DNA of 64,000 nucleotides from positions 1 through 64,000 of IMG/VR virus record IMGVR_UViG_3300030085_003924. One strand, 5' to 3'. Under the pieces are notes generated by a model. That model saw only the letters and a list, made by a program, of their open reading frames with translations, had not been told where the DNA came from and ran no database searches. This stretch comes from an uncultured virus (IMG/VR IMGVR_UViG_3300030085_003924). Lineage: Duplodnaviria > Heunggongvirae > Uroviricota > Caudoviricetes. The translations under genes were made by a program, and so were the position numbers. This document shows positions 1 to 64,000 of this stretch, in pieces (position 1 is the stretch's first letter; each line of letters starts with the position of its first letter).

Positions 1-2544
1 ACTAAAGAAGTTACGGTGGGTAAAGAAGATGTAAGTGTCGATTTCACACTTGTGATTGATGCACTTACTATGTCAGCACTCGAAGTACTAGCTTCAAGAG
101 CTGATGAAAGAACACCTGTTGCTTATACTACGGTTAGTAAAAAGGAAATGGAAGTAAGACTTGGTTCACAAGACATTCCAATGATTTTAAATACTACACC
201 AAGTGTATACGCAACTCAACAAGGTGGTGGTGCGGGTGATGCCCGTATCAATGTTCGTGGATTCAACCAACGAAATGTAGCAGTAATGATAAACGGAGTT
301 CCTCAAAATGATATGGAGAACGGATGGGTTTATTGGTCTAATTGGGATGGGGTAGGAGATGCTACTTCCTCAATTCAGATGCAAAGAGGTCTATCAGCTG
401 TTAATCTAGCTACACCTTCAATTGGTGGAACTATGAACATCATTACCGATCCTGCTCAGCATGAAAAGGGTGGAAAGGTAAAACAAGAAGTTGGTGAAGG
501 TGGTTTTCTAAAAACAACTCTAAACTATAACTCAGGTTTAATCGGTGATAAACTAGCACTTAGTGGAACGATAGTTCGTAAAACTGGTGATGGATTCATT
601 GATGGAACTTGGACAGATGCTTGGGCATACTACTTCGGTGGTTCTTACGCCCTAAGTAACAAACAAAGGTTTGAGTTGTATGCTATTGGAGCACCACAAC
701 GACACGGACAGAATCTATACAAACAAAATATCGCAACCTACTCACAAGAGTTGGCTAAAGATATTGGGTTTGATGACGAAGGTAATGGCTACGATCCAAC
801 AGCATTTGCTGAAGGTGAGAAGTTTGAAACCGAAGCTGGTAGATTCTTCAATCAAAATGTCGCACCCATAAATTCAGATTATAAAGGACAACAATATTGG
901 TATATGTACGGAGCTCGTACAACTGATAGATTTAGTCCTGATTTTCTGAATGAAAGAGAAAACTTCTTTCATAAACCATTAGTTAACCTTAACCATTTCT
1001 TAACCATTAACGACCAAACAAGACTAAGTTCAGTATTGTATTGGAGTGGTGGTTCTGGTGGTGGTACAGGAACTTATGGTAGTGTATCTCGTAAACCAGC
1101 AGTCGAAGGAGAACCTTGGTACGCAAGTTCACCTTGGACATGGGATTGGGATGCTGAGATTGCTCAGAACTCTGCTAATGTAGATTCTGCTTTCTCTGAT
1201 GTTGAAAATCGTTCAACTGGTATTCTTCGTAATTCAATCAATAGACAAAACACTATTGGTTTAATCTCAAAGTTAAACTATGATGTGTCAGACGAACTTG
1301 AAGTTCAAGTTGGTATTGATTGGAGAACAGCGGGTATCGAACACGCTCGTGAGGTTCGTGATCTTTTAGGTGGAGACTACTATGTAGATTACGCCGATGA
1401 TAACGCACCTGATGGTAAGAGAGTTGGACTTGGTGATATTATCGCTTATCATAATGAAACCACAGTTGATTGGATTGGTGGATTTGTTCAAGGTAACTAC
1501 ACAACAGATAAACTTAACCTATATGGTATGGGTGGAGTTTCATCTATTAAGTATACCTATGAAGATCATTTCGCTGTTAACAAAGATGAAGATGGAAACG
1601 ATATCGACAACTTTGTATCAGCACCTGCAATCAATACTTTCCAAGTAAAAGGTGGAGCATCATACAATTTAGACGATAGACTTTCAGCTTTCGTCAATAC
1701 TGGATATGTTCAAAAACCACCAATCTTGGATAATGTGATTGACTATGATGGTAATGTTTCACAGAATCCTGATAACGAGAAGTTCATCTCAACTGAAATA
1801 GGTGGTGAGTACAGAAGTGGATTGGTTGCTATCAAGGGTAGTTATTATAACACTCAATGGAAAGATAGAAACCTTACCAAATCTGTAACCACAGGCCAAG
1901 GTGATTCAGGTGATACTGATATCATTTACTTAACTGGTGTGAATCAAAGTCATAGTGGTTTCGAGATAGAGTCTAAAGTGGCTCTACACGAAATGGTTGA
2001 CTTAGATGTAGCAGTTAGTATTGGTGATTGGTATTTCGATGGTGACGCAAAAGGTGATTATACAGAAATGGAATACAATGATGATAACCAAATTATTGGT
2101 CAGACTTCTACGGAATATGAATATGCATTAAACAATCTTAAAGTTGGTGATATGCCACAGACATCATATGTTGGTGGTTTAACAATTAAACCAATTAAGG
2201 GATTAAGTGTACAAGGACTTTACAAATATTATGACAATCATTATTCTGATTGGAGTCCTGATTCTCGTGAGGTTGATGGTGACGCAGATAGAGCACAAGT
2301 ATGGAAAACTCCATCTTATGGTAAGTTAGATTTTCATGTAGCTTATAGTTTACCAAAGATTGGTGGATACGACTTTACTCTAACAGGTCATCTATTTAAC
2401 GCACTTGACGAAGTATTCGTTCAAGACGCGGTTGATAACTCTAAGTATAATGGGTATGGTGATAAACTTCACCTAGCTCATAACGCTGAAGTTTTCTTGG
2501 GAACACCAAGAAGTTTCAACTTAGGACTTAGTGTTAATTTCTAA
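1..2544 (+). CDS. TonB-dependent outer-membrane receptor (5' end lies upstream of window)
   Basis: Plug motifs (INVRGFNQRNVAVMINGVPQND; IQMQRG...SIGGTMNIIT), beta-barrel body, C-terminal PRSFNLGLSVNF ending in Phe; frame 1 is open from base 1. Confidence 0.92.
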   Translation, partial: TKEVTVGKEDVSVDFTLVIDALTMSALEVLASRADERTPVAYTTVSKKEMEVRLGSQDIPMILNTTPSVYATQQGGGAGDARINVRGFNQRNVAVMINGVPQNDMENGWVYWSNWDGVGDATSSIQMQRGLSAVNLATPSIGGTMNIITDPAQHEKGGKVKQEVGEGGFLKTTLNYNSGLIGDKLALSGTIVRKTGDGFIDGTWTDAWAYYFGGSYALSNKQRFELYAIGAPQRHGQNLYKQNIATYSQELAKDIGFDDEGNGYDPTAFAEGEKFETEAGRFFNQNVAPINSDYKGQQYWYMYGARTTDRFSPDFLNERENFFHKPLVNLNHFLTINDQTRLSSVLYWSGGSGGGTGTYGSVSRKPAVEGEPWYASSPWTWDWDAEIAQNSANVDSAFSDVENRSTGILRNSINRQNTIGLISKLNYDVSDELEVQVGIDWRTAGIEHAREVRDLLGGDYYVDYADDNAPDGKRVGLGDIIAYHNETTVDWIGGFVQGNYTTDKLNLYGMGGVSSIKYTYEDHFAVNKDEDGNDIDNFVSAPAINTFQVKGGASYNLDDRLSAFVNTGYVQKPPILDNVIDYDGNVSQNPDNEKFISTEIGGEYRSGLVAIKGSYYNTQWKDRNLTKSVTTGQGDSGDTDIIYLTGVNQSHSGFEIESKVALHEMVDLDVAVSIGDWYFDGDAKGDYTEMEYNDDNQIIGQTSTEYEYALNNLKVGDMPQTSYVGGLTIKPIKGLSVQGLYKYYDNHYSDWSPDSREVDGDADRAQVWKTPSYGKLDFHVAYSLPKIGGYDFTLTGHLFNALDEVFVQDAVDNSKYNGYGDKLHLAHNAEVFLGTPRSFNLGLSVNF

Positions 2545-2553
2545 AAGTAAATT

Positions 2554-2583
2554 TGGGGGTTTGAAATATAGCCCCCATTTTTT
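2554..2583 (+). terminator. Rho-independent terminator
   Basis: Stem TGGGGGTT/AGCCCCCA with 8-nt loop followed by TTTTTT, 10 nt after the receptor stop codon. Confidence 0.8.
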
Positions 2584-2598
2584 ACAATGGAGAATTAT

Positions 2599-3582
2599 AT
2601 GCATAAATTAGAATACTTGTGGTTGGATGGTTGTAGTCCAACACAAATAAGATATAAAACAAAAGTAGTAAAAGATTTTGGTAAAAAAGATGCACCCATT
2701 TGGGGATTTGATGGAAGTTCAACAGAACAGGCAGATGGAAACAATTCTGATTGTGTTTTAAAGCCAGTTAGGTACTATCCTAATCCATTAGAGGTGAATA
2801 GTTCAATAGTATTGTGTGAGGTATGGAATGTAAATGATACACCACATGAAACAAATACACGAAGATTATTAGAGGAAACCATTGCAGATTTAGAGGGGTA
2901 TTATGATGAATGGGTGGGTTTTGAACAAGAATATACATTGTTTGATGGTTCAGTACCATTAGGATGGCCATCAAATGGAGAACCAGCTCCACAAGGGGAT
3001 TATTATTGTGGTAGAAATATAGGTGAAAAGATTTCAAGAGAACATTTAAATGCTTGTATCGAAGCTGGTATCAGTATTTGTGGTACAAACGCAGAAGTGA
3101 TGTTAGGTCAATGGGAATATCAGATTGGTGCAGGTGGTTCAATACATATAAGTGATGATTTATGGGTTGCTCGTTGGTTATTGGAAAGAATTTGTGAGAA
3201 ACATGATGTATCAGTTTCATTACATCCAAAACCAATCGAAGGAGATTGGAATGGTGCAGGTTGTCATACCAATTTCTCTACAAACTATATGAGAGATGAA
3301 GGTGGGTATTTAGAGATAATAAATGCATGTGAAAAATTAGGTGAATTTACAAAAGAACATTTAAAAGAGTATGGTGAAGATAATGAAAAACGACTTACTG
3401 GAGAACATGAAACTTGTTCTATTGACGAATTCCGTTACGGAGTTTCAGATAGGGGAGCTTCAATTCGTATTCCGTGGCAGGTAGAAGTAGATGGTTGTGG
3501 TTATTTAGAAGATAGACGACCATCATCAAATTGTGATCCATACAAGGTTAGTGCTAGATTAATTAAAACAATATGTAAATAA
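2599..3582 (+). CDS. glnII: Glutamine synthetase type II
   Basis: LEYLWLDG, WGFDGSST, GFEQEY, NAEVMLGQWEYQIG, HPKP..GDWNGAGCHTNFST, RLTGEHET, RGASIRIP, GYLEDRRP; start placed at ATG 2599 behind GGAG (ORF track starts 2587). Confidence 0.93.
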   Translation: MHKLEYLWLDGCSPTQIRYKTKVVKDFGKKDAPIWGFDGSSTEQADGNNSDCVLKPVRYYPNPLEVNSSIVLCEVWNVNDTPHETNTRRLLEETIADLEGYYDEWVGFEQEYTLFDGSVPLGWPSNGEPAPQGDYYCGRNIGEKISREHLNACIEAGISICGTNAEVMLGQWEYQIGAGGSIHISDDLWVARWLLERICEKHDVSVSLHPKPIEGDWNGAGCHTNFSTNYMRDEGGYLEIINACEKLGEFTKEHLKEYGEDNEKRLTGEHETCSIDEFRYGVSDRGASIRIPWQVEVDGCGYLEDRRPSSNCDPYKVSARLIKTICK

Positions 3583-3597
3583 AATAGGAGAAACAAA

Positions 3598-4068
3598 ATG
3601 GCAGATTTAGATTTTTCATCAATGACTAAAGATGAAATAGAAGAATATGGAAGGGAAGTTGGTATTGAGTTAGACAAGAGACACTCAAAGGCTGACTTAA
3701 TAGATGAACTCAACCAGCATCTCGAAGATGAAGTTGAGGAAGTCGAAGTAGAAGATGAGGTAGAAGATGAGGTTGAGGAAGTCGAAGTAGAAGATGAGGT
3801 AGAAGATGAGGTTGAAGAAGTGGTAGAAATTGAACCATTGGTTGAAGATATACCCGAAATAGAAGTAGACCAAGACTCTAAATTAGATGCAGCTAGAACT
3901 CAGGCAACTCATCATATATTGAGTGAACATATTAAAGGTGGAATTCAAGTATCAGCTGCGTCACATGAAAGAGTAGAAACTCTGGCAAAACAAATACACA
4001 TCAACAGAGAAAAGGCAGAAAAAAATTCTCAAAAGGTACTTGAGAAATTAGCAAAAGAAGAACAATAA
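3598..4068 (+). CDS. Acidic protein with N-terminal Rho-N/HeH-like helical domain and Glu/Asp/Val repeats
   Basis: DFSSMTKDEIEEYGREVGIELDKRHSKADLIDEL pattern; AGGAG SD; EDEVEEVEVEDEV repeats. Confidence 0.6.
   Translation: MADLDFSSMTKDEIEEYGREVGIELDKRHSKADLIDELNQHLEDEVEEVEVEDEVEDEVEEVEVEDEVEDEVEEVVEIEPLVEDIPEIEVDQDSKLDAARTQATHHILSEHIKGGIQVSAASHERVETLAKQIHINREKAEKNSQKVLEKLAKEEQ
3724..3821 (+). repeat. 39-bp in-frame tandem repeat, about 2.5 copies
   Basis: GAAGATGARGTTGAGGAAGTCGAAGTAGAAGATGAGGTA at 3724 and 3763, partial copy at 3802. Confidence 0.9.
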
Positions 4069-4084
4069 TATTAGCAAAAAAACA

Positions 4085-4122
4085 CTTGATTATTTCGGAT
4101 ATATTTCGTAAGATCAAGTATA
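4085..4122 (+). promoter_or_regulatory. Sigma70-like promoter (class A) upstream of DNA polymerase
   Basis: TTGATT-17 nt-TAAGAT with TTCG just before the -10 and CAAGTATA after; near-identical architecture at 40321. Confidence 0.7.
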
Positions 4123-4137
4123 AACTAAGAGGTTACA

Positions 4138-6645
4138 TTGTACCAAAACATATATTACGAAAGTCGTAAGAATAAAGTACATATATGGGATGACAAGAGT
4201 GGTCATGTAATCGTGCCTTATAAAAGGTACGCTTACATAAAAGATAATTATGGAACTCATGTTTCTCTATATGGTGATAGGTTAAAAAAGACATATAAGT
4301 GGGATAAAAGTGTAGAAGGATTACACGAAAGTGACATCAATCCTGAAACACGAACTCTTATTGATATGTACACTAATAGTGATGAACCATCAGTAGGACA
4401 TCGTATTATGATAATCGATATTGAGGTAGAAGTAACCGAAGGTTTTCCAAGTCCACAAAAGGCAGAAAATAAAGTTACTTCTATCGCAATACATGATAGC
4501 GAAACCGACCATTATTGGTGTTTTGTTCTTGATGAGAAAGAAAAACTTGTTCCTGATGAATGGGGGAAGAATGTAAGTGTAGAAACATTCGATAATGAGT
4601 TTGCTTTATTACAAAGGTTTTATGCTAAATATTTAGAAATGAGACCAACCATAATAACAGGTTGGAACATAGATGGTTTTGATATTCCATATCTTTATAA
4701 TCGTTCAGTTCAGATAGTTGGACAAAGTGTTGCTGATTGTCTTTCACCAATTTCAAATGTTTATTGGAATAAATTTCGTGAGAGATTTATGATAGCAGGT
4801 GTGAGTTGTTTAGATTATCTAGCGTTATATAAAAACTTCACATTTAGTTCCAAACCAAGTTATAGATTGGATGATATTGGTGTATCAGAAGTTGGAACAA
4901 ATAAGATTTCATACGAAGGAACACTAAATGACCTATATGAAAATAACTTAAATGATTTTGTAAAATATAACATACACGATGTTAGAATTGTAAAGAAGTT
5001 AGATGATAAGTTAGACTTTATAGATGTCGCTCGAGGTATTTGTCATGTAGGTCATGTTCCGTATGAAGATATACAATATGACTCAAGATTTTTGGAAGGT
5101 GCTATATTGGTGTATCTGAAAAAACTCGGTGTTGTAGCTCCAAACAAAACACCAAGAGATGATGTGAAGAAAGATGGTAAGTTTACAGGAGCTTATGTTC
5201 AGGACCCACAGAAAGGTAAACACGATTGGGTTTATGACTTGGATATCACAAGTATGTATCCATCAATCATTATGAGTTTGAATATATCACCTGAAACAAA
5301 GATTGGTAAAATTGAAGGGTGGAATCCAAAGGAATTTATTAGTGGTAGGAATAAAACTTATTCTATCATTATGAATGGTAAGAAAAAAGGACAATTTACT
5401 GAAACTGAATTGAAGGATTTCTTTGATAAAAATCATGTGTCAGTATCCAACAATGGTATTATATATAGAACTGATAAAAAAGGATTGATTCCAACATTAT
5501 TAGCAGAGTGGTTTGACAAGCGAAAAGAGTTTAGGAAACTGGCCAAAAAGTTTGGTGATGCTGGTGATGAAGAACAATATGGTTATTTTAACAGACGACA
5601 ACATATTCAAAAGATTGTGTTGAACTCCATGTATGGTGTATTGGGTTTACCTGTATTTAGATTCTATGATTTGGATAACGCCGAGGCCACTACAAAAACA
5701 GGTCAAGAGTTAATAAAATTTACCAAAAAAATTGGTAATCATTTCTATAATAAGGAATTGGGTACGGATAAAGACTATTGTATTTACATAGATACCGATT
5801 CTGTATTTTATTCGGCAGTTCCATTGGTTAAAAAACGATTTCCAAATACAGAGTTGAGTGATGTAATGATGACACAAAGAATTAATGAGATAGCAACTGA
5901 GGTTCAAGGTTATCTCAACGATAGTTACAATTACTTCGCTAAGAAGTTCTGTAATCTTGATAAACATCGTTTTGAAATCAAACAAGAGATTGTAGCAAAG
6001 TCAGGTTTGTTCATCGTGAAAAAAAGATATGGTATGAAGATTATATCGGATAATGGTGTTCAAGTAAACAAGACTATGGTAAAGGGATTAGATACGGTTC
6101 GTAGTAATTTCGCACCACTATTTAGAAAACTATTATCAGATGTATTGGATGATATTTTAGCAAGTGTTCCAAAAGATAAGATAGACCATAGAATAACACG
6201 ATTCAGAAAGAATATGAAATATAATGAACTTGACGATATCTCATCACCAACGGGTGTAAAGGGAATATGGAAATATATGGAAAAACAAGATAAAGAAAAT
6301 AGTTCTGTGTTTACCACATTTAAAAAGGGAACTCCTGTTCATGTAAAAGCAGCAATAGCATATAATGACTTGGTTAGATATTTTAAACAAGATAAAAAAT
6401 ATCAATTCATAAATAATGGAGATAAGATTCGTTGGGTGTATTTGAAGAATAATCCATTGGGTTTAAATGCAGTTGCTTATAAAGGACATGAGGACCCACC
6501 TGAGATACTTAGATTTATAAATGACCATATTGACCATGATAAGATATATGGACAAGCATTAACTAAAAAATTACAAATGTTCTACGATTGTTTGGATTGG
6601 GGAAAGCCAGTAGATGAAGAACAGAGTATAGAAAGATTTTTTTGA
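4138..6645 (+). CDS. polB: Family B DNA polymerase with 3'-5' exonuclease (T4 gp43-like)
   Basis: ExoI DIEV, ExoII WNIDGFDIPY, ExoIII YNIHDV, Pol motifs DLDITSMYPSII, KIVLNSMYG, YIDTDS, KKRY; TTG start after GAGGT. Confidence 0.97.
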   Translation: MYQNIYYESRKNKVHIWDDKSGHVIVPYKRYAYIKDNYGTHVSLYGDRLKKTYKWDKSVEGLHESDINPETRTLIDMYTNSDEPSVGHRIMIIDIEVEVTEGFPSPQKAENKVTSIAIHDSETDHYWCFVLDEKEKLVPDEWGKNVSVETFDNEFALLQRFYAKYLEMRPTIITGWNIDGFDIPYLYNRSVQIVGQSVADCLSPISNVYWNKFRERFMIAGVSCLDYLALYKNFTFSSKPSYRLDDIGVSEVGTNKISYEGTLNDLYENNLNDFVKYNIHDVRIVKKLDDKLDFIDVARGICHVGHVPYEDIQYDSRFLEGAILVYLKKLGVVAPNKTPRDDVKKDGKFTGAYVQDPQKGKHDWVYDLDITSMYPSIIMSLNISPETKIGKIEGWNPKEFISGRNKTYSIIMNGKKKGQFTETELKDFFDKNHVSVSNNGIIYRTDKKGLIPTLLAEWFDKRKEFRKLAKKFGDAGDEEQYGYFNRRQHIQKIVLNSMYGVLGLPVFRFYDLDNAEATTKTGQELIKFTKKIGNHFYNKELGTDKDYCIYIDTDSVFYSAVPLVKKRFPNTELSDVMMTQRINEIATEVQGYLNDSYNYFAKKFCNLDKHRFEIKQEIVAKSGLFIVKKRYGMKIISDNGVQVNKTMVKGLDTVRSNFAPLFRKLLSDVLDDILASVPKDKIDHRITRFRKNMKYNELDDISSPTGVKGIWKYMEKQDKENSSVFTTFKKGTPVHVKAAIAYNDLVRYFKQDKKYQFINNGDKIRWVYLKNNPLGLNAVAYKGHEDPPEILRFINDHIDHDKIYGQALTKKLQMFYDCLDWGKPVDEEQSIERFF

Positions 6646-6682
6646 TTTTGGTAAATAACTTTGATATATATGTATATATCAA
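6644..6682 (+). promoter_or_regulatory. Class B promoter-like motif overlapped by a perfect 10-bp inverted repeat
   Basis: GATTTTG-13 nt-ATATATAT; TTGATATATA-TG-TATATATCAA palindrome at 6661-6682. Confidence 0.6.
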
Positions 6683-6704
6683 CTAATATAAGGAGAAATG
6701 ATAA

Positions 6705-7424
6705 ATGAATAAATACAAATTAACTCGATTCATTGATAAGTACCATTTAGGTGGTAATGTGAATGCAGTAGTTATCAATAGTAAAGGAGATAGTCTTTCG
6801 ACTCGATTCATTACTGGTGATAAGGCACTACTTGGTGAATTAAAAATGAATAATTGGACATTCGAAGATTCAGAATTAGGAGTTTACGATACAGAACAAC
6901 TTAGTAGATTACTTGGTGTTTTGGATGATGATGTAACTCTTAATTTGACTCAATCAGGAGATAAAGCTATCGCTGTGGAGATTTCTGATTCATTATCTAA
7001 GGTCAACTTTATGTTGTCGGATAAATCAGTAATCAACCAACCACCAGCCTTAAAACAACTTCCTGAATTTCAAGTTGAGATAAAAGTGGATGCTAATTTC
7101 ATTCAGAGATTCATTAGTGGTAAATCTGCATTACCTGATACCGATACCTTTACGGTTATTACCGATGATGATGGAGTGAAACTTGTAATAGGTTATTCTT
7201 CAATTAATACAAATAGAGTTACGATTCCTGTTGAGACTACATCGTCATCCGACATAGAAAAGGTTTCTTTTAACGCAAATCTATTTAAAGATGTTCTTAC
7301 TGCAAATAAAGAATGTGAAAGTGCGACATTATATGTTGCTCAAGATGGTTTGTCAAAAATCAATTTTAAGGTTGATGATTATGACGCAACTTACTACCTC
7401 GTAGCAGTTCAGGATGTCGATTAA
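6705..7424 (+). CDS. DNA polymerase sliding clamp (gp45/PCNA-like)
   Basis: 239 aa, directly after polB; LGVYDTEQLSRLLGVL resembles the gp45 IYDL..FL..L motif; C-terminal YYLVA strand. Confidence 0.8.
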   Translation: MNKYKLTRFIDKYHLGGNVNAVVINSKGDSLSTRFITGDKALLGELKMNNWTFEDSELGVYDTEQLSRLLGVLDDDVTLNLTQSGDKAIAVEISDSLSKVNFMLSDKSVINQPPALKQLPEFQVEIKVDANFIQRFISGKSALPDTDTFTVITDDDGVKLVIGYSSINTNRVTIPVETTSSSDIEKVSFNANLFKDVLTANKECESATLYVAQDGLSKINFKVDDYDATYYLVAVQDVD

Positions 7425-8391
7425 TTTCGACAACTTCCCAACTTTTAGTGAAGAACATTTTCATACTTGGATAAATGAATTAACACCGATTGAAGAACAC
7501 AAAGGTTATCTTGTCAAAAGGGATGACCTTTTCAATCTCGGTGGAGTTAGTGGAGGCAAAGTTAGACAATGTTCTAAACTTGTCTATGATAATTTAGACC
7601 ACATTAAAAACGATTGTAATGGTGGGATATTAACTGCTGCTGGTATACCATCACCACAAAGTTGTATCACATCAGCAGTTGCTAAGTATTTTGGATTAAA
7701 ATGTTTGGTTACAATACCACATTATCCAGATCACATTAGAGATAGTTATAGAGTGAATGCTTCGTTATCTCAAAAGTTTGGTGCCAAAGTATATGGTGTA
7801 GGGAATCCGAATATATCGGGTCCCGAACTTGATGCTAAAAAGTTGGTTGGTGAAACAGGTTATTTTCAGATAAAATTTGGAATGAATGGAAAACAAGTGA
7901 TGGAAACTATTGCTCAACAAGTGAAAAATATTCCTGACTGTGTAGATACCGTTGTGGGAATAGCTGGAAGTGGATTGTCTATGTTAGGTGTAGCATTAGG
8001 TTGTAAGTTGTATAACAAAAATGTTAAAACTATCCATCCTGTAGCATTGAGTGGTTATATTGATAAAAACAAAAAAATGTGGTATGATCGTCTCAGTCAA
8101 GATCTTAAATTTGACGGAGAATTTCATGTGGTTCAGTCAGAATATCCATATCAACATAAATTGAAATTGGATGAATCTTTACCACTTGACCAAACATATG
8201 AGGCAAAGGCATGGGATTGGATGGTAAAGAACTTAGAACCATCTGAAAAGGTTTTGTTTTGGGATGTTGGTATCAAAGAGTATGACTTAGAATACATCGA
8301 ACCAATAAATTGGCACAAATCAGAATACGAAAAAATCATTGATAGAGAACTAAGAAGGAAACATGAGCAAGTCGAACACAACTTTTTCTAA
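7414..8391 (+). CDS. PLP-dependent fold-type II enzyme (ACC deaminase/D-cysteine desulfhydrase-like)
   Basis: LVKRDDL...GGKVRQ (PLP lysine), AGSGLS phosphate loop, LDQTYEAKAW, LFWDVG. Confidence 0.8.
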   Translation: MSINFDNFPTFSEEHFHTWINELTPIEEHKGYLVKRDDLFNLGGVSGGKVRQCSKLVYDNLDHIKNDCNGGILTAAGIPSPQSCITSAVAKYFGLKCLVTIPHYPDHIRDSYRVNASLSQKFGAKVYGVGNPNISGPELDAKKLVGETGYFQIKFGMNGKQVMETIAQQVKNIPDCVDTVVGIAGSGLSMLGVALGCKLYNKNVKTIHPVALSGYIDKNKKMWYDRLSQDLKFDGEFHVVQSEYPYQHKLKLDESLPLDQTYEAKAWDWMVKNLEPSEKVLFWDVGIKEYDLEYIEPINWHKSEYEKIIDRELRRKHEQVEHNFF

Positions 8392-8911
8392 AGCTTGGTT
8401 AGAAAAAAAGATAATGTGTGGTTTATGTAACTTTGGTTGCTGTAACCACAATTCTTTTCATGTCGAGATTACAGAACAAGAACAAGAAAAGTATAGAAAA
8501 AAGTTTGGATTGGATTTAGAACTCGAATGGTCACAAGATGGATGTTGTGATTTGTTGAGTGAGGATGGAAGTGGTTGTAGTTTAGGAAATGAAAGACCTA
8601 TATTTTGTAAAACATATCCATTAGTAGAGAATAAATCAGGTCGTGTGGTGATTAACAATTGGGCATATTTACATTGTCCAAAACCTGATAACTATGAGTT
8701 GGATAAGGTAGTGGATGGGAAATATCACTACAAGTTGAAAAAGAAACATAAGAATAAACGAGATGAATTAATACTTGATGATAAGATGGAAAATGTGGTC
8801 AAACAGATTTGGTTACAATCAAAGGAAGCACTTATTGAAACCTATGGTGAAGAATTTTATGAAAAAATAAAAAATGAAATGAAACAAACAATTAAACACG
8901 AGTTCTTTTAA
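8363..8911 (+). CDS. YkgJ/CxxCxxCC-family cysteine-cluster (Fe-S or Zn) protein
   Basis: CGLCNFGCC ... CCDLL...CSL..ERPIFCKTYP ... CP. Confidence 0.75.
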   Translation: MSKSNTTFSKAWLEKKIMCGLCNFGCCNHNSFHVEITEQEQEKYRKKFGLDLELEWSQDGCCDLLSEDGSGCSLGNERPIFCKTYPLVENKSGRVVINNWAYLHCPKPDNYELDKVVDGKYHYKLKKKHKNKRDELILDDKMENVVKQIWLQSKEALIETYGEEFYEKIKNEMKQTIKHEFF

Positions 8912-9933
8912 TGAGTACAGAAACAGCCTTTTGTGATTTACCTTGGACAAGACTTAAAGTTAGTCCTGGTGGAGAAATAACTAATTGTTGTTGGCAACAG
9001 ATTGGTATTGGAAATGTGCTACATAATTCATTTGAAAGGTTGTGGACTAAAAATAATGTCTTAGAGGAGATTAGAGAAGATACGAGAAATGGGGTTTTAC
9101 ATTCACTATGTAAGGAATTTGGTTGTTGTCCATACATGAATCAATCAGAAAATCCTGAATGGAAATCTTGGTATTCTAACGAAAAAAATACTTTTGAATA
9201 TGGTGATTACCCATCGATGTTGGAACTTGATTTACCTAACACTCATTGTAATATAGGACCTGGTATTCCAAATGATGATACTAATCCTGCATGTATTATG
9301 TGTGCAAGGCGAATTGATGGTTTTGTAAATGATACTACTTCATTTTTTGATGATATAGTGGATAGAATAAAATTCTTAATGCCTCATTTGATTAGAATTC
9401 ATGTACAAGGTTATGCCGAACCATTTTATAAAGACATAGTTTTTGAGGTTTTGGACAGATTAGATTTCAAATCTTTTAAAAAAGATATATGGTTGAGTGT
9501 TATTACAAATGGGATGTATATCAATAAAAAAAGTTCTACCAAATGGATGAATTCATCTGATAGAAATACTATTATGGTTTCAATAGATGCTGGAAGTAGA
9601 GAAACATATAAGAAGATAAGAATAGCAGATGCTTATGATTTGGTAATAAAAAATATGACTGAGTATAGTAAAAATAGAGATAGTGAGAAGGATAAACTTC
9701 ACATTAATAATAATATTAACACGATTAATGTTCATGAGTGTGTTAAAATGATTGAAGATGCAGATAAAATTGGAGTGGATGTTATACAACTTGGTCCTAC
9801 GGATCCTATGGAAATGACGCAAGACATATGTGTAAATGAATCTAATAGAGAAATTTTTGAAGAAAATTTTGAACTTGCAAGATTAAGAGCAGAAGAATTA
9901 GGTGTTAATATTCAACTATTAAAGGGATTTTAA
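8911..9933 (+). CDS. Radical SAM protein with N-terminal SPASM/Twitch-like domain and CX14CX2C motif
   Basis: CDLPW...GEITNCC..IGNV....FERLW; CNIGPGIPNDDTNPACIMC; GYAEPF, ITNG, VSIDAGSRETYKKIR. Confidence 0.8.
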   Translation: MSTETAFCDLPWTRLKVSPGGEITNCCWQQIGIGNVLHNSFERLWTKNNVLEEIREDTRNGVLHSLCKEFGCCPYMNQSENPEWKSWYSNEKNTFEYGDYPSMLELDLPNTHCNIGPGIPNDDTNPACIMCARRIDGFVNDTTSFFDDIVDRIKFLMPHLIRIHVQGYAEPFYKDIVFEVLDRLDFKSFKKDIWLSVITNGMYINKKSSTKWMNSSDRNTIMVSIDAGSRETYKKIRIADAYDLVIKNMTEYSKNRDSEKDKLHINNNINTINVHECVKMIEDADKIGVDVIQLGPTDPMEMTQDICVNESNREIFEENFELARLRAEELGVNIQLLKGF

Positions 9934-11153
9934 TGTATATAGATTATTTTGATAAATTTATGAATATGAAACCCTATCTTGAAATAAACGAGATAGAGTG
10001 GAAATATATAACAGAAACATTTGATAAAGAGGATGTGAAGGAAAGTCTCGCTACCGTAGCAATGAACTATCCACTTCCGTATCCTAATCTTACTGAGAAA
10101 TCAGCTTATAAAGATTTTATGAAACTCAAAGGGATGAAATGGAACGAAATCATGGTAGAGGGTGAATGGTACGCAAGAGAAGGAACGGAATACACATATG
10201 ATTTACTACACGATGGGAAACCATTGTATTTTAGAAGATTAAATGCTGGTAACATTTCAAGTAACTACTTTCAAATAGAAAATAGATGGAGTGTTGATGG
10301 TTCGGTAGCACCAGGACCTAAACGAACTTGGGAAACTCATAAGTTTATGACGACACTCATGGGGAGTGCATATTCACTTAAAATGACCAAGATAAATAGA
10401 AATATATTGAGAACTATGATTGGACTTCGTAAGTACATCTGTTCTCAGTTCAAACCAAATGTGGCAAAGATAATTTACGATATGTTTGAGTCAGAGAACA
10501 TACTTGACTTTTCAATGGGATGGGGTGATAGGTTAGCTGGATTCTACGCTAGTGAACACGGTAAACACTATGTTGGTTTAGATCCAAGGAAGGAAAACCA
10601 CCCTATCTACAAAGAACAATCGGAGTTTTATCAAAAACATTTGGGATTTTTTGAACACGATAGAAAGTGTGAATTTCATTGTTCACCAGCGGAAGATTTT
10701 GACTTCTCACCGTATAACGAACACTTCGATATGGTATTTACGAGTCCGCCATACTTTAGCGTGGAGCGTTATAGTTATGATGATACACAAAGTTGGGTTA
10801 GATATAAAGATATAAACGATTGGAACAAGGATTTCTTACAGACGACCTTGGGTAACTTATGGGGAAGTATTAAACCAGGTGGATATTTATTGGTAAATAT
10901 TAGTGATGTCTATACAAATTCAAAATGGTCAACCGAAAGAGGTTGGTTAGAAATCTGTAATCCTATGAATGATTTTCTCTCAACACTTGGTGAATATCAA
11001 GGTTGTATTGGAATGGAAATGGCTAAAAGACCTAATAGTGGTGGAGCTGGAACGGCAAAAACTTACGAAGGTTCAGTATGGACGGAAAAATCACTTGAGA
11101 ATAAAGAAGATAAGAAATTTGGAGAACCGATTTGGGTATGGAAAAAATTGTAA
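9933..11153 (+). CDS. DNA amino-methyltransferase (N4-C/N6-A, SPPY type)
   Basis: LDFSMGWGDRLAG SAM-binding motif followed by FTSPPYF..ERY. Confidence 0.82.
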   Translation: MYIDYFDKFMNMKPYLEINEIEWKYITETFDKEDVKESLATVAMNYPLPYPNLTEKSAYKDFMKLKGMKWNEIMVEGEWYAREGTEYTYDLLHDGKPLYFRRLNAGNISSNYFQIENRWSVDGSVAPGPKRTWETHKFMTTLMGSAYSLKMTKINRNILRTMIGLRKYICSQFKPNVAKIIYDMFESENILDFSMGWGDRLAGFYASEHGKHYVGLDPRKENHPIYKEQSEFYQKHLGFFEHDRKCEFHCSPAEDFDFSPYNEHFDMVFTSPPYFSVERYSYDDTQSWVRYKDINDWNKDFLQTTLGNLWGSIKPGGYLLVNISDVYTNSKWSTERGWLEICNPMNDFLSTLGEYQGCIGMEMAKRPNSGGAGTAKTYEGSVWTEKSLENKEDKKFGEPIWVWKKL

Positions 11154-12130
11154 ATAGTCATAACGAATGGGATACTTTAAAAGAAGTATTTGTAGGTAAC
11201 ATAGAAAATCCAAATAATCCAATCAAGGGCAAAGACCTTCATTGCATTAACTATGCCGATAGAGATAACATTGATGATGTTAAAGAGGGTTATTATCCAG
11301 AACAAGTTATAGAAGAAACTAAAGAAGATTTAGAAGAATTAGTATCTACTCTCAAATCATTTGGAGTAAAGGTTAAAAGACCAACGACACAAGATAATTT
11401 TAAACCATTCTTATCAAATGGTGAGTGGATGTCAGATGGGTATTACAATTATTGTCCAAGAGATAGTGTGATTGTTATTGGTGATACTATAATTGAATCA
11501 CCTATGGCTTTGAGGTCAAGATACTTTGAAACATTTTCATTTCGTGATGATTTTATTGATTATATGAAGAAAGGTGCAAGGTGGGTATCAGCACCAAAAC
11601 CAATACTAAGAGATGATTGTTATCAAAGAGAAAACTTAGATGAACTAACATTAACAGAGGTAGAACCAATATTTGATGCAGCAAATATCCTCAGATGTAA
11701 TGATGATATATTATACTTGGTTTCCAATACAGGTAACAAGTTAGGGGCACAATGGTTACAGAATTTTCTTGGAAGTGAGTATAAAGTACATACTTTAGAA
11801 AATATGTATAGTTATGTTCACTTGGATTCTACAATTGCTTTATTACGAGAGGGATTGTGTCTATTGAATCCTGAACGAGTTAATGAAGATAATATACCCG
11901 AACCATTAAAATCTTGGGATAAGATTTGGTGTCCTGATATGGTGGATATAGGACACTATCCTAATTACAATCACGCTTCGGTTTGGATTGGTATTAATTT
12001 ATTGTCTTTGACTGAAAATTTAGTTATATGTGATGAGAACCAAACAGAGTTACACAAGGAATTATATAAAAACAATATAGAAGTTATTCCTATGAAATTA
12101 AGACATGCCAGAACACTTGGTGGTAGTTAG
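11138..12130 (+). pseudogene. Glycine/inosamine-phosphate amidinotransferase (StrB1/AGAT family), C-terminally truncated
   Basis: VNSHNEWDTLKEV.VG, NYCPRD, FDAAN, HLDST; ends RTLGGS-stop where the family has GGxFHC with the catalytic Cys. Confidence 0.8.
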
Positions 12131-13413
12131 GTGAACTTGAAAAGTTATGTATCAATTCGTGGATAGAGAATGGTTATGAATTTAATCTTTGGTTGTACGA
12201 TGATATAGAAGTGCCTGAGGGCGTGATAGTGAAAAATGCAAGTGATATTATTTCTATTGATGAATATTTTACATATGATGATGGAGTTTCTAAAGGAACT
12301 GCAGTTGCATTTTCAAATTTATTTAGGTCTAAATTATTATATCAAAGGGGTGGATTGTATATTGATTTAGATGTTTTGTGTTTGAGGCCATATAATTTTG
12401 ATAAACGATTTGTATTTTCGAGACAAATAGATAGTGAGTGGGGTTATCATGTTGCAACATGCATTATATATAGTGAAAATACCGAAGAAGAAATATTTAA
12501 TGATTGGTCGAATAGGATTATAGAAACAAAGAATGTCAGTTCAATCGCTCACGGAGATTTAGGGCCACATTTATTTACAAGGTTGATTGAATTATATAAT
12601 TTAAAAAAGTATGTGTTACCAAAAAGAAATTTTTGTCCAATTGATTGGGAATCTTACAAGGATGTACTTGAATCTAATTTTGATTCATATGGTGTTCATT
12701 TATATAGAAGTTTATGGGATGACGAGGACTATAAAAATATAAATAAATTAAAATCTCAAAATAGTATAAAAGACAATCTAACAAAATGGACTTATCCTGG
12801 AGCTTGGAGTAAAGATGGAGATGAGTGGGATGACCAAGCCATATTCTGTAATCAACCTTATGAAAAATGGAAAAGTTCATTAATAGAAACTTTTATTAAA
12901 GATAACTCTAATAATAGTGTTCTTGAAATAGGATGTGGACATGGTAGATGGAGTGAACATCTTATTAAATTTGCTAACAATGTTTCTTTGGTAGACTTAA
13001 ATGGAGAGTATGTAGATTTTTGTAAAGATAAATTTAAAGACAAGGAAAATGTAACTTTTATTAAAAATGATGGAAAGAGTTTAAGTGATATAAAAGATAA
13101 CTCAATAGATTTTATATGGTCGTATGATGTATTTGTTCATATGGATAAAAAAACTCAATTTGATTATTTTTTAGAATTTAAAAGAGTTTTAAAAAATGAT
13201 GGTAAGTGTATAATTCATCACACGATTGGAGATGTAACCAAGAGTGTAGAACCAGGATGGCGTTCAATAATATCACGAGATGAATTTAATAAAATGTTAA
13301 GGGATTCAAATCTTAATTTAAATCATCAGACTCAAAGTTGGGGTAAAAATGATGAATTTAATTGTAAATTATTTAATGATTTTATATCTGTAATTGGTAA
13401 ACATAATGATTAA
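12127..13413 (+). CDS. DXD glycosyltransferase (GT32/OCH1-like) fused to class I SAM methyltransferase; N-terminus missing
   Basis: In-frame LGELEKLCINSWIENGYEFNLWLYD upstream of 12193 with no start codon; FSNLFRSKLLYQRGGLYIDLDV; VLEIGCGHGRW, SIDFIWSYDVFVH. Confidence 0.75.
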   Translation, partial: LGELEKLCINSWIENGYEFNLWLYDDIEVPEGVIVKNASDIISIDEYFTYDDGVSKGTAVAFSNLFRSKLLYQRGGLYIDLDVLCLRPYNFDKRFVFSRQIDSEWGYHVATCIIYSENTEEEIFNDWSNRIIETKNVSSIAHGDLGPHLFTRLIELYNLKKYVLPKRNFCPIDWESYKDVLESNFDSYGVHLYRSLWDDEDYKNINKLKSQNSIKDNLTKWTYPGAWSKDGDEWDDQAIFCNQPYEKWKSSLIETFIKDNSNNSVLEIGCGHGRWSEHLIKFANNVSLVDLNGEYVDFCKDKFKDKENVTFIKNDGKSLSDIKDNSIDFIWSYDVFVHMDKKTQFDYFLEFKRVLKNDGKCIIHHTIGDVTKSVEPGWRSIISRDEFNKMLRDSNLNLNHQTQSWGKNDEFNCKLFNDFISVIGKHND

Positions 13414-14251
13414 TGTAGTTACTACGGTAGGTTTAGATACAATTTTATTACATCATTTTGTGACTCACTACAAGTCATTGGGAGTTGACAATATTTATGT
13501 GGTGGTTTGGGGAGATTCTAAAAAAGTAAAATATAAAGAAATTGTTGATGTATTAGAAACACATAACTTAGAAATCTATAAAGATTTGAGAGATGTAAAT
13601 ACAGGAGATGCAGAATATTTAACTGATATATACAATGATGTAATATCTGATAAACCAAATGAATGGTGGATAGTTGCAGATTTAGATGAATTTGCTGTAT
13701 TTCCAAAACCAGTAGACGAGTTTATAAATAAGGATTTAAAATATAATGATTTTGCATATGGATTGGTCTTAGATAGAGTTGGTGAGAATGGAGAATTTAA
13801 TGAACTTAAATATGAGGATGATATTTGGGAGCGGTTTCCAAATGTGGGATATGTAAGTAGATATGTTAGGCAAAATGATTCAAGGGGTGTTATTTTACTA
13901 AAAGGAACTGCAGGAAAGATTGGTGGTGGTCAACATTGTTTTTCAAGACACATGATGTCAACTGATGATTGGGAAGTATATGTAAAAGATAAGGATTGGT
14001 GGCCACCGATGGTACAGATTCATCATTTTAGATGGGGGAAAAATAATATTAAAATAGAAAAAGAATACATAAGAATGGGAGACAAATGGTGGGGATGGGA
14101 ACACGAGAGTGTTTTAAATTATATGTTAGATAATAAAAAAGTAGATATTACAGACTCAAGATTTTTAATCGAAAGGTGCCCAAATAATCAATTTAATTCT
14201 TATTCAAGATGGGATGAAGTTATTCAGTTACCAACTTATAGGGTTTTATGA
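13406..14251 (+). CDS. GT-A fold glycosyltransferase (Glyco_tranf_2_4-like)
   Basis: HFVTHYKSLGVDNIYV, WWIVADLDEF, IHHFRW. Confidence 0.7.
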   Translation: MINVVTTVGLDTILLHHFVTHYKSLGVDNIYVVVWGDSKKVKYKEIVDVLETHNLEIYKDLRDVNTGDAEYLTDIYNDVISDKPNEWWIVADLDEFAVFPKPVDEFINKDLKYNDFAYGLVLDRVGENGEFNELKYEDDIWERFPNVGYVSRYVRQNDSRGVILLKGTAGKIGGGQHCFSRHMMSTDDWEVYVKDKDWWPPMVQIHHFRWGKNNIKIEKEYIRMGDKWWGWEHESVLNYMLDNKKVDITDSRFLIERCPNNQFNSYSRWDEVIQLPTYRVL

Positions 14252-14910
14252 TGAAAGAGAAAGGATACCTGGTAGAAAATTTTTTAAGAGAATTCGAACA
14301 CGATACACTACTTTCAGAATTGGAGCTATTCGTTACGAAACAATGTGAATCACTAAATATTAAGATTGATAACTTAACTCAATATCATAAGTATGTAGAT
14401 GATGATATTCACTATAAAATAATTAAAAAAATATATGATAATAGTTTTTTTGATGAGATAAACTTTAATGTTGAGATTATAGAAAATAGAATTTCAGATA
14501 TACTTGATAGAAAACTCGTAATTAAAGATGATTATTATCAAGATACAAAAAAAATTAATATAAGAGCCATCCGTCCCAACAAAAATGATATGAGTCCAAT
14601 ACATAGAGATACTTGGTTAGATAAGTTAAAAGAAAGTGGAATTAATTTGTATATACCTTTATGGGGAAGTAATAAAGATTCAAGTCTTGCAGTTGCAGAA
14701 GGAAGTCATAAGTGGGTTAATTTAGTTAAGGTTAATGATGATAAATTTTCTGTACCTAAATTAAAAGTTCCTTATGGTTTTCCTTTGATAAGACCGAATC
14801 CTAAACCTAACGAAGTATTGATATTTTATCCTAAATTAATACATAGTGGATTAAACAATACAAGTAATGAAACGAGATTTTCATTGGAGATTAGATTGTA
14901 TGAGAATTGA
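14248..14910 (+). CDS. Fe(II)/2-oxoglutarate dioxygenase (PhyH-like)
   Basis: PIHRDTW, NLYIPL, GSHKW, LIHSGLNNTSNETRFSLEIR. Confidence 0.8.
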   Translation: MMKEKGYLVENFLREFEHDTLLSELELFVTKQCESLNIKIDNLTQYHKYVDDDIHYKIIKKIYDNSFFDEINFNVEIIENRISDILDRKLVIKDDYYQDTKKINIRAIRPNKNDMSPIHRDTWLDKLKESGINLYIPLWGSNKDSSLAVAEGSHKWVNLVKVNDDKFSVPKLKVPYGFPLIRPNPKPNEVLIFYPKLIHSGLNNTSNETRFSLEIRLYEN

Positions 14911-15718
14911 ACAGGCTCGTATTTCACCATCCCATTACCATTTTGTAGATGAATTTTTAGATAGGTGGAATCTAAGACCATATGATAATCCAGAAGAACC
15001 CGCAGTATTTTGGGGATTGTATCCTGATTGGGATGACGAAATACAATCTGAAAAAGATACATCAACTGATATAGATGTATTTAATAACCACAGAGGGTTA
15101 AAGGTCTTGTTATGTGGTGGTAAAGAATATAAATCGGGAGTATTTGACAAAATAGATAATTATAATCTCGTGTGTGTTGATAAATGGGAATCGGATATTT
15201 CTTCCAAGATGGGATTAAAACATATATGGTTAAAAATACCATATTTTAATTTTGATAAATATAAACCAACACCATTGGGTGATAAGATTTATTCTCACAT
15301 TCCGATGAGAGAAATTGAGCGTCAATACATAGCACATGATGGTAGATTAGTTACAAAGTTTGAAGAAATATTTCAGTATGAAAAATTGATAGATTGGTTT
15401 GGAGAGGATATGTTTTGTTTTCCAAAGGAATGGGTTAGTCGTGAGGAGCTTATTAAATACTACACTAAAAGTTTTGTAAATATAAAACCACATAAGATTA
15501 GAGGTGCAAATACGGCTTGGATGTTAGGATGTATGGGTAGAAATACAATAACCACCAATACTGAACAAGTACCAAGTTATTTACATTATGATTCTGTTGA
15601 TGAATTAAAAAGGTTAGTAGATGAAGAATCAAAAAAGATTGGAACTATACAGGAGAATAAATTATGGGATTATTTTCATCAATCCGATGATTGGTTACAT
15701 GAGGAGTATTGGAAATGA
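14900..15718 (+). CDS. Hypothetical protein, possibly GT-B-like
   Basis: Long ORF; ATG 14900 behind GGAG; weak GT-B-like C-terminus (SREELIKYY...GANTAWMLGCMGR). Confidence 0.45.
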   Translation: MRIEQARISPSHYHFVDEFLDRWNLRPYDNPEEPAVFWGLYPDWDDEIQSEKDTSTDIDVFNNHRGLKVLLCGGKEYKSGVFDKIDNYNLVCVDKWESDISSKMGLKHIWLKIPYFNFDKYKPTPLGDKIYSHIPMREIERQYIAHDGRLVTKFEEIFQYEKLIDWFGEDMFCFPKEWVSREELIKYYTKSFVNIKPHKIRGANTAWMLGCMGRNTITTNTEQVPSYLHYDSVDELKRLVDEESKKIGTIQENKLWDYFHQSDDWLHEEYWK

Positions 15719-16389
15719 TATTATACACTAATGGATGTAGTTTTGTTTGGGGAGATGAATTAAGGGATAGAAAAAACGAAGCCTTTCCATTCTTATTACA
15801 AAAGAAATTTAATTGTCAATTAATAGATGATTCACAATGTGGTAGTAATAATCAAAGAATTTTACGAACTACTTTACAACAAAACTTTAAAAAAGATATT
15901 TTCGTAATAATCGGATGGAGTTCAATATATAGATATGAATATTATGAAAATGGATGGAATAATGTTGCACCTCATCATGGTGAGAAATTTAAAGTAATAA
16001 AGTATTTTAAGGAAGAATGGTTCATTGTAAATTTTCTCAATCAAGTTTTGGCATTACAGAATCATTTAAAATATCATAATATTCCATTCTTCTTCTTTCT
16101 ATCTTTTGCAGGTGCACCTGTTTTTGGGGTGAAAGATTATGGTTATGATGAAAGAAATGCAACTTTTCCTAATAAACCAATAGTAGATTGGGTAGATTAC
16201 TATGGTGAGTTTTTTGATTTGGTAGACAGAGAAACATTCCCAAGTCTTTTTAATAATGATTTGGTCTTTAGAGATTATTGTTTTAATCATGGAGAGGGAA
16301 TGTCACACGATATTAATGGACACCCAACAAAAGAATCACATAAGTTATGGGCAGATTATTTATATAAAAATATCAATATTACAAAGTAA
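15715..16389 (+). CDS. SGNH/GDSL hydrolase-like protein
   Basis: LYTNGCSFVWGDEL, GSNNQRILRTT, VIIGWS...RYE, GHPTKESHKLWAD. Confidence 0.72.
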   Translation: MILYTNGCSFVWGDELRDRKNEAFPFLLQKKFNCQLIDDSQCGSNNQRILRTTLQQNFKKDIFVIIGWSSIYRYEYYENGWNNVAPHHGEKFKVIKYFKEEWFIVNFLNQVLALQNHLKYHNIPFFFFLSFAGAPVFGVKDYGYDERNATFPNKPIVDWVDYYGEFFDLVDRETFPSLFNNDLVFRDYCFNHGEGMSHDINGHPTKESHKLWADYLYKNINITK

Positions 16390-16391
16390 CT

Positions 16392-17246
16392 ATGGAAATG
16401 AATCAATCCACTCAATTAAATATAAAAAGAAAAAGTTTATATGTTGATAATGTAGTTTTACATAATGGTAAACCATTATTTAGTTTTATCGATATAAACC
16501 CTACCGAACTTTGTAATAGAACTTGTGAGTTTTGTCCAAGAGTAGATTCTGATATTTATCCTAATCAAGATTTACATATGGATATCAGCACTGCTCATAA
16601 AATACGAGAAGAACTTGAAGAATTAAATTGGAAGGGCTCTATAAATATATGTGGAAATGGAGAGCCACTATTACACAAAGATATAGTTGGTTTGGTAAGA
16701 GCATTTGGTGATAGGATTCATGTAGAAATAACAACTAATGGTGATTTTTTGAGAGTTGACTTAATTAAGGATTTGTATGCAAATCATCTTGATTATATGG
16801 TGATAAGTATGTATGATGGACCAGAACAGGTAAATTATTTTGATGAATTATTTAATAAAAGTAATATTGATAAATCTAAATATACTTTAAGGGATAGGTG
16901 GTATAGAGAAGATGAAGATTATGGTCTTATATTAACCAATAGGGCAGGAACTTTTGATTGGAACAGGAGTATGGGAATTGGTAAACAATGTTTTTATATG
17001 CACTATTCTATACAGATTGATTGGAATGGTGATGTATTATTTTGTGTTCAAGATATATATGGAAAGACAAGAACCTTTGGAAATGTAAATGATAAATCAT
17101 TATGGGATATGTGGGAATCTAAACAAATGGATAAATACAGAAAGTTATTAGGTAAAGGTGATAGAACTGAATCACCATGCAATAAATGTGATGCAAGTGG
17201 ACTTATACACGGATATAGTCATTATTTAAAATGGAAAAATATATGA
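16392..17246 (+). CDS. Radical SAM protein with C-terminal SPASM/Twitch domain
   Basis: CNRTCEFC, GNGEPLLH, TTNGD; C..IDWNGDVLFC..FGNV....LWDMW...PCNKC. Confidence 0.9.
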   Translation: MEMNQSTQLNIKRKSLYVDNVVLHNGKPLFSFIDINPTELCNRTCEFCPRVDSDIYPNQDLHMDISTAHKIREELEELNWKGSINICGNGEPLLHKDIVGLVRAFGDRIHVEITTNGDFLRVDLIKDLYANHLDYMVISMYDGPEQVNYFDELFNKSNIDKSKYTLRDRWYREDEDYGLILTNRAGTFDWNRSMGIGKQCFYMHYSIQIDWNGDVLFCVQDIYGKTRTFGNVNDKSLWDMWESKQMDKYRKLLGKGDRTESPCNKCDASGLIHGYSHYLKWKNI

Positions 17247-17764
17247 TAGGTGAGTATAGAGAAGCAGATTGGGATAGTTGGGAAACAGATCCTATTCTTA
17301 AAGATAGATTTGCAAATGATGATAATCGTGAATTGAAAATACTTGGAAAAATTTATCCTATTCCAAATAATGGAACATTTACTATATACTGGCCCAATGG
17401 ATTAAAGAGGTATGAATGGGACTATAAAGATGGTAAAAGGGCGGATGGTAAATCCTACGGTTGGTGGCCAAATGGTAAAATAAAAATAATACGAAATTGG
17501 GTAGAACAAAAACACTTTGGATTACAGCAAGAATTTTATACAAATGGGAAAATTTGGTTAGAGGAGATGATTACGGTTAATAAGGATTATGGTGAGTTTA
17601 CAGAGTATAATATAGATGGAACTATAAAACAAAAGGGTAGATTTAATTTAGATTACCGAATAACTGAAGATTATGGGGCGTCTGTTAGTCAACCATTGTG
17701 GCACGATGATGAGGATGTTCTTGTTACAAAGACTACGGGATATCCAGATAAACTTGATTTATGA
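17243..17764 (+). CDS. MORN-variant (YwqK-like) repeat protein
   Basis: YWPNG, YKDGK.DG, WWPNGK, FYTNGK repeats. Confidence 0.7.
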   Translation: MIGEYREADWDSWETDPILKDRFANDDNRELKILGKIYPIPNNGTFTIYWPNGLKRYEWDYKDGKRADGKSYGWWPNGKIKIIRNWVEQKHFGLQQEFYTNGKIWLEEMITVNKDYGEFTEYNIDGTIKQKGRFNLDYRITEDYGASVSQPLWHDDEDVLVTKTTGYPDKLDL

Positions 17765-18375
17765 AAATAGCAATACTACAAAGTAATTACTTACCTTGGA
17801 CGGGTGTATTTGAATTGATAAATTCAGTTGATAAGTTTGTATTTTATGACAATGTACAATTTACAAAACAAGATTGGAGAACAAGAAATAAGATACAACC
17901 AGATAATTGGTTATCAGTTCCAATACAAAGACAAAAATTAAATACTAACATAATAGATATTAAAATATGTAATGATATTAATTGGAAGAAGAAACATTAT
18001 AAAAGTATTTATCAGACATATTGTAAAACAAGATATTTCAATCAGTATAAATATTTATTAGATTTTTACTTACAAGATTGGGAATACCTATACGAATTAA
18101 ATCGTTACACTACAAAAAAAATTTGTAAAACCTTACATATAGATACTGAATTTTATCATTCAGAGGATTTTGATTTAATAGGAAATTCATCACAACGGTT
18201 GGTTCAGTTAGTAAAGGAACTTGGTGGAACGCACTATGTATCAGGACCTAAGGCAAAAAATTATATTGATGAAGAATTATTTGGTGATATTAAATTAGAA
18301 TATATGAAATATAAAACAAAAAATAATTTTATGGTATTGGATAATATATATAATAACGGAGTAGATATACTATGA
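17761..18375 (+). CDS. WbqC-family protein
   Basis: IAILQSNYLPWTG.FELI..VDKFVFYDNVQFTKQDWRTRNKI; YVSGPKAKNYID. Confidence 0.9.
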   Translation: MKIAILQSNYLPWTGVFELINSVDKFVFYDNVQFTKQDWRTRNKIQPDNWLSVPIQRQKLNTNIIDIKICNDINWKKKHYKSIYQTYCKTRYFNQYKYLLDFYLQDWEYLYELNRYTTKKICKTLHIDTEFYHSEDFDLIGNSSQRLVQLVKELGGTHYVSGPKAKNYIDEELFGDIKLEYMKYKTKNNFMVLDNIYNNGVDIL

Positions 18376-19061
18376 AATACTTATTTGTAATTTATACCGA
18401 TTCGGAGTATAAAGAACATTTACAAAATTTTAAGACACAAGAATTTTATAAACAGATTTGTGCAGATGAAAATATAGAAGTGATAGAATGGGGTTCGGAT
18501 TTTCATACAGATTATAATGATTTACCAATCAAAACACAGCAAATGATGAAGTGGTGTAGTGAAAATAAGGAATATGATTATTTGATAAAATGTGATGATA
18601 CTATATTTAATGATAGGTGGGTTCATTATAGTGATAGATTAGTATATGAAAATATTTTTAAAAATGATGATGTAGAATATAGTTGGAAGTGGGGGGACTT
18701 TTTTAACGACACAATTACTGAGGACAATAAAGTATATTATGAACCAAACACACATTGGAAAACTGGTTTATTAGGAGCGTGGATTAAAATAAATCAAATC
18801 AGTAACGATTATCGTGGAATTAATTTGTTGGAATTAGAAGAAAAAGATTGGTTAGGATTTGAAAAAAACCACGATTCAGTAGATTCCATTGATATTAATT
18901 TTATACCAAATGATATTCCGTTTTTTGAAGGAAAATTTTATATGGTTTCTAAAAAGTTTAGTATATTTATAGGTGAACATGAATCTTTCGCGAAAGAGTT
19001 GAGTACAAACTTTCCTGTTGAAGATTTAATGATAGGTTATTTAATAGAGGATTTCAAATGA
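18372..19061 (+). CDS. Galactosyltransferase-like (GT31-like) protein
   Basis: YNDLPIKT..MMKW, YDYLIKCDD, GKFYMVS, VEDLMIG. Confidence 0.65.
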   Translation: MKYLFVIYTDSEYKEHLQNFKTQEFYKQICADENIEVIEWGSDFHTDYNDLPIKTQQMMKWCSENKEYDYLIKCDDTIFNDRWVHYSDRLVYENIFKNDDVEYSWKWGDFFNDTITEDNKVYYEPNTHWKTGLLGAWIKINQISNDYRGINLLELEEKDWLGFEKNHDSVDSIDINFIPNDIPFFEGKFYMVSKKFSIFIGEHESFAKELSTNFPVEDLMIGYLIEDFK

Positions 19062-19909
19062 AAAAGGTTTTTGTAGCATTAGCAGATAAAAATTTTATAG
19101 AACATACCAAGAGTTTATTTTATAGTGCAAAAGTAGATGGTAAGTGGGATGGTGATTTTGTATTGTTAGTTCCTGAACAAGATAGAGGTACATTTGATGA
19201 AAAGCTTTTTGAAGATAACGATACTCTTTCTGTTACCATACGATATTGTAAAGGGTTAGTTGGATATCCAAGTGCACATTACTACAAGTATTATTTATGG
19301 ACATACTTTTTCAAAAAATGGGATTGGATTTTTTATTGCGATACAGATGTGTTATTTTTTAATAAAATTGATTTTGATTTAAAGAATAAAAAGAAAGACA
19401 TTCTATATACAAATGATTGTGCGGGAACACCACTTTCTTATCAATTTGAATACAGAGATTATAAAAAAGAGAAATTTGCTGCAGACCAACTTCAAAAATA
19501 TAATTGGATTCAAAAAAACTGGTCAGATAAACCATCCTTTCAAAGTTGTTTTATGTTATTTCACAAAAATCTCATACACGAGAACACATTTGATAACTTG
19601 ATAAAGTTACATTATGAATACTACACATACTATGAATTAATTTTACACGGATTAACGGAAGAACAATCTATTTTAAATGTCGAGTTTATGGATAGATGGG
19701 AAAGTCTCGGAGTGAAATTCCAAAATGTATATCAAAGGGCACAAGATTTAGAATGGAAAATAGATAAAATGGATGAGCCTTACGAAGATAAAAGGGATTA
19801 TAAAAAAGATGGTATTATAGCACAACATTTTTATCAGTTCTTTCAGCCATGGTCAGAACACAATAAAAGATTTTATCCAATATGGAAGGAATATCATGAC
19901 AAATTCTGA
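19058..19909 (+). CDS. Glycosyltransferase family 8-like
   Basis: ADKNFIEH...LFYS, IFYCDTDVL, FQSCFML, EQSILN, HF...QPW. Confidence 0.75.
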   Translation: MKKVFVALADKNFIEHTKSLFYSAKVDGKWDGDFVLLVPEQDRGTFDEKLFEDNDTLSVTIRYCKGLVGYPSAHYYKYYLWTYFFKKWDWIFYCDTDVLFFNKIDFDLKNKKKDILYTNDCAGTPLSYQFEYRDYKKEKFAADQLQKYNWIQKNWSDKPSFQSCFMLFHKNLIHENTFDNLIKLHYEYYTYYELILHGLTEEQSILNVEFMDRWESLGVKFQNVYQRAQDLEWKIDKMDEPYEDKRDYKKDGIIAQHFYQFFQPWSEHNKRFYPIWKEYHDKF

Positions 19910-20879
19910 AAAACATGGTGAGATTATATCATATGATAAAGATGGAAAAATATTCGAGATAGCATGGTATACCAATGGAGTTTTAGATTGTCAATTGGAT
20001 ATTACTGATGGAAAACATTCTTATTATCATGATTCTGAAGAACAAATTCCTTGGCAGAAATACACTATAAAAGATGGTAAACCATCAGGTGAATGGGTAA
20101 TATATCATGGTAATGGACAGATGCAGGAGTACAGAAAGTATAGAAAAGGTGTAAAGGTATCATCTTGGAAGTCTTGGCATCCTGATGGTAACCTTTGGTG
20201 GGAAGAAACATACAAAAATGGTATGAAGAATGGTGTTTGTAGAAAGTGGAGATATGATAAGGTATTAGAATATGAAGGAATGTACAAGGACGATAAAAAA
20301 CATGGGTTGTGGGTAACTTATTATGACAACGGAGTAACAGAATACATAAGGGTATACAAAAACAATAGATTAACTGGAACTGAATATCGATATCACAAAG
20401 AAACAGGAAAACTATGGTCTACTTCAGAATATAAAAATAATAAACGACACGGAAAATTTCAACAATACGATTGGTCAGTAAAACAAAAGAAAATTGTAGT
20501 TCTTGATGCAGAATATAAAAATGATAACCGACACGGAATCAGAAAAGGATATTTTACAAATGGTGCTAAATGGTTTGTGTCAAACTATGTAGATGGTATA
20601 CAGGTTGATGATTGTACTTATTGGCAGATAGATGGTACACCTAAAATAGTGTGTTCTTATAATGAAAATGGAAAACAAGAGGGGAAATGGACAGAGTACT
20701 TCATGGATGGTAGAAAACGGGCAGAAGGTATGATGAAAAATGGAGAGATGGATGGTCAATGGATATTTTGGTATAATACTGGCGAAAAGGAATGTGAGTT
20801 CAAAAGAAAAGATAATATTTTTGTAAATGCAACAGTATATCACGACAATGGAAAAATCAAAGATAAATTTAAAGTATAA
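19896..20879 (+). CDS. MORN-variant repeat protein
   Basis: Many YKNGxxxGxWxxY/WxxxG repeats. Confidence 0.85.
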   Translation: MTNSEKHGEIISYDKDGKIFEIAWYTNGVLDCQLDITDGKHSYYHDSEEQIPWQKYTIKDGKPSGEWVIYHGNGQMQEYRKYRKGVKVSSWKSWHPDGNLWWEETYKNGMKNGVCRKWRYDKVLEYEGMYKDDKKHGLWVTYYDNGVTEYIRVYKNNRLTGTEYRYHKETGKLWSTSEYKNNKRHGKFQQYDWSVKQKKIVVLDAEYKNDNRHGIRKGYFTNGAKWFVSNYVDGIQVDDCTYWQIDGTPKIVCSYNENGKQEGKWTEYFMDGRKRAEGMMKNGEMDGQWIFWYNTGEKECEFKRKDNIFVNATVYHDNGKIKDKFKV

Positions 20880-21900
20880 GAAAATTCCTCATAATGATAA
20901 TGCCATAGAGATTGATGGAAAGGTTGTATTATCATTTGATACGAGATACAAAGAATATTTGAAATGGAGAAAAGAAAATCCAGATTTAGAAAAGTCCTTA
21001 GTCAAGGAATCAGAACAAGAGGCACTTAGAGTAAAATTGTACAACAATGGTGCACCACACGAAACTAAAGATGAGTCTGGTAAACTTCAAGGTAGGCGTA
21101 CATTCTATTATGAAAATGGAAATAAAAAATGGGATGGTGAGTATAAAGATAATAAATTACATGGACATTTAATTCAGTATAGGGAAAATGGAATTAAAAA
21201 ATCTGAAGAAGAATTTCAGAATGGAGTACATATTGGTAAGTACAAATATTATCATCCAAATGGGAAGCTGAGACAATCAGGTAATATAAGAGAGCCACAC
21301 AGACAACATGGAGAAATTAAATCGTATTGGACAAGTGGAAATTTAAAAAGAATAGATAATTTTAATTATGGTATTCGTCAAGGAAAGATGGAAACATATG
21401 AAGTAGATGGAAAATCAGTAATTCAAACAGGACAATATGAAAATAATTATAGAACAGGTGATTGGTTAATGTATTACTTGGGAAGTAAAGATAAATTAAA
21501 AAGAGCAGAAACATATGACCATTCAGTTATGGTGAAGGTAGTTGATTGGAACAAGAATGGACAAAAGGTTAGTGAGGCAATCAAGGAGATTAATACGGGT
21601 ACAAACCAAGTCTTGGTGGGATCCCAATGGAGAAATTTTGCATGGTACGATAATGGAGTAAAAAAACATGACAGAGTTTATCGAGGTAATAAAGGTCACG
21701 GAAAATGGACAGAGTGGTATTCAACAGGAATTAAGAGAGCCGAGGGTGATATGAAATACGATGCCATGCAGGGTAAATGGACATTTTGGAATCATATCGG
21801 AAATAAAGAGTTGGAATGTGAATTTGATTTTGGTGAAGTAGTGAATAAGGCAAAAATATGGAATGATAATGGTGAACTGAAACAGGAGATTAAACTTTAG
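20827..21900 (+). CDS. MORN-variant repeat protein with distinct N-terminal domain (start uncertain)
   Basis: YKEYLKW N-terminal segment, then YYENG/YHPNG/WYDNG repeats. Confidence 0.8.
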   Translation: MQQYITTMEKSKINLKYKKIPHNDNAIEIDGKVVLSFDTRYKEYLKWRKENPDLEKSLVKESEQEALRVKLYNNGAPHETKDESGKLQGRRTFYYENGNKKWDGEYKDNKLHGHLIQYRENGIKKSEEEFQNGVHIGKYKYYHPNGKLRQSGNIREPHRQHGEIKSYWTSGNLKRIDNFNYGIRQGKMETYEVDGKSVIQTGQYENNYRTGDWLMYYLGSKDKLKRAETYDHSVMVKVVDWNKNGQKVSEAIKEINTGTNQVLVGSQWRNFAWYDNGVKKHDRVYRGNKGHGKWTEWYSTGIKRAEGDMKYDAMQGKWTFWNHIGNKELECEFDFGEVVNKAKIWNDNGELKQEIKL

Positions 21901-22701
21901 ATGAAATCATATGTGATATATTTACCAAAATCAGAGTTAAGTACAAAATCTGCTAATAATGTTATTGATGTTGCAAAAAAAGTTGGTAATGTTGAAGTAG
22001 AATTATGGGAAGGTGTAGATAAATTTCAAGCAGAAAGTTTACTTGAAAAATATCAATATTTACCTGACATCCACAGGTTCACAGCATTTAGCTATTTTGA
22101 ACCAGCACTTGGGTGTTTTTTCTCACATCATTCACTATGGGAAGAATCGGTTAGAACTAATGAAAGAATAATGATATTAGAACACGATGCATTATTTTAC
22201 AAAGAGTTTATTGATTGTGAATTTGAAGGAGTGTTAAATATTGGTAAACCATTGTGGGGTTTTAGAAATTGGGATGAGTCTCCGAATGGATTACTTGAAA
22301 GAGATTGTAATAATGAACACAACTTTTTTAACACTCGTGATCATAATTATTGTCAATGTGATACATCCTTTTTATATGGTGCACATGCATATATAGTTAC
22401 ACCAAAAGTTTCTGAGATGTTATTAGAAAAAGCAAAGATTGAGATAGTTCCAGCAGATTGTTTTATAGAATCTCACAGACATGCCAAGATGAGAATACCA
22501 GTTGCAGATTATTTACCTCATTGTGTAGAACAAGTTCAAGAATTTTCATTGATACAGAGAGCAACTGAAGTTCAAGATTGGTGGGCAAGTAGAGAAGATT
22601 TTATCTTTGGTAAGAAAGCTTGGGACGAGTACAAAAATACAACTATTAAGGGAATCTCAACGGATGGAAATAGAGTTGTTGTTAGAAAATTAAAAGAATA
22701 A
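21901..22701 (+). CDS. Glycosyltransferase family 25
   Basis: SYVIYL, GVD, LGCFFSHHSLW, MILEHDA, GAHAYIVTP, PAD. Confidence 0.85.
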   Translation: MKSYVIYLPKSELSTKSANNVIDVAKKVGNVEVELWEGVDKFQAESLLEKYQYLPDIHRFTAFSYFEPALGCFFSHHSLWEESVRTNERIMILEHDALFYKEFIDCEFEGVLNIGKPLWGFRNWDESPNGLLERDCNNEHNFFNTRDHNYCQCDTSFLYGAHAYIVTPKVSEMLLEKAKIEIVPADCFIESHRHAKMRIPVADYLPHCVEQVQEFSLIQRATEVQDWWASREDFIFGKKAWDEYKNTTIKGISTDGNRVVVRKLKE

Positions 22702-22713
22702 AAGGATAAAATT

Positions 22714-23634
22714 ATGATTAGTTTTATTATACCATATTGTACAATAGAAAAAGATAAATTTTTAAATTTAAATGAAAAGGAGTTACTACATTGGTTAGAA
22801 AATGATTCTTCCAATATACTACATTCGACTATAAAAACTATTAGAAATGTTAACACTTTAAAATGTGAAAAAGAAATATTGATAATAGATAATAGTCATA
22901 CTTTTCCAGATATTGATTTACCAAATGTTAGGGTAATCAAGGGTTGGCAAGCACTTCCACGAGAAGAACTTGAGAATATTCCTGATTTTATGAACCATAA
23001 AGATATTCAATCAAGTTTAGATAATTTTGGTTGTTTGACTATGTGGGTGTCCATGGCATTTCATCAAGGAACACAAGAGGCAAAAGGTGATTATGTGATA
23101 TTAAATCATAATGATGTTTTTTATCATCAAGATTGTATTGATGAAATGATAAAACAAATGGAAGAAGAAAAACTTGAGTACATTTCTGTTGATAATAAAA
23201 AAATATGGATTTCTGCATATCTGTCAAATAAAGATGTATTGGATAAATATATAAAAGATTATACGGCACAACCAGTGGTGATGAGGCCAGAACAAGGTGG
23301 GTATGTGAAAACCAAAAAGATTGGGTTTGCAGATGCGTATTTTTTCCTATGTAAGAGAAAGTTCTTTGATACTTATAATGTAGATTGGGTATATCAAGAT
23401 ACGAATCACGGAGCAACTATGTATTGTCTTGAAAATAATTTGAATTATTTACATTTAGGGCCATACTATGATAATCCCAACTTCGATACAAAAGATGTTT
23501 TACACACATACAACTATAAAGGAAAACCATTTTTGAGTCATCTCAAAGGGGGATTTTCAGAGAGTAAAATGACATCATCTGATTTTTCAGATGAATTTAT
23601 AAAATATTTAGAGGAACTACAAAATGCAAAATGA
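22714..23634 (+). CDS. Glycosyltransferase family 2-like
   Basis: ISFIIPY, EILIIDNS, AKGDYVILNHNDV. Confidence 0.75.
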   Translation: MISFIIPYCTIEKDKFLNLNEKELLHWLENDSSNILHSTIKTIRNVNTLKCEKEILIIDNSHTFPDIDLPNVRVIKGWQALPREELENIPDFMNHKDIQSSLDNFGCLTMWVSMAFHQGTQEAKGDYVILNHNDVFYHQDCIDEMIKQMEEEKLEYISVDNKKIWISAYLSNKDVLDKYIKDYTAQPVVMRPEQGGYVKTKKIGFADAYFFLCKRKFFDTYNVDWVYQDTNHGATMYCLENNLNYLHLGPYYDNPNFDTKDVLHTYNYKGKPFLSHLKGGFSESKMTSSDFSDEFIKYLEELQNAK

Positions 23635-24544
23635 ACACACTCTATGGGTAGAAAAGTATCGGCCTTTAACACTCGACACTTATATTGGTAATGACCAATT
23701 AAAAAGTAAAGTCGGAGTGTACTTAGAGAGTGGAGACTTACCACATCTTTTACTATATGGAAAGGCTGGTACAGGTAAGACCACTCTCGCTAAATTACTC
23801 GTTAATAACATAGATTGTGATTATCTATACATTAACGCATCAGATGAAAATAATGTTGAAACAGTAAGGACTAAGGTTAAAAATTTCGCCTCTACTATGG
23901 GTTTCAAGGACTACAAGGTTATCATCTTGGATGAGTGTGATTATATCACACCAAATGCCCAAGCCGCCCTTCGTAATCTCATGGAGACATTCTCAAAACA
24001 TTGTCGATTCATCTTGACTTGTAATTTTGTCGAGAGAATAATCGATCCGATACAATCCCGTTGTCAGGCATTTCAAGTAATCCCACCAAACAAACAAGAT
24101 GTAGCAAAACATCTACACAATATTTTGACAGAGGAAAATATAAATTATGAAAGGGAAGATTTAGGTTTGTTGGTTAATAGTGGTTATCCTGATATAAGAC
24201 GAGTTATCAATGGAGCTCAAAGACAGGCAGTTGATGGTATATTGACGATTGATAAACAGAGTATTGTAGAGAATGATTATAAATTAAAGTTGTTAAAGAT
24301 ATTGGAAACTCAGGATAAGAAAAGTGCCTTCAATAATGTTCGTCAATTGATGGCAGATTCAAAGGTTACGGATTTTGCTGATTTATTTAGACTTCTATAT
24401 GATGAGGTTGATACTTATGGTAAAGGACATATCGCCGCCTGTATCTTAGTTATAGCAAAATATGAATTAAGTGATGCACAAGTAGTTGATAAAGAAATTA
24501 ACGCGATGGCAATGATAATAGAGTTATTAGGAATAATAAAATAA
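23624..24544 (+). CDS. Clamp loader AAA+ subunit (RFC small subunit/T4 gp44-like)
   Basis: LWVEKYRP, Walker A GKAGTGKTT, INASDE, ILDECD, AQAALR, IQSRC. Confidence 0.95.
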   Translation: MQNEHTLWVEKYRPLTLDTYIGNDQLKSKVGVYLESGDLPHLLLYGKAGTGKTTLAKLLVNNIDCDYLYINASDENNVETVRTKVKNFASTMGFKDYKVIILDECDYITPNAQAALRNLMETFSKHCRFILTCNFVERIIDPIQSRCQAFQVIPPNKQDVAKHLHNILTEENINYEREDLGLLVNSGYPDIRRVINGAQRQAVDGILTIDKQSIVENDYKLKLLKILETQDKKSAFNNVRQLMADSKVTDFADLFRLLYDEVDTYGKGHIAACILVIAKYELSDAQVVDKEINAMAMIIELLGIIK

Positions 24545-24555
24545 AAGGAGTCGTA

Positions 24556-24774
24556 ATGTATTACGAAGCACAGGTTGTATTTACTGAAGAAATTGATACT
24601 AAAAATGGAGTTAAGGAAAAGAAAGTCCGACGCAACTATTTAGTAGAGTGTGATTCAGTATCAGTAGCAGAAGCAAAGGTAAATGAGTTTTTAAAAGATT
24701 CAGCATTTTTCTTTGAAGTAAAGGTAGCAAAAGAATCTAAAATAGTGGATGTAATAGAACAAAATCATGAATAA
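24556..24774 (+). CDS. DUF4494-like small protein
   Basis: KKVRRNYLVECDSVSVAEAKV...ESKIVDV; AAGGAG SD. Confidence 0.7.
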   Translation: MYYEAQVVFTEEIDTKNGVKEKKVRRNYLVECDSVSVAEAKVNEFLKDSAFFFEVKVAKESKIVDVIEQNHE

Positions 24775-25369
24775 AAAATATTGGGGTGAGAAATCACCAA
24801 CACAAAAAAACACACAAGGTAATAAACAAGAAAAACATATATCAGTTCACGAGAATAAAATTTACTATTACTCGAATGTGAATAGAGATAGTGCATCTGA
24901 ACTAAATAAAAAGATAGGTGAGATAGAATCTAAAAGTTTAACTTTAACTAATACATTAGATTTAGACCAACCACCATCAATAAGAATATATATCAACTCA
25001 GGTGGTGGTTCAGTTACTGCTGGTATTTCATCAATGGACACGATATTAAGGGCTAAAGTACCTATCCATACTTATGTCGATGGGTTTGCAGCAAGTGCAG
25101 CAACATTCTTATCTGTGGTTGGTAATCAGAGATTTATGAGTAGAAATTCTTATATGTTAATTCATCAATTATCAAGTTCGTTTTGGGGAACATACTCAAA
25201 CTTCGAGGATGAGAAACAGAATCTTGATTTGATGATGAAAACCATTAAAAATGTATATAAAAAATATACTAAAGTTCCGATGAAAAAACTTGACGAAATA
25301 TTAAAACACGATTTATTATGGGACTCTGAAACTTGTCTAAAGTATGGGTTGATTGATGAGATAATATAA
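24767..25369 (+). CDS. clpP: ClpP-like serine protease 1
   Basis: IYINSGGG, AASAA (Ser), MLIHQ (His), HDLLW (Asp), YGLIDEII. Confidence 0.88.
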   Translation: MNKKYWGEKSPTQKNTQGNKQEKHISVHENKIYYYSNVNRDSASELNKKIGEIESKSLTLTNTLDLDQPPSIRIYINSGGGSVTAGISSMDTILRAKVPIHTYVDGFAASAATFLSVVGNQRFMSRNSYMLIHQLSSSFWGTYSNFEDEKQNLDLMMKTIKNVYKKYTKVPMKKLDEILKHDLLWDSETCLKYGLIDEII

Positions 25370-26442
25370 TGAAACCACTTGTACCTCAATGCTTGATTGG
25401 TCATAAGTTTGTAAGGGTAGATGAAGATAAAAATTATTTTCTTTGTTGTAGATCACCAATAATCGGTAATTATGATACCGATGGTTCTTTTAAGGAGTTT
25501 TGGAAATCAGACAAGTATAATAATTTACGAAAAAGATTAAAGTATGATTTAAAAGGTCAAAATAAAGAATGGGGTGGTGTTTGTTTTGAATGTCCACATT
25601 ATGAACAGGTAAAAATGTTATATGAAGATGGACAAATTGTAGATGAATCACCAAAATTAGGACCTGAAACATTTGACATTGTGATTGGAAATCCTTGTAA
25701 TCATAAATGTAATTTTTGTTGGAATTGGTCTTATGATATGCTAGAAAATAATGCTCAACGAAGTGATTTTAAAGAATGGTCAAAAAAACATATTGATTTA
25801 GAAACCTATGTTTCTATGTTAAATGACTTAGAATCACTTGGTGGATGTGAATGGATATCGATGAGTGGTGGTGGTGAACCTTTTGTTGTACCAAACATTA
25901 TGAAGATGATACAACATACAAAAAACTTAGGATTTAAATTGAAAATGTTTACTAATTTTTCAAGGGTTAATTCTGAGGATATAGATAACTTTATTGAGTG
26001 GGGCGTAGACAGATTTGAAATAAATATTTCGGCAGGAACAGAAGAAACTTATTGTAAGTCAAGAAAGTTAAAGTCTAAGGATTGGAATTTGCTATTAGAT
26101 AACCTTAGATATATGAAATCAAAAAAAGAAGAATTGGGTAAAGGTTTACCTCGATTTAAATATGTGGTTGTTATGACCAAAGAGAACATAGAGGAAGTAG
26201 ATGAAATCTTTCAGTTGGCTGTAGAGTATGGTTCTGATTTTATAGATTTCAGAAATATGATGGGAGAAGTTTACAATGGTGAATATCTATCACCAACGGA
26301 GAATCAAATAGAAAAATTTAATATAAAGTTTATTGATAATATAAAAAAATATGATTTCGAAGTGGTCGAAGGAGAATATTATTTTTATTCTGAAAAATTT
26401 AAATTAGGAGTATACAATGAAAGTTTTAGTAGTTGGGGATAG
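25369..26442 (+). CDS. Radical SAM protein with N-terminal SPASM-like domain
   Basis: C...LCC..IGNY...FKEFWKS...CFECPH; CNHKCNFC; SGGGEPF; INISAGTEETY. Confidence 0.88.
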   Translation: MKPLVPQCLIGHKFVRVDEDKNYFLCCRSPIIGNYDTDGSFKEFWKSDKYNNLRKRLKYDLKGQNKEWGGVCFECPHYEQVKMLYEDGQIVDESPKLGPETFDIVIGNPCNHKCNFCWNWSYDMLENNAQRSDFKEWSKKHIDLETYVSMLNDLESLGGCEWISMSGGGEPFVVPNIMKMIQHTKNLGFKLKMFTNFSRVNSEDIDNFIEWGVDRFEINISAGTEETYCKSRKLKSKDWNLLLDNLRYMKSKKEELGKGLPRFKYVVVMTKENIEEVDEIFQLAVEYGSDFIDFRNMMGEVYNGEYLSPTENQIEKFNIKFIDNIKKYDFEVVEGEYYFYSEKFKLGVYNESFSSWG

Positions 26443-27202
26443 TTGTCAAGATATTTTTATATATGGTGATATAGAAAGAATTAGTCCTGAAGCACCAGTA
26501 CCAGTATTTGTTCCAACCAAAACTGAAAAAAATGATGGTATGGGTAGAAATGTTTCGAATAATGTTGAATCATTAGAGATGAATATATCTACTATTACTA
26601 ATAAAAATGGTATAGTTAAAAAAAGGTATGTTGATAATCGTAGTGGTCAAATGGTATTGAGAGTTGATGAACATGATTATTGTGAACGGATAGATAAGAA
26701 AGTTTTAGAAACTATACGGAACAATGAATGCAAACCACATTTTAATGATGTAACAAAAGTCGATGCAATTATTATATCAGATTATTGTAAGGGCTTTTTA
26801 GAAGAAGAAGATATTCAATTTATATGTGAAAATAATGACAATGTATTTATAGATACTAAAAAACAACTCGGTAATTTTATTCAAAGTGCCGATTTTATAA
26901 AAATAAATGAATTAGAATATAAAAAAAATCATGAAGTATTATCTGATGGTTTTGAAGATAAACTTATTGTTACTTTAGGTAGTAAGGGATGTAGATATAA
27001 AAATACAATTTTTTCTGTTCCTGAAGTACCCGTTAGAGATGTGAGTGGAGCAGGAGATACATTTCTTGCAGGATTGGTTCGTGGTTACTTGGATACGGGC
27101 GATATAGTTGAGGGAATAAAATTTGCACAAAGATGTACTACACTTGTCGTACAAAAACACGGAGTTGCAACCGTAAAATTAAAGGAGTTACAAAATGGCT
27201 AA
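26417..27202 (+). CDS. rfaE: Heptose-7-phosphate kinase (HldE/RfaE domain I, PfkB family)
   Basis: VVGDSCQD...ERISPEAPVPV, IISDYCKG, DVSGAGDTF. Confidence 0.88.
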   Translation: MKVLVVGDSCQDIFIYGDIERISPEAPVPVFVPTKTEKNDGMGRNVSNNVESLEMNISTITNKNGIVKKRYVDNRSGQMVLRVDEHDYCERIDKKVLETIRNNECKPHFNDVTKVDAIIISDYCKGFLEEEDIQFICENNDNVFIDTKKQLGNFIQSADFIKINELEYKKNHEVLSDGFEDKLIVTLGSKGCRYKNTIFSVPEVPVRDVSGAGDTFLAGLVRGYLDTGDIVEGIKFAQRCTTLVVQKHGVATVKLKELQNG

Positions 27203-27488
27203 AAGAAAACTACCACCACAAGGGACACAACAAGTTCAAGTTGATTTATCAAAGGCTGAAACTTTAAAATGTGATTCTTGTGGTAACTATCTTTTTATAC
27301 AGGCAAATGTAATTAAGAGAATATCAGCAATTATGTCACCAACGGGACAAGAAGCAGTGGTTCCTGTTCAAGTGTATAGTTGTGGAAATTGTGGAACAGT
27401 TCCAAAGATGTTCATGGAAGGTGCTGGTCTTGATGGTATAGAAGAACCAAAACAAGATTCACTTTCACGACCTGATTTGATGGGGTAA
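27195..27488 (+). CDS. Zinc-ribbon hypothetical protein
   Basis: CDSCG ... CGNCG; AAGGAG SD. Confidence 0.7.
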   Translation: MAKRKLPPQGTQQVQVDLSKAETLKCDSCGNYLFIQANVIKRISAIMSPTGQEAVVPVQVYSCGNCGTVPKMFMEGAGLDGIEEPKQDSLSRPDLMG

Positions 27489-27489
27489 A

Positions 27490-27894
27490 ATGAAAAAGAA
27501 AAAAGATGATAAACCATTAGATTATGTAGAGAATAAATCAATACTACCTTATGGTGATAATCGTGGTGCTCCTGCAATTAAACCAACAGATATCAATAGT
27601 TGGAAAAATGAAAGGATAACCACAACCAATCATTATTTTGAAACAAGATACAATGAGATAAAAGAGGAATATATTAGGTTGATGCAAGAGTACGAGTGGA
27701 ATCAACTTGTATATAATGCTCAGTATAATTTTCAACCAGTTTTAGGTCATACTTATTATTTATATCAACACGAAAAAGGTCATTTGTGGTTGAGTTTGAT
27801 AGAACCAAACCAATGGTCACAGATATTTATTGGTGCATTTAAATTGACATCAAACGATAAATGGGAGAAGGTAGAGTGGACTACACCACAATAG
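27490..27894 (+). CDS. DUF2452-like protein
   Basis: LPYG...APAI, VYNAQYNFQPVLGHTYYLY, LSLIEPNQW. Confidence 0.75.
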   Translation: MKKKKDDKPLDYVENKSILPYGDNRGAPAIKPTDINSWKNERITTTNHYFETRYNEIKEEYIRLMQEYEWNQLVYNAQYNFQPVLGHTYYLYQHEKGHLWLSLIEPNQWSQIFIGAFKLTSNDKWEKVEWTTPQ

Positions 27895-28526
27895 AAAAAG
27901 TATCTTTGGAAATTGCAAACCATTGGTCAGATACAAATTTCTTAGATGAAAGAAACGATAACTCTGGTGTGCTTGTAGCGTTCGATTGGAAAGAAAATAA
28001 CAATGGTGAATATTATTTATCAGAAATAAATACCAATATCGATTTGGGTAAACTTGAATCTGAAAAATTTGACTATAATGCCTTTTCAATATTTTTAAAA
28101 GTAAATGAATATACATTTGTAGTTGGTTTGGATAATGTAAATTTTAGTCCAAGTGATGAGTGGTTAGATAAATTAAAAAATTCTTTAAAATCCAAATCTG
28201 TTGGTTATGATAAATATACAGTTCAGGCATGGCCATCCCCTATTCCAAGATTAGAAACACCGAATAATGTTTTTATTTTGAGATATTGTTTTGATACTAA
28301 CAACCAAATTGATGAACTTGCTGCTAGTAATGAACTTTTCAGTATGTTTATTAAGGAAAGTGAGTGGAGACATCATCAGATATTTAAAGCTTCAACAGAT
28401 TGGGATAAAATCAAAGAAAAAAAACGAGTTATAGTGATGTGTAGTGAGGTCAAAAATATCATATTACACAGAGAGTATGTAAAAGAGCCAAAGCATGTTA
28501 TATTACATAGAGAGTCTATGAAATGA
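27876..28526 (+). CDS. Hypothetical protein (weak ATP-grasp-like DW...YYLSEINTN motif)
   Basis: ORF fills the gap between neighbours; GTG start at 27876 is uncertain. Confidence 0.45.
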   Translation: MDYTTIEKVSLEIANHWSDTNFLDERNDNSGVLVAFDWKENNNGEYYLSEINTNIDLGKLESEKFDYNAFSIFLKVNEYTFVVGLDNVNFSPSDEWLDKLKNSLKSKSVGYDKYTVQAWPSPIPRLETPNNVFILRYCFDTNNQIDELAASNELFSMFIKESEWRHHQIFKASTDWDKIKEKKRVIVMCSEVKNIILHREYVKEPKHVILHRESMK

Positions 28527-29200
28527 AAAAAATTTTATACACCATAGGAGATAGTTGGACATATGGATACGAATTAGAGAATCCTGAAACAGAATGTTAT
28601 CCATACCTATTATCCAAAAAGTTAGGATGTGATTTGATAAATGAAGGATTACCTGCCGCATCAAATGATTGGATGTTTAGAAAATCAATCGAGTGGATAA
28701 TTAAGAATGATATTTCAAAATTAGAATTATTTATAGTTGGGTGGTCTTTTCCTTGGAGACGAGAGGAGAATTTTAGTTTTTATCATGGTGGTGATCCTAA
28801 ATCTGAAAGAAAAAGTTATGCACATGGACCCGATGGTGAACCAATCTCTAAATGGATTAGTGAAAATTTGTTTGATGTGAGGTTATCCTATATAAAAACC
28901 TTTACTTATATTTATACACTACAAGAAATATTAAAAAGTAAAAAAATTAATTATTTGTTTTATCATCCTTTAGACGATATTTTCGTTCAAGATGAATGGT
29001 ATGAGAAAAACATCAAATCTGATGTTCATGATATTTATTTACAGATAGATTGGGATAAGAGTGTGGGTCCTGATTTCAATGGAAATTCTGTCATCCCAAG
29101 AGATGAACTCAGACATACATTGGGACATCCCAATAAAAAAGAAACAGAATGGTTGGCTGACCAACTATTTAATTTTATAGAGAAAAATAATGGAATTTAA
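28523..29200 (+). CDS. SGNH/GDSL hydrolase-like protein (paralog of 15715)
   Basis: LYTIGDSWTYGYEL, AASNDWMFR, IVGWS...RRE, GHPN. Confidence 0.72.
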   Translation: MKKILYTIGDSWTYGYELENPETECYPYLLSKKLGCDLINEGLPAASNDWMFRKSIEWIIKNDISKLELFIVGWSFPWRREENFSFYHGGDPKSERKSYAHGPDGEPISKWISENLFDVRLSYIKTFTYIYTLQEILKSKKINYLFYHPLDDIFVQDEWYEKNIKSDVHDIYLQIDWDKSVGPDFNGNSVIPRDELRHTLGHPNKKETEWLADQLFNFIEKNNGI

Positions 29201-29603
29201 AATTTACGATGCGGCAAGATACATACATAGTGGTTCACTTGATCATGTGATATTTTTTGTCAGATATGGATTCGAAGATAGTGGTTCTTCTGCAAAAAAT
29301 GGAGTACTCAATGATAATAGAAAAACTTATTTTAAACAATTACCACCTGTAAGTTCAGATAATTTTGTAACTTACGAGAGTATTAGTGAGTCAACAATCA
29401 AAGGGTGGATTAGAGATTCATATGGAGATGATTGGGGTTCATTTACTTCAAGTATCGAAACCGAAATGACAAATGATTTAAATTCAAGAGCATCATCAAA
29501 ACCAACTTGTGTTATCTGGTGGTCATCTGGTTCACAAGATTTGAATACTGAATTATTAGAAAGTGGGAGTATGAACCATACATATAATAATCCTGACATA
29601 TAA
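29190..29603 (+). CDS. Ser-rich hypothetical phage protein
   Basis: NFVTYESISESTIKGWI resembles small phage tail-associated proteins; SGS motifs. Confidence 0.45.
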   Translation: MEFKIYDAARYIHSGSLDHVIFFVRYGFEDSGSSAKNGVLNDNRKTYFKQLPPVSSDNFVTYESISESTIKGWIRDSYGDDWGSFTSSIETEMTNDLNSRASSKPTCVIWWSSGSQDLNTELLESGSMNHTYNNPDI

Positions 29604-29617
29604 AGGTTTTCAATACT

Positions 29618-30790
29618 ATGGTAAAATTTTACTTCGACCTGAATAGTTATGATGAACAAGAAGTTTCTAATGATATTAAAAAAATTAAGGTTATTGACCG
29701 AAAAAAATTACAAGATGCAATAGATACATTTCAAAAAGAATTAGATTGGCGACAGATGTGGTCGGTTGATGATGCACAGGAACGATTAGACGATGGTTGG
29801 TGGTTTTATATAATAGAAAGGGATGATAAATACATTGGTTGGGGATGGTTCGATACTTCACAAAAAAAGTTTTGTAATTTATATGTTCACAAAGATTACA
29901 GAGCAGACGGATATGGAAAAGATTTAGTGTATGTAAGGTTGAATGAGTGTAAGAAACAGAATATAGAAAAGGTTTGGATGGAAGTCAATCGCTGGAATGT
30001 ACCAATTCAAAAAATTAATCAGAAACTTGGATGGACACCAAAGATACATTATACATTTTGGACTGGAGGTTATGATTCTACTTTTTATGTTATAAATTCT
30101 TTATTAGAGGGAAAAGTTGTACAACCTATTTACATAGATGATACGAAAAGACATGGTGGTTATCATGAAAATAGTCTTGTTTTTCGGAGAGATGGAAATG
30201 AAAATAAATATCCAAGAAAATCAACTAATATAGAGTTAGAAAGAATGGAGTGGTTACGAGAAAGAATTTATGAAAATATACCAAATACTAAAGAATTATT
30301 TTTACCTCTATGGGTAATTGAAAAACCTATAGCAGAAGATGAAGAAATAAGTAAATTTGTAGAAAAATATAATGAATGGATTCCAGAACCTGTTTATAAA
30401 AATAAATATGGAAAAGGTCAATGGTTAGAAGCACAAGCAGATATTGTATTAAGATTTCAAAAACAATTTGGACTTAAAATTGATTATCCTATAGAACGAA
30501 TTGATGGAGAGTGGTATGAAATATTTGATTGTGCAATATCTGATGGTAAATTTGATTCTGAAAAATTACCAAAAGAATATAGTGATGTAAAGATATGGGA
30601 GAATTTTAACTATCCAATAAGACATCTTAGTAAAGAAGAAGAATTGGAAATAGCAAAACAAAAAGGATTTGACAAGTTGTTGTACTATACTTGGACTTGT
30701 TGGTATCCAAAAGATGATGAACCTTGTAATGAATGTAAAATGTGTAAGGAGAGAATAATAGAATGTCGGAGTATTGGGGATACCACTTAA
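29618..30790 (+). CDS. GNAT acetyltransferase fused to QueC-like PP-loop ATPase
   Basis: LYVHKDYRADGYGKDL...QKLGW (GNAT); FWTGGYDST PP-loop; PIRHLSKEE; TWTC-X7-CNECKMC zinc site. Confidence 0.8.
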   Translation: MVKFYFDLNSYDEQEVSNDIKKIKVIDRKKLQDAIDTFQKELDWRQMWSVDDAQERLDDGWWFYIIERDDKYIGWGWFDTSQKKFCNLYVHKDYRADGYGKDLVYVRLNECKKQNIEKVWMEVNRWNVPIQKINQKLGWTPKIHYTFWTGGYDSTFYVINSLLEGKVVQPIYIDDTKRHGGYHENSLVFRRDGNENKYPRKSTNIELERMEWLRERIYENIPNTKELFLPLWVIEKPIAEDEEISKFVEKYNEWIPEPVYKNKYGKGQWLEAQADIVLRFQKQFGLKIDYPIERIDGEWYEIFDCAISDGKFDSEKLPKEYSDVKIWENFNYPIRHLSKEEELEIAKQKGFDKLLYYTWTCWYPKDDEPCNECKMCKERIIECRSIGDTT

Positions 30791-31119
30791 TACTTGATTG
30801 TAAATCAGGTAATAATGTTGATGATAAACAAAATATAAAAAATTTTGTTACTGATTTGGTTGATAGAATCGATATGGTTGCATTTGGAAATCCAATAGTA
30901 GAACATTTTGCATCTCACGATAAAGAAAAGGCTGGGTTTAGTCTTGTTCAGTTAATAGAAACAAGTTCTATCGTTGGACATTTTGTAGATAAAAATGGTG
31001 ATTTTTATTTAGATATTTTTTCGTGTAAAAAATTTAAAAGGCATATAGTTATAGAATGTGTGAAGCAATATTTTTCACCTTTTAGTGTGAAAGAGACATA
31101 CTTATTAAGACAATCGTAA
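30763..31119 (+). CDS. speD: S-adenosylmethionine decarboxylase proenzyme (pyruvoyl)
   Basis: WGYHLILDC, GFSLVQLIETSSIVGHF, YLDIFSCK. Confidence 0.88.
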   Translation: MSEYWGYHLILDCKSGNNVDDKQNIKNFVTDLVDRIDMVAFGNPIVEHFASHDKEKAGFSLVQLIETSSIVGHFVDKNGDFYLDIFSCKKFKRHIVIECVKQYFSPFSVKETYLLRQS

Positions 31120-31136
31120 ATCAAACACAGGAGATT

Positions 31137-31955
31137 ATGAAAATGAAAAGGTTATTATTGATATTAGGAATGGTTTCAGTTCTAACGGCACAATCAGCAA
31201 CAATCAAAAATAGCATAATTGGATATACATCAGTAGGTGATACCGTATCTTTTGAAAAACCAACACTTTGGTCATTCATTAAGGATGACAATTCAAAGTG
31301 GATGGCTTCTCTTTGGATAGAGGCACCTTGGAGTGATAAATCCGTTTATGTTGAGGAGTTGTTCTACAAACCTTATAGTGATAAGTTCACTATTGGTTTA
31401 GGTAGACAAGCAATTCCATTTGGTTCTAATGTTCCATATTTGGATTTAACAAGAGGTGATAAGTTTACTTACGCAACACCAACACCTAATGATGTTGGAC
31501 TCTTGTATTTCGGAGATGGTATTAGTATCTATGGTGGAGTTGGTAAGTGGTTTTTAGAAACCTATTATGGTAATGACATCGAAAACGGATATGATGTATT
31601 GACTACTGCAAGATTAAGTTATGAGGTAGGTGATATTCATTTCATCGGTGTATCAGTTGATAATCAAGATAGACAAGTTCTTGATGTAAGTGGATATAGT
31701 AAATATGTCGATTATGTTACAGAATTTAGAGAAGATTATCAATGGGGTAGAGCAATTATCAAGAGTGGTAAGTATGGTCTATCAGCATTAGCAGGTTTTG
31801 AAAGAACCGAAGATGAAACACAGGCACTTTATGGTCTTGTGTATCAGTATGGAGAACCCAATCAATTCGTTTCCGCTGAATTAAGTGGTGAAGGTGATGT
31901 GAGGGTTAAATTGTATTATGGTTTTAACTTAAATGTAGGAAATAAAAATGACTAA
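31137..31955 (+). CDS. Secreted outer-membrane beta-barrel/porin-like protein
   Basis: Signal peptide MKRLLLILGMVSVLTA; VEELFY...IGLGRQAIPFG porin-like motif; amphipathic beta strands. Confidence 0.65.
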   Translation: MKMKRLLLILGMVSVLTAQSATIKNSIIGYTSVGDTVSFEKPTLWSFIKDDNSKWMASLWIEAPWSDKSVYVEELFYKPYSDKFTIGLGRQAIPFGSNVPYLDLTRGDKFTYATPTPNDVGLLYFGDGISIYGGVGKWFLETYYGNDIENGYDVLTTARLSYEVGDIHFIGVSVDNQDRQVLDVSGYSKYVDYVTEFREDYQWGRAIIKSGKYGLSALAGFERTEDETQALYGLVYQYGEPNQFVSAELSGEGDVRVKLYYGFNLNVGNKND

Positions 31956-32856
31956 ATTTTTAAAAGGATTCTTAGCAATAGCAACTGCAGTATTCGCTTG
32001 GTCAACCCTTGAGGTTACTGGTAGTTTTATATTTGCTGAAGGAGCAGGACCCGTATCGGTATTGTCGGTTAGATTTCTAATCGCCACACTATTGTTTGGT
32101 GGGGTAATGTTATGGAAGAAACAAACAACAGGTGAAAATCTGTTCGCAGTGGAAAAGGAAGATAGGAAGAAATTTCTATTAAATGGTGTAATATTGGCAG
32201 CACACTTATTAGTGTATTGGTTCGCTTGGGAACTACTCGACCCGAACCTACCTGTTATTTACGCACTATTCTATATATATCCATTTATACTATGTTTGAT
32301 TTCTATATTTTACTATGGAGAAAAATTTAGTAATAATAGAAAACTTGCATTAGGATTGGGAACTATTGGTTGTGCGTTCGCTATTGAACTGATACCATCA
32401 TTCTCAACCGAAGCTCTGAACACCGAAGGTGTATTATTGGGTGTGGCAGCTGGGATATCTTGGGTAGCCTACTTGTTAGTAGGACAAGATATAATGAAAA
32501 AATATAAACCACTTACGATTGTATTTTATGACTTTCTACAAGTGTTCGCTTATGTTTCATTATTTCAATCACCAATGACAACCATTTCGGAAGTAACATT
32601 TAACGGATTACTTGCAATTGCTTACATTTCAGTAGTGGCAAGTTTTATCGCTTATCTATGTTATTGGATAGCAGTTAAGAATATTGGAGCAACCAATACA
32701 GGAATTGCTGAATTGGGAACACCGATATTTGGAGTAACACTCGGTTACTTTTTTCTATCTATGACACCATCATTGTGGCAGATAGCTGGACTTGTAATGA
32801 TTTCAAGTGGATTATATCTAATCTACAACGAAAAACAAGTCGTATATGACCAATGA
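31948..32856 (+). CDS. EamA/DMT family transporter
   Basis: About 10 hydrophobic helices, RFLIA, YPF, GTPIFGVTLGYFFL...WQIAGLVMI. Confidence 0.88.
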   Translation: MTKFLKGFLAIATAVFAWSTLEVTGSFIFAEGAGPVSVLSVRFLIATLLFGGVMLWKKQTTGENLFAVEKEDRKKFLLNGVILAAHLLVYWFAWELLDPNLPVIYALFYIYPFILCLISIFYYGEKFSNNRKLALGLGTIGCAFAIELIPSFSTEALNTEGVLLGVAAGISWVAYLLVGQDIMKKYKPLTIVFYDFLQVFAYVSLFQSPMTTISEVTFNGLLAIAYISVVASFIAYLCYWIAVKNIGATNTGIAELGTPIFGVTLGYFFLSMTPSLWQIAGLVMISSGLYLIYNEKQVVYDQ

Positions 32857-33559
32857 TGTACATATAATAGAAACAGACGAGTATTTAGATTTATCAAATC
32901 TTAATCTATGTACTCAAGAATTCGAAGGTAATTTAAGTGAAATAACTCATAGTGCGACAATAGGTCAATTTTCACCTGATATATCTGTTGAGGATCCAAA
33001 GGATTCCAAAACCATAACTCTGAGAGTTTTAAAAAATAATAACGATTGGAAAGATTGGTCTCTGATAGATAAGGAAGAAAGATGGACAGATGGTTTACTC
33101 TATGAGTTATTTCCCAATACCAAAGAATTTATTTCTACTCTACCATTCAAATCTATTGGTAGAGTTTTCATCAGTTTCACCCAAAATAAAACCAATATAA
33201 CACCACACGCTGGATTTACTCCAGGAGTTCAAAAAACTTGGAGACAAGAATTCTTATGGTTTAATTTGATAGGCAATAAGAGAATGTGGTGTACCAATTA
33301 CGATAATACCTTAGAGTTTTACAAAAATAATTTTGTGGTAGAGGATAGATTTGAAAAGGTATATTCTAAAGGAATTTCTTGTTGGTTTAATCCACTTTTA
33401 TTACATGGTGTTGATTGTGGAGAAAATATTTCTGCAAGTTTAAGAGTGGATGGAGAATACACAAGAGAATTCAGAAAAAAAATATTTGGTGATGAGGAGT
33501 GGAAAACAGAATTTAATTATGTGGATGAAACACACTTAGACCAATTAGGGAGAGATTAG
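32846..33559 (+). CDS. Cupin-fold Fe/2OG oxygenase-like protein with HxG motif
   Basis: FPNTKEFISTLPFKSIGRV, ITPHAG, CWFN..LLHGV, SLRVDG. Confidence 0.6.
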   Translation: MTNDVHIIETDEYLDLSNLNLCTQEFEGNLSEITHSATIGQFSPDISVEDPKDSKTITLRVLKNNNDWKDWSLIDKEERWTDGLLYELFPNTKEFISTLPFKSIGRVFISFTQNKTNITPHAGFTPGVQKTWRQEFLWFNLIGNKRMWCTNYDNTLEFYKNNFVVEDRFEKVYSKGISCWFNPLLLHGVDCGENISASLRVDGEYTREFRKKIFGDEEWKTEFNYVDETHLDQLGRD

Positions 33560-33561
33560 AT

Positions 33562-34062
33562 ATGAACGAAGATGAAAAATATATCTTAGAATGGTATAAG
33601 AATAAAATATGGTCAAAACCATCCCTTTCTAAAGTATGTGAGGGAATCGGTATGGTTGCCATTCGTGATATACCAAAAGGAACGAGTATATTCGATTTAG
33701 CAGACAGAAGTGTTTATGGTTGGATACCTTGGAGTGAAGCAAAGTCAATTCCGAGAGAGGTCTTGGAATGGGTATTGGAATGTCAACCACAAGTTGGTGA
33801 CCAAGTTATTGATGTTCCAAAATTACACGAAGAATTTTTCAACGACAAACATGAATCTATGTTTGGATATACACAACAAGGAATGAATTGGCAAACGACT
33901 TGGTATTATGTTAATCATTCATCCGACAAACCTAATGTGGCCGCACATTCTACTGGTCATCCAAGAATTCAAAAGTATATTACCCTTAGAGATATTTATA
34001 AGGGAGAAGAAATATTAGAGGATTATAATGGATACACAAAAGAATGGAAATTAGATATTTAG
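33562..34062 (+). CDS. SET-domain protein methyltransferase
   Basis: GIGMVAIRDIPKGT, YVNHSSDKPN, LRDIYKGEEILEDY. Confidence 0.88.
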   Translation: MNEDEKYILEWYKNKIWSKPSLSKVCEGIGMVAIRDIPKGTSIFDLADRSVYGWIPWSEAKSIPREVLEWVLECQPQVGDQVIDVPKLHEEFFNDKHESMFGYTQQGMNWQTTWYYVNHSSDKPNVAAHSTGHPRIQKYITLRDIYKGEEILEDYNGYTKEWKLDI

Positions 34063-34871
34063 ATTTAGGTTTAGTTTCACCAGAAATATATACATCTCTT
34101 TGGGAATATGACAAAGTAGTTGAACTCAAAGAACCAACCTTAATAAAATTTTCACCTGAAACAACCGTAATACAATTTTGGCAAGGTCCTTATTGGGATG
34201 AAGTTACTCAAACTTGGAAAAACGATTACACAGATTTGAGTAACTTTTATAATGCCGATATACTGAGAGGAATTCCAAAGTCTCGGTGTTACATACCTAT
34301 CGAAATCAATTATAGTGCAGAAATAGCTTATTATATTGCCACACCAAATGGTACAGATTTTATTCTATATGTACCAGATTCTACTAAAGAGGAAAGAGGA
34401 ATATTAGATTCTATGTTTCAAAATGTTATGGTTGAAGTGTTGTCGGATAGAGGTATTGACACTAAAATTGATGGTAATGATGTATTGTATAGGTATGGTC
34501 ATAAATACAAAAAGTTTTCAGGTTCATTATATAGACCAGCCTCAAATGGATTCGGATATATTGATAATGGTATAACATATAAGTTTGATTTTGAGTTGGC
34601 AAATAAATTAAGAGAAATTACTAACGAGATAAATATTAAAAAATTTGATGTCAAGGATGTTTCGGATGTAGTAGGTGGATTGTGGGAAATTGATAGAACC
34701 ATAAATAAAGATGATTTAGATTTCGAAGTAGTACATAGGATGTGTTATAAATTAGGATATACTTTACGACACGACAATTTTGACGAAGAATATTTATTAT
34801 TTGAGAGAGGACATAAGAGAATGACAGATAAAGACTGGTATTTGTATGGAAATAATGATGGGTTTACCTAA
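34044..34871 (+). CDS. Lipoate-protein ligase A/BPL-LplA-like protein
   Basis: IRYLDLG, GIDTKIDGNDVLY....KKFSGS; lacks the canonical RRxSGGG. Confidence 0.6.
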   Translation: MEIRYLDLGLVSPEIYTSLWEYDKVVELKEPTLIKFSPETTVIQFWQGPYWDEVTQTWKNDYTDLSNFYNADILRGIPKSRCYIPIEINYSAEIAYYIATPNGTDFILYVPDSTKEERGILDSMFQNVMVEVLSDRGIDTKIDGNDVLYRYGHKYKKFSGSLYRPASNGFGYIDNGITYKFDFELANKLREITNEINIKKFDVKDVSDVVGGLWEIDRTINKDDLDFEVVHRMCYKLGYTLRHDNFDEEYLLFERGHKRMTDKDWYLYGNNDGFT

Positions 34872-35916
34872 AAAATGCAACTTTGGTCGTATTTATGGTA
34901 GACTAACTACTAATGGTGAGTATCAAATTTGTTGTGGTAATGTGCCATCATCTGGTGATTATCATACGGATGGTAAATTTGTAGATTATTGGAAATCAGA
35001 TAAGTTAAATAATTTACTCACTCGACTACGAGACAATCTTGATGAGATGAACCGAACTTGGGCAGATGGTAATTGTAATCATTGTCCACATACTGTCGTC
35101 AACGGAAAACTCAATAGTGGTGAAATAGATATTCCAAATTCTCCAATTATTTTCAATATAGATGTTATTAATCTATGTGATCATAGGTGTAATTTTTGTT
35201 GGCATTGGTCATACGATATGATAGATGATAATGCACAATTCGAAGGGTGGAATGATTGGGTAAAGGAAAAGTTAGATTTTCAGATATTCAAGGATATCAT
35301 AGATGGACTTGTAGAACTTGGTGATTGTGAAGAAATACAAATCGGTGGTGGTGGAGAACCTTTACTACACCCAAATATACACGAGATGATTGGATATGTC
35401 AAGGAAAATAATTTATCTTGTAAGTTAATCACTAATTTCTGTCAGATAACAGAAGAACAACTTGATAATTTAATCAAATTAGGACTTGATAGTATTTTGA
35501 TTAATATATCAGCTGGAACACGAGAGACCTATTGTGAGACGAGACGGGTAAAATCAAAAGTATGGGATAAGTTGCTATTTAACATAGAGTATATACTTAA
35601 AAATAGAATAACAAATGTTCCAAAGATAATTTTAAAGAATGTAATTAATAGCGAAAATATTCACGAAGTCAGTCACATGATAGATTTAGGAGTGACACTT
35701 GAAGTTGATACTATTGCTTTAAGATTTTTTCAAGATGTTGATGTATATAATTCTGATAATAAAGTTGTTACGGTGGAACAACATAATCAATTTAACAAAA
35801 CACTTTTTGAAAAAATAAAAGAATATGGATATAAAGAATACCAGGATGATGATGATTCTTTTATTTATAATTATAAATCGATAGAGACCAATACTTTATT
35901 GAGGGGCGATGTATGA
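34855..35916 (+). CDS. Radical SAM protein with N-terminal SPASM-like domain (paralog of 25369)
   Basis: C...ICC...FVDYWKS...CNHCPH; CDHRCNFCWHWSYDM; GGGGEPLLHP; INISAGTRETYC. Confidence 0.88.
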   Translation: MMGLPKKCNFGRIYGRLTTNGEYQICCGNVPSSGDYHTDGKFVDYWKSDKLNNLLTRLRDNLDEMNRTWADGNCNHCPHTVVNGKLNSGEIDIPNSPIIFNIDVINLCDHRCNFCWHWSYDMIDDNAQFEGWNDWVKEKLDFQIFKDIIDGLVELGDCEEIQIGGGGEPLLHPNIHEMIGYVKENNLSCKLITNFCQITEEQLDNLIKLGLDSILINISAGTRETYCETRRVKSKVWDKLLFNIEYILKNRITNVPKIILKNVINSENIHEVSHMIDLGVTLEVDTIALRFFQDVDVYNSDNKVVTVEQHNQFNKTLFEKIKEYGYKEYQDDDDSFIYNYKSIETNTLLRGDV

Positions 35917-37163
35917 AATCACATTTGGAAAACAATACAAGTTTAATAGATCCAGCACAGATAAGAAATAAGTGGATAGACTTTGAAGGTGTGCCATTGT
36001 CTATGTACCAAGAAAATGCACAGATGACAGAACGGGTGTATTGGGGATATAAAAGGGAGTATTCATTTGGACTTATGAATGTGGGAACACCTTGTAATAC
36101 CAAATGTTTTTATTGTTCGCAATATTGGAATCCACCAGATGTCATAATAGCCTATCCACAATGGTTGACAATGGACGAGATAAAACACTTTCTTACTTTT
36201 GTACCAAATAAAGTTATACACGAAGTTGGATATGGTCATCATATTAGCAATGGTGAGTTTTTCGCCCACCCAAACGCCACAGAGATATTGAAATATTTTA
36301 TTGATGAGAATTTTACCGTAAGAGGATTGGATACAAATGGACATTTTGTAAGTGAAGAACAAGTACAATTGATGAAAATTTTGTTGGAAAATGAAACTGG
36401 TAGGGGGATAGGATGGGATGATGGTCAAAATAAGGTTGATGTAGATGAAAATATAAATGAAGGTATGTGGTGGGGTTTATATCTTCATTTGACAAATTAC
36501 GAAAAAACAAAACATTGTCTTGATTTATTGGATAAATACAATTTTCCATATGCTGTGGTTATAGTCCCATCATTAGTTGATTTACAAAATGGTACATCAG
36601 AGGAATGGATTAGGTTACTGAATGAGAATCATAATCCAACTGAAATAGAAATCTCACATCCAGCCTATACAAAATATGCTCCACCAAATGTTGCAAAACA
36701 TCTTGATTTTACTTGGGATGAGGGATGGGAATATATTAGAAAATGGCAAAAATCATATCCAAGAGTTAAAATAAATTCTGAAAATAGGATAAGTCCTGAT
36801 AGGATTGACAAATCATTAAATGTTCTAATGGATAATTACAAAGATACAAACAATCTGAAAATGTTATTTATGATTTCGGAGTCGGTGGAAAAAATATTTG
36901 AAAGTCATGTCAAAAAAATTATTCCGTTTGAGTATAAAATTCAAATGGTGAAAAATACGACATTCGGTGGCAATATAATTGTTGCTGGTTTGTTATTGGT
37001 TCAAGATTATTTACCTGTAATTGAACAAGTTTTATCTGATGGTTATACACCAGATTTGATTGTATTACCAAAGGATAGTTTTTATTTTGATGATTTAGAT
37101 TTAACAGGAGTATCAGCTTATACTATCCGTGATAAATTTGGTATTGATATATTTTGGTGTTAG
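35913..37163 (+). CDS. Radical SAM protein with DUF512-like C-terminus
   Basis: CNTKCFYC, NGEFFAHP, DTNG; NTTFGGNIIVAGLLLVQD...DDLDLTG. Confidence 0.78.
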   Translation: MKSHLENNTSLIDPAQIRNKWIDFEGVPLSMYQENAQMTERVYWGYKREYSFGLMNVGTPCNTKCFYCSQYWNPPDVIIAYPQWLTMDEIKHFLTFVPNKVIHEVGYGHHISNGEFFAHPNATEILKYFIDENFTVRGLDTNGHFVSEEQVQLMKILLENETGRGIGWDDGQNKVDVDENINEGMWWGLYLHLTNYEKTKHCLDLLDKYNFPYAVVIVPSLVDLQNGTSEEWIRLLNENHNPTEIEISHPAYTKYAPPNVAKHLDFTWDEGWEYIRKWQKSYPRVKINSENRISPDRIDKSLNVLMDNYKDTNNLKMLFMISESVEKIFESHVKKIIPFEYKIQMVKNTTFGGNIIVAGLLLVQDYLPVIEQVLSDGYTPDLIVLPKDSFYFDDLDLTGVSAYTIRDKFGIDIFWC

Positions 37164-37174
37164 CTAAAATAATT

Positions 37175-37202
37175 GAATTTGAAAAATTAATTAAATACTT
37201 AT
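37175..37202 (+). promoter_or_regulatory. Class B promoter-like motif
   Basis: GAATTTG-13 nt-ATACTTAT in the intergenic gap before the clamp-loader small subunit. Confidence 0.55.
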
Positions 37203-37206
37203 AGAT

Positions 37207-37662
37207 ATGAAAAAGGTTATTAAAAACAAAGGTCTATTCGACCACATCACACACATCACACAAAAACAGACCAAAGGGTATTGGGATTCTCTGAATGAAA
37301 CGGAACAGAAGCAATGGTCTAATTATATGATACATAGATTCTTATCTATGAAGATGGAATATACAGAGGTGGTGAATGAGATTCAAAAATACAATTTAAA
37401 ACCAAAAGACTTATATAAATTATACACCAATGTTTTACCGAAGAAAAGAGAGTGGTTAAAATATACAAAAGGAAAGAAAGATATGAAGTATGAAAAATGG
37501 CTAGTAGAGATAGTGGCCAAGCATTACGAATCAAGTCTATCTGAGGCTAGGGAGTACCTACAAGTGTTTTATTCTACCGAACAAAATAAGGCAAATCTAA
37601 AGACACTTTTGCAAAGGTATGGAGTTGAACCAAAGGAAATTAAAAAACTAAATTTACCATAA
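37207..37662 (+). CDS. Clamp loader small subunit (T4 gp62-like)
   Basis: LFD....I...K, YMIHRFLSM, VNE, LPKKREWLKY, HYESSLSEAREYL. Confidence 0.75.
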   Translation: MKKVIKNKGLFDHITHITQKQTKGYWDSLNETEQKQWSNYMIHRFLSMKMEYTEVVNEIQKYNLKPKDLYKLYTNVLPKKREWLKYTKGKKDMKYEKWLVEIVAKHYESSLSEAREYLQVFYSTEQNKANLKTLLQRYGVEPKEIKKLNLP

Positions 37663-37678
37663 GAGAGGGGAGGGACTA

Positions 37679-38647
37679 ATGTATTTGTATCTTGACAATG
37701 TGGGGTGGTCATTGATAGACACAGGATTTGGAAATCGTATGCAGTTTTGGGAATATGCATATGAATTGAATAGACGGAATGGTTTTAATTTTAAGATGGC
37801 AGTCGAAGAACGAATGTGGGCAGAAACAAAATATTTAAATTTTCCATATACTGAAACATTTAATGTATTTTTTGGTGATTATCTTCCATCACAGAATATA
37901 TCATTAGTTGATCCAAGACTACCTTTTAAAACATTAGATGTAAATAAAAGTTATAATGTTCTTGGTGAGTGGCCACCATATTTGGGTGAAGGAGTAGAAT
38001 CTTGTTATGGAAAATGGGTACATTTGATTACATTGAAGGACAAGATAATTGAAAATAAGATTAAAAATTTGGTGAAGGATAGAATTGGGATTCATGTTAG
38101 ACATTGGCCAGTATTAGATGATACCGATGAAAGAGACAATAAAGTAGAAAGATTTGATTACAAGGGGAAGATGGAGTTATTAAGAAAAACAATGGATAAA
38201 TATCCTAATTCTAAATTTTATATGAGTACAGATTGTACATATGATAAGCCTGGTCAAACACCACCATTGCCTGATTTTAGAAAGGAATCCCATTGGATAT
38301 CTGAAATTTATAAGGACTACGATGTGGTTGATTACAGAGATATATTAGATGTGAGTAAAGTAGTCTCGAATACATTTCCCGATATAGATAATAATGGGTG
38401 GAAGATGGTATTGGATGATGAGGGAAAGCCTGTTAAAGAAATTCGTATTTTTTATCAAACAGGTCCTAAAGGTGGTTTTTTTGATAAATATTCACAATCA
38501 ACGGAAGATGTAAAAATATATAGAGATTGTGTTGATTTATTTGGATTGATTTATAGTAAAAAATTTATAAAGTCAGAAGAAACAGGTCCAGGATCTTCTT
38601 GGAGTGATTTTGTTTCATTTTACAGACAAACAATATGGCAAGAGTAA
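37679..38647 (+). CDS. Fucosyltransferase-like GT-B protein
   Basis: TGFGNRMQ, IGIHVRH, FYMSTD, DLFGL, SSWS. Confidence 0.65.
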   Translation: MYLYLDNVGWSLIDTGFGNRMQFWEYAYELNRRNGFNFKMAVEERMWAETKYLNFPYTETFNVFFGDYLPSQNISLVDPRLPFKTLDVNKSYNVLGEWPPYLGEGVESCYGKWVHLITLKDKIIENKIKNLVKDRIGIHVRHWPVLDDTDERDNKVERFDYKGKMELLRKTMDKYPNSKFYMSTDCTYDKPGQTPPLPDFRKESHWISEIYKDYDVVDYRDILDVSKVVSNTFPDIDNNGWKMVLDDEGKPVKEIRIFYQTGPKGGFFDKYSQSTEDVKIYRDCVDLFGLIYSKKFIKSEETGPGSSWSDFVSFYRQTIWQE

Positions 38648-39729
38648 ATTATGAAACTCTCGGTAAGATCATCGATGTGGATGAGAAAGACTTAGAGTTT
38701 GAAAGGGTTACAAATTCAATAGATGTGGTAGATATTGAGTATGGTGTAGAAGTCATATTTGATTACTATCGTAGGCATGGATTCCCTCACTACACAATTC
38801 GTGAAGATGAAAAACACGACCATTTGAAAAAACTGAGAAAGTTTGATGTCGATACGATATTCAAAGATAATCAGATAGTTCAAACTATGCATGGATTAAG
38901 ATTATGTTGGACTTACTTTCCACACTTTTGGGAAGTGGTGTGTGGTAGTGCTAAAAAATCACCTATGGATATATTTCACGATGATGATATGTTCAAATCT
39001 ACGATTCGTAAGTGTTGGAAATGGGAACAGAAACATTACAAGGGTGAGGATCCAGATGGAGAGAGAAATGTATTTCACGAAAATAGATTAAGACAATCCA
39101 TTAAAATATATAGTGGTACACAATCCGTGAGTAATTTCAGACCGACAGCAGCAAAACTAATCTACGAGAAGTTCGGTGGGGATGGAGTCATTAGAGATAT
39201 GAGTTGTGGTTGGGGTGGTAGATTACTTGGATTTTTATCTGCATCAAACACTAAGCATTACATAGGAACTGAACCATCTACAAAGACTTATGAAGGTTTA
39301 TTGCAAATGAGCAAAGAATTTGACTATATTAATAAGAAAGTTGATATATATAAACAAGGGAGTGAAGATTTCGTTCCTAAAAAACAATCAATCGATTTAT
39401 GTTTTACTTCACCACCTTATTTCGATACAGAGAAATACTCAGATGAGGAAACTCAAAGTTATATTAAATTCCCATCCAATGATGAATGGGTAAATGGATT
39501 TTTAAAAAAGACCATAGAGAATTGTCACTATGGTTTAAAGAAAAATGGTTATATGTTAATGAATATTGCAAACACACCAAAATATAAATTTATAGAAGAA
39601 GAAACCGTAAGGATTTCCAAAGAGTTGGGTTTTATCCAAGAGGATACCTTACAATTAACATTATCGAGTGTGATGGGGGCAGGTTATAAATACGAACCTG
39701 TTTTTGTCTTTAAGAAAAAGGAAATATGA
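38635..39729 (+). CDS. DNA amino-methyltransferase (SPPY type, paralog of 9933)
   Basis: SNFRPTAAK, DMSCGWGGRLLG, YIGTEP, FTSPPYFDTEKY. Confidence 0.85.
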   Translation: MARVNYETLGKIIDVDEKDLEFERVTNSIDVVDIEYGVEVIFDYYRRHGFPHYTIREDEKHDHLKKLRKFDVDTIFKDNQIVQTMHGLRLCWTYFPHFWEVVCGSAKKSPMDIFHDDDMFKSTIRKCWKWEQKHYKGEDPDGERNVFHENRLRQSIKIYSGTQSVSNFRPTAAKLIYEKFGGDGVIRDMSCGWGGRLLGFLSASNTKHYIGTEPSTKTYEGLLQMSKEFDYINKKVDIYKQGSEDFVPKKQSIDLCFTSPPYFDTEKYSDEETQSYIKFPSNDEWVNGFLKKTIENCHYGLKKNGYMLMNIANTPKYKFIEEETVRISKELGFIQEDTLQLTLSSVMGAGYKYEPVFVFKKKEI

Positions 39730-40325
39730 TGACGGATTCAGCAATCTTAAAAGTTAATTATGGAGACATGCCAGGTATGAATAAAAAAACACAATTATTA
39801 TTTAAAAATTTAGAATGGGGTATCAATATAAAATCTAATACTATGTATTTGACCTATGAAATAGAACAAGATACATTATACGCGGTAATGACGAGATTTG
39901 ATAATTTTATTCAACATAATGAAGGTCGAGATATAAATTTAATAATCTCATCATATGGTGGTGATGTTTATTCTATGTTAGGAATAATTGATTACTTCAA
40001 AACTTTACCTGTAAAAGTTAATACACATTGTTATGGTGCTTGTATGTCAGCAGCCGCTGTTATATTATCATGTGGAACTGGTGAGAGAATTATGACACAA
40101 AATTCTACGGTGATGGTTCACGAAGGTTCGGCATTTGAAGCAGGTAAAACGACAGATGTATTAAAAGGAGCCGACCACTTGAAAAAATTACAAAGTAATA
40201 TAAATAGAATACTTGGAGAGGTTACAGGTAAAGACCAAAAATTTTGGGAAGAAGTTTCTAAATCAGATACCTATTTGACGGCAGAAGAATGTTTAGAATA
40301 CGGAATAGTTGATAAAATCACTTGA
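39726..40325 (+). CDS. clpP: ClpP-like serine protease 2
   Basis: IISSYGGDV, CMSAAA (Ser), VMVHE (His), SDTYLTAEECLEYGIVD (Asp). Confidence 0.88.
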   Translation: MMTDSAILKVNYGDMPGMNKKTQLLFKNLEWGINIKSNTMYLTYEIEQDTLYAVMTRFDNFIQHNEGRDINLIISSYGGDVYSMLGIIDYFKTLPVKVNTHCYGACMSAAAVILSCGTGERIMTQNSTVMVHEGSAFEAGKTTDVLKGADHLKKLQSNINRILGEVTGKDQKFWEEVSKSDTYLTAEECLEYGIVDKIT

Positions 40326-40358
40326 CTTTTACATTAATTATTCGTAAATTCCAGTATA
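40321..40358 (+). promoter_or_regulatory. Sigma70-like promoter (class A)
   Basis: TTGACT-17 nt-TAAATT with TTCG before the -10, CCAGTATA after, then TAAGGAG SD. Confidence 0.72.
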
Positions 40359-40372
40359 GATAAGGAGATAAT

Positions 40373-40777
40373 ATGCCAGAGGCAATCAAAGAGTCAAAAA
40401 CTAAAAAAGAAGTAAATTCTTATTTAACAGATGACCACGGCGACATCGTAACATTAATGGAACAAGAGTGGCCAGAGATGACCAAAGAATTTAAAAGATT
40501 ACAAAGAGAACAATACGAATTGTTCTTACACAAACAACACGATTACGGTCCAGGTAATATAAGTGTTGGAACACAATTACAAACACCTGATGAGATACAT
40601 TTATCACTTACGGGTTTGTGGTTCAGAATGAACGATAAGATACAGAGGTTAAAAACTTTACTTATGGGTAACAGAGGAAACGCCGTAGAAGGTGAACCTA
40701 TGGAAGATGCTTATCTTGATGTTTCAAACTATGGTATTATGGCAACAATCGTTAAAAACGGAAAGTGGGGTAAATAA
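40373..40777 (+). CDS. Nucleotide modification associated domain 1 (DUF1599/Nmad1)
   Basis: KQHDYG, RMNDKIQRL, EDAYLDVSNYGIM. Confidence 0.82.
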   Translation: MPEAIKESKTKKEVNSYLTDDHGDIVTLMEQEWPEMTKEFKRLQREQYELFLHKQHDYGPGNISVGTQLQTPDEIHLSLTGLWFRMNDKIQRLKTLLMGNRGNAVEGEPMEDAYLDVSNYGIMATIVKNGKWGK

Positions 40778-40896
40778 TGTATAGATATGATTGTGAAGTA
40801 GGATTCTATGAATCAGAATCATATATAGGATTGATGTGGGAAATATTAAAACATCGAACCTGGCATTTGTTTACACACGGAAAGTGGATGGATTAG
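40777..40896 (+). CDS. 39-aa hypothetical protein (below ORF-track cutoff)
   Basis: MYRYDCEVGFYESESYIGLMWEILKHRTWHLFTHGKWMD; TAATG-coupled to the upstream gene and fills the gap. Confidence 0.65.
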   Translation: MYRYDCEVGFYESESYIGLMWEILKHRTWHLFTHGKWMD

Positions 40897-40905
40897 GAGA
40901 TTAAA

Positions 40906-41154
40906 ATGAGAACAGCAAAATATTTTACGGCCACTTGGTGTGGTCCTTGTAAAGCATTTAAACCAGTAATGAACGAAGTATTGAATGAAGGACATTCAGT
41001 TCAGATTCTTGATGTAGACGAGAATAAGGGATTAGCTCAACAATACAATGTTAGGTCAGTTCCGACTACGGTAATTGAAGAAAATGGAGTAGAAGTAGAT
41101 AGGTTTGTAGGTGCACTACCAAAACAATCTGTTATTCAAAAATTAAATGGCTAA
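40906..41154 (+). CDS. trxA: Thioredoxin
   Basis: FTATWCGPCK, VRSVPT. Confidence 0.93.
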   Translation: MRTAKYFTATWCGPCKAFKPVMNEVLNEGHSVQILDVDENKGLAQQYNVRSVPTTVIEENGVEVDRFVGALPKQSVIQKLNG

Positions 41155-41998
41155 GAAAAAATCAATATCATATAGTCAGTTTGCACTATGGGAACAATGT
41201 CCATATTCTTGGAAATTGACCTATGTGGATAAGGCAATACCATTCACAGATAATATCTATACAATGTTTGGTACGGCCATGCACGAGGTATTACAAGAAT
41301 ACCTAAAGGTCATGTATTCTGAGAGTATCGTTGAGGCAGACAAATTACTTCTTGAGGAAGAACTCGAAGATAGAATGAAAAAAATCTTTATGGAAATCAA
41401 ACTCAAGAATGGTGGAGAAGAATTCTGTACTAAAAGTGAGATGTTAGAATTTTATAATGATGGACTAAAGATAATCGATTATTTTAAGAAGAAACGAAAT
41501 CAATATTTTAGTAAAAGAGGATATGAATTAGCAGGTATAGAAACACCACTCAGTTATGATTTACCAAACAACTTAAAGTTTCGTGGGTTTATTGATTTGA
41601 TTATCAAGGATACGGTTAGGAATAGAATTAAGATTATTGATATAAAAACATCAACTTGGGGTTGGAATAAATACCAAAAGGCCGACAAGAATAAAACAGA
41701 CCAACTACTTTTATATAAACAATTTTACTCTAAACAATTTGATATTCCTATGGATAGAATTGATATTGAGTATTTCATAGTAAAAAGAAAGTTATACGAA
41801 AATACAGATTTTCCACAAAAGAGAATTCAAACTTTCATACCAGCAAATGGAACACCATCCATCAATAAAGTCAACAGAAGGTTACAGGCGTTTATGGATG
41901 AGTGTTATGATAAGGATGGGAATATCATCCCACATGATTACGAAAAGTGTTCACCTCAAAAGAAATGTAAATCGTTTACTAAATGTAAAGATTTATAA
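41147..41998 (+). CDS. PD-(D/E)XK nuclease (RecB/Cas4-like)
   Basis: SYSQ...CP, FGTAMHEVLQ, GFIDLI, IIDIKT, QLLLYK, C-terminal Cys cluster. Confidence 0.88.
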   Translation: MAKKKSISYSQFALWEQCPYSWKLTYVDKAIPFTDNIYTMFGTAMHEVLQEYLKVMYSESIVEADKLLLEEELEDRMKKIFMEIKLKNGGEEFCTKSEMLEFYNDGLKIIDYFKKKRNQYFSKRGYELAGIETPLSYDLPNNLKFRGFIDLIIKDTVRNRIKIIDIKTSTWGWNKYQKADKNKTDQLLLYKQFYSKQFDIPMDRIDIEYFIVKRKLYENTDFPQKRIQTFIPANGTPSINKVNRRLQAFMDECYDKDGNIIPHDYEKCSPQKKCKSFTKCKDL

Positions 41999-42025
41999 TA
42001 CTTATTATTAAGATGGAGAATTAAT

Positions 42026-42481
42026 ATGGCAAAGGCGACAGGAAGAATATATGCACTAAGACTCAAATTATCTGATTTCATCAATACAGAATATGAGTCA
42101 TTGGTAATTAATAAAATAAAAGAGGCAACAAAGTCTCATACTTTTAAGCTTCAGTTATGGTACGATGAGGGGGAAGTATCATCTAAGGAGTTAAAATCCT
42201 TTATGGAAAAGTATGAAAGTTTGCTTCACTATAAGACAACAATAAGACCGAACAGAGATATTGACCGCTCTCAATTTACTTGGTATGATATTATTCACAA
42301 AGATGATATAGAAGAAGGATATCCATATAGATTTAGGTTTGTTGGAGACGAAGATAGATTGACCTGTATTTTTAAAGGATTAAAGAATTTTGAAGATTGT
42401 TTAGAATTTATAACATCCGAAAAACCATCAAAACAAGAAAAACCAAAAAGAAAACAAAAGAGAAACGACTACGAGGATTAG
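42026..42481 (+). CDS. Hypothetical protein
   Basis: ORF with GGAG SD; ATACTTAT motif upstream at 41998. Confidence 0.6.
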   Translation: MAKATGRIYALRLKLSDFINTEYESLVINKIKEATKSHTFKLQLWYDEGEVSSKELKSFMEKYESLLHYKTTIRPNRDIDRSQFTWYDIIHKDDIEEGYPYRFRFVGDEDRLTCIFKGLKNFEDCLEFITSEKPSKQEKPKRKQKRNDYED

Positions 42482-42482
42482 A

Positions 42483-42887
42483 ATGAAACGAATTGGTATA
42501 GTAGGAGCGAGAACCTATACTAATAAAAGAAAGATAAAAGAATTTGTATTTAAATTAAAACAACAATTTAATGATAAGGTTGAGATAGTAAGTGGTGGAC
42601 AACCAAAGGGTGCCGATGGTTACGCCAAAAAATTTGCATTAGAGTTCGATATGAAATATGTAGAATTTCCACCAAGACATTATCAGTATAATCAACATTG
42701 TATTTTAGAACAAAATCACTATGGAAAACCATACCACATTACCAATTTTTTTGATAGAAATAAACAGATAGCAGAATATAGTGATTATATAGTTGCATTT
42801 ATTCCAAACAATTATAATTCAAGAGGGACATTAGACACCATTGAACATGCACAAAAGTTGAAAAAAAAGGTAGTGATTTTAGATTGA
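42483..42887 (+). CDS. SLOG-family (DUF2493/YspA/DprA-like) Rossmann protein
   Basis: IGIVGAR, IVSGG.PKGAD, RNKQIAEYSDYIVAF, SRGT. Confidence 0.82.
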   Translation: MKRIGIVGARTYTNKRKIKEFVFKLKQQFNDKVEIVSGGQPKGADGYAKKFALEFDMKYVEFPPRHYQYNQHCILEQNHYGKPYHITNFFDRNKQIAEYSDYIVAFIPNNYNSRGTLDTIEHAQKLKKKVVILD

Positions 42888-42891
42888 TATG

Positions 42892-42912
42892 ATATTTATA
42901 TATACATATATA
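42892..42912 (+). promoter_or_regulatory. ATATTTAT element plus operator-like 15-mer
   Basis: ATATATACATATATA (42898-42912) is the exact reverse complement of 6665-6679. Confidence 0.5.
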
Positions 42913-42923
42913 CGGAGATTAAA

Positions 42924-43121
42924 ATGAAAAGTGAAACAAAACTCACTTCGGTTAAAATTATAACCGATTTGTATAAAAAATTTAAAGGTGTGGCTTTAAA
43001 TGAAGAATTTACATTGCAAAAATTAGTGAATAGGTCAATGGACAGGTATTTAAAAGACGAAGAATACAAAAAATCCATTGTGGAATACGATTATCTACAA
43101 ATAAGTGGTAGTAATTTTTAA
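42924..43121 (+). CDS. Ribbon-helix-helix-like DNA-binding protein
   Basis: LTSVKI strand, DLYKKFK helix, TLQKLVNRSMDRYL helix; 65 aa. Confidence 0.68.
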   Translation: MKSETKLTSVKIITDLYKKFKGVALNEEFTLQKLVNRSMDRYLKDEEYKKSIVEYDYLQISGSNF

Positions 43122-43139
43122 GTTATAAGGAAAGGTTAT

Positions 43140-44537
43140 ATGTCTAAAAAGAAGATTTTGTTACTCTCAGATGATTTAAGAATGTCAAGTGGGGTTGGTA
43201 CAGTTTCTAAAAACTTTGTATTAGGAACAATAGATAAATATGATTGGGTTCAAGCAGGTGGTGCAATTAAACATCCTGAAGAAGGCAAGGTGGTGGATAT
43301 GAATGATTCAGTTCGTAAAGAAACTGGTGTAGAAGATGCATATCTTAAAATTTATCCAATAAGTGGTTATGGAAATCAAGAGTTATTAAGGAGTTTGATA
43401 AATATAGAAAAACCTGATGCAGTGCTTCATTACACGGACCCAAGATTTTGGACTTGGTTGTATCAAATGGAACATGAAATAAGACAGAACATTCCTATAT
43501 TTTATTATAATATTTGGGATGATTTACCATATCCAAGATACAATGAGTTCTTTTATGAATCTTCTGATTTAATTATGAACATATCAAAACAGACGGTAAA
43601 TATTGTTAATCAAGTGGCACAAAAGAAACCAAGAACAGATTGGGATTGTACATACATTCCACATGGAATTGATGATGAAAAATTCTATCCAATTAGTGAA
43701 CTTCAAGTGGATGAGCATAAAGAAATGATGGAATTTAGAAATACTGTTTTATCAAGGGGTGATAAAGAGTTTATAGTATTTTGGAACAACAGAAATATTC
43801 GTAGGAAAGTTCCAAGTGATGTTGTTATGGCTTACAAAACATTTTGTGATATGTTACCTAAAGAGAAGGCAAAAAAATGTGTATTAATTATGCACACTGC
43901 ACCAATAGATAATAATGGAACAGATTTGACTCAGGTAGTAAAGGAAATGTGTCCTGAGTATGATGTTATATTTTCAAATCAGAAGTTAGAAGAAAAACAA
44001 CTTAATTTTCTCTATAATATAGCAGATATTCAGATTAATATGGCATCTAATGAAGGATTTGGATTAGGAACAGCAGAAGCAATAATGACAGGAACACCTA
44101 TTATTGTTAATGTCACAGGTGGATTACAAGACCAATGTGGATTTAAATTAAAAGGTAAGCATGTTACACACGAAGATTATACGGAAATCGTATCATTCCA
44201 CGATGATAAAAAATGGAAAGATAATCCTGATTTGACTCATGGTGAGTGGGTAAAACCAGTATGGCCGTCTAATCGTAGTTTACAAGGTTCAATACCAACA
44301 CCATATATTTTCGATGACAGATGTAGATTCGATGATGTTGCAGATAAAATTAAAGAATGGTACGATACACCAAGAGAAGAAAGAATAGAGGCAGGACAGA
44401 AAGGTAGAGAGTGGATGTTGAAAGACGAAGTTGGAATGTCTTGTAAGAATATGTGTCAGAGGTTTATCCATGATATGGAACAGGCATGGGAAAAGTGGAC
44501 ACCAAGAAAACGATTTACTTTACATAAAGTAGTATAA
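43140..44537 (+). CDS. GT-B glycosyltransferase (GT4-like)
   Basis: IPHGID, NRNIRRK, SNEGFGLGTAEAIMTGTPII. Confidence 0.88.
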   Translation: MSKKKILLLSDDLRMSSGVGTVSKNFVLGTIDKYDWVQAGGAIKHPEEGKVVDMNDSVRKETGVEDAYLKIYPISGYGNQELLRSLINIEKPDAVLHYTDPRFWTWLYQMEHEIRQNIPIFYYNIWDDLPYPRYNEFFYESSDLIMNISKQTVNIVNQVAQKKPRTDWDCTYIPHGIDDEKFYPISELQVDEHKEMMEFRNTVLSRGDKEFIVFWNNRNIRRKVPSDVVMAYKTFCDMLPKEKAKKCVLIMHTAPIDNNGTDLTQVVKEMCPEYDVIFSNQKLEEKQLNFLYNIADIQINMASNEGFGLGTAEAIMTGTPIIVNVTGGLQDQCGFKLKGKHVTHEDYTEIVSFHDDKKWKDNPDLTHGEWVKPVWPSNRSLQGSIPTPYIFDDRCRFDDVADKIKEWYDTPREERIEAGQKGREWMLKDEVGMSCKNMCQRFIHDMEQAWEKWTPRKRFTLHKVV

Positions 44538-44548
44538 GGAGAAATTAA

Positions 44549-44692
44549 ATGAACGGCGTAGATAAGCTTATTAAAGTCATAGATGATGTAACAAGATTCA
44601 TCGTAGGTGATAAAAGAAGCGGTGACGATAGACGAGTTAAAAAGTCTAAAAGAAAAAATACTCGTAGAAAAACATCACGAAGAAAAGGATAA
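44549..44692 (+). CDS. 47-aa highly basic small protein (below ORF-track cutoff)
   Basis: MNGVDKLIKVIDDVTRFIVGDKRSGDDRRVKKSKRKNTRRKTSRRKG behind TAAGGAG SD. Confidence 0.7.
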   Translation: MNGVDKLIKVIDDVTRFIVGDKRSGDDRRVKKSKRKNTRRKTSRRKG

Positions 44693-44695
44693 AAA

Positions 44696-46048
44696 ATGAG
44701 TTATAGACCATTGGTTTTAGTTACAGCACCAGTAGGAACAAGAAGTGGATATGGTTCTCATAGTAGAGATATATGTAGGTCACTAATCGATATGGATAAA
44801 TTTGATGTTAAAATTTGGCCTGTCCGTTGGGGTGCAACTGCACAAAACGCTCTTGAAGAAAATAATCCAAAGGACACTCCTATTATAGAAAGATTATTGG
44901 GACAACCTAATATGGAAAGACAACCAGATATTCATATTCATATTGTTGTTCCAAATGAATTTCAACCATTAGGAAAGTACAATATTGGTATTACTGCTGG
45001 ATTGGAAACAACTATTACACCACCAATTTGGGTAGAGGGAATGAATAGAATGAATCTCAATATAGTTCCTGCTAAATTTATCAAGAAGTATATTGAACCT
45101 GTTGTATTTGATAAACATGATGAACAGACTAAACAAGTTATTGGACAACTCAGACTTGAAAGACCAGTAGAGGTTTTATTTGAGGGAGCCGATACGGACA
45201 TATACAAACAGACAAAAGAATTCTCTAAACCACTACACGAAGAATTATTAAACATAAAAGAAGATTTTTCGTTTTTATTTGTAGGACATTGGTTACAAGG
45301 TGAGTTGGGACATGATAGAAAAGATTTAGGGATGTTGATAAAAACATTTTGTGAAACTTTTAAAAACAAAAAAGACCAACCAGCCTTGGTATTAAAAACA
45401 AGTGGTGCGACTCCAAGTATACTTGACAGAGAAGATATACTTGGTAAAATAGATAGGATTACAAAAACCGTACAAGGTAACCTACCAAGTGTGTATTTGT
45501 TACACGGAGACTTTTCGGATGACGAGATGAATGGATTGTATAATCATCCAAAAATAAAGGCTCATGTTTCATTTACTCATGGAGAGGGATTTGGTCGTCC
45601 ACTACTTGAAGCATCATTAAGTGGAAAACCAGTCATAGCTCCAAATTGGAGTGGTCAAACAGACTTTTTAACTAAGGATGGTGCTATACTTTTACCTGGT
45701 GGGATGAATGATGTAAAACCAGACTCTTTGATGAAAGGATTGCATGTAAAAGATACTAAGTGGTTTACCGTAAATTATAATTACGCATCAAAAGTATTAA
45801 AGGATGTATTTGAAAACTACGATAAACATATGGTCAAGGGTAAAAAATTATCAATAATGAACCAAACTAAATTCTCACTTGACGCTATGACGAAGAAGTT
45901 TGAAGAAATACTTGATAAACATTTACCTAATTTTGAAGCACCAGCAAAGAAAGTGGATTTAAAACTACCAAAACTTAAAAAGGTAGGTTCAGATACACCA
46001 CCACCACAAAAAATGAAATTACCAAAACTAAAAAAGGTGAGTGTATAA
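44696..46048 (+). CDS. GT-B glycosyltransferase (GT4-like)
   Basis: TRSGYG, DRKDLG, GEGFGRPLLEASLSGKPVIA; duplicated KLPKLKKV tail. Confidence 0.88.
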   Translation: MSYRPLVLVTAPVGTRSGYGSHSRDICRSLIDMDKFDVKIWPVRWGATAQNALEENNPKDTPIIERLLGQPNMERQPDIHIHIVVPNEFQPLGKYNIGITAGLETTITPPIWVEGMNRMNLNIVPAKFIKKYIEPVVFDKHDEQTKQVIGQLRLERPVEVLFEGADTDIYKQTKEFSKPLHEELLNIKEDFSFLFVGHWLQGELGHDRKDLGMLIKTFCETFKNKKDQPALVLKTSGATPSILDREDILGKIDRITKTVQGNLPSVYLLHGDFSDDEMNGLYNHPKIKAHVSFTHGEGFGRPLLEASLSGKPVIAPNWSGQTDFLTKDGAILLPGGMNDVKPDSLMKGLHVKDTKWFTVNYNYASKVLKDVFENYDKHMVKGKKLSIMNQTKFSLDAMTKKFEEILDKHLPNFEAPAKKVDLKLPKLKKVGSDTPPPQKMKLPKLKKVSV

Positions 46049-46506
46049 TGGAAAGAGTAATAGATTGTCCAGTATGTTATGACCAAGATGCATGTTTTGA
46101 GGACATACAAGAAACATTTAAATCATATATGTGTTTTAATTGTGGATTTATGAGTAATAGTATTTATACTGAAGATAACTTAAATCAGATTGAAAATTCA
46201 TCAAGACTTGTTAATGATTTAAAATACTTTGATGAGGAAAGAAAAATATATTGGTATCCATCGGTGGTCAATATGGGACAAAAGGGAATAATATTTCCTG
46301 AAGGGAAACCTGATTCTTGGTGTTGGAAATACGCACAAGTCGTTCAGATAGAGCAAGAAGAACAATTAGACTATCCGATTCCTGGTGAAGATGGTAAGTA
46401 TTACACAGAAAAACTTGATGTAGAGAACGCAAAATCTTATGGTCAGTATGAATTTCTAAAGGCTTGTAAGGATATGGGAATAACTGTGGATCAACCTAAT
46501 GCCTAA
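46048..46506 (+). CDS. Zinc-ribbon hypothetical protein
   Basis: CPVC ... CFNCG. Confidence 0.65.
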   Translation: MERVIDCPVCYDQDACFEDIQETFKSYMCFNCGFMSNSIYTEDNLNQIENSSRLVNDLKYFDEERKIYWYPSVVNMGQKGIIFPEGKPDSWCWKYAQVVQIEQEEQLDYPIPGEDGKYYTEKLDVENAKSYGQYEFLKACKDMGITVDQPNA

Positions 46507-46996
46507 GATTGGAACAAATTGGAATACACTTGAACCTGGTGATATAGTTTCATTCAGATATCAATCGGTAGTTGATAAAACTAAACAACCAAGAACAACT
46601 ACTATTTTGGTATTGAACAATAAGTACCAAAAAAAATTAAAAAGTGGTAAGACGGAATTTTACATAAATGGGTTAAAGTTAGAGAAATCTAATATTTCTA
46701 TCTTTACGAATAAAGACGAGGCTTGGAATCTTTTAAGTGAAATAGGATGGGTATCTATTGTGTCTTTAAAGGATGAAATTTATAAAGTAAAAATTAAAAG
46801 TAGATATATTGGAACATATGGTGCAACTGATGTGTTGTATAAAAAAGTAGTGAATACACCAGCAGGAAAAAAGGCAGAGTTTAGGAGTTATAATTGGGAA
46901 CAGGCAAGAAAAAATTCTGTTTATTATGAACCAATAAAACTTCCAAAGGATAAAATTTTGTTAATGGAGAGTCAAAGAGCTGAAAATGAAAATTAG
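46499..46996 (+). CDS. Hypothetical protein
   Basis: Coupled ORF; PGDIVSFRY...FRSY pattern loosely resembles T4 gp2/WYL-like folds. Confidence 0.5.
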   Translation: MPKIGTNWNTLEPGDIVSFRYQSVVDKTKQPRTTTILVLNNKYQKKLKSGKTEFYINGLKLEKSNISIFTNKDEAWNLLSEIGWVSIVSLKDEIYKVKIKSRYIGTYGATDVLYKKVVNTPAGKKAEFRSYNWEQARKNSVYYEPIKLPKDKILLMESQRAENEN

Positions 46997-47648
46997 TTAT
47001 GGTATTACGGTCTACAATGAACACGAAGAACTAAATAAGTTATTAGAGATATTAGTACACAAAACCGATTCTGAAGATGAAATTGTTATTTGTGTTGATG
47101 GTAATGATGAAAAAGTACAAGAAGTCATTACGAGTTGGGTTCAACAATATGGTCATGATGATATGAAAACCATCAAAGTGTATCATAGAAAACTCGATGG
47201 TAACTTTGCAGAACATAAGAATTCAGTTATAGAAAAATCAACAGGTGATTATATATTTCACATAGACGCCGATGAGTATCCACATGAGGTTTTACTTCAA
47301 CAACTCAAACAAATATTAGAAATGAATGATGTGGATTTGGTTTGGATACCAAGAGTAAATACAGTAGAGGGTTTTACACAAAATGATGTTGCAAGATATG
47401 GGTGGAGAATGACAGAAAAAGGTTGGGTAAATTATCCTGATTATCAGGCAAGAGTTTTTAGAAACCACAAAGATATAAGATGGACAAGACCACTTCATGA
47501 ACACATTGTTGGTTGTAAAACATATTCACATCTACCACCACATGAAGAACTATCTTTGTATCATCCAAAGACAAGAAAAAAACAAATACAACAGAATAAA
47601 TTTTATCAAGAGAATTTTAGTAAAGAATTGAATGTGAGGAGAGGATGA
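46986..47648 (+). CDS. Glycosyltransferase family 2
   Basis: ISYGITVYNE, GDYIFHIDADE, PDYQARVFRN, LHEHI. Confidence 0.88.
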   Translation: MKISYGITVYNEHEELNKLLEILVHKTDSEDEIVICVDGNDEKVQEVITSWVQQYGHDDMKTIKVYHRKLDGNFAEHKNSVIEKSTGDYIFHIDADEYPHEVLLQQLKQILEMNDVDLVWIPRVNTVEGFTQNDVARYGWRMTEKGWVNYPDYQARVFRNHKDIRWTRPLHEHIVGCKTYSHLPPHEELSLYHPKTRKKQIQQNKFYQENFSKELNVRRG

Positions 47649-48052
47649 GAAAATATTTACCAACGATAGCAGAACTGATAGATAGACTTTCTATTATACA
47701 ATTAAAAGAGGTGTTTATATCAGAACATAAAGAAGAATACGCCCAAGAGATTAAAGACATAGTTCATGATTTAAATAAATTGGGTTTAGAAAAAGAATAT
47801 GATTATTCTAACTTGGGAGAACTCATTAGGGCAGTAGTAGTGTTATCTCAAATGAATTTACATATATGGCACAATGAAACCAAATATCGAGCTGGAGAAG
47901 GTGATGGTAATCTTGGATTAACTCACGGATTAAACGGAATAAGAAATACAGCAAAAAATATAATACAAGATAAAGTAGATAATGAAGGTAGAAAAGATTA
48001 CAAAGTAGATTGTATAGCCGCTGAATTTAAAGATTGGGAAGTGAGTTGGTGA
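47645..48052 (+). CDS. Helical hypothetical protein (DUF6165-like)
   Basis: AELIDRLSIIQLKE, NLHIWHNE, LNGIRN. Confidence 0.5.
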   Translation: MRKYLPTIAELIDRLSIIQLKEVFISEHKEEYAQEIKDIVHDLNKLGLEKEYDYSNLGELIRAVVVLSQMNLHIWHNETKYRAGEGDGNLGLTHGLNGIRNTAKNIIQDKVDNEGRKDYKVDCIAAEFKDWEVSW

Positions 48053-48258
48053 TGTTCAAGGAAACACGAAGTCGTTCAACCAAGAAGTCTATTAGTTGGA
48101 GAGTTATAGCATTTACCAATTCTTGGATTATATTGGCATTAAGTATGACCGAAGTTCCATTTTGGAATGCAATAATAATGAATGTTACGGGTATGGTTAT
48201 GTTTTATTTTCACGAAAGAATTTGGAATAGAATTGACATTGGGAAACATTCACAATGA
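48052..48258 (+). CDS. DUF2061 small membrane protein
   Basis: ETRSRSTKKSISWRVIA...FYFHERIWNRI. Confidence 0.8.
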   Translation: MFKETRSRSTKKSISWRVIAFTNSWIILALSMTEVPFWNAIIMNVTGMVMFYFHERIWNRIDIGKHSQ

Positions 48259-49212
48259 TATTTTGGAGAATCATAGATAATAGATTACATCCTGTATCTG
48301 AAGTACAATCTTTGGGATTTGAAGAATCAGAGGGATTACGGATACCCGATGAGTATTTAGATAAACAAGAGTTTATGGTCATGAGAACAGCACACGGATT
48401 GGGTGATTGGGCAATAATATCATCAATGCCTCGTTTGTTGAAAGAGAAGTATCCAAATTGTAAAGTATATGTACCTTCAGTAAGTTTACTTGAAAGACTC
48501 TTTGGTAATATTAAAGACCATTGGGGAACTTGGGAAAATCCATTTAAAGCTGTAAACTATGTATTTGATAACAATCCATATGTAGATGGGGTTGTGGATG
48601 AATTAGATGGTGAGGTATTTCATGACCATTACAGAGTGTACAATGATAATAAATTAGATATACCATTAGTTAAACANNNNNNNNNNTAAACAGATGTTAA
48701 AGTTTTGGCAGTTTAAAGATGATGAAATGAAAGATTACACACCAGAACTTTATTGGACAGAAGAAGAAAGACAGAGAGGTGACGAAATCATCCACAGGTT
48801 CGCCGGTGATAGTGAATTTGGTGGTCTGGTAATCACCAGCAGATTTGAAGGTCGTTCAAAAACAACGGATACAATATATGATGCAGAGGGTAACAAAATG
48901 ATTATGACTGCGTTATTAGAAAAATGTGGTGATTTACCATTTTTCTATTATACTTATAAACAACCAAAGGAATACCCTTTCAGTTTTAATAAGTGTTTGG
49001 ATATGAGACATATGGAAACTCGGTTACAATTATATATTCGTAGTAAGGCAAAACTTAATATTGGAACACATTGTGGAATTGTAGATGCAATATCAGGATA
49101 CTCTCAAGCATTTCAGATACAAAGAGTGTTTCCTTTAAATCAAAATATCATAGAGGCAAATCATTATGTCAATAGAGACAATTATTTAGAAAAATTGGAG
49201 TTGATTGAATGA
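48255..49212 (+). CDS. GT9-like glycosyltransferase interrupted by a 10-N scaffold gap
   Basis: HGLGD.AI.S..PRLLK..YP, FDNNPYVD, PELYW; TAAACA on both sides of the Ns rejoins as ...PLVKQMLKFW. Confidence 0.65.
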
Positions 49213-50378
49213 AAAGAGAATTTTTAGACTTAGGTAAACAACCTTTAGGAAATAAATTTTTGAGTGAAGAACAATTTGATACAGAATTTTTCTATAACTT
49301 AAAGGTTGTATTTGATGAAGATACTAAGTTAGTGTCAATGAAAGAGTTTGTTAAACCAGAACAAATATACGATGCTGAGTATCCCTACTGGACTTCACAA
49401 TCCGTACCGATGATTGAACATTTTAAAAAAACTGCTGAAATGTTACAAGATGAATTTGAGATAGATAAGGTTTTAGAAATTGGTTCAAATGATGGAACTT
49501 TCATAAAGAATTTTAATAAAGAAAATACAGTATGTGTAGAACCTTGTGATAATTTTGCAAAATATATTAACGAAGAATTAAATTATAAGGCATACAATGA
49601 TTATTGGACTACTGATTTGGCCAAAAACATTGGTGACAATCATGGTAAGTTTGATTTGATTTATTCTGCTAATTGTATTTCACACATAAATGATTTGGAA
49701 GATACATTTGAAGCAGTAAAAAGTTTATTAACAGATAGAGGTATCTTTGTGTTTGAAGATCCATCTTGTTTATCAGTACTGAAACGAAATTCATATGACC
49801 AAATATATGATGAACATCCTCATTTATTTTCTGTAATTTCATTAAATAATCTTTTATCCAATCACGGATTAGAATTGTTTAGAGTGGATAATTTAAAAGT
49901 TCATGGTGGTTCTAATAGAATATTTGCTAGATTGACGAGTGACAATCCACCTGAAGATTCTGTGACTAATAATATAAATCAAGAATCTGATTTTGGTCTT
50001 AATTGGTTTGAAACTTATGAAGATTTTGGTAAAAGAGTAGAACAATCAAAGAAAGATTTATTAGAATTGTTACATAAGGCCAAATCTGAAGGTAAGAAAG
50101 TTTTGAGTATTGGAGCAACTGCTAAATCTATTATCGTGTTTAACTATTGTGGGATAGATGAATCATTAATACAATGTATTACTGATACCACACCAAACAA
50201 ACAAAATTTATTACAACCTGGTACACATATACCTGTGGTGGATAGGAAGGATATTGACATAACAGAATACGATTACGCCTTTCTTGGGGCTTGGAATTTT
50301 GTAGACTATATTCGTGAACAAGAAACAGAATTCAAAGGTCAATATATAACTCATGTGCCAGAGGTTCATTGTGTATGA
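49209..50378 (+). CDS. NDP-sugar C-methyltransferase
   Basis: FLDLGKQPLGN, LEIGSNDG, YDQIYDEH, HGGSNR, GATAK, KQ..LQPGTHIPV, LGAWNF. Confidence 0.9.
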   Translation: MKREFLDLGKQPLGNKFLSEEQFDTEFFYNLKVVFDEDTKLVSMKEFVKPEQIYDAEYPYWTSQSVPMIEHFKKTAEMLQDEFEIDKVLEIGSNDGTFIKNFNKENTVCVEPCDNFAKYINEELNYKAYNDYWTTDLAKNIGDNHGKFDLIYSANCISHINDLEDTFEAVKSLLTDRGIFVFEDPSCLSVLKRNSYDQIYDEHPHLFSVISLNNLLSNHGLELFRVDNLKVHGGSNRIFARLTSDNPPEDSVTNNINQESDFGLNWFETYEDFGKRVEQSKKDLLELLHKAKSEGKKVLSIGATAKSIIVFNYCGIDESLIQCITDTTPNKQNLLQPGTHIPVVDRKDIDITEYDYAFLGAWNFVDYIREQETEFKGQYITHVPEVHCV

Positions 50379-50923
50379 ATATTTACGAATCAAGTTTAAA
50401 GGATGTATATGTTATTGAACCTAAAATATTTGAAGATGACAGAGGATATTTTTTAGAGTCGTTTTCTCAAAAAGAATTTGAAAAAAACGGATTGGATTGT
50501 AATTTTGTCCAAGATAATATATCCAACTCTACTTCAGGTGTTATTCGTGGATTACATTATCAATTAAAAAATCCACAAGGTAAGTTGGTAAGATGTTTAC
50601 AAGGTAGAGTAATGGATGTTTGCGTAGACATACGAGTTGGTTCACCTAATTTTGGTAAATTTTATTCTCAAGTGTTGACCGATAAAAATAAATTATCTGT
50701 TTATGTACCACCAGGTTTTGCACATGGATTTCATGTAATGAGTGATGAGGCTACATTTTACTACAAGTGTACTGAGTATTATTATCCACAAGACCAATAT
50801 GGTATTCGTTGGGATAGTATAGATTATAGCTGGTTAGTCTCAGAACCAATACTATCAAAAAAAGATGCAGAGGCACCATTACTATCAGAACAAGATGAAG
50901 GATTATTACCAAAATATGAATAA
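50375..50923 (+). CDS. rmlC: dTDP-4-dehydrorhamnose 3,5-epimerase
   Basis: FEDDRGYFLESF, FVQDN, RGLHYQ, QGKLVRC, PPGFAHGF, LSKKD. Confidence 0.95.
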   Translation: MNIYESSLKDVYVIEPKIFEDDRGYFLESFSQKEFEKNGLDCNFVQDNISNSTSGVIRGLHYQLKNPQGKLVRCLQGRVMDVCVDIRVGSPNFGKFYSQVLTDKNKLSVYVPPGFAHGFHVMSDEATFYYKCTEYYYPQDQYGIRWDSIDYSWLVSEPILSKKDAEAPLLSEQDEGLLPKYE

Positions 50924-51656
50924 GAAAGTTATATATACTGCAACATTTCCACATCAAAACAATATGGATTACATTCTGTTTGAACCAGAAGTAATTCCTG
51001 ATGGATATGATTTTGTTTGTTTCACAAATAATACAGATTTTAAATCTGATGTATGGGATATTAGATTAGTTGAACCACTATATACGGATAGTGCTAGAAA
51101 TGCTAAGAGATATAAAACTCTACCACATAGATATCTACAAGATTATGACGAAAGTATTTGGATTGATATTGATGTAAAGATTTCAAAGAATCCAAATGAA
51201 TTGGTAGAAGAATTACTTGGTGATGTTAATCTTGCAATATTGAACCACGAGTTATGTGGTAGAACCGTAACAGGTAATTTAAATGTTAGGAAGTGTGTTT
51301 ACGAAGAAGCCAGATTTATACAATGGTTAGGTGACCAAAATCCAAATAAAGAGTACAAAGACAATATGAACATTATTCATTCACAAGTGGATAGATATAG
51401 AAAAGATGGATATCCCGAAAACAATGGATTGGCAAGAACAACCGTAGTTTTTAGACGACACAACGAAGAAGATGTTATTACTAACTCTGAAAACTGGTGG
51501 AGTGAAATGAAATATGGTAGTAGGAGAGACCAAATAAGTTTTAATTATGTTGCATGGAAACATAATTTGAAGTTTAATTATATACAAGAGGATATAGATG
51601 ACAATGAATACTTTCATTATATGAAAGGGTGGAGACAGAGGCAATTAAATAAGTGA
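50916..51656 (+). CDS. DUF616/TOD1-like glycosyltransferase
   Basis: VIYTA, DFVCFTN, KTLPHRYL..YDESIWID, CVYEEA, RRDQISFNYV. Confidence 0.82.
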   Translation: MNKKVIYTATFPHQNNMDYILFEPEVIPDGYDFVCFTNNTDFKSDVWDIRLVEPLYTDSARNAKRYKTLPHRYLQDYDESIWIDIDVKISKNPNELVEELLGDVNLAILNHELCGRTVTGNLNVRKCVYEEARFIQWLGDQNPNKEYKDNMNIIHSQVDRYRKDGYPENNGLARTTVVFRRHNEEDVITNSENWWSEMKYGSRRDQISFNYVAWKHNLKFNYIQEDIDDNEYFHYMKGWRQRQLNK

Positions 51657-52603
51657 AGATAGTAGTTATTCCACCAAAAGACAAATTAGATTATTTGGCA
51701 GAAACCATAGTAGAAGGGTTGTATAAAAATAATGTGGAAGTGTATTCTTCAGATTTGGGTAATGGAATAAGACAGAATGATGTTTACTCTGATGAAGAAA
51801 TAATAAAACATTCTAAAGATTGTGATTATATTTTTGTGATTTGGGGTAAGATAAAAAGTGGATTTCCTGGACCTAAATATCATTTATTAAATCATATTAA
51901 TCAAAAAGACAAGGTTGTTTTTGTAGATGGAAGTGAATGGACATCGACTGGTCATCCAATTCCAAATCAAGTTAGAGATGCAAAACAAAATCCACTACTG
52001 AGGAGAGGAGAACCTTGGATAGATGAGTTTATGTTTGAGAATAGTAATTGGTATTTTAAACGAGAGTGTTATTCTGAGGATGTGGATAGAGGAATCATAC
52101 CTTTACTTTTTGGAGCAACCGATAGAAACTTTTTTCGAAATGAAGTTGAAAAGAAATATGATGTGGTTTGTTCTTATGGTCAGATGAATGATGGATTACG
52201 ATTGGAAACATACAATTTATGTAATCAGTTAAAGAATGAAGGTTACAATGTAATTACAGGTGGTGGATTTAGTTATGAAGAATTTAAAGAAAAGATAAAA
52301 TCATCTTGGATTGGTGTAGATGCTTGGGGTGGTGGTGATTGTTGTGCAAGACTATGGGAAGTGTTAGCAAATAAAACGATGGCAATGACACAAAAATATC
52401 AAATAGAATTTCCACATGATTTTACTGATGGAGAAAATATTGTACATTACGAAACAATCGAAGAATTTGAAAAAAAGATAAGGAAGTATTTAGGTGATAA
52501 AAATGAGATACAAAGAATATCTGAAAACGGATATCAACATTTATTAGATTATCACACTTCACAAAAAAGAGTAGAATATATTTTGGATATAATAAATGAA
52601 TAG
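51653..52603 (+). CDS. Glycosyltransferase (CgeB/YkvP-like GT1_2)
   Basis: FKRE, GGGDCCARLWE, FTDGENIVHY, ISENGYQHLLDYHT. Confidence 0.7.
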   Translation: MKIVVIPPKDKLDYLAETIVEGLYKNNVEVYSSDLGNGIRQNDVYSDEEIIKHSKDCDYIFVIWGKIKSGFPGPKYHLLNHINQKDKVVFVDGSEWTSTGHPIPNQVRDAKQNPLLRRGEPWIDEFMFENSNWYFKRECYSEDVDRGIIPLLFGATDRNFFRNEVEKKYDVVCSYGQMNDGLRLETYNLCNQLKNEGYNVITGGGFSYEEFKEKIKSSWIGVDAWGGGDCCARLWEVLANKTMAMTQKYQIEFPHDFTDGENIVHYETIEEFEKKIRKYLGDKNEIQRISENGYQHLLDYHTSQKRVEYILDIINE

Positions 52604-53318
52604 TTTAAAAATTTACATATCAACTTCTGATAATTATCATAGTTGTTTACCACCATTTGCATACTTATTTAATAAATTTTGGTCGAGTGATTTAAAGGTT
52701 ACCTTTCTTGGATACAAAGAACCTAATGTATCACTACCAAGTAATTTTGATTTCATATCACTTGGAGAGCAAAAAGGTCCTTCTTACTATGGTCAAGATA
52801 TGAGAACATTTTTTGAATCGATAGATGATGAATATTTTATTTATACAATGGAGGATCAATTCATACTTGATTATGTTAATGTGGATGTCATAGATAAATT
52901 ATTACCATACACAAACAATTCAAATGTTGGTAGAATATGTTTAACAAATTCTATTTTTCAGTCTCACATGGGAAAGAAACACGAGAAGTGGTGTGATGAT
53001 GTAGGATACGAGTTGGTTCAATACACCCAAGACTCAGAATTTAGGATGACTTGTGAATGGACAATTTGGAAGAAAGATTACTTGTGTAGATATTTATTAG
53101 ACGGAATGGATCCTTGGCAATTTGAGTCAGTAGCTTCAAGAGAATCTAAAGGTAATGGTTATCATTTGATTGGTTGTAAGAATAAGGTGGCAATACAACA
53201 CGCAGAAGCACTAAGACGAAGAAATACAGAACAAGGTTTTGATTTTAAATTTGTAAATGAAGATAAGTATCTTGATAATAATATTATCGAAGATATGAAA
53301 CAAAGGAATATAATATGA
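52596..53318 (+). CDS. GT-A-like hypothetical protein
   Basis: FAYLFNKFW, YFIYTMEDQF, IWKKDYL...PWQFE. Confidence 0.55.
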   Translation: MNSLKIYISTSDNYHSCLPPFAYLFNKFWSSDLKVTFLGYKEPNVSLPSNFDFISLGEQKGPSYYGQDMRTFFESIDDEYFIYTMEDQFILDYVNVDVIDKLLPYTNNSNVGRICLTNSIFQSHMGKKHEKWCDDVGYELVQYTQDSEFRMTCEWTIWKKDYLCRYLLDGMDPWQFESVASRESKGNGYHLIGCKNKVAIQHAEALRRRNTEQGFDFKFVNEDKYLDNNIIEDMKQRNII

Positions 53319-54274
53319 AGAAGGCGTTAGTATGTGGAGCAGGTGGATTCATCGGTTCACATTTAGTAAAAAGATTGAAGAAAGAAGGTTATTTTGTAAG
53401 AGGTGTTGATTTAAAATATCCTGAATTTAGTAAAACAGAAGCTGACGAGTTCATTAAAGGTGATTTGAGGGATTCCTATCTCGTAGATGTTTGTGTTGAT
53501 GGGATGGATGAGGTATATCAGTTAGCTGCAGATATGGGCGGAGCAGATTTTATTTTTACGGGTGTAAATGATTCAGAGATAATGCACAATTCGGCTATGA
53601 TAAATTTAAATGTGGTAGATTCCATGAAACGACTTGGAGTTAAGAAAGTATTTTATTCATCATCGGCCTGTATGTATCCTGAGGATCACCAATTAGAAAT
53701 TGATGTACCAGCCTTGAGTGAAGATATGGCATATCCTGGTAATCCAGATTCAGAATATGGTTGGGAAAAGTTATTTAGTGAAAGGTTATTTTTAACTTAC
53801 GCTAGAAATGAAGATTTTGATGTTAGGATAGCAAGATTCCATAATATATTTGGACCTGAAGGAACATACGATGGTGGTAGAGAAAAGGCACCAGCTGCTT
53901 TATGTAGAAAGGTGATTAAATCAGATGGTAAAATAAAAGTTTATGGTGATGGTAAACAAACTCGTTCATTTTTATACATTGAAGAATGTGTTGATGGTAT
54001 AAGAAGATTGATGGAATCGGATTGTACAGAACCCTTAAATCTTGGTTCGGATGAAGTAATTTCTATTAACGATTTTGCACAGATGATTATAGATATTTCT
54101 GAAAAGGATGTTAGTATAGAAAATATAGATGTACCACAGCTTGGAGTACGAGGAAGAAATTCAGACAACACATTGATTAAAGAAAAATTAGGATGGGCAC
54201 CAAAACAATCATTGAGGGTTGGTATTGGAGAAACCTATAAGTGGATTGAAAATCAAGTTAAGGGAGAGTCATAA
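53315..54274 (+). CDS. NAD-dependent epimerase, GDP-mannose 3,5-epimerase-like
   Basis: GAGGFIGSH, QLAADMGG, YSSSACMYP, YGWEK, GGREKAPAALCRK, GVRGRNSDN. Confidence 0.9.
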   Translation: MKKALVCGAGGFIGSHLVKRLKKEGYFVRGVDLKYPEFSKTEADEFIKGDLRDSYLVDVCVDGMDEVYQLAADMGGADFIFTGVNDSEIMHNSAMINLNVVDSMKRLGVKKVFYSSSACMYPEDHQLEIDVPALSEDMAYPGNPDSEYGWEKLFSERLFLTYARNEDFDVRIARFHNIFGPEGTYDGGREKAPAALCRKVIKSDGKIKVYGDGKQTRSFLYIEECVDGIRRLMESDCTEPLNLGSDEVISINDFAQMIIDISEKDVSIENIDVPQLGVRGRNSDNTLIKEKLGWAPKQSLRVGIGETYKWIENQVKGES

Positions 54275-54699
54275 TGGAATTGATTTATTCAAAGGTAGAA
54301 CCTGATAGGTTACTACATATTATCCACAAGTCAGATGAATTTTACACCATAGAAGAAGGTCATAGGAGAGATGTGGTTGGAGAAAAGGAATTTATTCAGT
54401 TATCTGCTTTAAATATGAATGAAGGACATACATTTAAACCACACCAACACATTTGGAAACCTGGTGAAGAACAATGTATAGCACAAGAATCATGGGTTGT
54501 AATTAAAGGTAGTGTTGAATGTCATTTTTACGATACAGATGGAACTCTATTAGAGAAACCTGTCTTAAAACAAGGCGATTGTTCTGTGACTTTAGGTGGT
54601 GGACATACCTATTTAATATTAGAAGATGATACATTAGTTTACGAATATAAAACAGGTCCTTATAAGGGACAAGAGAACGATAAGGTGTTTCTTGATTAA
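54274..54699 (+). CDS. Cupin (WbuC-like) protein
   Basis: FKPHQH, QESWVVIKG, GGHTY, EYKTGPY. Confidence 0.75.
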   Translation: MELIYSKVEPDRLLHIIHKSDEFYTIEEGHRRDVVGEKEFIQLSALNMNEGHTFKPHQHIWKPGEEQCIAQESWVVIKGSVECHFYDTDGTLLEKPVLKQGDCSVTLGGGHTYLILEDDTLVYEYKTGPYKGQENDKVFLD

Positions 54700-55363
54700 T
54701 TTACCAAATGTTACATTGTATGCAATTTCTTCTGTTCAAATAGAACAGACAATTAAAGCACTTGAGTATTCGTGTAGAGGAATCAATTTTGGTGCGGTAA
54801 AGTTTGTAACACATGAGGATATAAATCACGATTATATTAAGGTAGAGAAAGTATCAAGAATCAATAGTATAGACGAGTTTAGTAAGCTTATGGTATATGA
54901 TTTACCTAAATATATTGATACTGATTACTCTATTTCAGTTCATTATGATGGATTTATAGTTAATCCTGAACAATGGAGAGATGATTTTTTAAATTATGAT
55001 TGGATAGGACCTCTTTGGACGAAAGGTCATAATTATTTTGACAAGAATGGTAACCAAGTTAGGGTTGGAAATGGTGGTATTTCCTTTAGAAGTCAAAGAC
55101 TTATAGGACTGGCAAAAAAGTTAAATTTACCTTGGGAGCCGTTTACTAATAATGGAGAACATAAACCAGGTTATTGGGAAGATGCTTTGATTTGTGTAAA
55201 GAATAGACATATTTATGAAGAACATGGATGTAAATTTGCACCAATAGAAATAGCAGCAAAATGGGGTAGAGAATTACACAACCCACCTATTTCAGAAAAT
55301 GAAGGAATAACACCTTTCTCATTTCACGGAAAAAAGGATCCGTACTTAGACCTTATACAATAA
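54692..55363 (+). CDS. DUF5672 family putative glycosyltransferase
   Basis: LPNVTL, HYDGFIVNP..W...FLNYDWIG..W, VGNGGISFRS, EDA, FHG. Confidence 0.82.
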   Translation: MINLPNVTLYAISSVQIEQTIKALEYSCRGINFGAVKFVTHEDINHDYIKVEKVSRINSIDEFSKLMVYDLPKYIDTDYSISVHYDGFIVNPEQWRDDFLNYDWIGPLWTKGHNYFDKNGNQVRVGNGGISFRSQRLIGLAKKLNLPWEPFTNNGEHKPGYWEDALICVKNRHIYEEHGCKFAPIEIAAKWGRELHNPPISENEGITPFSFHGKKDPYLDLIQ

Positions 55364-55995
55364 TGGGATTTTCTTTAAAACATATTTTGTATTTTCATAT
55401 GCCAAGGACTGCGGGTGATTCTATTAGAAAATCTATATCCAATTTCCCAAAGATGTGTAGAGTTACAACTCATCATAGTCAAGTTCACGCCATCAAAAAT
55501 ATAAAACAACATTCAACTTATTCACATCACAAATCATTTACATTTGTTCGTAACCCTTATAATAGACTTTATAGTTCTTATAATTGGATTATGAACAGAG
55601 ATACATCAAGAAATGAAGATTTGAGTGGAATTGATTTGTTGGAATATGATTATCTAAAGGGATTCAATGATTTCAACGATTTTGCCACTAATGTAGATGT
55701 GGATGGAATAAATAAAGAATTTATGATACACTTTCACCCTTGTAGTAAATGGATTTGGGATTCAAAACTTTTAATTACAAATTTTTTCAAGTTCGAAGAT
55801 TTATTCAGTAACGATGATTCATTCTTACATTGGTGCAAAGATAACGGACTTAATTATCAAGGACTTGTAGATGAAACACACAAATCTAAATGGACAGAAA
55901 GAAATTATTTTGATTATTTTAATTCTGAATCGATATTTAATATAAACAAGTTATATAAAAAAGACTTCGAACTTTTTGGTTATGAGAAAATATGA
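55363..55995 (+). CDS. Sulfotransferase family 2
   Basis: FHMPRTAGDSI, FTFVRNPYNRLYSSY, KFEDL, YKKDFELFGY. Confidence 0.88.
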   Translation: MGFSLKHILYFHMPRTAGDSIRKSISNFPKMCRVTTHHSQVHAIKNIKQHSTYSHHKSFTFVRNPYNRLYSSYNWIMNRDTSRNEDLSGIDLLEYDYLKGFNDFNDFATNVDVDGINKEFMIHFHPCSKWIWDSKLLITNFFKFEDLFSNDDSFLHWCKDNGLNYQGLVDETHKSKWTERNYFDYFNSESIFNINKLYKKDFELFGYEKI

Positions 55996-56813
55996 TAACA
56001 ACAAGATTAAGACATACATTTACACCTAATCCCGAAACAAAGACACCAGACATAGGATTGGCTAATAGATTGTTTCAAATAGCAGCAGGTATTGGTTATG
56101 CAAAAAAATATAATGATAAGGTAGTTTTTCCTGATATCTTACATAAGAACTATGATATTCATAGGAATACTATATTCAGAAATCTAAACTCTAATGGTGG
56201 TTCAAGAAATTTTATACAGAATACACATAGTTATACTGGTTATGGATACCAACCGATACCATTCAAACCAAATATGGAACTTAATGGTTGGTTTCAATCT
56301 TGGAAATATTTTGAAGGTGCAGACAACGAAATAAGAGAAACATTTTCAATACCAACAGATATGATGGATTACTTAAATTCAAAGTATTCCGATATTCTAA
56401 GTAAAAAAACAGTTAGTGTTCATGTCAGACGAGGTATACAGGCAGCAGACGAAGCCGCATTAAGACAATATCCACAGGCTGGAGCAGACTATATATCCGA
56501 GGCAGTAAAAATGTTTGATTCATCTTATACTTTTGTTTTATTTAGTGATGGTCATAATTGGTGTAGAGAAAATCTCAGAGATGATGTACCATTTGTTCAT
56601 ATTGAAAATGAAACAGAGATAGTTGATTTATATTTAATGTCACTAATGCATCATAACATTATTTACAATAGTACATTTAGTTGGTGGAGTGCTTGGTTGA
56701 ACAAAAATCCAAATAAAAAAATAATCACTCCCAATACTTGGTACGGACCTGATAATCCATGGCCAAACCAACCTGATGAAGATTTGATACCAAATAATTG
56801 GATACGAATATAA
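55992..56813 (+). CDS. Alpha-1,2-fucosyltransferase (GT11)
   Basis: GLANRLFQIA, GWFQSWKYF, SVHVRRG, DLYLMS...HNII.NSTFSWWSAWL. Confidence 0.9.
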   Translation: MITTRLRHTFTPNPETKTPDIGLANRLFQIAAGIGYAKKYNDKVVFPDILHKNYDIHRNTIFRNLNSNGGSRNFIQNTHSYTGYGYQPIPFKPNMELNGWFQSWKYFEGADNEIRETFSIPTDMMDYLNSKYSDILSKKTVSVHVRRGIQAADEAALRQYPQAGADYISEAVKMFDSSYTFVLFSDGHNWCRENLRDDVPFVHIENETEIVDLYLMSLMHHNIIYNSTFSWWSAWLNKNPNKKIITPNTWYGPDNPWPNQPDEDLIPNNWIRI

Positions 56814-57493
56814 TGGAAAAAGATATAAATAAAGATTATTTCAAAGAAAAAATAACTAAAGAAAATCCAACAATATTCGATGTTGGAACTTTTGATGGAA
56901 GTGATTGTTTAGATTTTTATTATTTATTTTCAAATCCAACCATCTATGCATTTGAAGCTGATAAAAGGTCAGTTGATATTTTCAAAAAATATGTTGGTCA
57001 TAGACCAATTAATTTGGTAGAAACTGCTCTTTCAAATGTAGATGGTGAAATTGAGTTCTATCAAAGTGAAAGTGAAACTCGTAGACACTCTCAAAGATAT
57101 GATTACGAAAAGACTTGGAGTGCGTCAGGTTCAGTAAAGAAACCAGATAATCACCTTAGTGTATTTCCTGATATACAATTTGAATTAAATAAAGTTAAAT
57201 CTACAAAATTAGATACTTGGATGTCAGATAAAGATATTGATTTAATTGATATAATGTGGGTGGATGTTAATGGTGGAGAAGAAGAATTTTTAAGTGGTGG
57301 AAAAAACACCATAAATAAAAAAGTTAATTATTTATATATAGAATTCAACGGAGTTGATGACCGAAAGTTATACAAAGATTGTTATACTGCAAATCAGATT
57401 AAAGACACATTACCTAATTTTGAAGAAATAGGTATCTATAATTTTATGGGAAATTTTGGTAATATATTATTGAAGAATAAAGGAGTAGGATAA
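56813..57493 (+). CDS. FkbM-family methyltransferase
   Basis: IFDVGTFDG, YAFEAD, ALSNVDG, LDTW, IDIMWVDVNGGE. Confidence 0.85.
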   Translation: MEKDINKDYFKEKITKENPTIFDVGTFDGSDCLDFYYLFSNPTIYAFEADKRSVDIFKKYVGHRPINLVETALSNVDGEIEFYQSESETRRHSQRYDYEKTWSASGSVKKPDNHLSVFPDIQFELNKVKSTKLDTWMSDKDIDLIDIMWVDVNGGEEEFLSGGKNTINKKVNYLYIEFNGVDDRKLYKDCYTANQIKDTLPNFEEIGIYNFMGNFGNILLKNKGVG

Positions 57494-58254
57494 TGGGAAA
57501 TTATCAAGGATTAAAGAAAGAAGAAACTCGTAATGAGTATGGTGAAGATATTCATTATACAAGTTGGCCAGTTGGGAAAATTCCTAAAGAATTTCAACGA
57601 CCTGAACTTGACCAAGTAAGAGAATTGGGATATGATTGGGATGATCCACGAGATGTAGTGGATATGTTTGAGGAGAAGGTTGCTAAATTTGCTGGTAGTA
57701 AATACGCTTGTAGTATAGATTCATGTTCCAACGGATTATTTTTGGCAATGAAATATCTTAATGCCGAAGGAACGATTACAATTCCTAAGAGAACCTATGT
57801 TTCACCACCAATGCAAATAATACATGCTGGATGTAAAGTAAAGTTTGAAGATAGAGAATGGAGTGGAGTTTATAAATTAGAACCATATAATATTTGGGAT
57901 GGTGCTACGGCTTGGACGAAAGGAATGTATGTTGGAAACGATGCAATACAAGTTGTGTCTTTTCAAATAAAGAAAAGAATACCAATTGGTCGTGGTGGTA
58001 TGATATTAACAGATAGTAAAGAGGCATTTGAATGGTTCAAATATGCTACATATGATGGTAGAAATCTTAGAGAATATTATATGGATGATAAGTTTGCAAT
58101 GATTGGTTGGCATATGTATATGACACCTGAAGATGCCGCCAGAGGTATAATATTGATGGATTCAGTTCCAGAGGTAAATGAGGATACAGGTGGTTCAACC
58201 ACATATTCGGACTTATCAGATAGAGAAGTATTTAAAGATTACTTAGGAGAATAA
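57493..58254 (+). CDS. Short DegT/DnrJ/EryC1/StrS-family PLP aminotransferase
   Basis: FEEKVAKFAGSKYA..DSCSNGL, IWDGA, SFQIKK.IPIGRGGMILTD; only 253 aa. Confidence 0.8.
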   Translation: MGNYQGLKKEETRNEYGEDIHYTSWPVGKIPKEFQRPELDQVRELGYDWDDPRDVVDMFEEKVAKFAGSKYACSIDSCSNGLFLAMKYLNAEGTITIPKRTYVSPPMQIIHAGCKVKFEDREWSGVYKLEPYNIWDGATAWTKGMYVGNDAIQVVSFQIKKRIPIGRGGMILTDSKEAFEWFKYATYDGRNLREYYMDDKFAMIGWHMYMTPEDAARGIILMDSVPEVNEDTGGSTTYSDLSDREVFKDYLGE

Positions 58255-59007
58255 ATGACACCTAAAATATCCATAGTTACAGCAACACATCGTAGACCTG
58301 ATTTATTGTACAAATGTATAAAGTCAGTTCAAACCTCAACCTTACAAGAATATGAACATATAATAGTAGGTGACCATTGTGATTGGGCACAAAGAGTATG
58401 TGAGTTATTTTCAGATGATAAAAGAATAAAATATTTTGAAACACCACATCCTCATGTTTGGAATGCTGGTGCCAGTTCAAAAAATATTGGGATAGAAAAG
58501 GCACAAACTGATTACATTGTTTATTGTGATGATGATAATATAGTATTAGAAAATCATTTAGAGGTGATGTACAATGAGATGTCGAAGGGAACTAAGTTGT
58601 GTGCGTCAAAATTATATGAAATCACATTGGATAATTGGGGAGATGGTTCAATAGAAACTCTCATGAACATACCATTACCAAAGTTAAATGAATTACAGAA
58701 TGGTCGGTCACATTATGGTGATATGCAATGTTATGGACACACGAAGTCATTATCGGATTGTGTGGGTGGATGGCAAACAGCCGAAGAAATACAACACGAT
58801 AGTAGGTGGACAAAATCAGCAGTAAATGAAGATGGATATTTACTATGGAAATTCGATAGACTTATTAATGAGAAGCCTGTGTTTCTTGATTCCATAAGTG
58901 TTGTGTATTATGGTAGAGGTGCCTGTTCGAATAAAGACAATGAATACGAAAAATTATTAAATATTGATGAACTATTTGTTTATCCAAACCTTACGGAGAA
59001 ATTATGA
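58255..59007 (+). CDS. Glycosyltransferase family 2
   Basis: ISIVTATHRRPDLL, NIGIEKAQTDYIVYCDDDN, ED. Confidence 0.85.
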   Translation: MTPKISIVTATHRRPDLLYKCIKSVQTSTLQEYEHIIVGDHCDWAQRVCELFSDDKRIKYFETPHPHVWNAGASSKNIGIEKAQTDYIVYCDDDNIVLENHLEVMYNEMSKGTKLCASKLYEITLDNWGDGSIETLMNIPLPKLNELQNGRSHYGDMQCYGHTKSLSDCVGGWQTAEEIQHDSRWTKSAVNEDGYLLWKFDRLINEKPVFLDSISVVYYGRGACSNKDNEYEKLLNIDELFVYPNLTEKL

Positions 59008-59990
59008 AGAAAAAAGCGTTTATAACAGGTATATCTGGTCAAGATGGTAGTTATCTTGCAGAATTACTATTGGAAAAAGATTATGAGGTCTATGGTATAA
59101 TCCGTAGAAACTCCACACCCGAACACCAAGAAAGTAGAATTGACCACTTGGTTGGGAATGGAGTAGAAACAGAGTATGGTGATTTACTTGATGTAAGTTC
59201 ATTAGAGAGAATGATACGAACAATACAACCTGATGAAATATACAACATAGCAGCACAAAGCCATGTTAGAATCAGTATGGATATTCCACAATTTACAGTT
59301 CAGGCTAACTGCCTTGGGTTATTGAATGTATTAGAGGCATATAAAAACAATTGTCCTACCGCAAGATTTTATCAAGCATCATCATCTGAGATGTTTGGTC
59401 GTTCAGTTGATGAGGATGGATATCAAAGAGAAACCACACCTATGCATCCTACAAGTCCTTATGGATGTACAAAAGTATTTGGATTCAATATGGTAGTTCA
59501 TTACAGACACGCCTATAAATTATTTGCATCAAATGGTATTCTATTTAATCACGAATCACCAAGACGAGGTTCTAATTTTGTAACCAACAAGGTTGTTAAA
59601 TGTGCTGTTCAAATTAAACACGGATTACGAGACAAGTTACCACTTGGTAATTTAGAAGCATATCGTGATTGGGGACATTCAAAAGATTATGTTAGAGCCA
59701 TGCATATGATTATGAATCATACAGAACCAGATGACTTTGTATGTGCTACAGGTCAGAGTAGGTCGGTAGGAGATATGTGTGAGTATGTATTTTCAACTCT
59801 TGGATTAGATTACAAAGACTATGTAACTGAAGATCCAAGATTCATGAGAGCAGAAGAATTAAAATATCTTAGAGGTGACTCTACTAAACTCAGAGAAACC
59901 TTTGGATGGGAGCCAGAATATACATTTGAAACCTTGATGGATGAGATGATAGAACATTGGGAAAAAATATACGATTTTGGGAATAAATAA
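59004..59990 (+). CDS. gmd: GDP-mannose 4,6-dehydratase
   Basis: ITGISGQDGSYLAE, AAQSHV, YQASSSEMFG, SPYGCTK, NGILFNHESPRRG, RDWGH. Confidence 0.96.
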   Translation: MKKKAFITGISGQDGSYLAELLLEKDYEVYGIIRRNSTPEHQESRIDHLVGNGVETEYGDLLDVSSLERMIRTIQPDEIYNIAAQSHVRISMDIPQFTVQANCLGLLNVLEAYKNNCPTARFYQASSSEMFGRSVDEDGYQRETTPMHPTSPYGCTKVFGFNMVVHYRHAYKLFASNGILFNHESPRRGSNFVTNKVVKCAVQIKHGLRDKLPLGNLEAYRDWGHSKDYVRAMHMIMNHTEPDDFVCATGQSRSVGDMCEYVFSTLGLDYKDYVTEDPRFMRAEELKYLRGDSTKLRETFGWEPEYTFETLMDEMIEHWEKIYDFGNK

Positions 59991-60000
59991 GGATATATAT
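59973..60000 (+). promoter_or_regulatory. Class B promoter-like motif
   Basis: GATTTTG-13 nt-ATATATAT immediately upstream of ATG 60005. Confidence 0.45.
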
Positions 60001-60004
60001 TAAT

Positions 60005-60835
60005 ATGAAAGAAAAGGTTTTAGTAGTAGCTCCAACAACTGCAAGTAGATTACCATTATTAAAAGAGGTTTTAGGAAAATTATATGACAATACTAATTTA
60101 GACATTAAAACTATTGTTGTAAAGAATGGTACTTATTCAGATGAAGAATATCAGAATTTTGATTTTGGATTACCCAATATAATAAAAACCACTTCAGAAC
60201 CTGGTGGACATATATCACATGCTATGAATGTTGGTATGGAATATATGACAGACGAGGATTGGTTTGTATATCAAGAAGATGATATAGTGTTTCAAAATGA
60301 AAAGTGGTTAGAAAATATGATTTCCATATACAAGACTATCGATAATTGTGGTGCCTTTGGAACAAGACTTCATGGACAACAAAGACAATTTACTAATACA
60401 TCAGAGTCTTTGAAAAAGAAAGATGATGATACATTCGAGGTTTATTGGTCAGACGGGTTTACTTTAATTAGTGGTGATATAATTAGGAAACATAATTTAA
60501 GGTATGATGAACATATGATGACCGTTCCAAATGCATGTATTAACTTACAATTAATCGAATTGGGTTATGAAAATTGGAGAACAGAGTTAGAATATGTCCA
60601 TCATCACATTGGTGGAGATAGAACTGGTACACCCAAATGGAAACATGCTGATGTACCGATACATATGAAACGAGGTGATTGTCAGATTTACCTAAAGTAT
60701 AATGGATGTGGTATTGAGAAAATACAAGATTGGGTTAATATGGATACTATTAAGGCCAGAGATTGGTTAATATCAAAAGGTAGAGATAAAGAAGATTATC
60801 AAACTTTTGAGTTGAATGAGGAGAACTATGTATAA
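60005..60835 (+). CDS. GT2-like glycosyltransferase
   Basis: VLVVAPT, AMNVGM, WFVYQEDDI. Confidence 0.7.
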   Translation: MKEKVLVVAPTTASRLPLLKEVLGKLYDNTNLDIKTIVVKNGTYSDEEYQNFDFGLPNIIKTTSEPGGHISHAMNVGMEYMTDEDWFVYQEDDIVFQNEKWLENMISIYKTIDNCGAFGTRLHGQQRQFTNTSESLKKKDDDTFEVYWSDGFTLISGDIIRKHNLRYDEHMMTVPNACINLQLIELGYENWRTELEYVHHHIGGDRTGTPKWKHADVPIHMKRGDCQIYLKYNGCGIEKIQDWVNMDTIKARDWLISKGRDKEDYQTFELNEENYV

Positions 60836-61998
60836 TGGATATTAGAGAAAAACCATTAAAGGTTTTAGGGCCATTTGGAGACAAATCAGATATAGATTCT
60901 ATTGGAGAAGTTATTGAAAGTGGATGGTGGGGAAAAGGACCTAAAGTTCAAGAGTTTGAAGAAAAATTTGCAGAACTTGTTGGTGCAAAACATGCGATAG
61001 CAGTTACAAGTAATTCTCATGGTCAAGATTTGGTTATGAAAGCCATGGGATTTAAAGGTATTGATGTTATCAATCCAACAATATCTTTCGTAGCAACGGC
61101 ACAGATTCCATTGTGGAATGATTGTACTTCCAACATAGTAGATGTCGATTCTGTAAATCTTAACATAACGGCAGAAGAAGTAGAAAAGTGGAAGAAACCA
61201 AATTCAGAAGTTTGTATTGCTGTGAATATGGCTGGGATTCCAGCACCTATTGACGAGATTAGAAAAGTATTTGGTGGATATATTATTGAAGATTGTGCAC
61301 ATAGTTGTTATACAGAAGGTGCTGGTACAAAAGGTGATGTGGCAGTTTGGTCATTTCAGGCAGTGAAAACGATGCCGATTGGTGATGGTGGAATGATTAC
61401 ATTAGATGATGATGATTTGGCAAATAGAATCAGAGAAATGTTATGGTTTGGTGTTTCTTCAACTTGGAGTAGAGCAGCAGATTCGAGTGGTACTCGACCT
61501 GGTTACGCTTGGGATTATCAAGTAGATAAACTTGGGTATAAATACTATATGATTGATATTATAGCAGCTCTCGGTTTATCTCAGATGAAAAAACTACCTC
61601 AATTCTTGGATACTCGTAGACATATACAAAAAAGATATAATGATGAGTTACATCCAATAATCGAAAGACCAGCATATTCTGATACGGTTCAGTACTATTG
61701 TGCTAGATTACCTATGAAGTTTGAAAATATGGCACCTGATGGAAGTGGATATAGCAGAAAAGTGTGTAGAGATGACTTAATTAATTACTTGGCAGATAAG
61801 AAGATACATACATCAGTTCATTTTAAACCTTTACATCTGTATAATTTATTAAAGGATGATACCAAAAGATTACGAGTTGCAGAACAAGAGTGGGTGAAGT
61901 TAATAAGTTTACCTTGTCACAATGGAATGACAGACGAAGATATAGATTATGTAGTTTATTGGGTTAATAAATTTATAGAGGAAGAATATGAAAAGTAG
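60835..61998 (+). CDS. DegT/DnrJ/EryC1/StrS sugar aminotransferase
   Basis: GPKVQEFE, IIEDCAHS, WSFQAVKTMPIGDGGMI, ISLPCH. Confidence 0.92.
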   Translation: MDIREKPLKVLGPFGDKSDIDSIGEVIESGWWGKGPKVQEFEEKFAELVGAKHAIAVTSNSHGQDLVMKAMGFKGIDVINPTISFVATAQIPLWNDCTSNIVDVDSVNLNITAEEVEKWKKPNSEVCIAVNMAGIPAPIDEIRKVFGGYIIEDCAHSCYTEGAGTKGDVAVWSFQAVKTMPIGDGGMITLDDDDLANRIREMLWFGVSSTWSRAADSSGTRPGYAWDYQVDKLGYKYYMIDIIAALGLSQMKKLPQFLDTRRHIQKRYNDELHPIIERPAYSDTVQYYCARLPMKFENMAPDGSGYSRKVCRDDLINYLADKKIHTSVHFKPLHLYNLLKDDTKRLRVAEQEWVKLISLPCHNGMTDEDIDYVVYWVNKFIEEEYEK

Positions 61999-62686
61999 AC
62001 TCATATTAGGTGATGGTAGTTTAGGAACTGAATTAGTCAAACAAACTGGTTGGGATTATATTAGTAGAAAGAAAGATGGTATTGATTTTAAGGATATTAA
62101 AACATATCAAGGCTATATGTTTGGTTATGATGAGATAATTAATTGTATAGCATGTACTAATACTTATGACAAATGGAAAGATGAAAATTGGAATACAAAT
62201 TATAAGGGTGTAGTTGATTTAGTGGATTATCTTGATGGAACAGACACGAAGCTAATTCAGTTTTCTACCGATTATGTTTATGCCCAATCAAAGACAAACG
62301 CCTCTGAAACAGATGTTCCTGTACACAATGGAAATTGGTATAGTTATACAAAGGTAATATCAGAACCATACATAGAATTGAGATTAGACGATTACTTAAT
62401 AATAAGGTCAACTCACAAACCAAGACCTTTTATGTTCGAAAAGGGATTGATAAGTCAAATTGGTAACTTTGATTATATTGATATTGTTTCAAAAATATAT
62501 ATTGATTTGATAGAAGGAGATGCAAAAGGTATTTATAATGTTGGAACTGAATTAAAAACTATGTATGAATTGGGTAAGAGAACTAAGGATGACATCGTAC
62601 CCACTAATGAAAAATTTCACGATACCATGCCATTGGATGTGAGTATGAATTTAACTAAACTAAAGAAGTTTTATGATAAAAAATAA
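61988..62686 (+). CDS. RmlD-like NDP-sugar reductase
   Basis: LILGDGSLGTEL, IINCIACT, FSTDYVY, YSYTK, GIYNVGT. Confidence 0.82.
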   Translation: MKSRLILGDGSLGTELVKQTGWDYISRKKDGIDFKDIKTYQGYMFGYDEIINCIACTNTYDKWKDENWNTNYKGVVDLVDYLDGTDTKLIQFSTDYVYAQSKTNASETDVPVHNGNWYSYTKVISEPYIELRLDDYLIIRSTHKPRPFMFEKGLISQIGNFDYIDIVSKIYIDLIEGDAKGIYNVGTELKTMYELGKRTKDDIVPTNEKFHDTMPLDVSMNLTKLKKFYDKK

Positions 62687-63374
62687 GAAAGTAGCATTTG
62701 TTGTAGCATTACATCAAAGTAAATTACATAGACCTAATGGATTTGAGCTGTTTAATAATTATATTGGTTCTGTATATGATTCGTGTGAATATCCATTTAA
62801 AGTTTTTGCATTTGACAACCAATCCGACCATAAATTTGAAGTAGAAAACCAACCAGATAATTTGACCATAACAAGAGTTGATGACCAATACAAGGGTGGA
62901 TGTACTTATACTTGGAATGAAGGAATTAAACAGGCAATTAAAGAAGATTTTGATGTAGTAATAATAACTTCAGATGACCAAATTTATAATGAATCTGTAA
63001 ACGATTTTGTAGATGTTATATTAACACACGAACTTAGAGACGATGCTATATTTGGCCCGATGTCAAATAATCCAAATAACAATTATCAATTATCTCATGA
63101 ACCAATTGATGATGTGTGGGAGATTTCAGGAAAACCAGAAGATGAACTAAATGGATTCTGTTTGGCAATGACACGAGAGTCTATTGAGAAGAATTACTTT
63201 GATGAGGATGGTAATTTTTTTAACACAGGACAAGAATTTATTTGGGGTAAACAGGATGTTGAAGTCCAGTCGAGAGTTGGGCATTCCATAGTGGTTGGAA
63301 AATGTTATGTTCATCATTATAAACAAGGTGGGTGGAGAGAGATACGAGATGGTTTGAGGATAGATGATGTCTAA
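62673..63374 (+). CDS. GT2-like glycosyltransferase
   Basis: FDNQS, TWNEGIKQA, ITSDD, GPMSN, LNGFCLA, YVHHYK. Confidence 0.75.
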   Translation: MIKNKKVAFVVALHQSKLHRPNGFELFNNYIGSVYDSCEYPFKVFAFDNQSDHKFEVENQPDNLTITRVDDQYKGGCTYTWNEGIKQAIKEDFDVVIITSDDQIYNESVNDFVDVILTHELRDDAIFGPMSNNPNNNYQLSHEPIDDVWEISGKPEDELNGFCLAMTRESIEKNYFDEDGNFFNTGQEFIWGKQDVEVQSRVGHSIVVGKCYVHHYKQGGWREIRDGLRIDDV

Positions 63375-64000
63375 AAATGTCGTGTTCATACCTAATATAG
63401 ATTTAGGTGATGGTAGAAATAAATCCTATAAATACTCAATAGATAGTTGGAGTCATTTCGCTAAGAAGAACGATTGTGAGTTATTGATTTGGGAAGATTT
63501 ATTATTTCCCATAGAACAAATGAAGATAACTTGGCAACGATATTATATGTTTGATATTTTAGAGGCAAATAATATTGATTATGACCAAATTTTAATAGTT
63601 GATGCTGATACAATAGTTCATCCTGATTGTCCTAATTTCTTTACAGAGACAAATGGTAAGTATAGTGTAGTTAGAAATAATGGTAGTTTTGAGTGGACGA
63701 GAAGGTCAATGGATGGATTCTCTAAATTATTATTTGATGGAGAAGTTCCATTTAAAGTGTGGGATTATTTCAATTGTGGATTTCAGATTGTTAATAAAGA
63801 ACACAAGGAGTTTTTTGAATATGTGAGAGATTATTATTTAGAAAACCAAAATAAGATACAAAACGCTATAGAACAAGTTCGAGCTGGTACAGACCAAACA
63901 CTAATCAATTTTTTAATTAGAGAACAGAATGTAGAATTAAATTATTTACCGATAGAATATAATTTACAGGATTTACATTCAAAACAACTACTATTTCTTC
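63364..64000 (+). CDS. GT8/GT34-like glycosyltransferase, runs off the 3' end (not in ORF track)
   Basis: MMSKNVVFIP..., WQRYY, ILIVDADTIVHPDCPNFF, YFNCGFQI, DQTLIN, YNLQ. Confidence 0.8.
   Translation, partial: MMSKNVVFIPNIDLGDGRNKSYKYSIDSWSHFAKKNDCELLIWEDLLFPIEQMKITWQRYYMFDILEANNIDYDQILIVDADTIVHPDCPNFFTETNGKYSVVRNNGSFEWTRRSMDGFSKLLFDGEVPFKVWDYFNCGFQIVNKEHKEFFEYVRDYYLENQNKIQNAIEQVRAGTDQTLINFLIREQNVELNYLPIEYNLQDLHSKQLLFL

Follow-up and report, generated by a model that had tools for sequence, protein, structure and literature searches.

The window analysed here, a 64,000-nucleotide stretch of DNA, derives from an uncultured, marine-type phage whose genome is 41% complete. Close to its start, a sliding-clamp gene is flanked by genes for a DNA polymerase and for two putative base-tailoring enzymes, with further genes of interest on the same strand:

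4138..6645, plus strand: family B DNA polymerase (PolB), 835 aa (PHROG 262, E 2.6e-180; Pfam DNA_pol_B)
6619-6642, plus strand: putative clamp-binding-type C-terminal tail EQSIERFF, at the end of PolB
6705..7424, plus strand: gp45/PCNA-type sliding clamp, 239 aa (PHROG 223; RB69 gp45; Atlas)
7414..8391, plus strand: PLP enzyme of fold type II, ViI gp226 family, 325 aa (PALP; hhalign to gp226; structure model)
8377-8388, plus strand: HNFF of the PLP enzyme's terminal EQVEHNFF, at the tip of a C-terminal extension of ~39 residues
8363..8911, plus strand: YkgJ/CxxCxxCC (PF03692) cysteine-cluster protein, here the CxxC protein, 182 aa (PF03692 E 8.3e-5, above cut-off)
8897-8908, plus strand: HEFF of the CxxC protein's terminal QTIKHEFF
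8911..9933, plus strand: SPASM/radical SAM gene (Pfam; gene order in relatives)
9933..11153, plus strand: SPPY amino-methyltransferase-fold enzyme (PHROG 12517), 406 aa (N6_N4_Mtase E 9.1e-6, just under cut-off)
23624..24544, plus strand: clamp loader large subunit (PHROG 168, E 1.3e-82)
37207..37662, plus strand: clamp loader small subunit (PHROG 225, E 6.9e-16)
38635..39729, plus strand: second SPPY methyltransferase, of the family of the gene at 9933 (34% over 158 aa), without a tail

The start of the CxxC gene (8363) overlaps the tail-coding end of the PLP gene (8391). A promoter scan of positions 3900-11300 was uninformative, with 35 sites compared with 38 in shuffled sequences. A scan of genome contigs gave one distant locus and no host.

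The window contains 83 non-overlapping ORFs with a length of 40 aa or more (82 on the plus strand). Three of them, encoding PolB, the PLP enzyme and the CxxC protein, end in Phe-Phe, and these are also the sole ORFs ending in any aromatic pair. At a Phe content of 4.8%, 0.19 FF ends are expected by chance and the probability of at least 3 among 82 is 9e-4, a post hoc value for a pattern picked after it had been seen. A sequence-only reading of this DNA had singled out the same three genes, correctly by this count, and had placed them on either side of a sliding-clamp gene. That assignment holds as well: the ORF at 6705-7424, between the PolB and PLP genes, matches the PHROG 223 processivity factor (E 1.7e-12) and, more distantly, the RB69 gp45 profile (1b77, E 0.021), and its nearest family-assigned Atlas clusters are PCNA_N or gp45-slide_C (0.93-0.94), with 0 matches in Pfam. 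The same genome encodes both the gp45/PCNA-type clamp and its loader.

The expectation that homologs would keep the FF tails was borne out among unique C-termini for PolB (42/47), the PLP enzyme (51/60) and the CxxC protein (33/34), compared with none of 20 neighbouring families and 9 of 1810 other ORFs; five of these nine background cases are inserted genes with copied tails. Counted from unique DNA tails of PolB matches, 41 of 44 end in FF, and two of the remainder are N-terminal halves of split genes. For the PLP enzyme, an aromatic pair near the end is present in all 17 homologs of at least 60% identity, in 17 of the 33 between 39 and 60% (16 being without it), and in 9 of 134 below 39%, where the C-terminal extension is absent (median 11 residues, as opposed to 36-39 in closer homologs); FF itself persists down to ~50% identity. 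Distant CxxC homologs end in LEKFI, LEEFML, LEKFQ, IESLFK or LEEFFA, and 8 of 16 further homologs, judged by eye, are without any such tail.

The PIP box consensus is given as Qxx[I/L]xxFF (PMC9690074). PolB fits ΦxxFF, and the Q at position 1 occurs only in some relatives, several of which read QxxΦxxFF (e.g. QQTIERFF, QNTLERFF). The PLP and CxxC tails had been described as PIP boxes with the hydrophobe shifted by one position, a description that does not survive alignment: in a selection of 21 PLP homologs belonging to the HxFF clade, His stands two before the first Phe in 20, whereas Ile or Val occupies position -4 in only 10. The linker around them varies while H and FF stay constant, and both enzyme tails are without the PIP hydrophobe at -3. 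By these alignments the conserved enzyme motif is H-x-F-F, and its His is absent from the polymerase tails.

In the PLP enzyme this aromatic pair is carried by a linker at the terminus, beyond the folded core (model pLDDT 95, falling to 66 in the last residues; helix 304-317 of the extension, coil after it); for the CxxC protein the evidence is of conservation only. The PLP enzyme matches Pfam PALP at E 4.4e-8 (33.2 bits, under the cut-off of 35) and aligns with ViI gp226 by hhalign with probability 99.9 and 25% identity over 258 columns, its Lys49 (invariant in 56/56) falling on the gp226 Schiff-base Lys92. Homologs are repeatedly fused to DNA methylase and ParB domains: of 23 long ones run against Pfam, nine carry N6_N4_Mtase and one a weak PF03692 domain. 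In three methyltransferase fusions (P0148, P0025, P0026) the C-terminal extension serves as the linker. A quick tree of 49 selected rows, built after the tails had been trimmed away, tentatively places these fusions as sister to the tailed clade.

The CxxC protein has eight invariant cysteines (19, 22, 26, 27, 62, 72, 82, 105). All 36 unique homologs lie no more than three genes from a PLP or methyltransferase gene. An Atlas search yielded only PF03692, tblastn against cultured phages gave 0 matches, and the structure model is poor (pLDDT 46, 15 sequences). The methyltransferase-fold enzyme at 9933 carries a SAM motif, DFSMGWG, and a catalytic FTSPPYF, with TSPPY invariant in 12/12. It ends at its last core strand without a tail, and FF occurs in 0/43 unique C-termini of its kind; the family is fused to PLP in P0148 and L291 and is tailed in other phages. 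We infer that this enzyme is the core of the module. The span first proposed, 4138..8911, missed this gene at 9933-11153, to whose family PLP homologs are fused. The intervening radical SAM gene was rejected as a core member, being a variable insertion absent from most relatives, and probably lies outside the module. Many clamp relatives (L042-L044, L060-L067) carry the methyltransferase with no PLP gene nearby, so the 9933-type enzyme may be a plain methylase.

In G005, a complete related genome, FF or FFx ends occur in 2 of 219 plus-strand ORFs, PolB (DMEQFFI) and the PLP enzyme (FMEQFFV), whose genes lie 38 kb apart; these matching tails, MEQFFI and MEQFFV, are the best evidence for clamp docking. 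In G006 there are 3 such ends in 219: PolB (DMEKFFK), PLP (SIERFFV) and one 77-aa ORF. Across 61 unique PLP/methyltransferase neighbour pairs, representing about four lineages rather than independent events, the tail is on PLP in 44, on the methyltransferase in 10, on neither in 7 and on both in 0 (raw 41/11/5/4, six regex assignments being corrected by hand). In a second phage group an LxxF[FLI]-type peptide forms the end of 45 of the 49 unique methyltransferases of this family, including ones encoded at a distance from PolB, and the adjoining PLP genes have no tail.

Structure prediction of the clamp with the PLP tail gave a complex score of 0.41, compared with 0.03 for the best control, which lends weak support to binding. 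In the benchmark, 116 of the 157 solved pairs and 2 of the 215 mismatched pairs attained such a mark; among these, 18 solved pairs and both mismatched ones scored 0.60 or below. At least 51% of contacts agreed between runs, with partner pLDDT of at least 52; the score may reflect likeness, since a similar complex (RB69 gp45 with polymerase peptide) has already been solved.

Because the PLP and CxxC proteins end in a Phe-Phe peptide of the polymerase kind, it is probable that both travel on the sliding clamp during replication. We consider it probable that all three FF tails are clamp-docking peptides, and that the PLP enzyme, the PF03692 protein and the SPPY methyltransferase-fold enzyme make up a clamp-held, post-replicative base-modification module. 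Sequences, conservation, homologies, fusions and the spread of tails are observed here, and binding, assembly of a complex, substrate and product are deduced from them. The original proposal, a PLP enzyme and an Fe-S/Zn protein acting on nascent DNA from the clamp, is supported in part: the tails are conserved, the PLP tail is borne on an added linker, the PLP tail of a sister clade matches that phage's own polymerase tail, and both families include proteins with proven action on DNA bases. What changes is the core, now the 9933 methyltransferase, the motif, now HxFF, and the standing of the CxxC tail, which may be a copy.

The T4 gp43 tail reads EKASLDFLFG and the ligase tail LDFLF (PMC6212786), and sliding-clamp-binding motifs (SCBM) sit on linkers (PMC7892883). 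The clients of T4/RB69 gp45 (gp43, gp55, gp33, ligase) and PCNA PIP boxes share with the present system a short aromatic C-terminal peptide on a linker, in a genome encoding a gp45-type clamp and loader; the putative clients here differ in being base-tailoring enzymes and in the HxFF motif of the enzyme tails. In Dnmt1-PCNA coupling, as in the arrangement proposed here, the clamp recruits a DNA-modifying enzyme to new DNA, Dnmt1 being by contrast a eukaryotic C5 methylase. Lee et al. (PMC8989533) describe ViI gp226 and M6 gp52 as decarboxylases that use PLP in the hypermodification of thymidine. The likeness to gp226, with which rather than M6 gp52 the direct comparison was made, lies in homology, Schiff-base Lys and fold type; gp226 differs in having no aromatic tail and in its partners, 5-HMUDK and ADDT in place of a methyltransferase-fold enzyme. 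DpdM is a dPreQ1 methyltransferase (bioRxiv 10.1101/2023.04.13.536721); the word "clamp" occurs 0 times in the main text of that paper. DpdM resembles the CxxC protein in matching PF03692 above cut-off and in its eight Cys and C-x9-C-x9-C spacing, and differs in its first motif (CxxxxCxxCC, against CxxCxxxCC here) and in its deazaguanine pathway, none being linked to the CxxC gene. Orthology of the two was rejected (hhalign probability 0.7% and 1.1% over 26-28 columns, at noise level). The phiSM DpdM, also a PF03692 protein, ends in the clamp-type peptide NQVNLF, and a beta clamp gene is in the same cluster. Among the papers listed by our literature searches, none concerned a clamp-tethered PLP or YkgJ enzyme or a methyltransferase-PLP DNA pathway; methyltransferase-PLP fusions may have been predicted by Iyer et al. 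in 2013.

Other readings were weighed. Only the PolB tail might bind the clamp; HxFF would then attach the PLP and CxxC proteins to a different partner, of which the methyltransferase is the likeliest, in place of the covalent link of the fusions, and the module would still modify DNA. The use of the extension as a linker in the sister-group fusions, and a conserved His not found in polymerase tails, speak for this. We nevertheless consider it unlikely, given that the sister clade's tails, in homologous position, match their own polymerase, that the methyltransferase bears a polymerase-type tail where PLP is without one, and that the clamp model points weakly the same way. Marginally less likely is that the proteins are metabolic or surface-glycan enzymes, or that the PLP enzyme serves the classic thymidine pathway of 5-hmdU kinase and amino-acid transferase, whose genes would lie elsewhere in the genome. 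Points in favour are the many glycosyltransferase, radical SAM and sugar genes of the window, a genome far from complete, and the best structural matches of the PLP model, D-cysteine desulfhydrase (TM 0.63) and ACC deaminase. Set against these are the repeated fusions to DNA methylase and ParB domains, and profile searches in which ADDT matched 0/4 and 0/3 records and HMUDK_hel 0/5, this phage's own clade being represented by fragments only and no control passing cut-off, and in which thymidylate-synthase-family PF00303 matched 0/5 (control 10/14). None of the three matched in the two near-complete genomes with a tailed PLP enzyme. We take dUMP hydroxymethylase to be a member of the thymidylate-synthase family.

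Least likely of these alternatives, by a small margin in our estimate, is that the tails of the two enzymes bind nothing, being scars of insertion or arising from gene overlap and T-rich junctions. Genes inserted at this locus do carry the upstream gene's end (PTKIERFF, IESIERFF and TKINKFF(EF) after PolB; MKRTINHDFF after CxxC), nuclease-like and SGNH-like inserts among them, and the codons for the PLP enzyme's FF fall within the start of the CxxC gene (TFSK), reading TTT TTC in 19 of 22 unique tails. Such inserts are sporadic, however, whereas the enzyme tails are fixed, and the Phe codons of the CxxC tail show silent variation (TTT TTT in 8 and TTC TTT in 7 of 15). Overlap with the CxxC start was rejected as an explanation of the PLP tail, since FF is kept in relatives with no CxxC gene downstream and far from PolB (L027, L029, L141, L144-L147, L248, L263, L271-L273); it is also kept down to the identity limit given above. 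Nor was a 236-aa SGNH-like gene ending in IESIERFF accepted as a clamp client, because its homologs have YIEEINKCI-like ends.

Under the clamp-docking reading, the phage's own clamp would hold the PLP, PF03692 and methyltransferase-fold enzymes at the fork, by a tether placed on the two tailoring enzymes in this clade and on the methyltransferase in other phages, and the two tailed enzymes with the neighbouring methyltransferase probably mark newly made DNA in a way not yet described. The methyltransferase-fold enzyme would transfer a 3-amino-3-carboxypropyl group from SAM onto an exocyclic amine of a base; decarboxylation of the added group would fall to the PLP enzyme, as gp226 does with serine on DNA; and the PF03692 protein could optionally methylate the freed primary amine, as DpdM does with preQ1. 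We offer this tentatively, as the most likely among possible chemistries. More speculative is a widespread, undescribed hypermodification pathway of aminocarboxypropyl loading, PLP decarboxylation and YkgJ methylation, all on the moving clamp, in which the tether is passed between subunits by lineage, new genes gain tethers by copying an upstream 3' end, and HxFF might constitute a new class of clamp-binding motif.

A physical link between phage DNA hypermodification and replication has been proposed in one case, binding of T4 alpha-glucosyltransferase to gp45, which was not reproduced in a recent retest by pull-downs with C-terminally tagged enzymes (bioRxiv 10.64898/2025.12.06.692756). The present system, comprising four proteins that are short and soluble and three peptides of 12 residues, is small enough for coupling to be tested, and it suggests a way of modifying bases that dispenses with the known kinase and transferase. 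In sequence the CxxC tail is similar to PLP tails (MKTIEHGFF in L263) and may be a PLP-tail copy made by gene insertion, since inserts at this locus often copy the upstream gene's end; such copying could be a route by which accessory genes enter the replisome. The second SPPY methyltransferase, at 38635..39729, is a possible alternative partner for the module.

Three genes of the window, grouped around a sliding clamp, had been singled out in the sequence-only reading for a shared C-terminal FF; with a methyltransferase-fold gene downstream, they are as follows.

4138-6645, + strand: PolB, ending EQSIERFF
6705-7424, + strand: sliding clamp
7414-8391, + strand: pyridoxal enzyme of the ViI gp226 family (PLP), ending EQVEHNFF
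8363-8911, + strand: YkgJ-type (PF03692) cysteine-cluster protein (CxxC), ending QTIKHEFF
9933-11153, + strand: SPPY methyltransferase-fold gene (the 9933 gene)

The tails proved to be as described and are the sole FF ends among 83 window ORFs (P ~9e-4), and the gene in their midst was confirmed as a sliding clamp of gp45/PCNA type. Conservation of the FF in homologs was also borne out: among unique C-termini of >=45% identity, 42 of 47 PolB, 51 of 60 PLP and 33 of 34 CxxC sequences have it among their final five residues, the misses kept in these counts including split-gene halves and broken ORFs. At the same loci no FF so placed was seen in any of the 20 other families having at least five members, and 9 of 1810 other ORFs have FF as their last two residues.

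The core end could be recognised in 201 of 236 PLP homologs; in these, an aromatic pair near the C-terminus occurs in 17/17 at >=60% identity, 17/33 at 39-60%, 9/134 below 39% and 1/17 long or fused forms. The extension past the PLP core measures 36-39 residues in the tailed group versus 11, and is predicted to form a helix followed by a coil of lower confidence. Its linker varies in the window clade and H-x-F-F is constant; the shifted hydrophobe attributed earlier to the enzyme tails did not hold as a feature, being present in only 10 of 21 PLP homologs of that clade. Another PLP branch ends in QASLFT, PASLFA or PARLFP, which by sequence resemble the bacterial clamp motif, given as QL(S/D)LF in the available text of PMC9690074.

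Two related phage genomes, both encoding a gp45-type clamp, carry paired tails. In G005 (complete, 179,687 bases), PolB ends DMEQFFI and PLP ends FMEQFFV; the genes lie 38 kb apart, and no other of the 219 plus-strand ORFs has an FF or FFx end. The corresponding ends in G006 (98% complete) are DMEKFFK and SIERFFV, with one additional small ORF so ending. The docking of tails on the clamp, proposed in the earlier reading, was modelled for the PLP tail and gained weak support: a complex predicted between the clamp and PLP residues 291-325 scored 0.41 versus 0.03 for the best control, in a benchmark where the mark is reached by 116/157 solved pairs versus 2/215 mismatched pairs, 18 of the solved pairs and both mismatches lying at 0.60 or under. 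Runs agree in at least 51% of contacts with a partner pLDDT of at least 52, and the score may partly reflect likeness to a complex that has already been solved.

The likely partner of the PLP enzyme is a methyltransferase. By Pfam, 9 of 23 long PLP homologs are N6_N4_Mtase fusions (three of these nine also with ParB) and one of the 23 bears a weak PF03692 domain; a close PLP homolog is joined to the SPPY family of the 9933 gene in P0148 and L291, and a PLP or SPPY-family methyltransferase lies <=3 genes from the CxxC homolog in 36/36 unique cases. A second group, comprising 79 new loci of T4-like phages (the best of 236 hits), has methyltransferases of this same family (28% identity to that of the window) bearing an extra linker and a TLExFF-type tail in 45/49 unique cases, even when not adjoining PolB. 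Next after that gene comes an untailed PLP gene (15 loci), or else one encoding an AspH-like oxygenase, a GNAT-like protein or a CxxC protein with LEKFI at its end. No tail was found on 43 methyltransferases of the window clade. Across 61 unique PLP/methyltransferase pairs, a regular expression placed the tail on PLP only in 41, methyltransferase only in 11, neither in 5 and both in 4. Correction by hand, in which the supposed tail proved to be the final strand of the core in five methyltransferase calls and a short end in one PLP call, gave 44, 10, 7 and 0, respectively, a pattern rather than a statistic because the pairs represent about four lineages. In a sister clade, an HD-like protein (PHROG 5889) adjoining PLP has LFDELFGEK-like ends (L235:3591-4370, L141, L145, L248, L251).

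Genes inserted behind PolB repeat the upstream end (PTKIERFF, IESIERFF, IEIKRFF, TKINKFF(EF)), an insert behind CxxC ends MKRTINHDFF, and similar copied ends occur in the second group; thus an FF end near PolB is insufficient by itself. Small nuclease-like inserts ending in a copy of the upstream tail were seen at L213:8729-9226, L246:5407-5949, L216:6997-7428, L136:8693-9244, L322, L357 and L365, and several relatives (L049, L051-L055, L214) have PolB broken into two ORFs with a gene inserted between. Such copying could offer a route for gaining clamp motifs. The CxxC tail itself resembles a copy of a PLP tail, but it is fixed over 72-93% identity with a silently varying Phe codon, and of the distant homologs retrieved, some carry unrelated tails and about half are tailless. 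Since the PLP extension doubles as a linker in fusions, it could alternatively dock the methyltransferase; many relatives encode the methyltransferase with no PLP nearby. The T4 alpha-glucosyltransferase-gp45 precedent failed on retest, according to the available text of bioRxiv 10.64898/2025.12.06.692756. Clamp binding, our preferred reading, is almost certain for the PolB tail by analogy with the established behavior of gp43, probable for the PLP tail and, on balance, favored for the CxxC tail.

The PLP, CxxC and methyltransferase-fold enzymes probably act jointly in DNA modification. Cultured relatives of the PLP protein are mostly in Salmonella, Escherichia, Dickeya and Vibrio phages (23-31%), among them Vi01 orf00226 (gp226), which the family profile matches with probability 99.9, Lys49 aligning on Lys92. 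In the available text of PMC8989533, gp226 decarboxylates serine attached to thymidine in DNA, with Lys92 proposed for the aldimine. CxxC has eight invariant cysteines and matches PF03692, as does DpdM, described in the available text of bioRxiv 10.1101/2023.04.13.536721 as the enzyme that, in phage DNA, methylates preQ1 at its primary amine; direct alignment of CxxC with DpdM gave no significance, so their likeness is a superfamily analogy. The main text of that paper does not mention a clamp. A beta clamp (L402:37103-38185) lies within the DpdM cluster of phiSM, where DpdM (41439-42092) ends NQVNLF and a ParB-like neighbour (40255-40719) ends TSVNLF, both resembling the bacterial clamp motif in sequence. 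Methyltransferase-fold aminocarboxypropyl transferases exist, e.g. TYW2. From these and the substrate needs of gp226 and DpdM, one might tentatively, and with considerable doubt, envisage addition of an aminocarboxypropyl group, next decarboxylation, and last methylation. Members of the ADDT, HMUDK_hel and thymidylate-synthase families were not found in five records, two near complete, the thymidylate-synthase search alone having a working control. The literature accessible to our search yielded nothing on a clamp-tethered PLP or YkgJ enzyme, or on a methyltransferase-PLP DNA pathway; new here are the tails on PLP and PF03692 enzymes, the way the tail passes from one subunit to another, its HxFF form and its spread by copying.

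Another DNA methyltransferase 5' of PolB in two relatives (L099:15993-17687, L112:1737-3053) ends LVENEWF or IVQHEWF, resembling HxFF tails. A Mom-like protein (PHROG 1384; L106:14196-14951) of a PLP-less sister clade, ending KEKFYE or KKDFYE in 4/7 close homologs, is a possible additional clamp client.

The virus record spans 74.7 kb (41% complete), the window being its first 64 kb; nearly all called ORFs lie on the + strand and include PolB, the clamp, a clamp loader and numerous sugar and radical SAM genes. A search of 50,697 phage records matched the window clamp in only 2, at 29-36%. A TonB-dependent receptor-like gene (16-2544) and glutamine synthetase (2587-3582), common in the clade, lie directly 5' of PolB. 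Ahead of the clamp gene, ATATATGTATA (6660-6680) is retained in close relatives and is likely a promoter element; within that gene, a perfect antisense TTGACA-17-TATAAT (7356-7328, minus strand) may be due to chance. An amidinotransferase-like gene (11132-12130) terminates in HARTLGGS, where one relative continues FHCTTLDICRG, whose Cys we take to be the likely catalytic residue; the next gene (12193-13413) apparently lacks its start, probably reflecting a deletion or an assembly join at this point. Finally, a GNAT-QueC-like fusion, a SAM decarboxylase and an AspH-like oxygenase lie at 29618-31119 and 32846-33559; in other phages, AspH and GNAT genes occupy the position following the methyltransferase.
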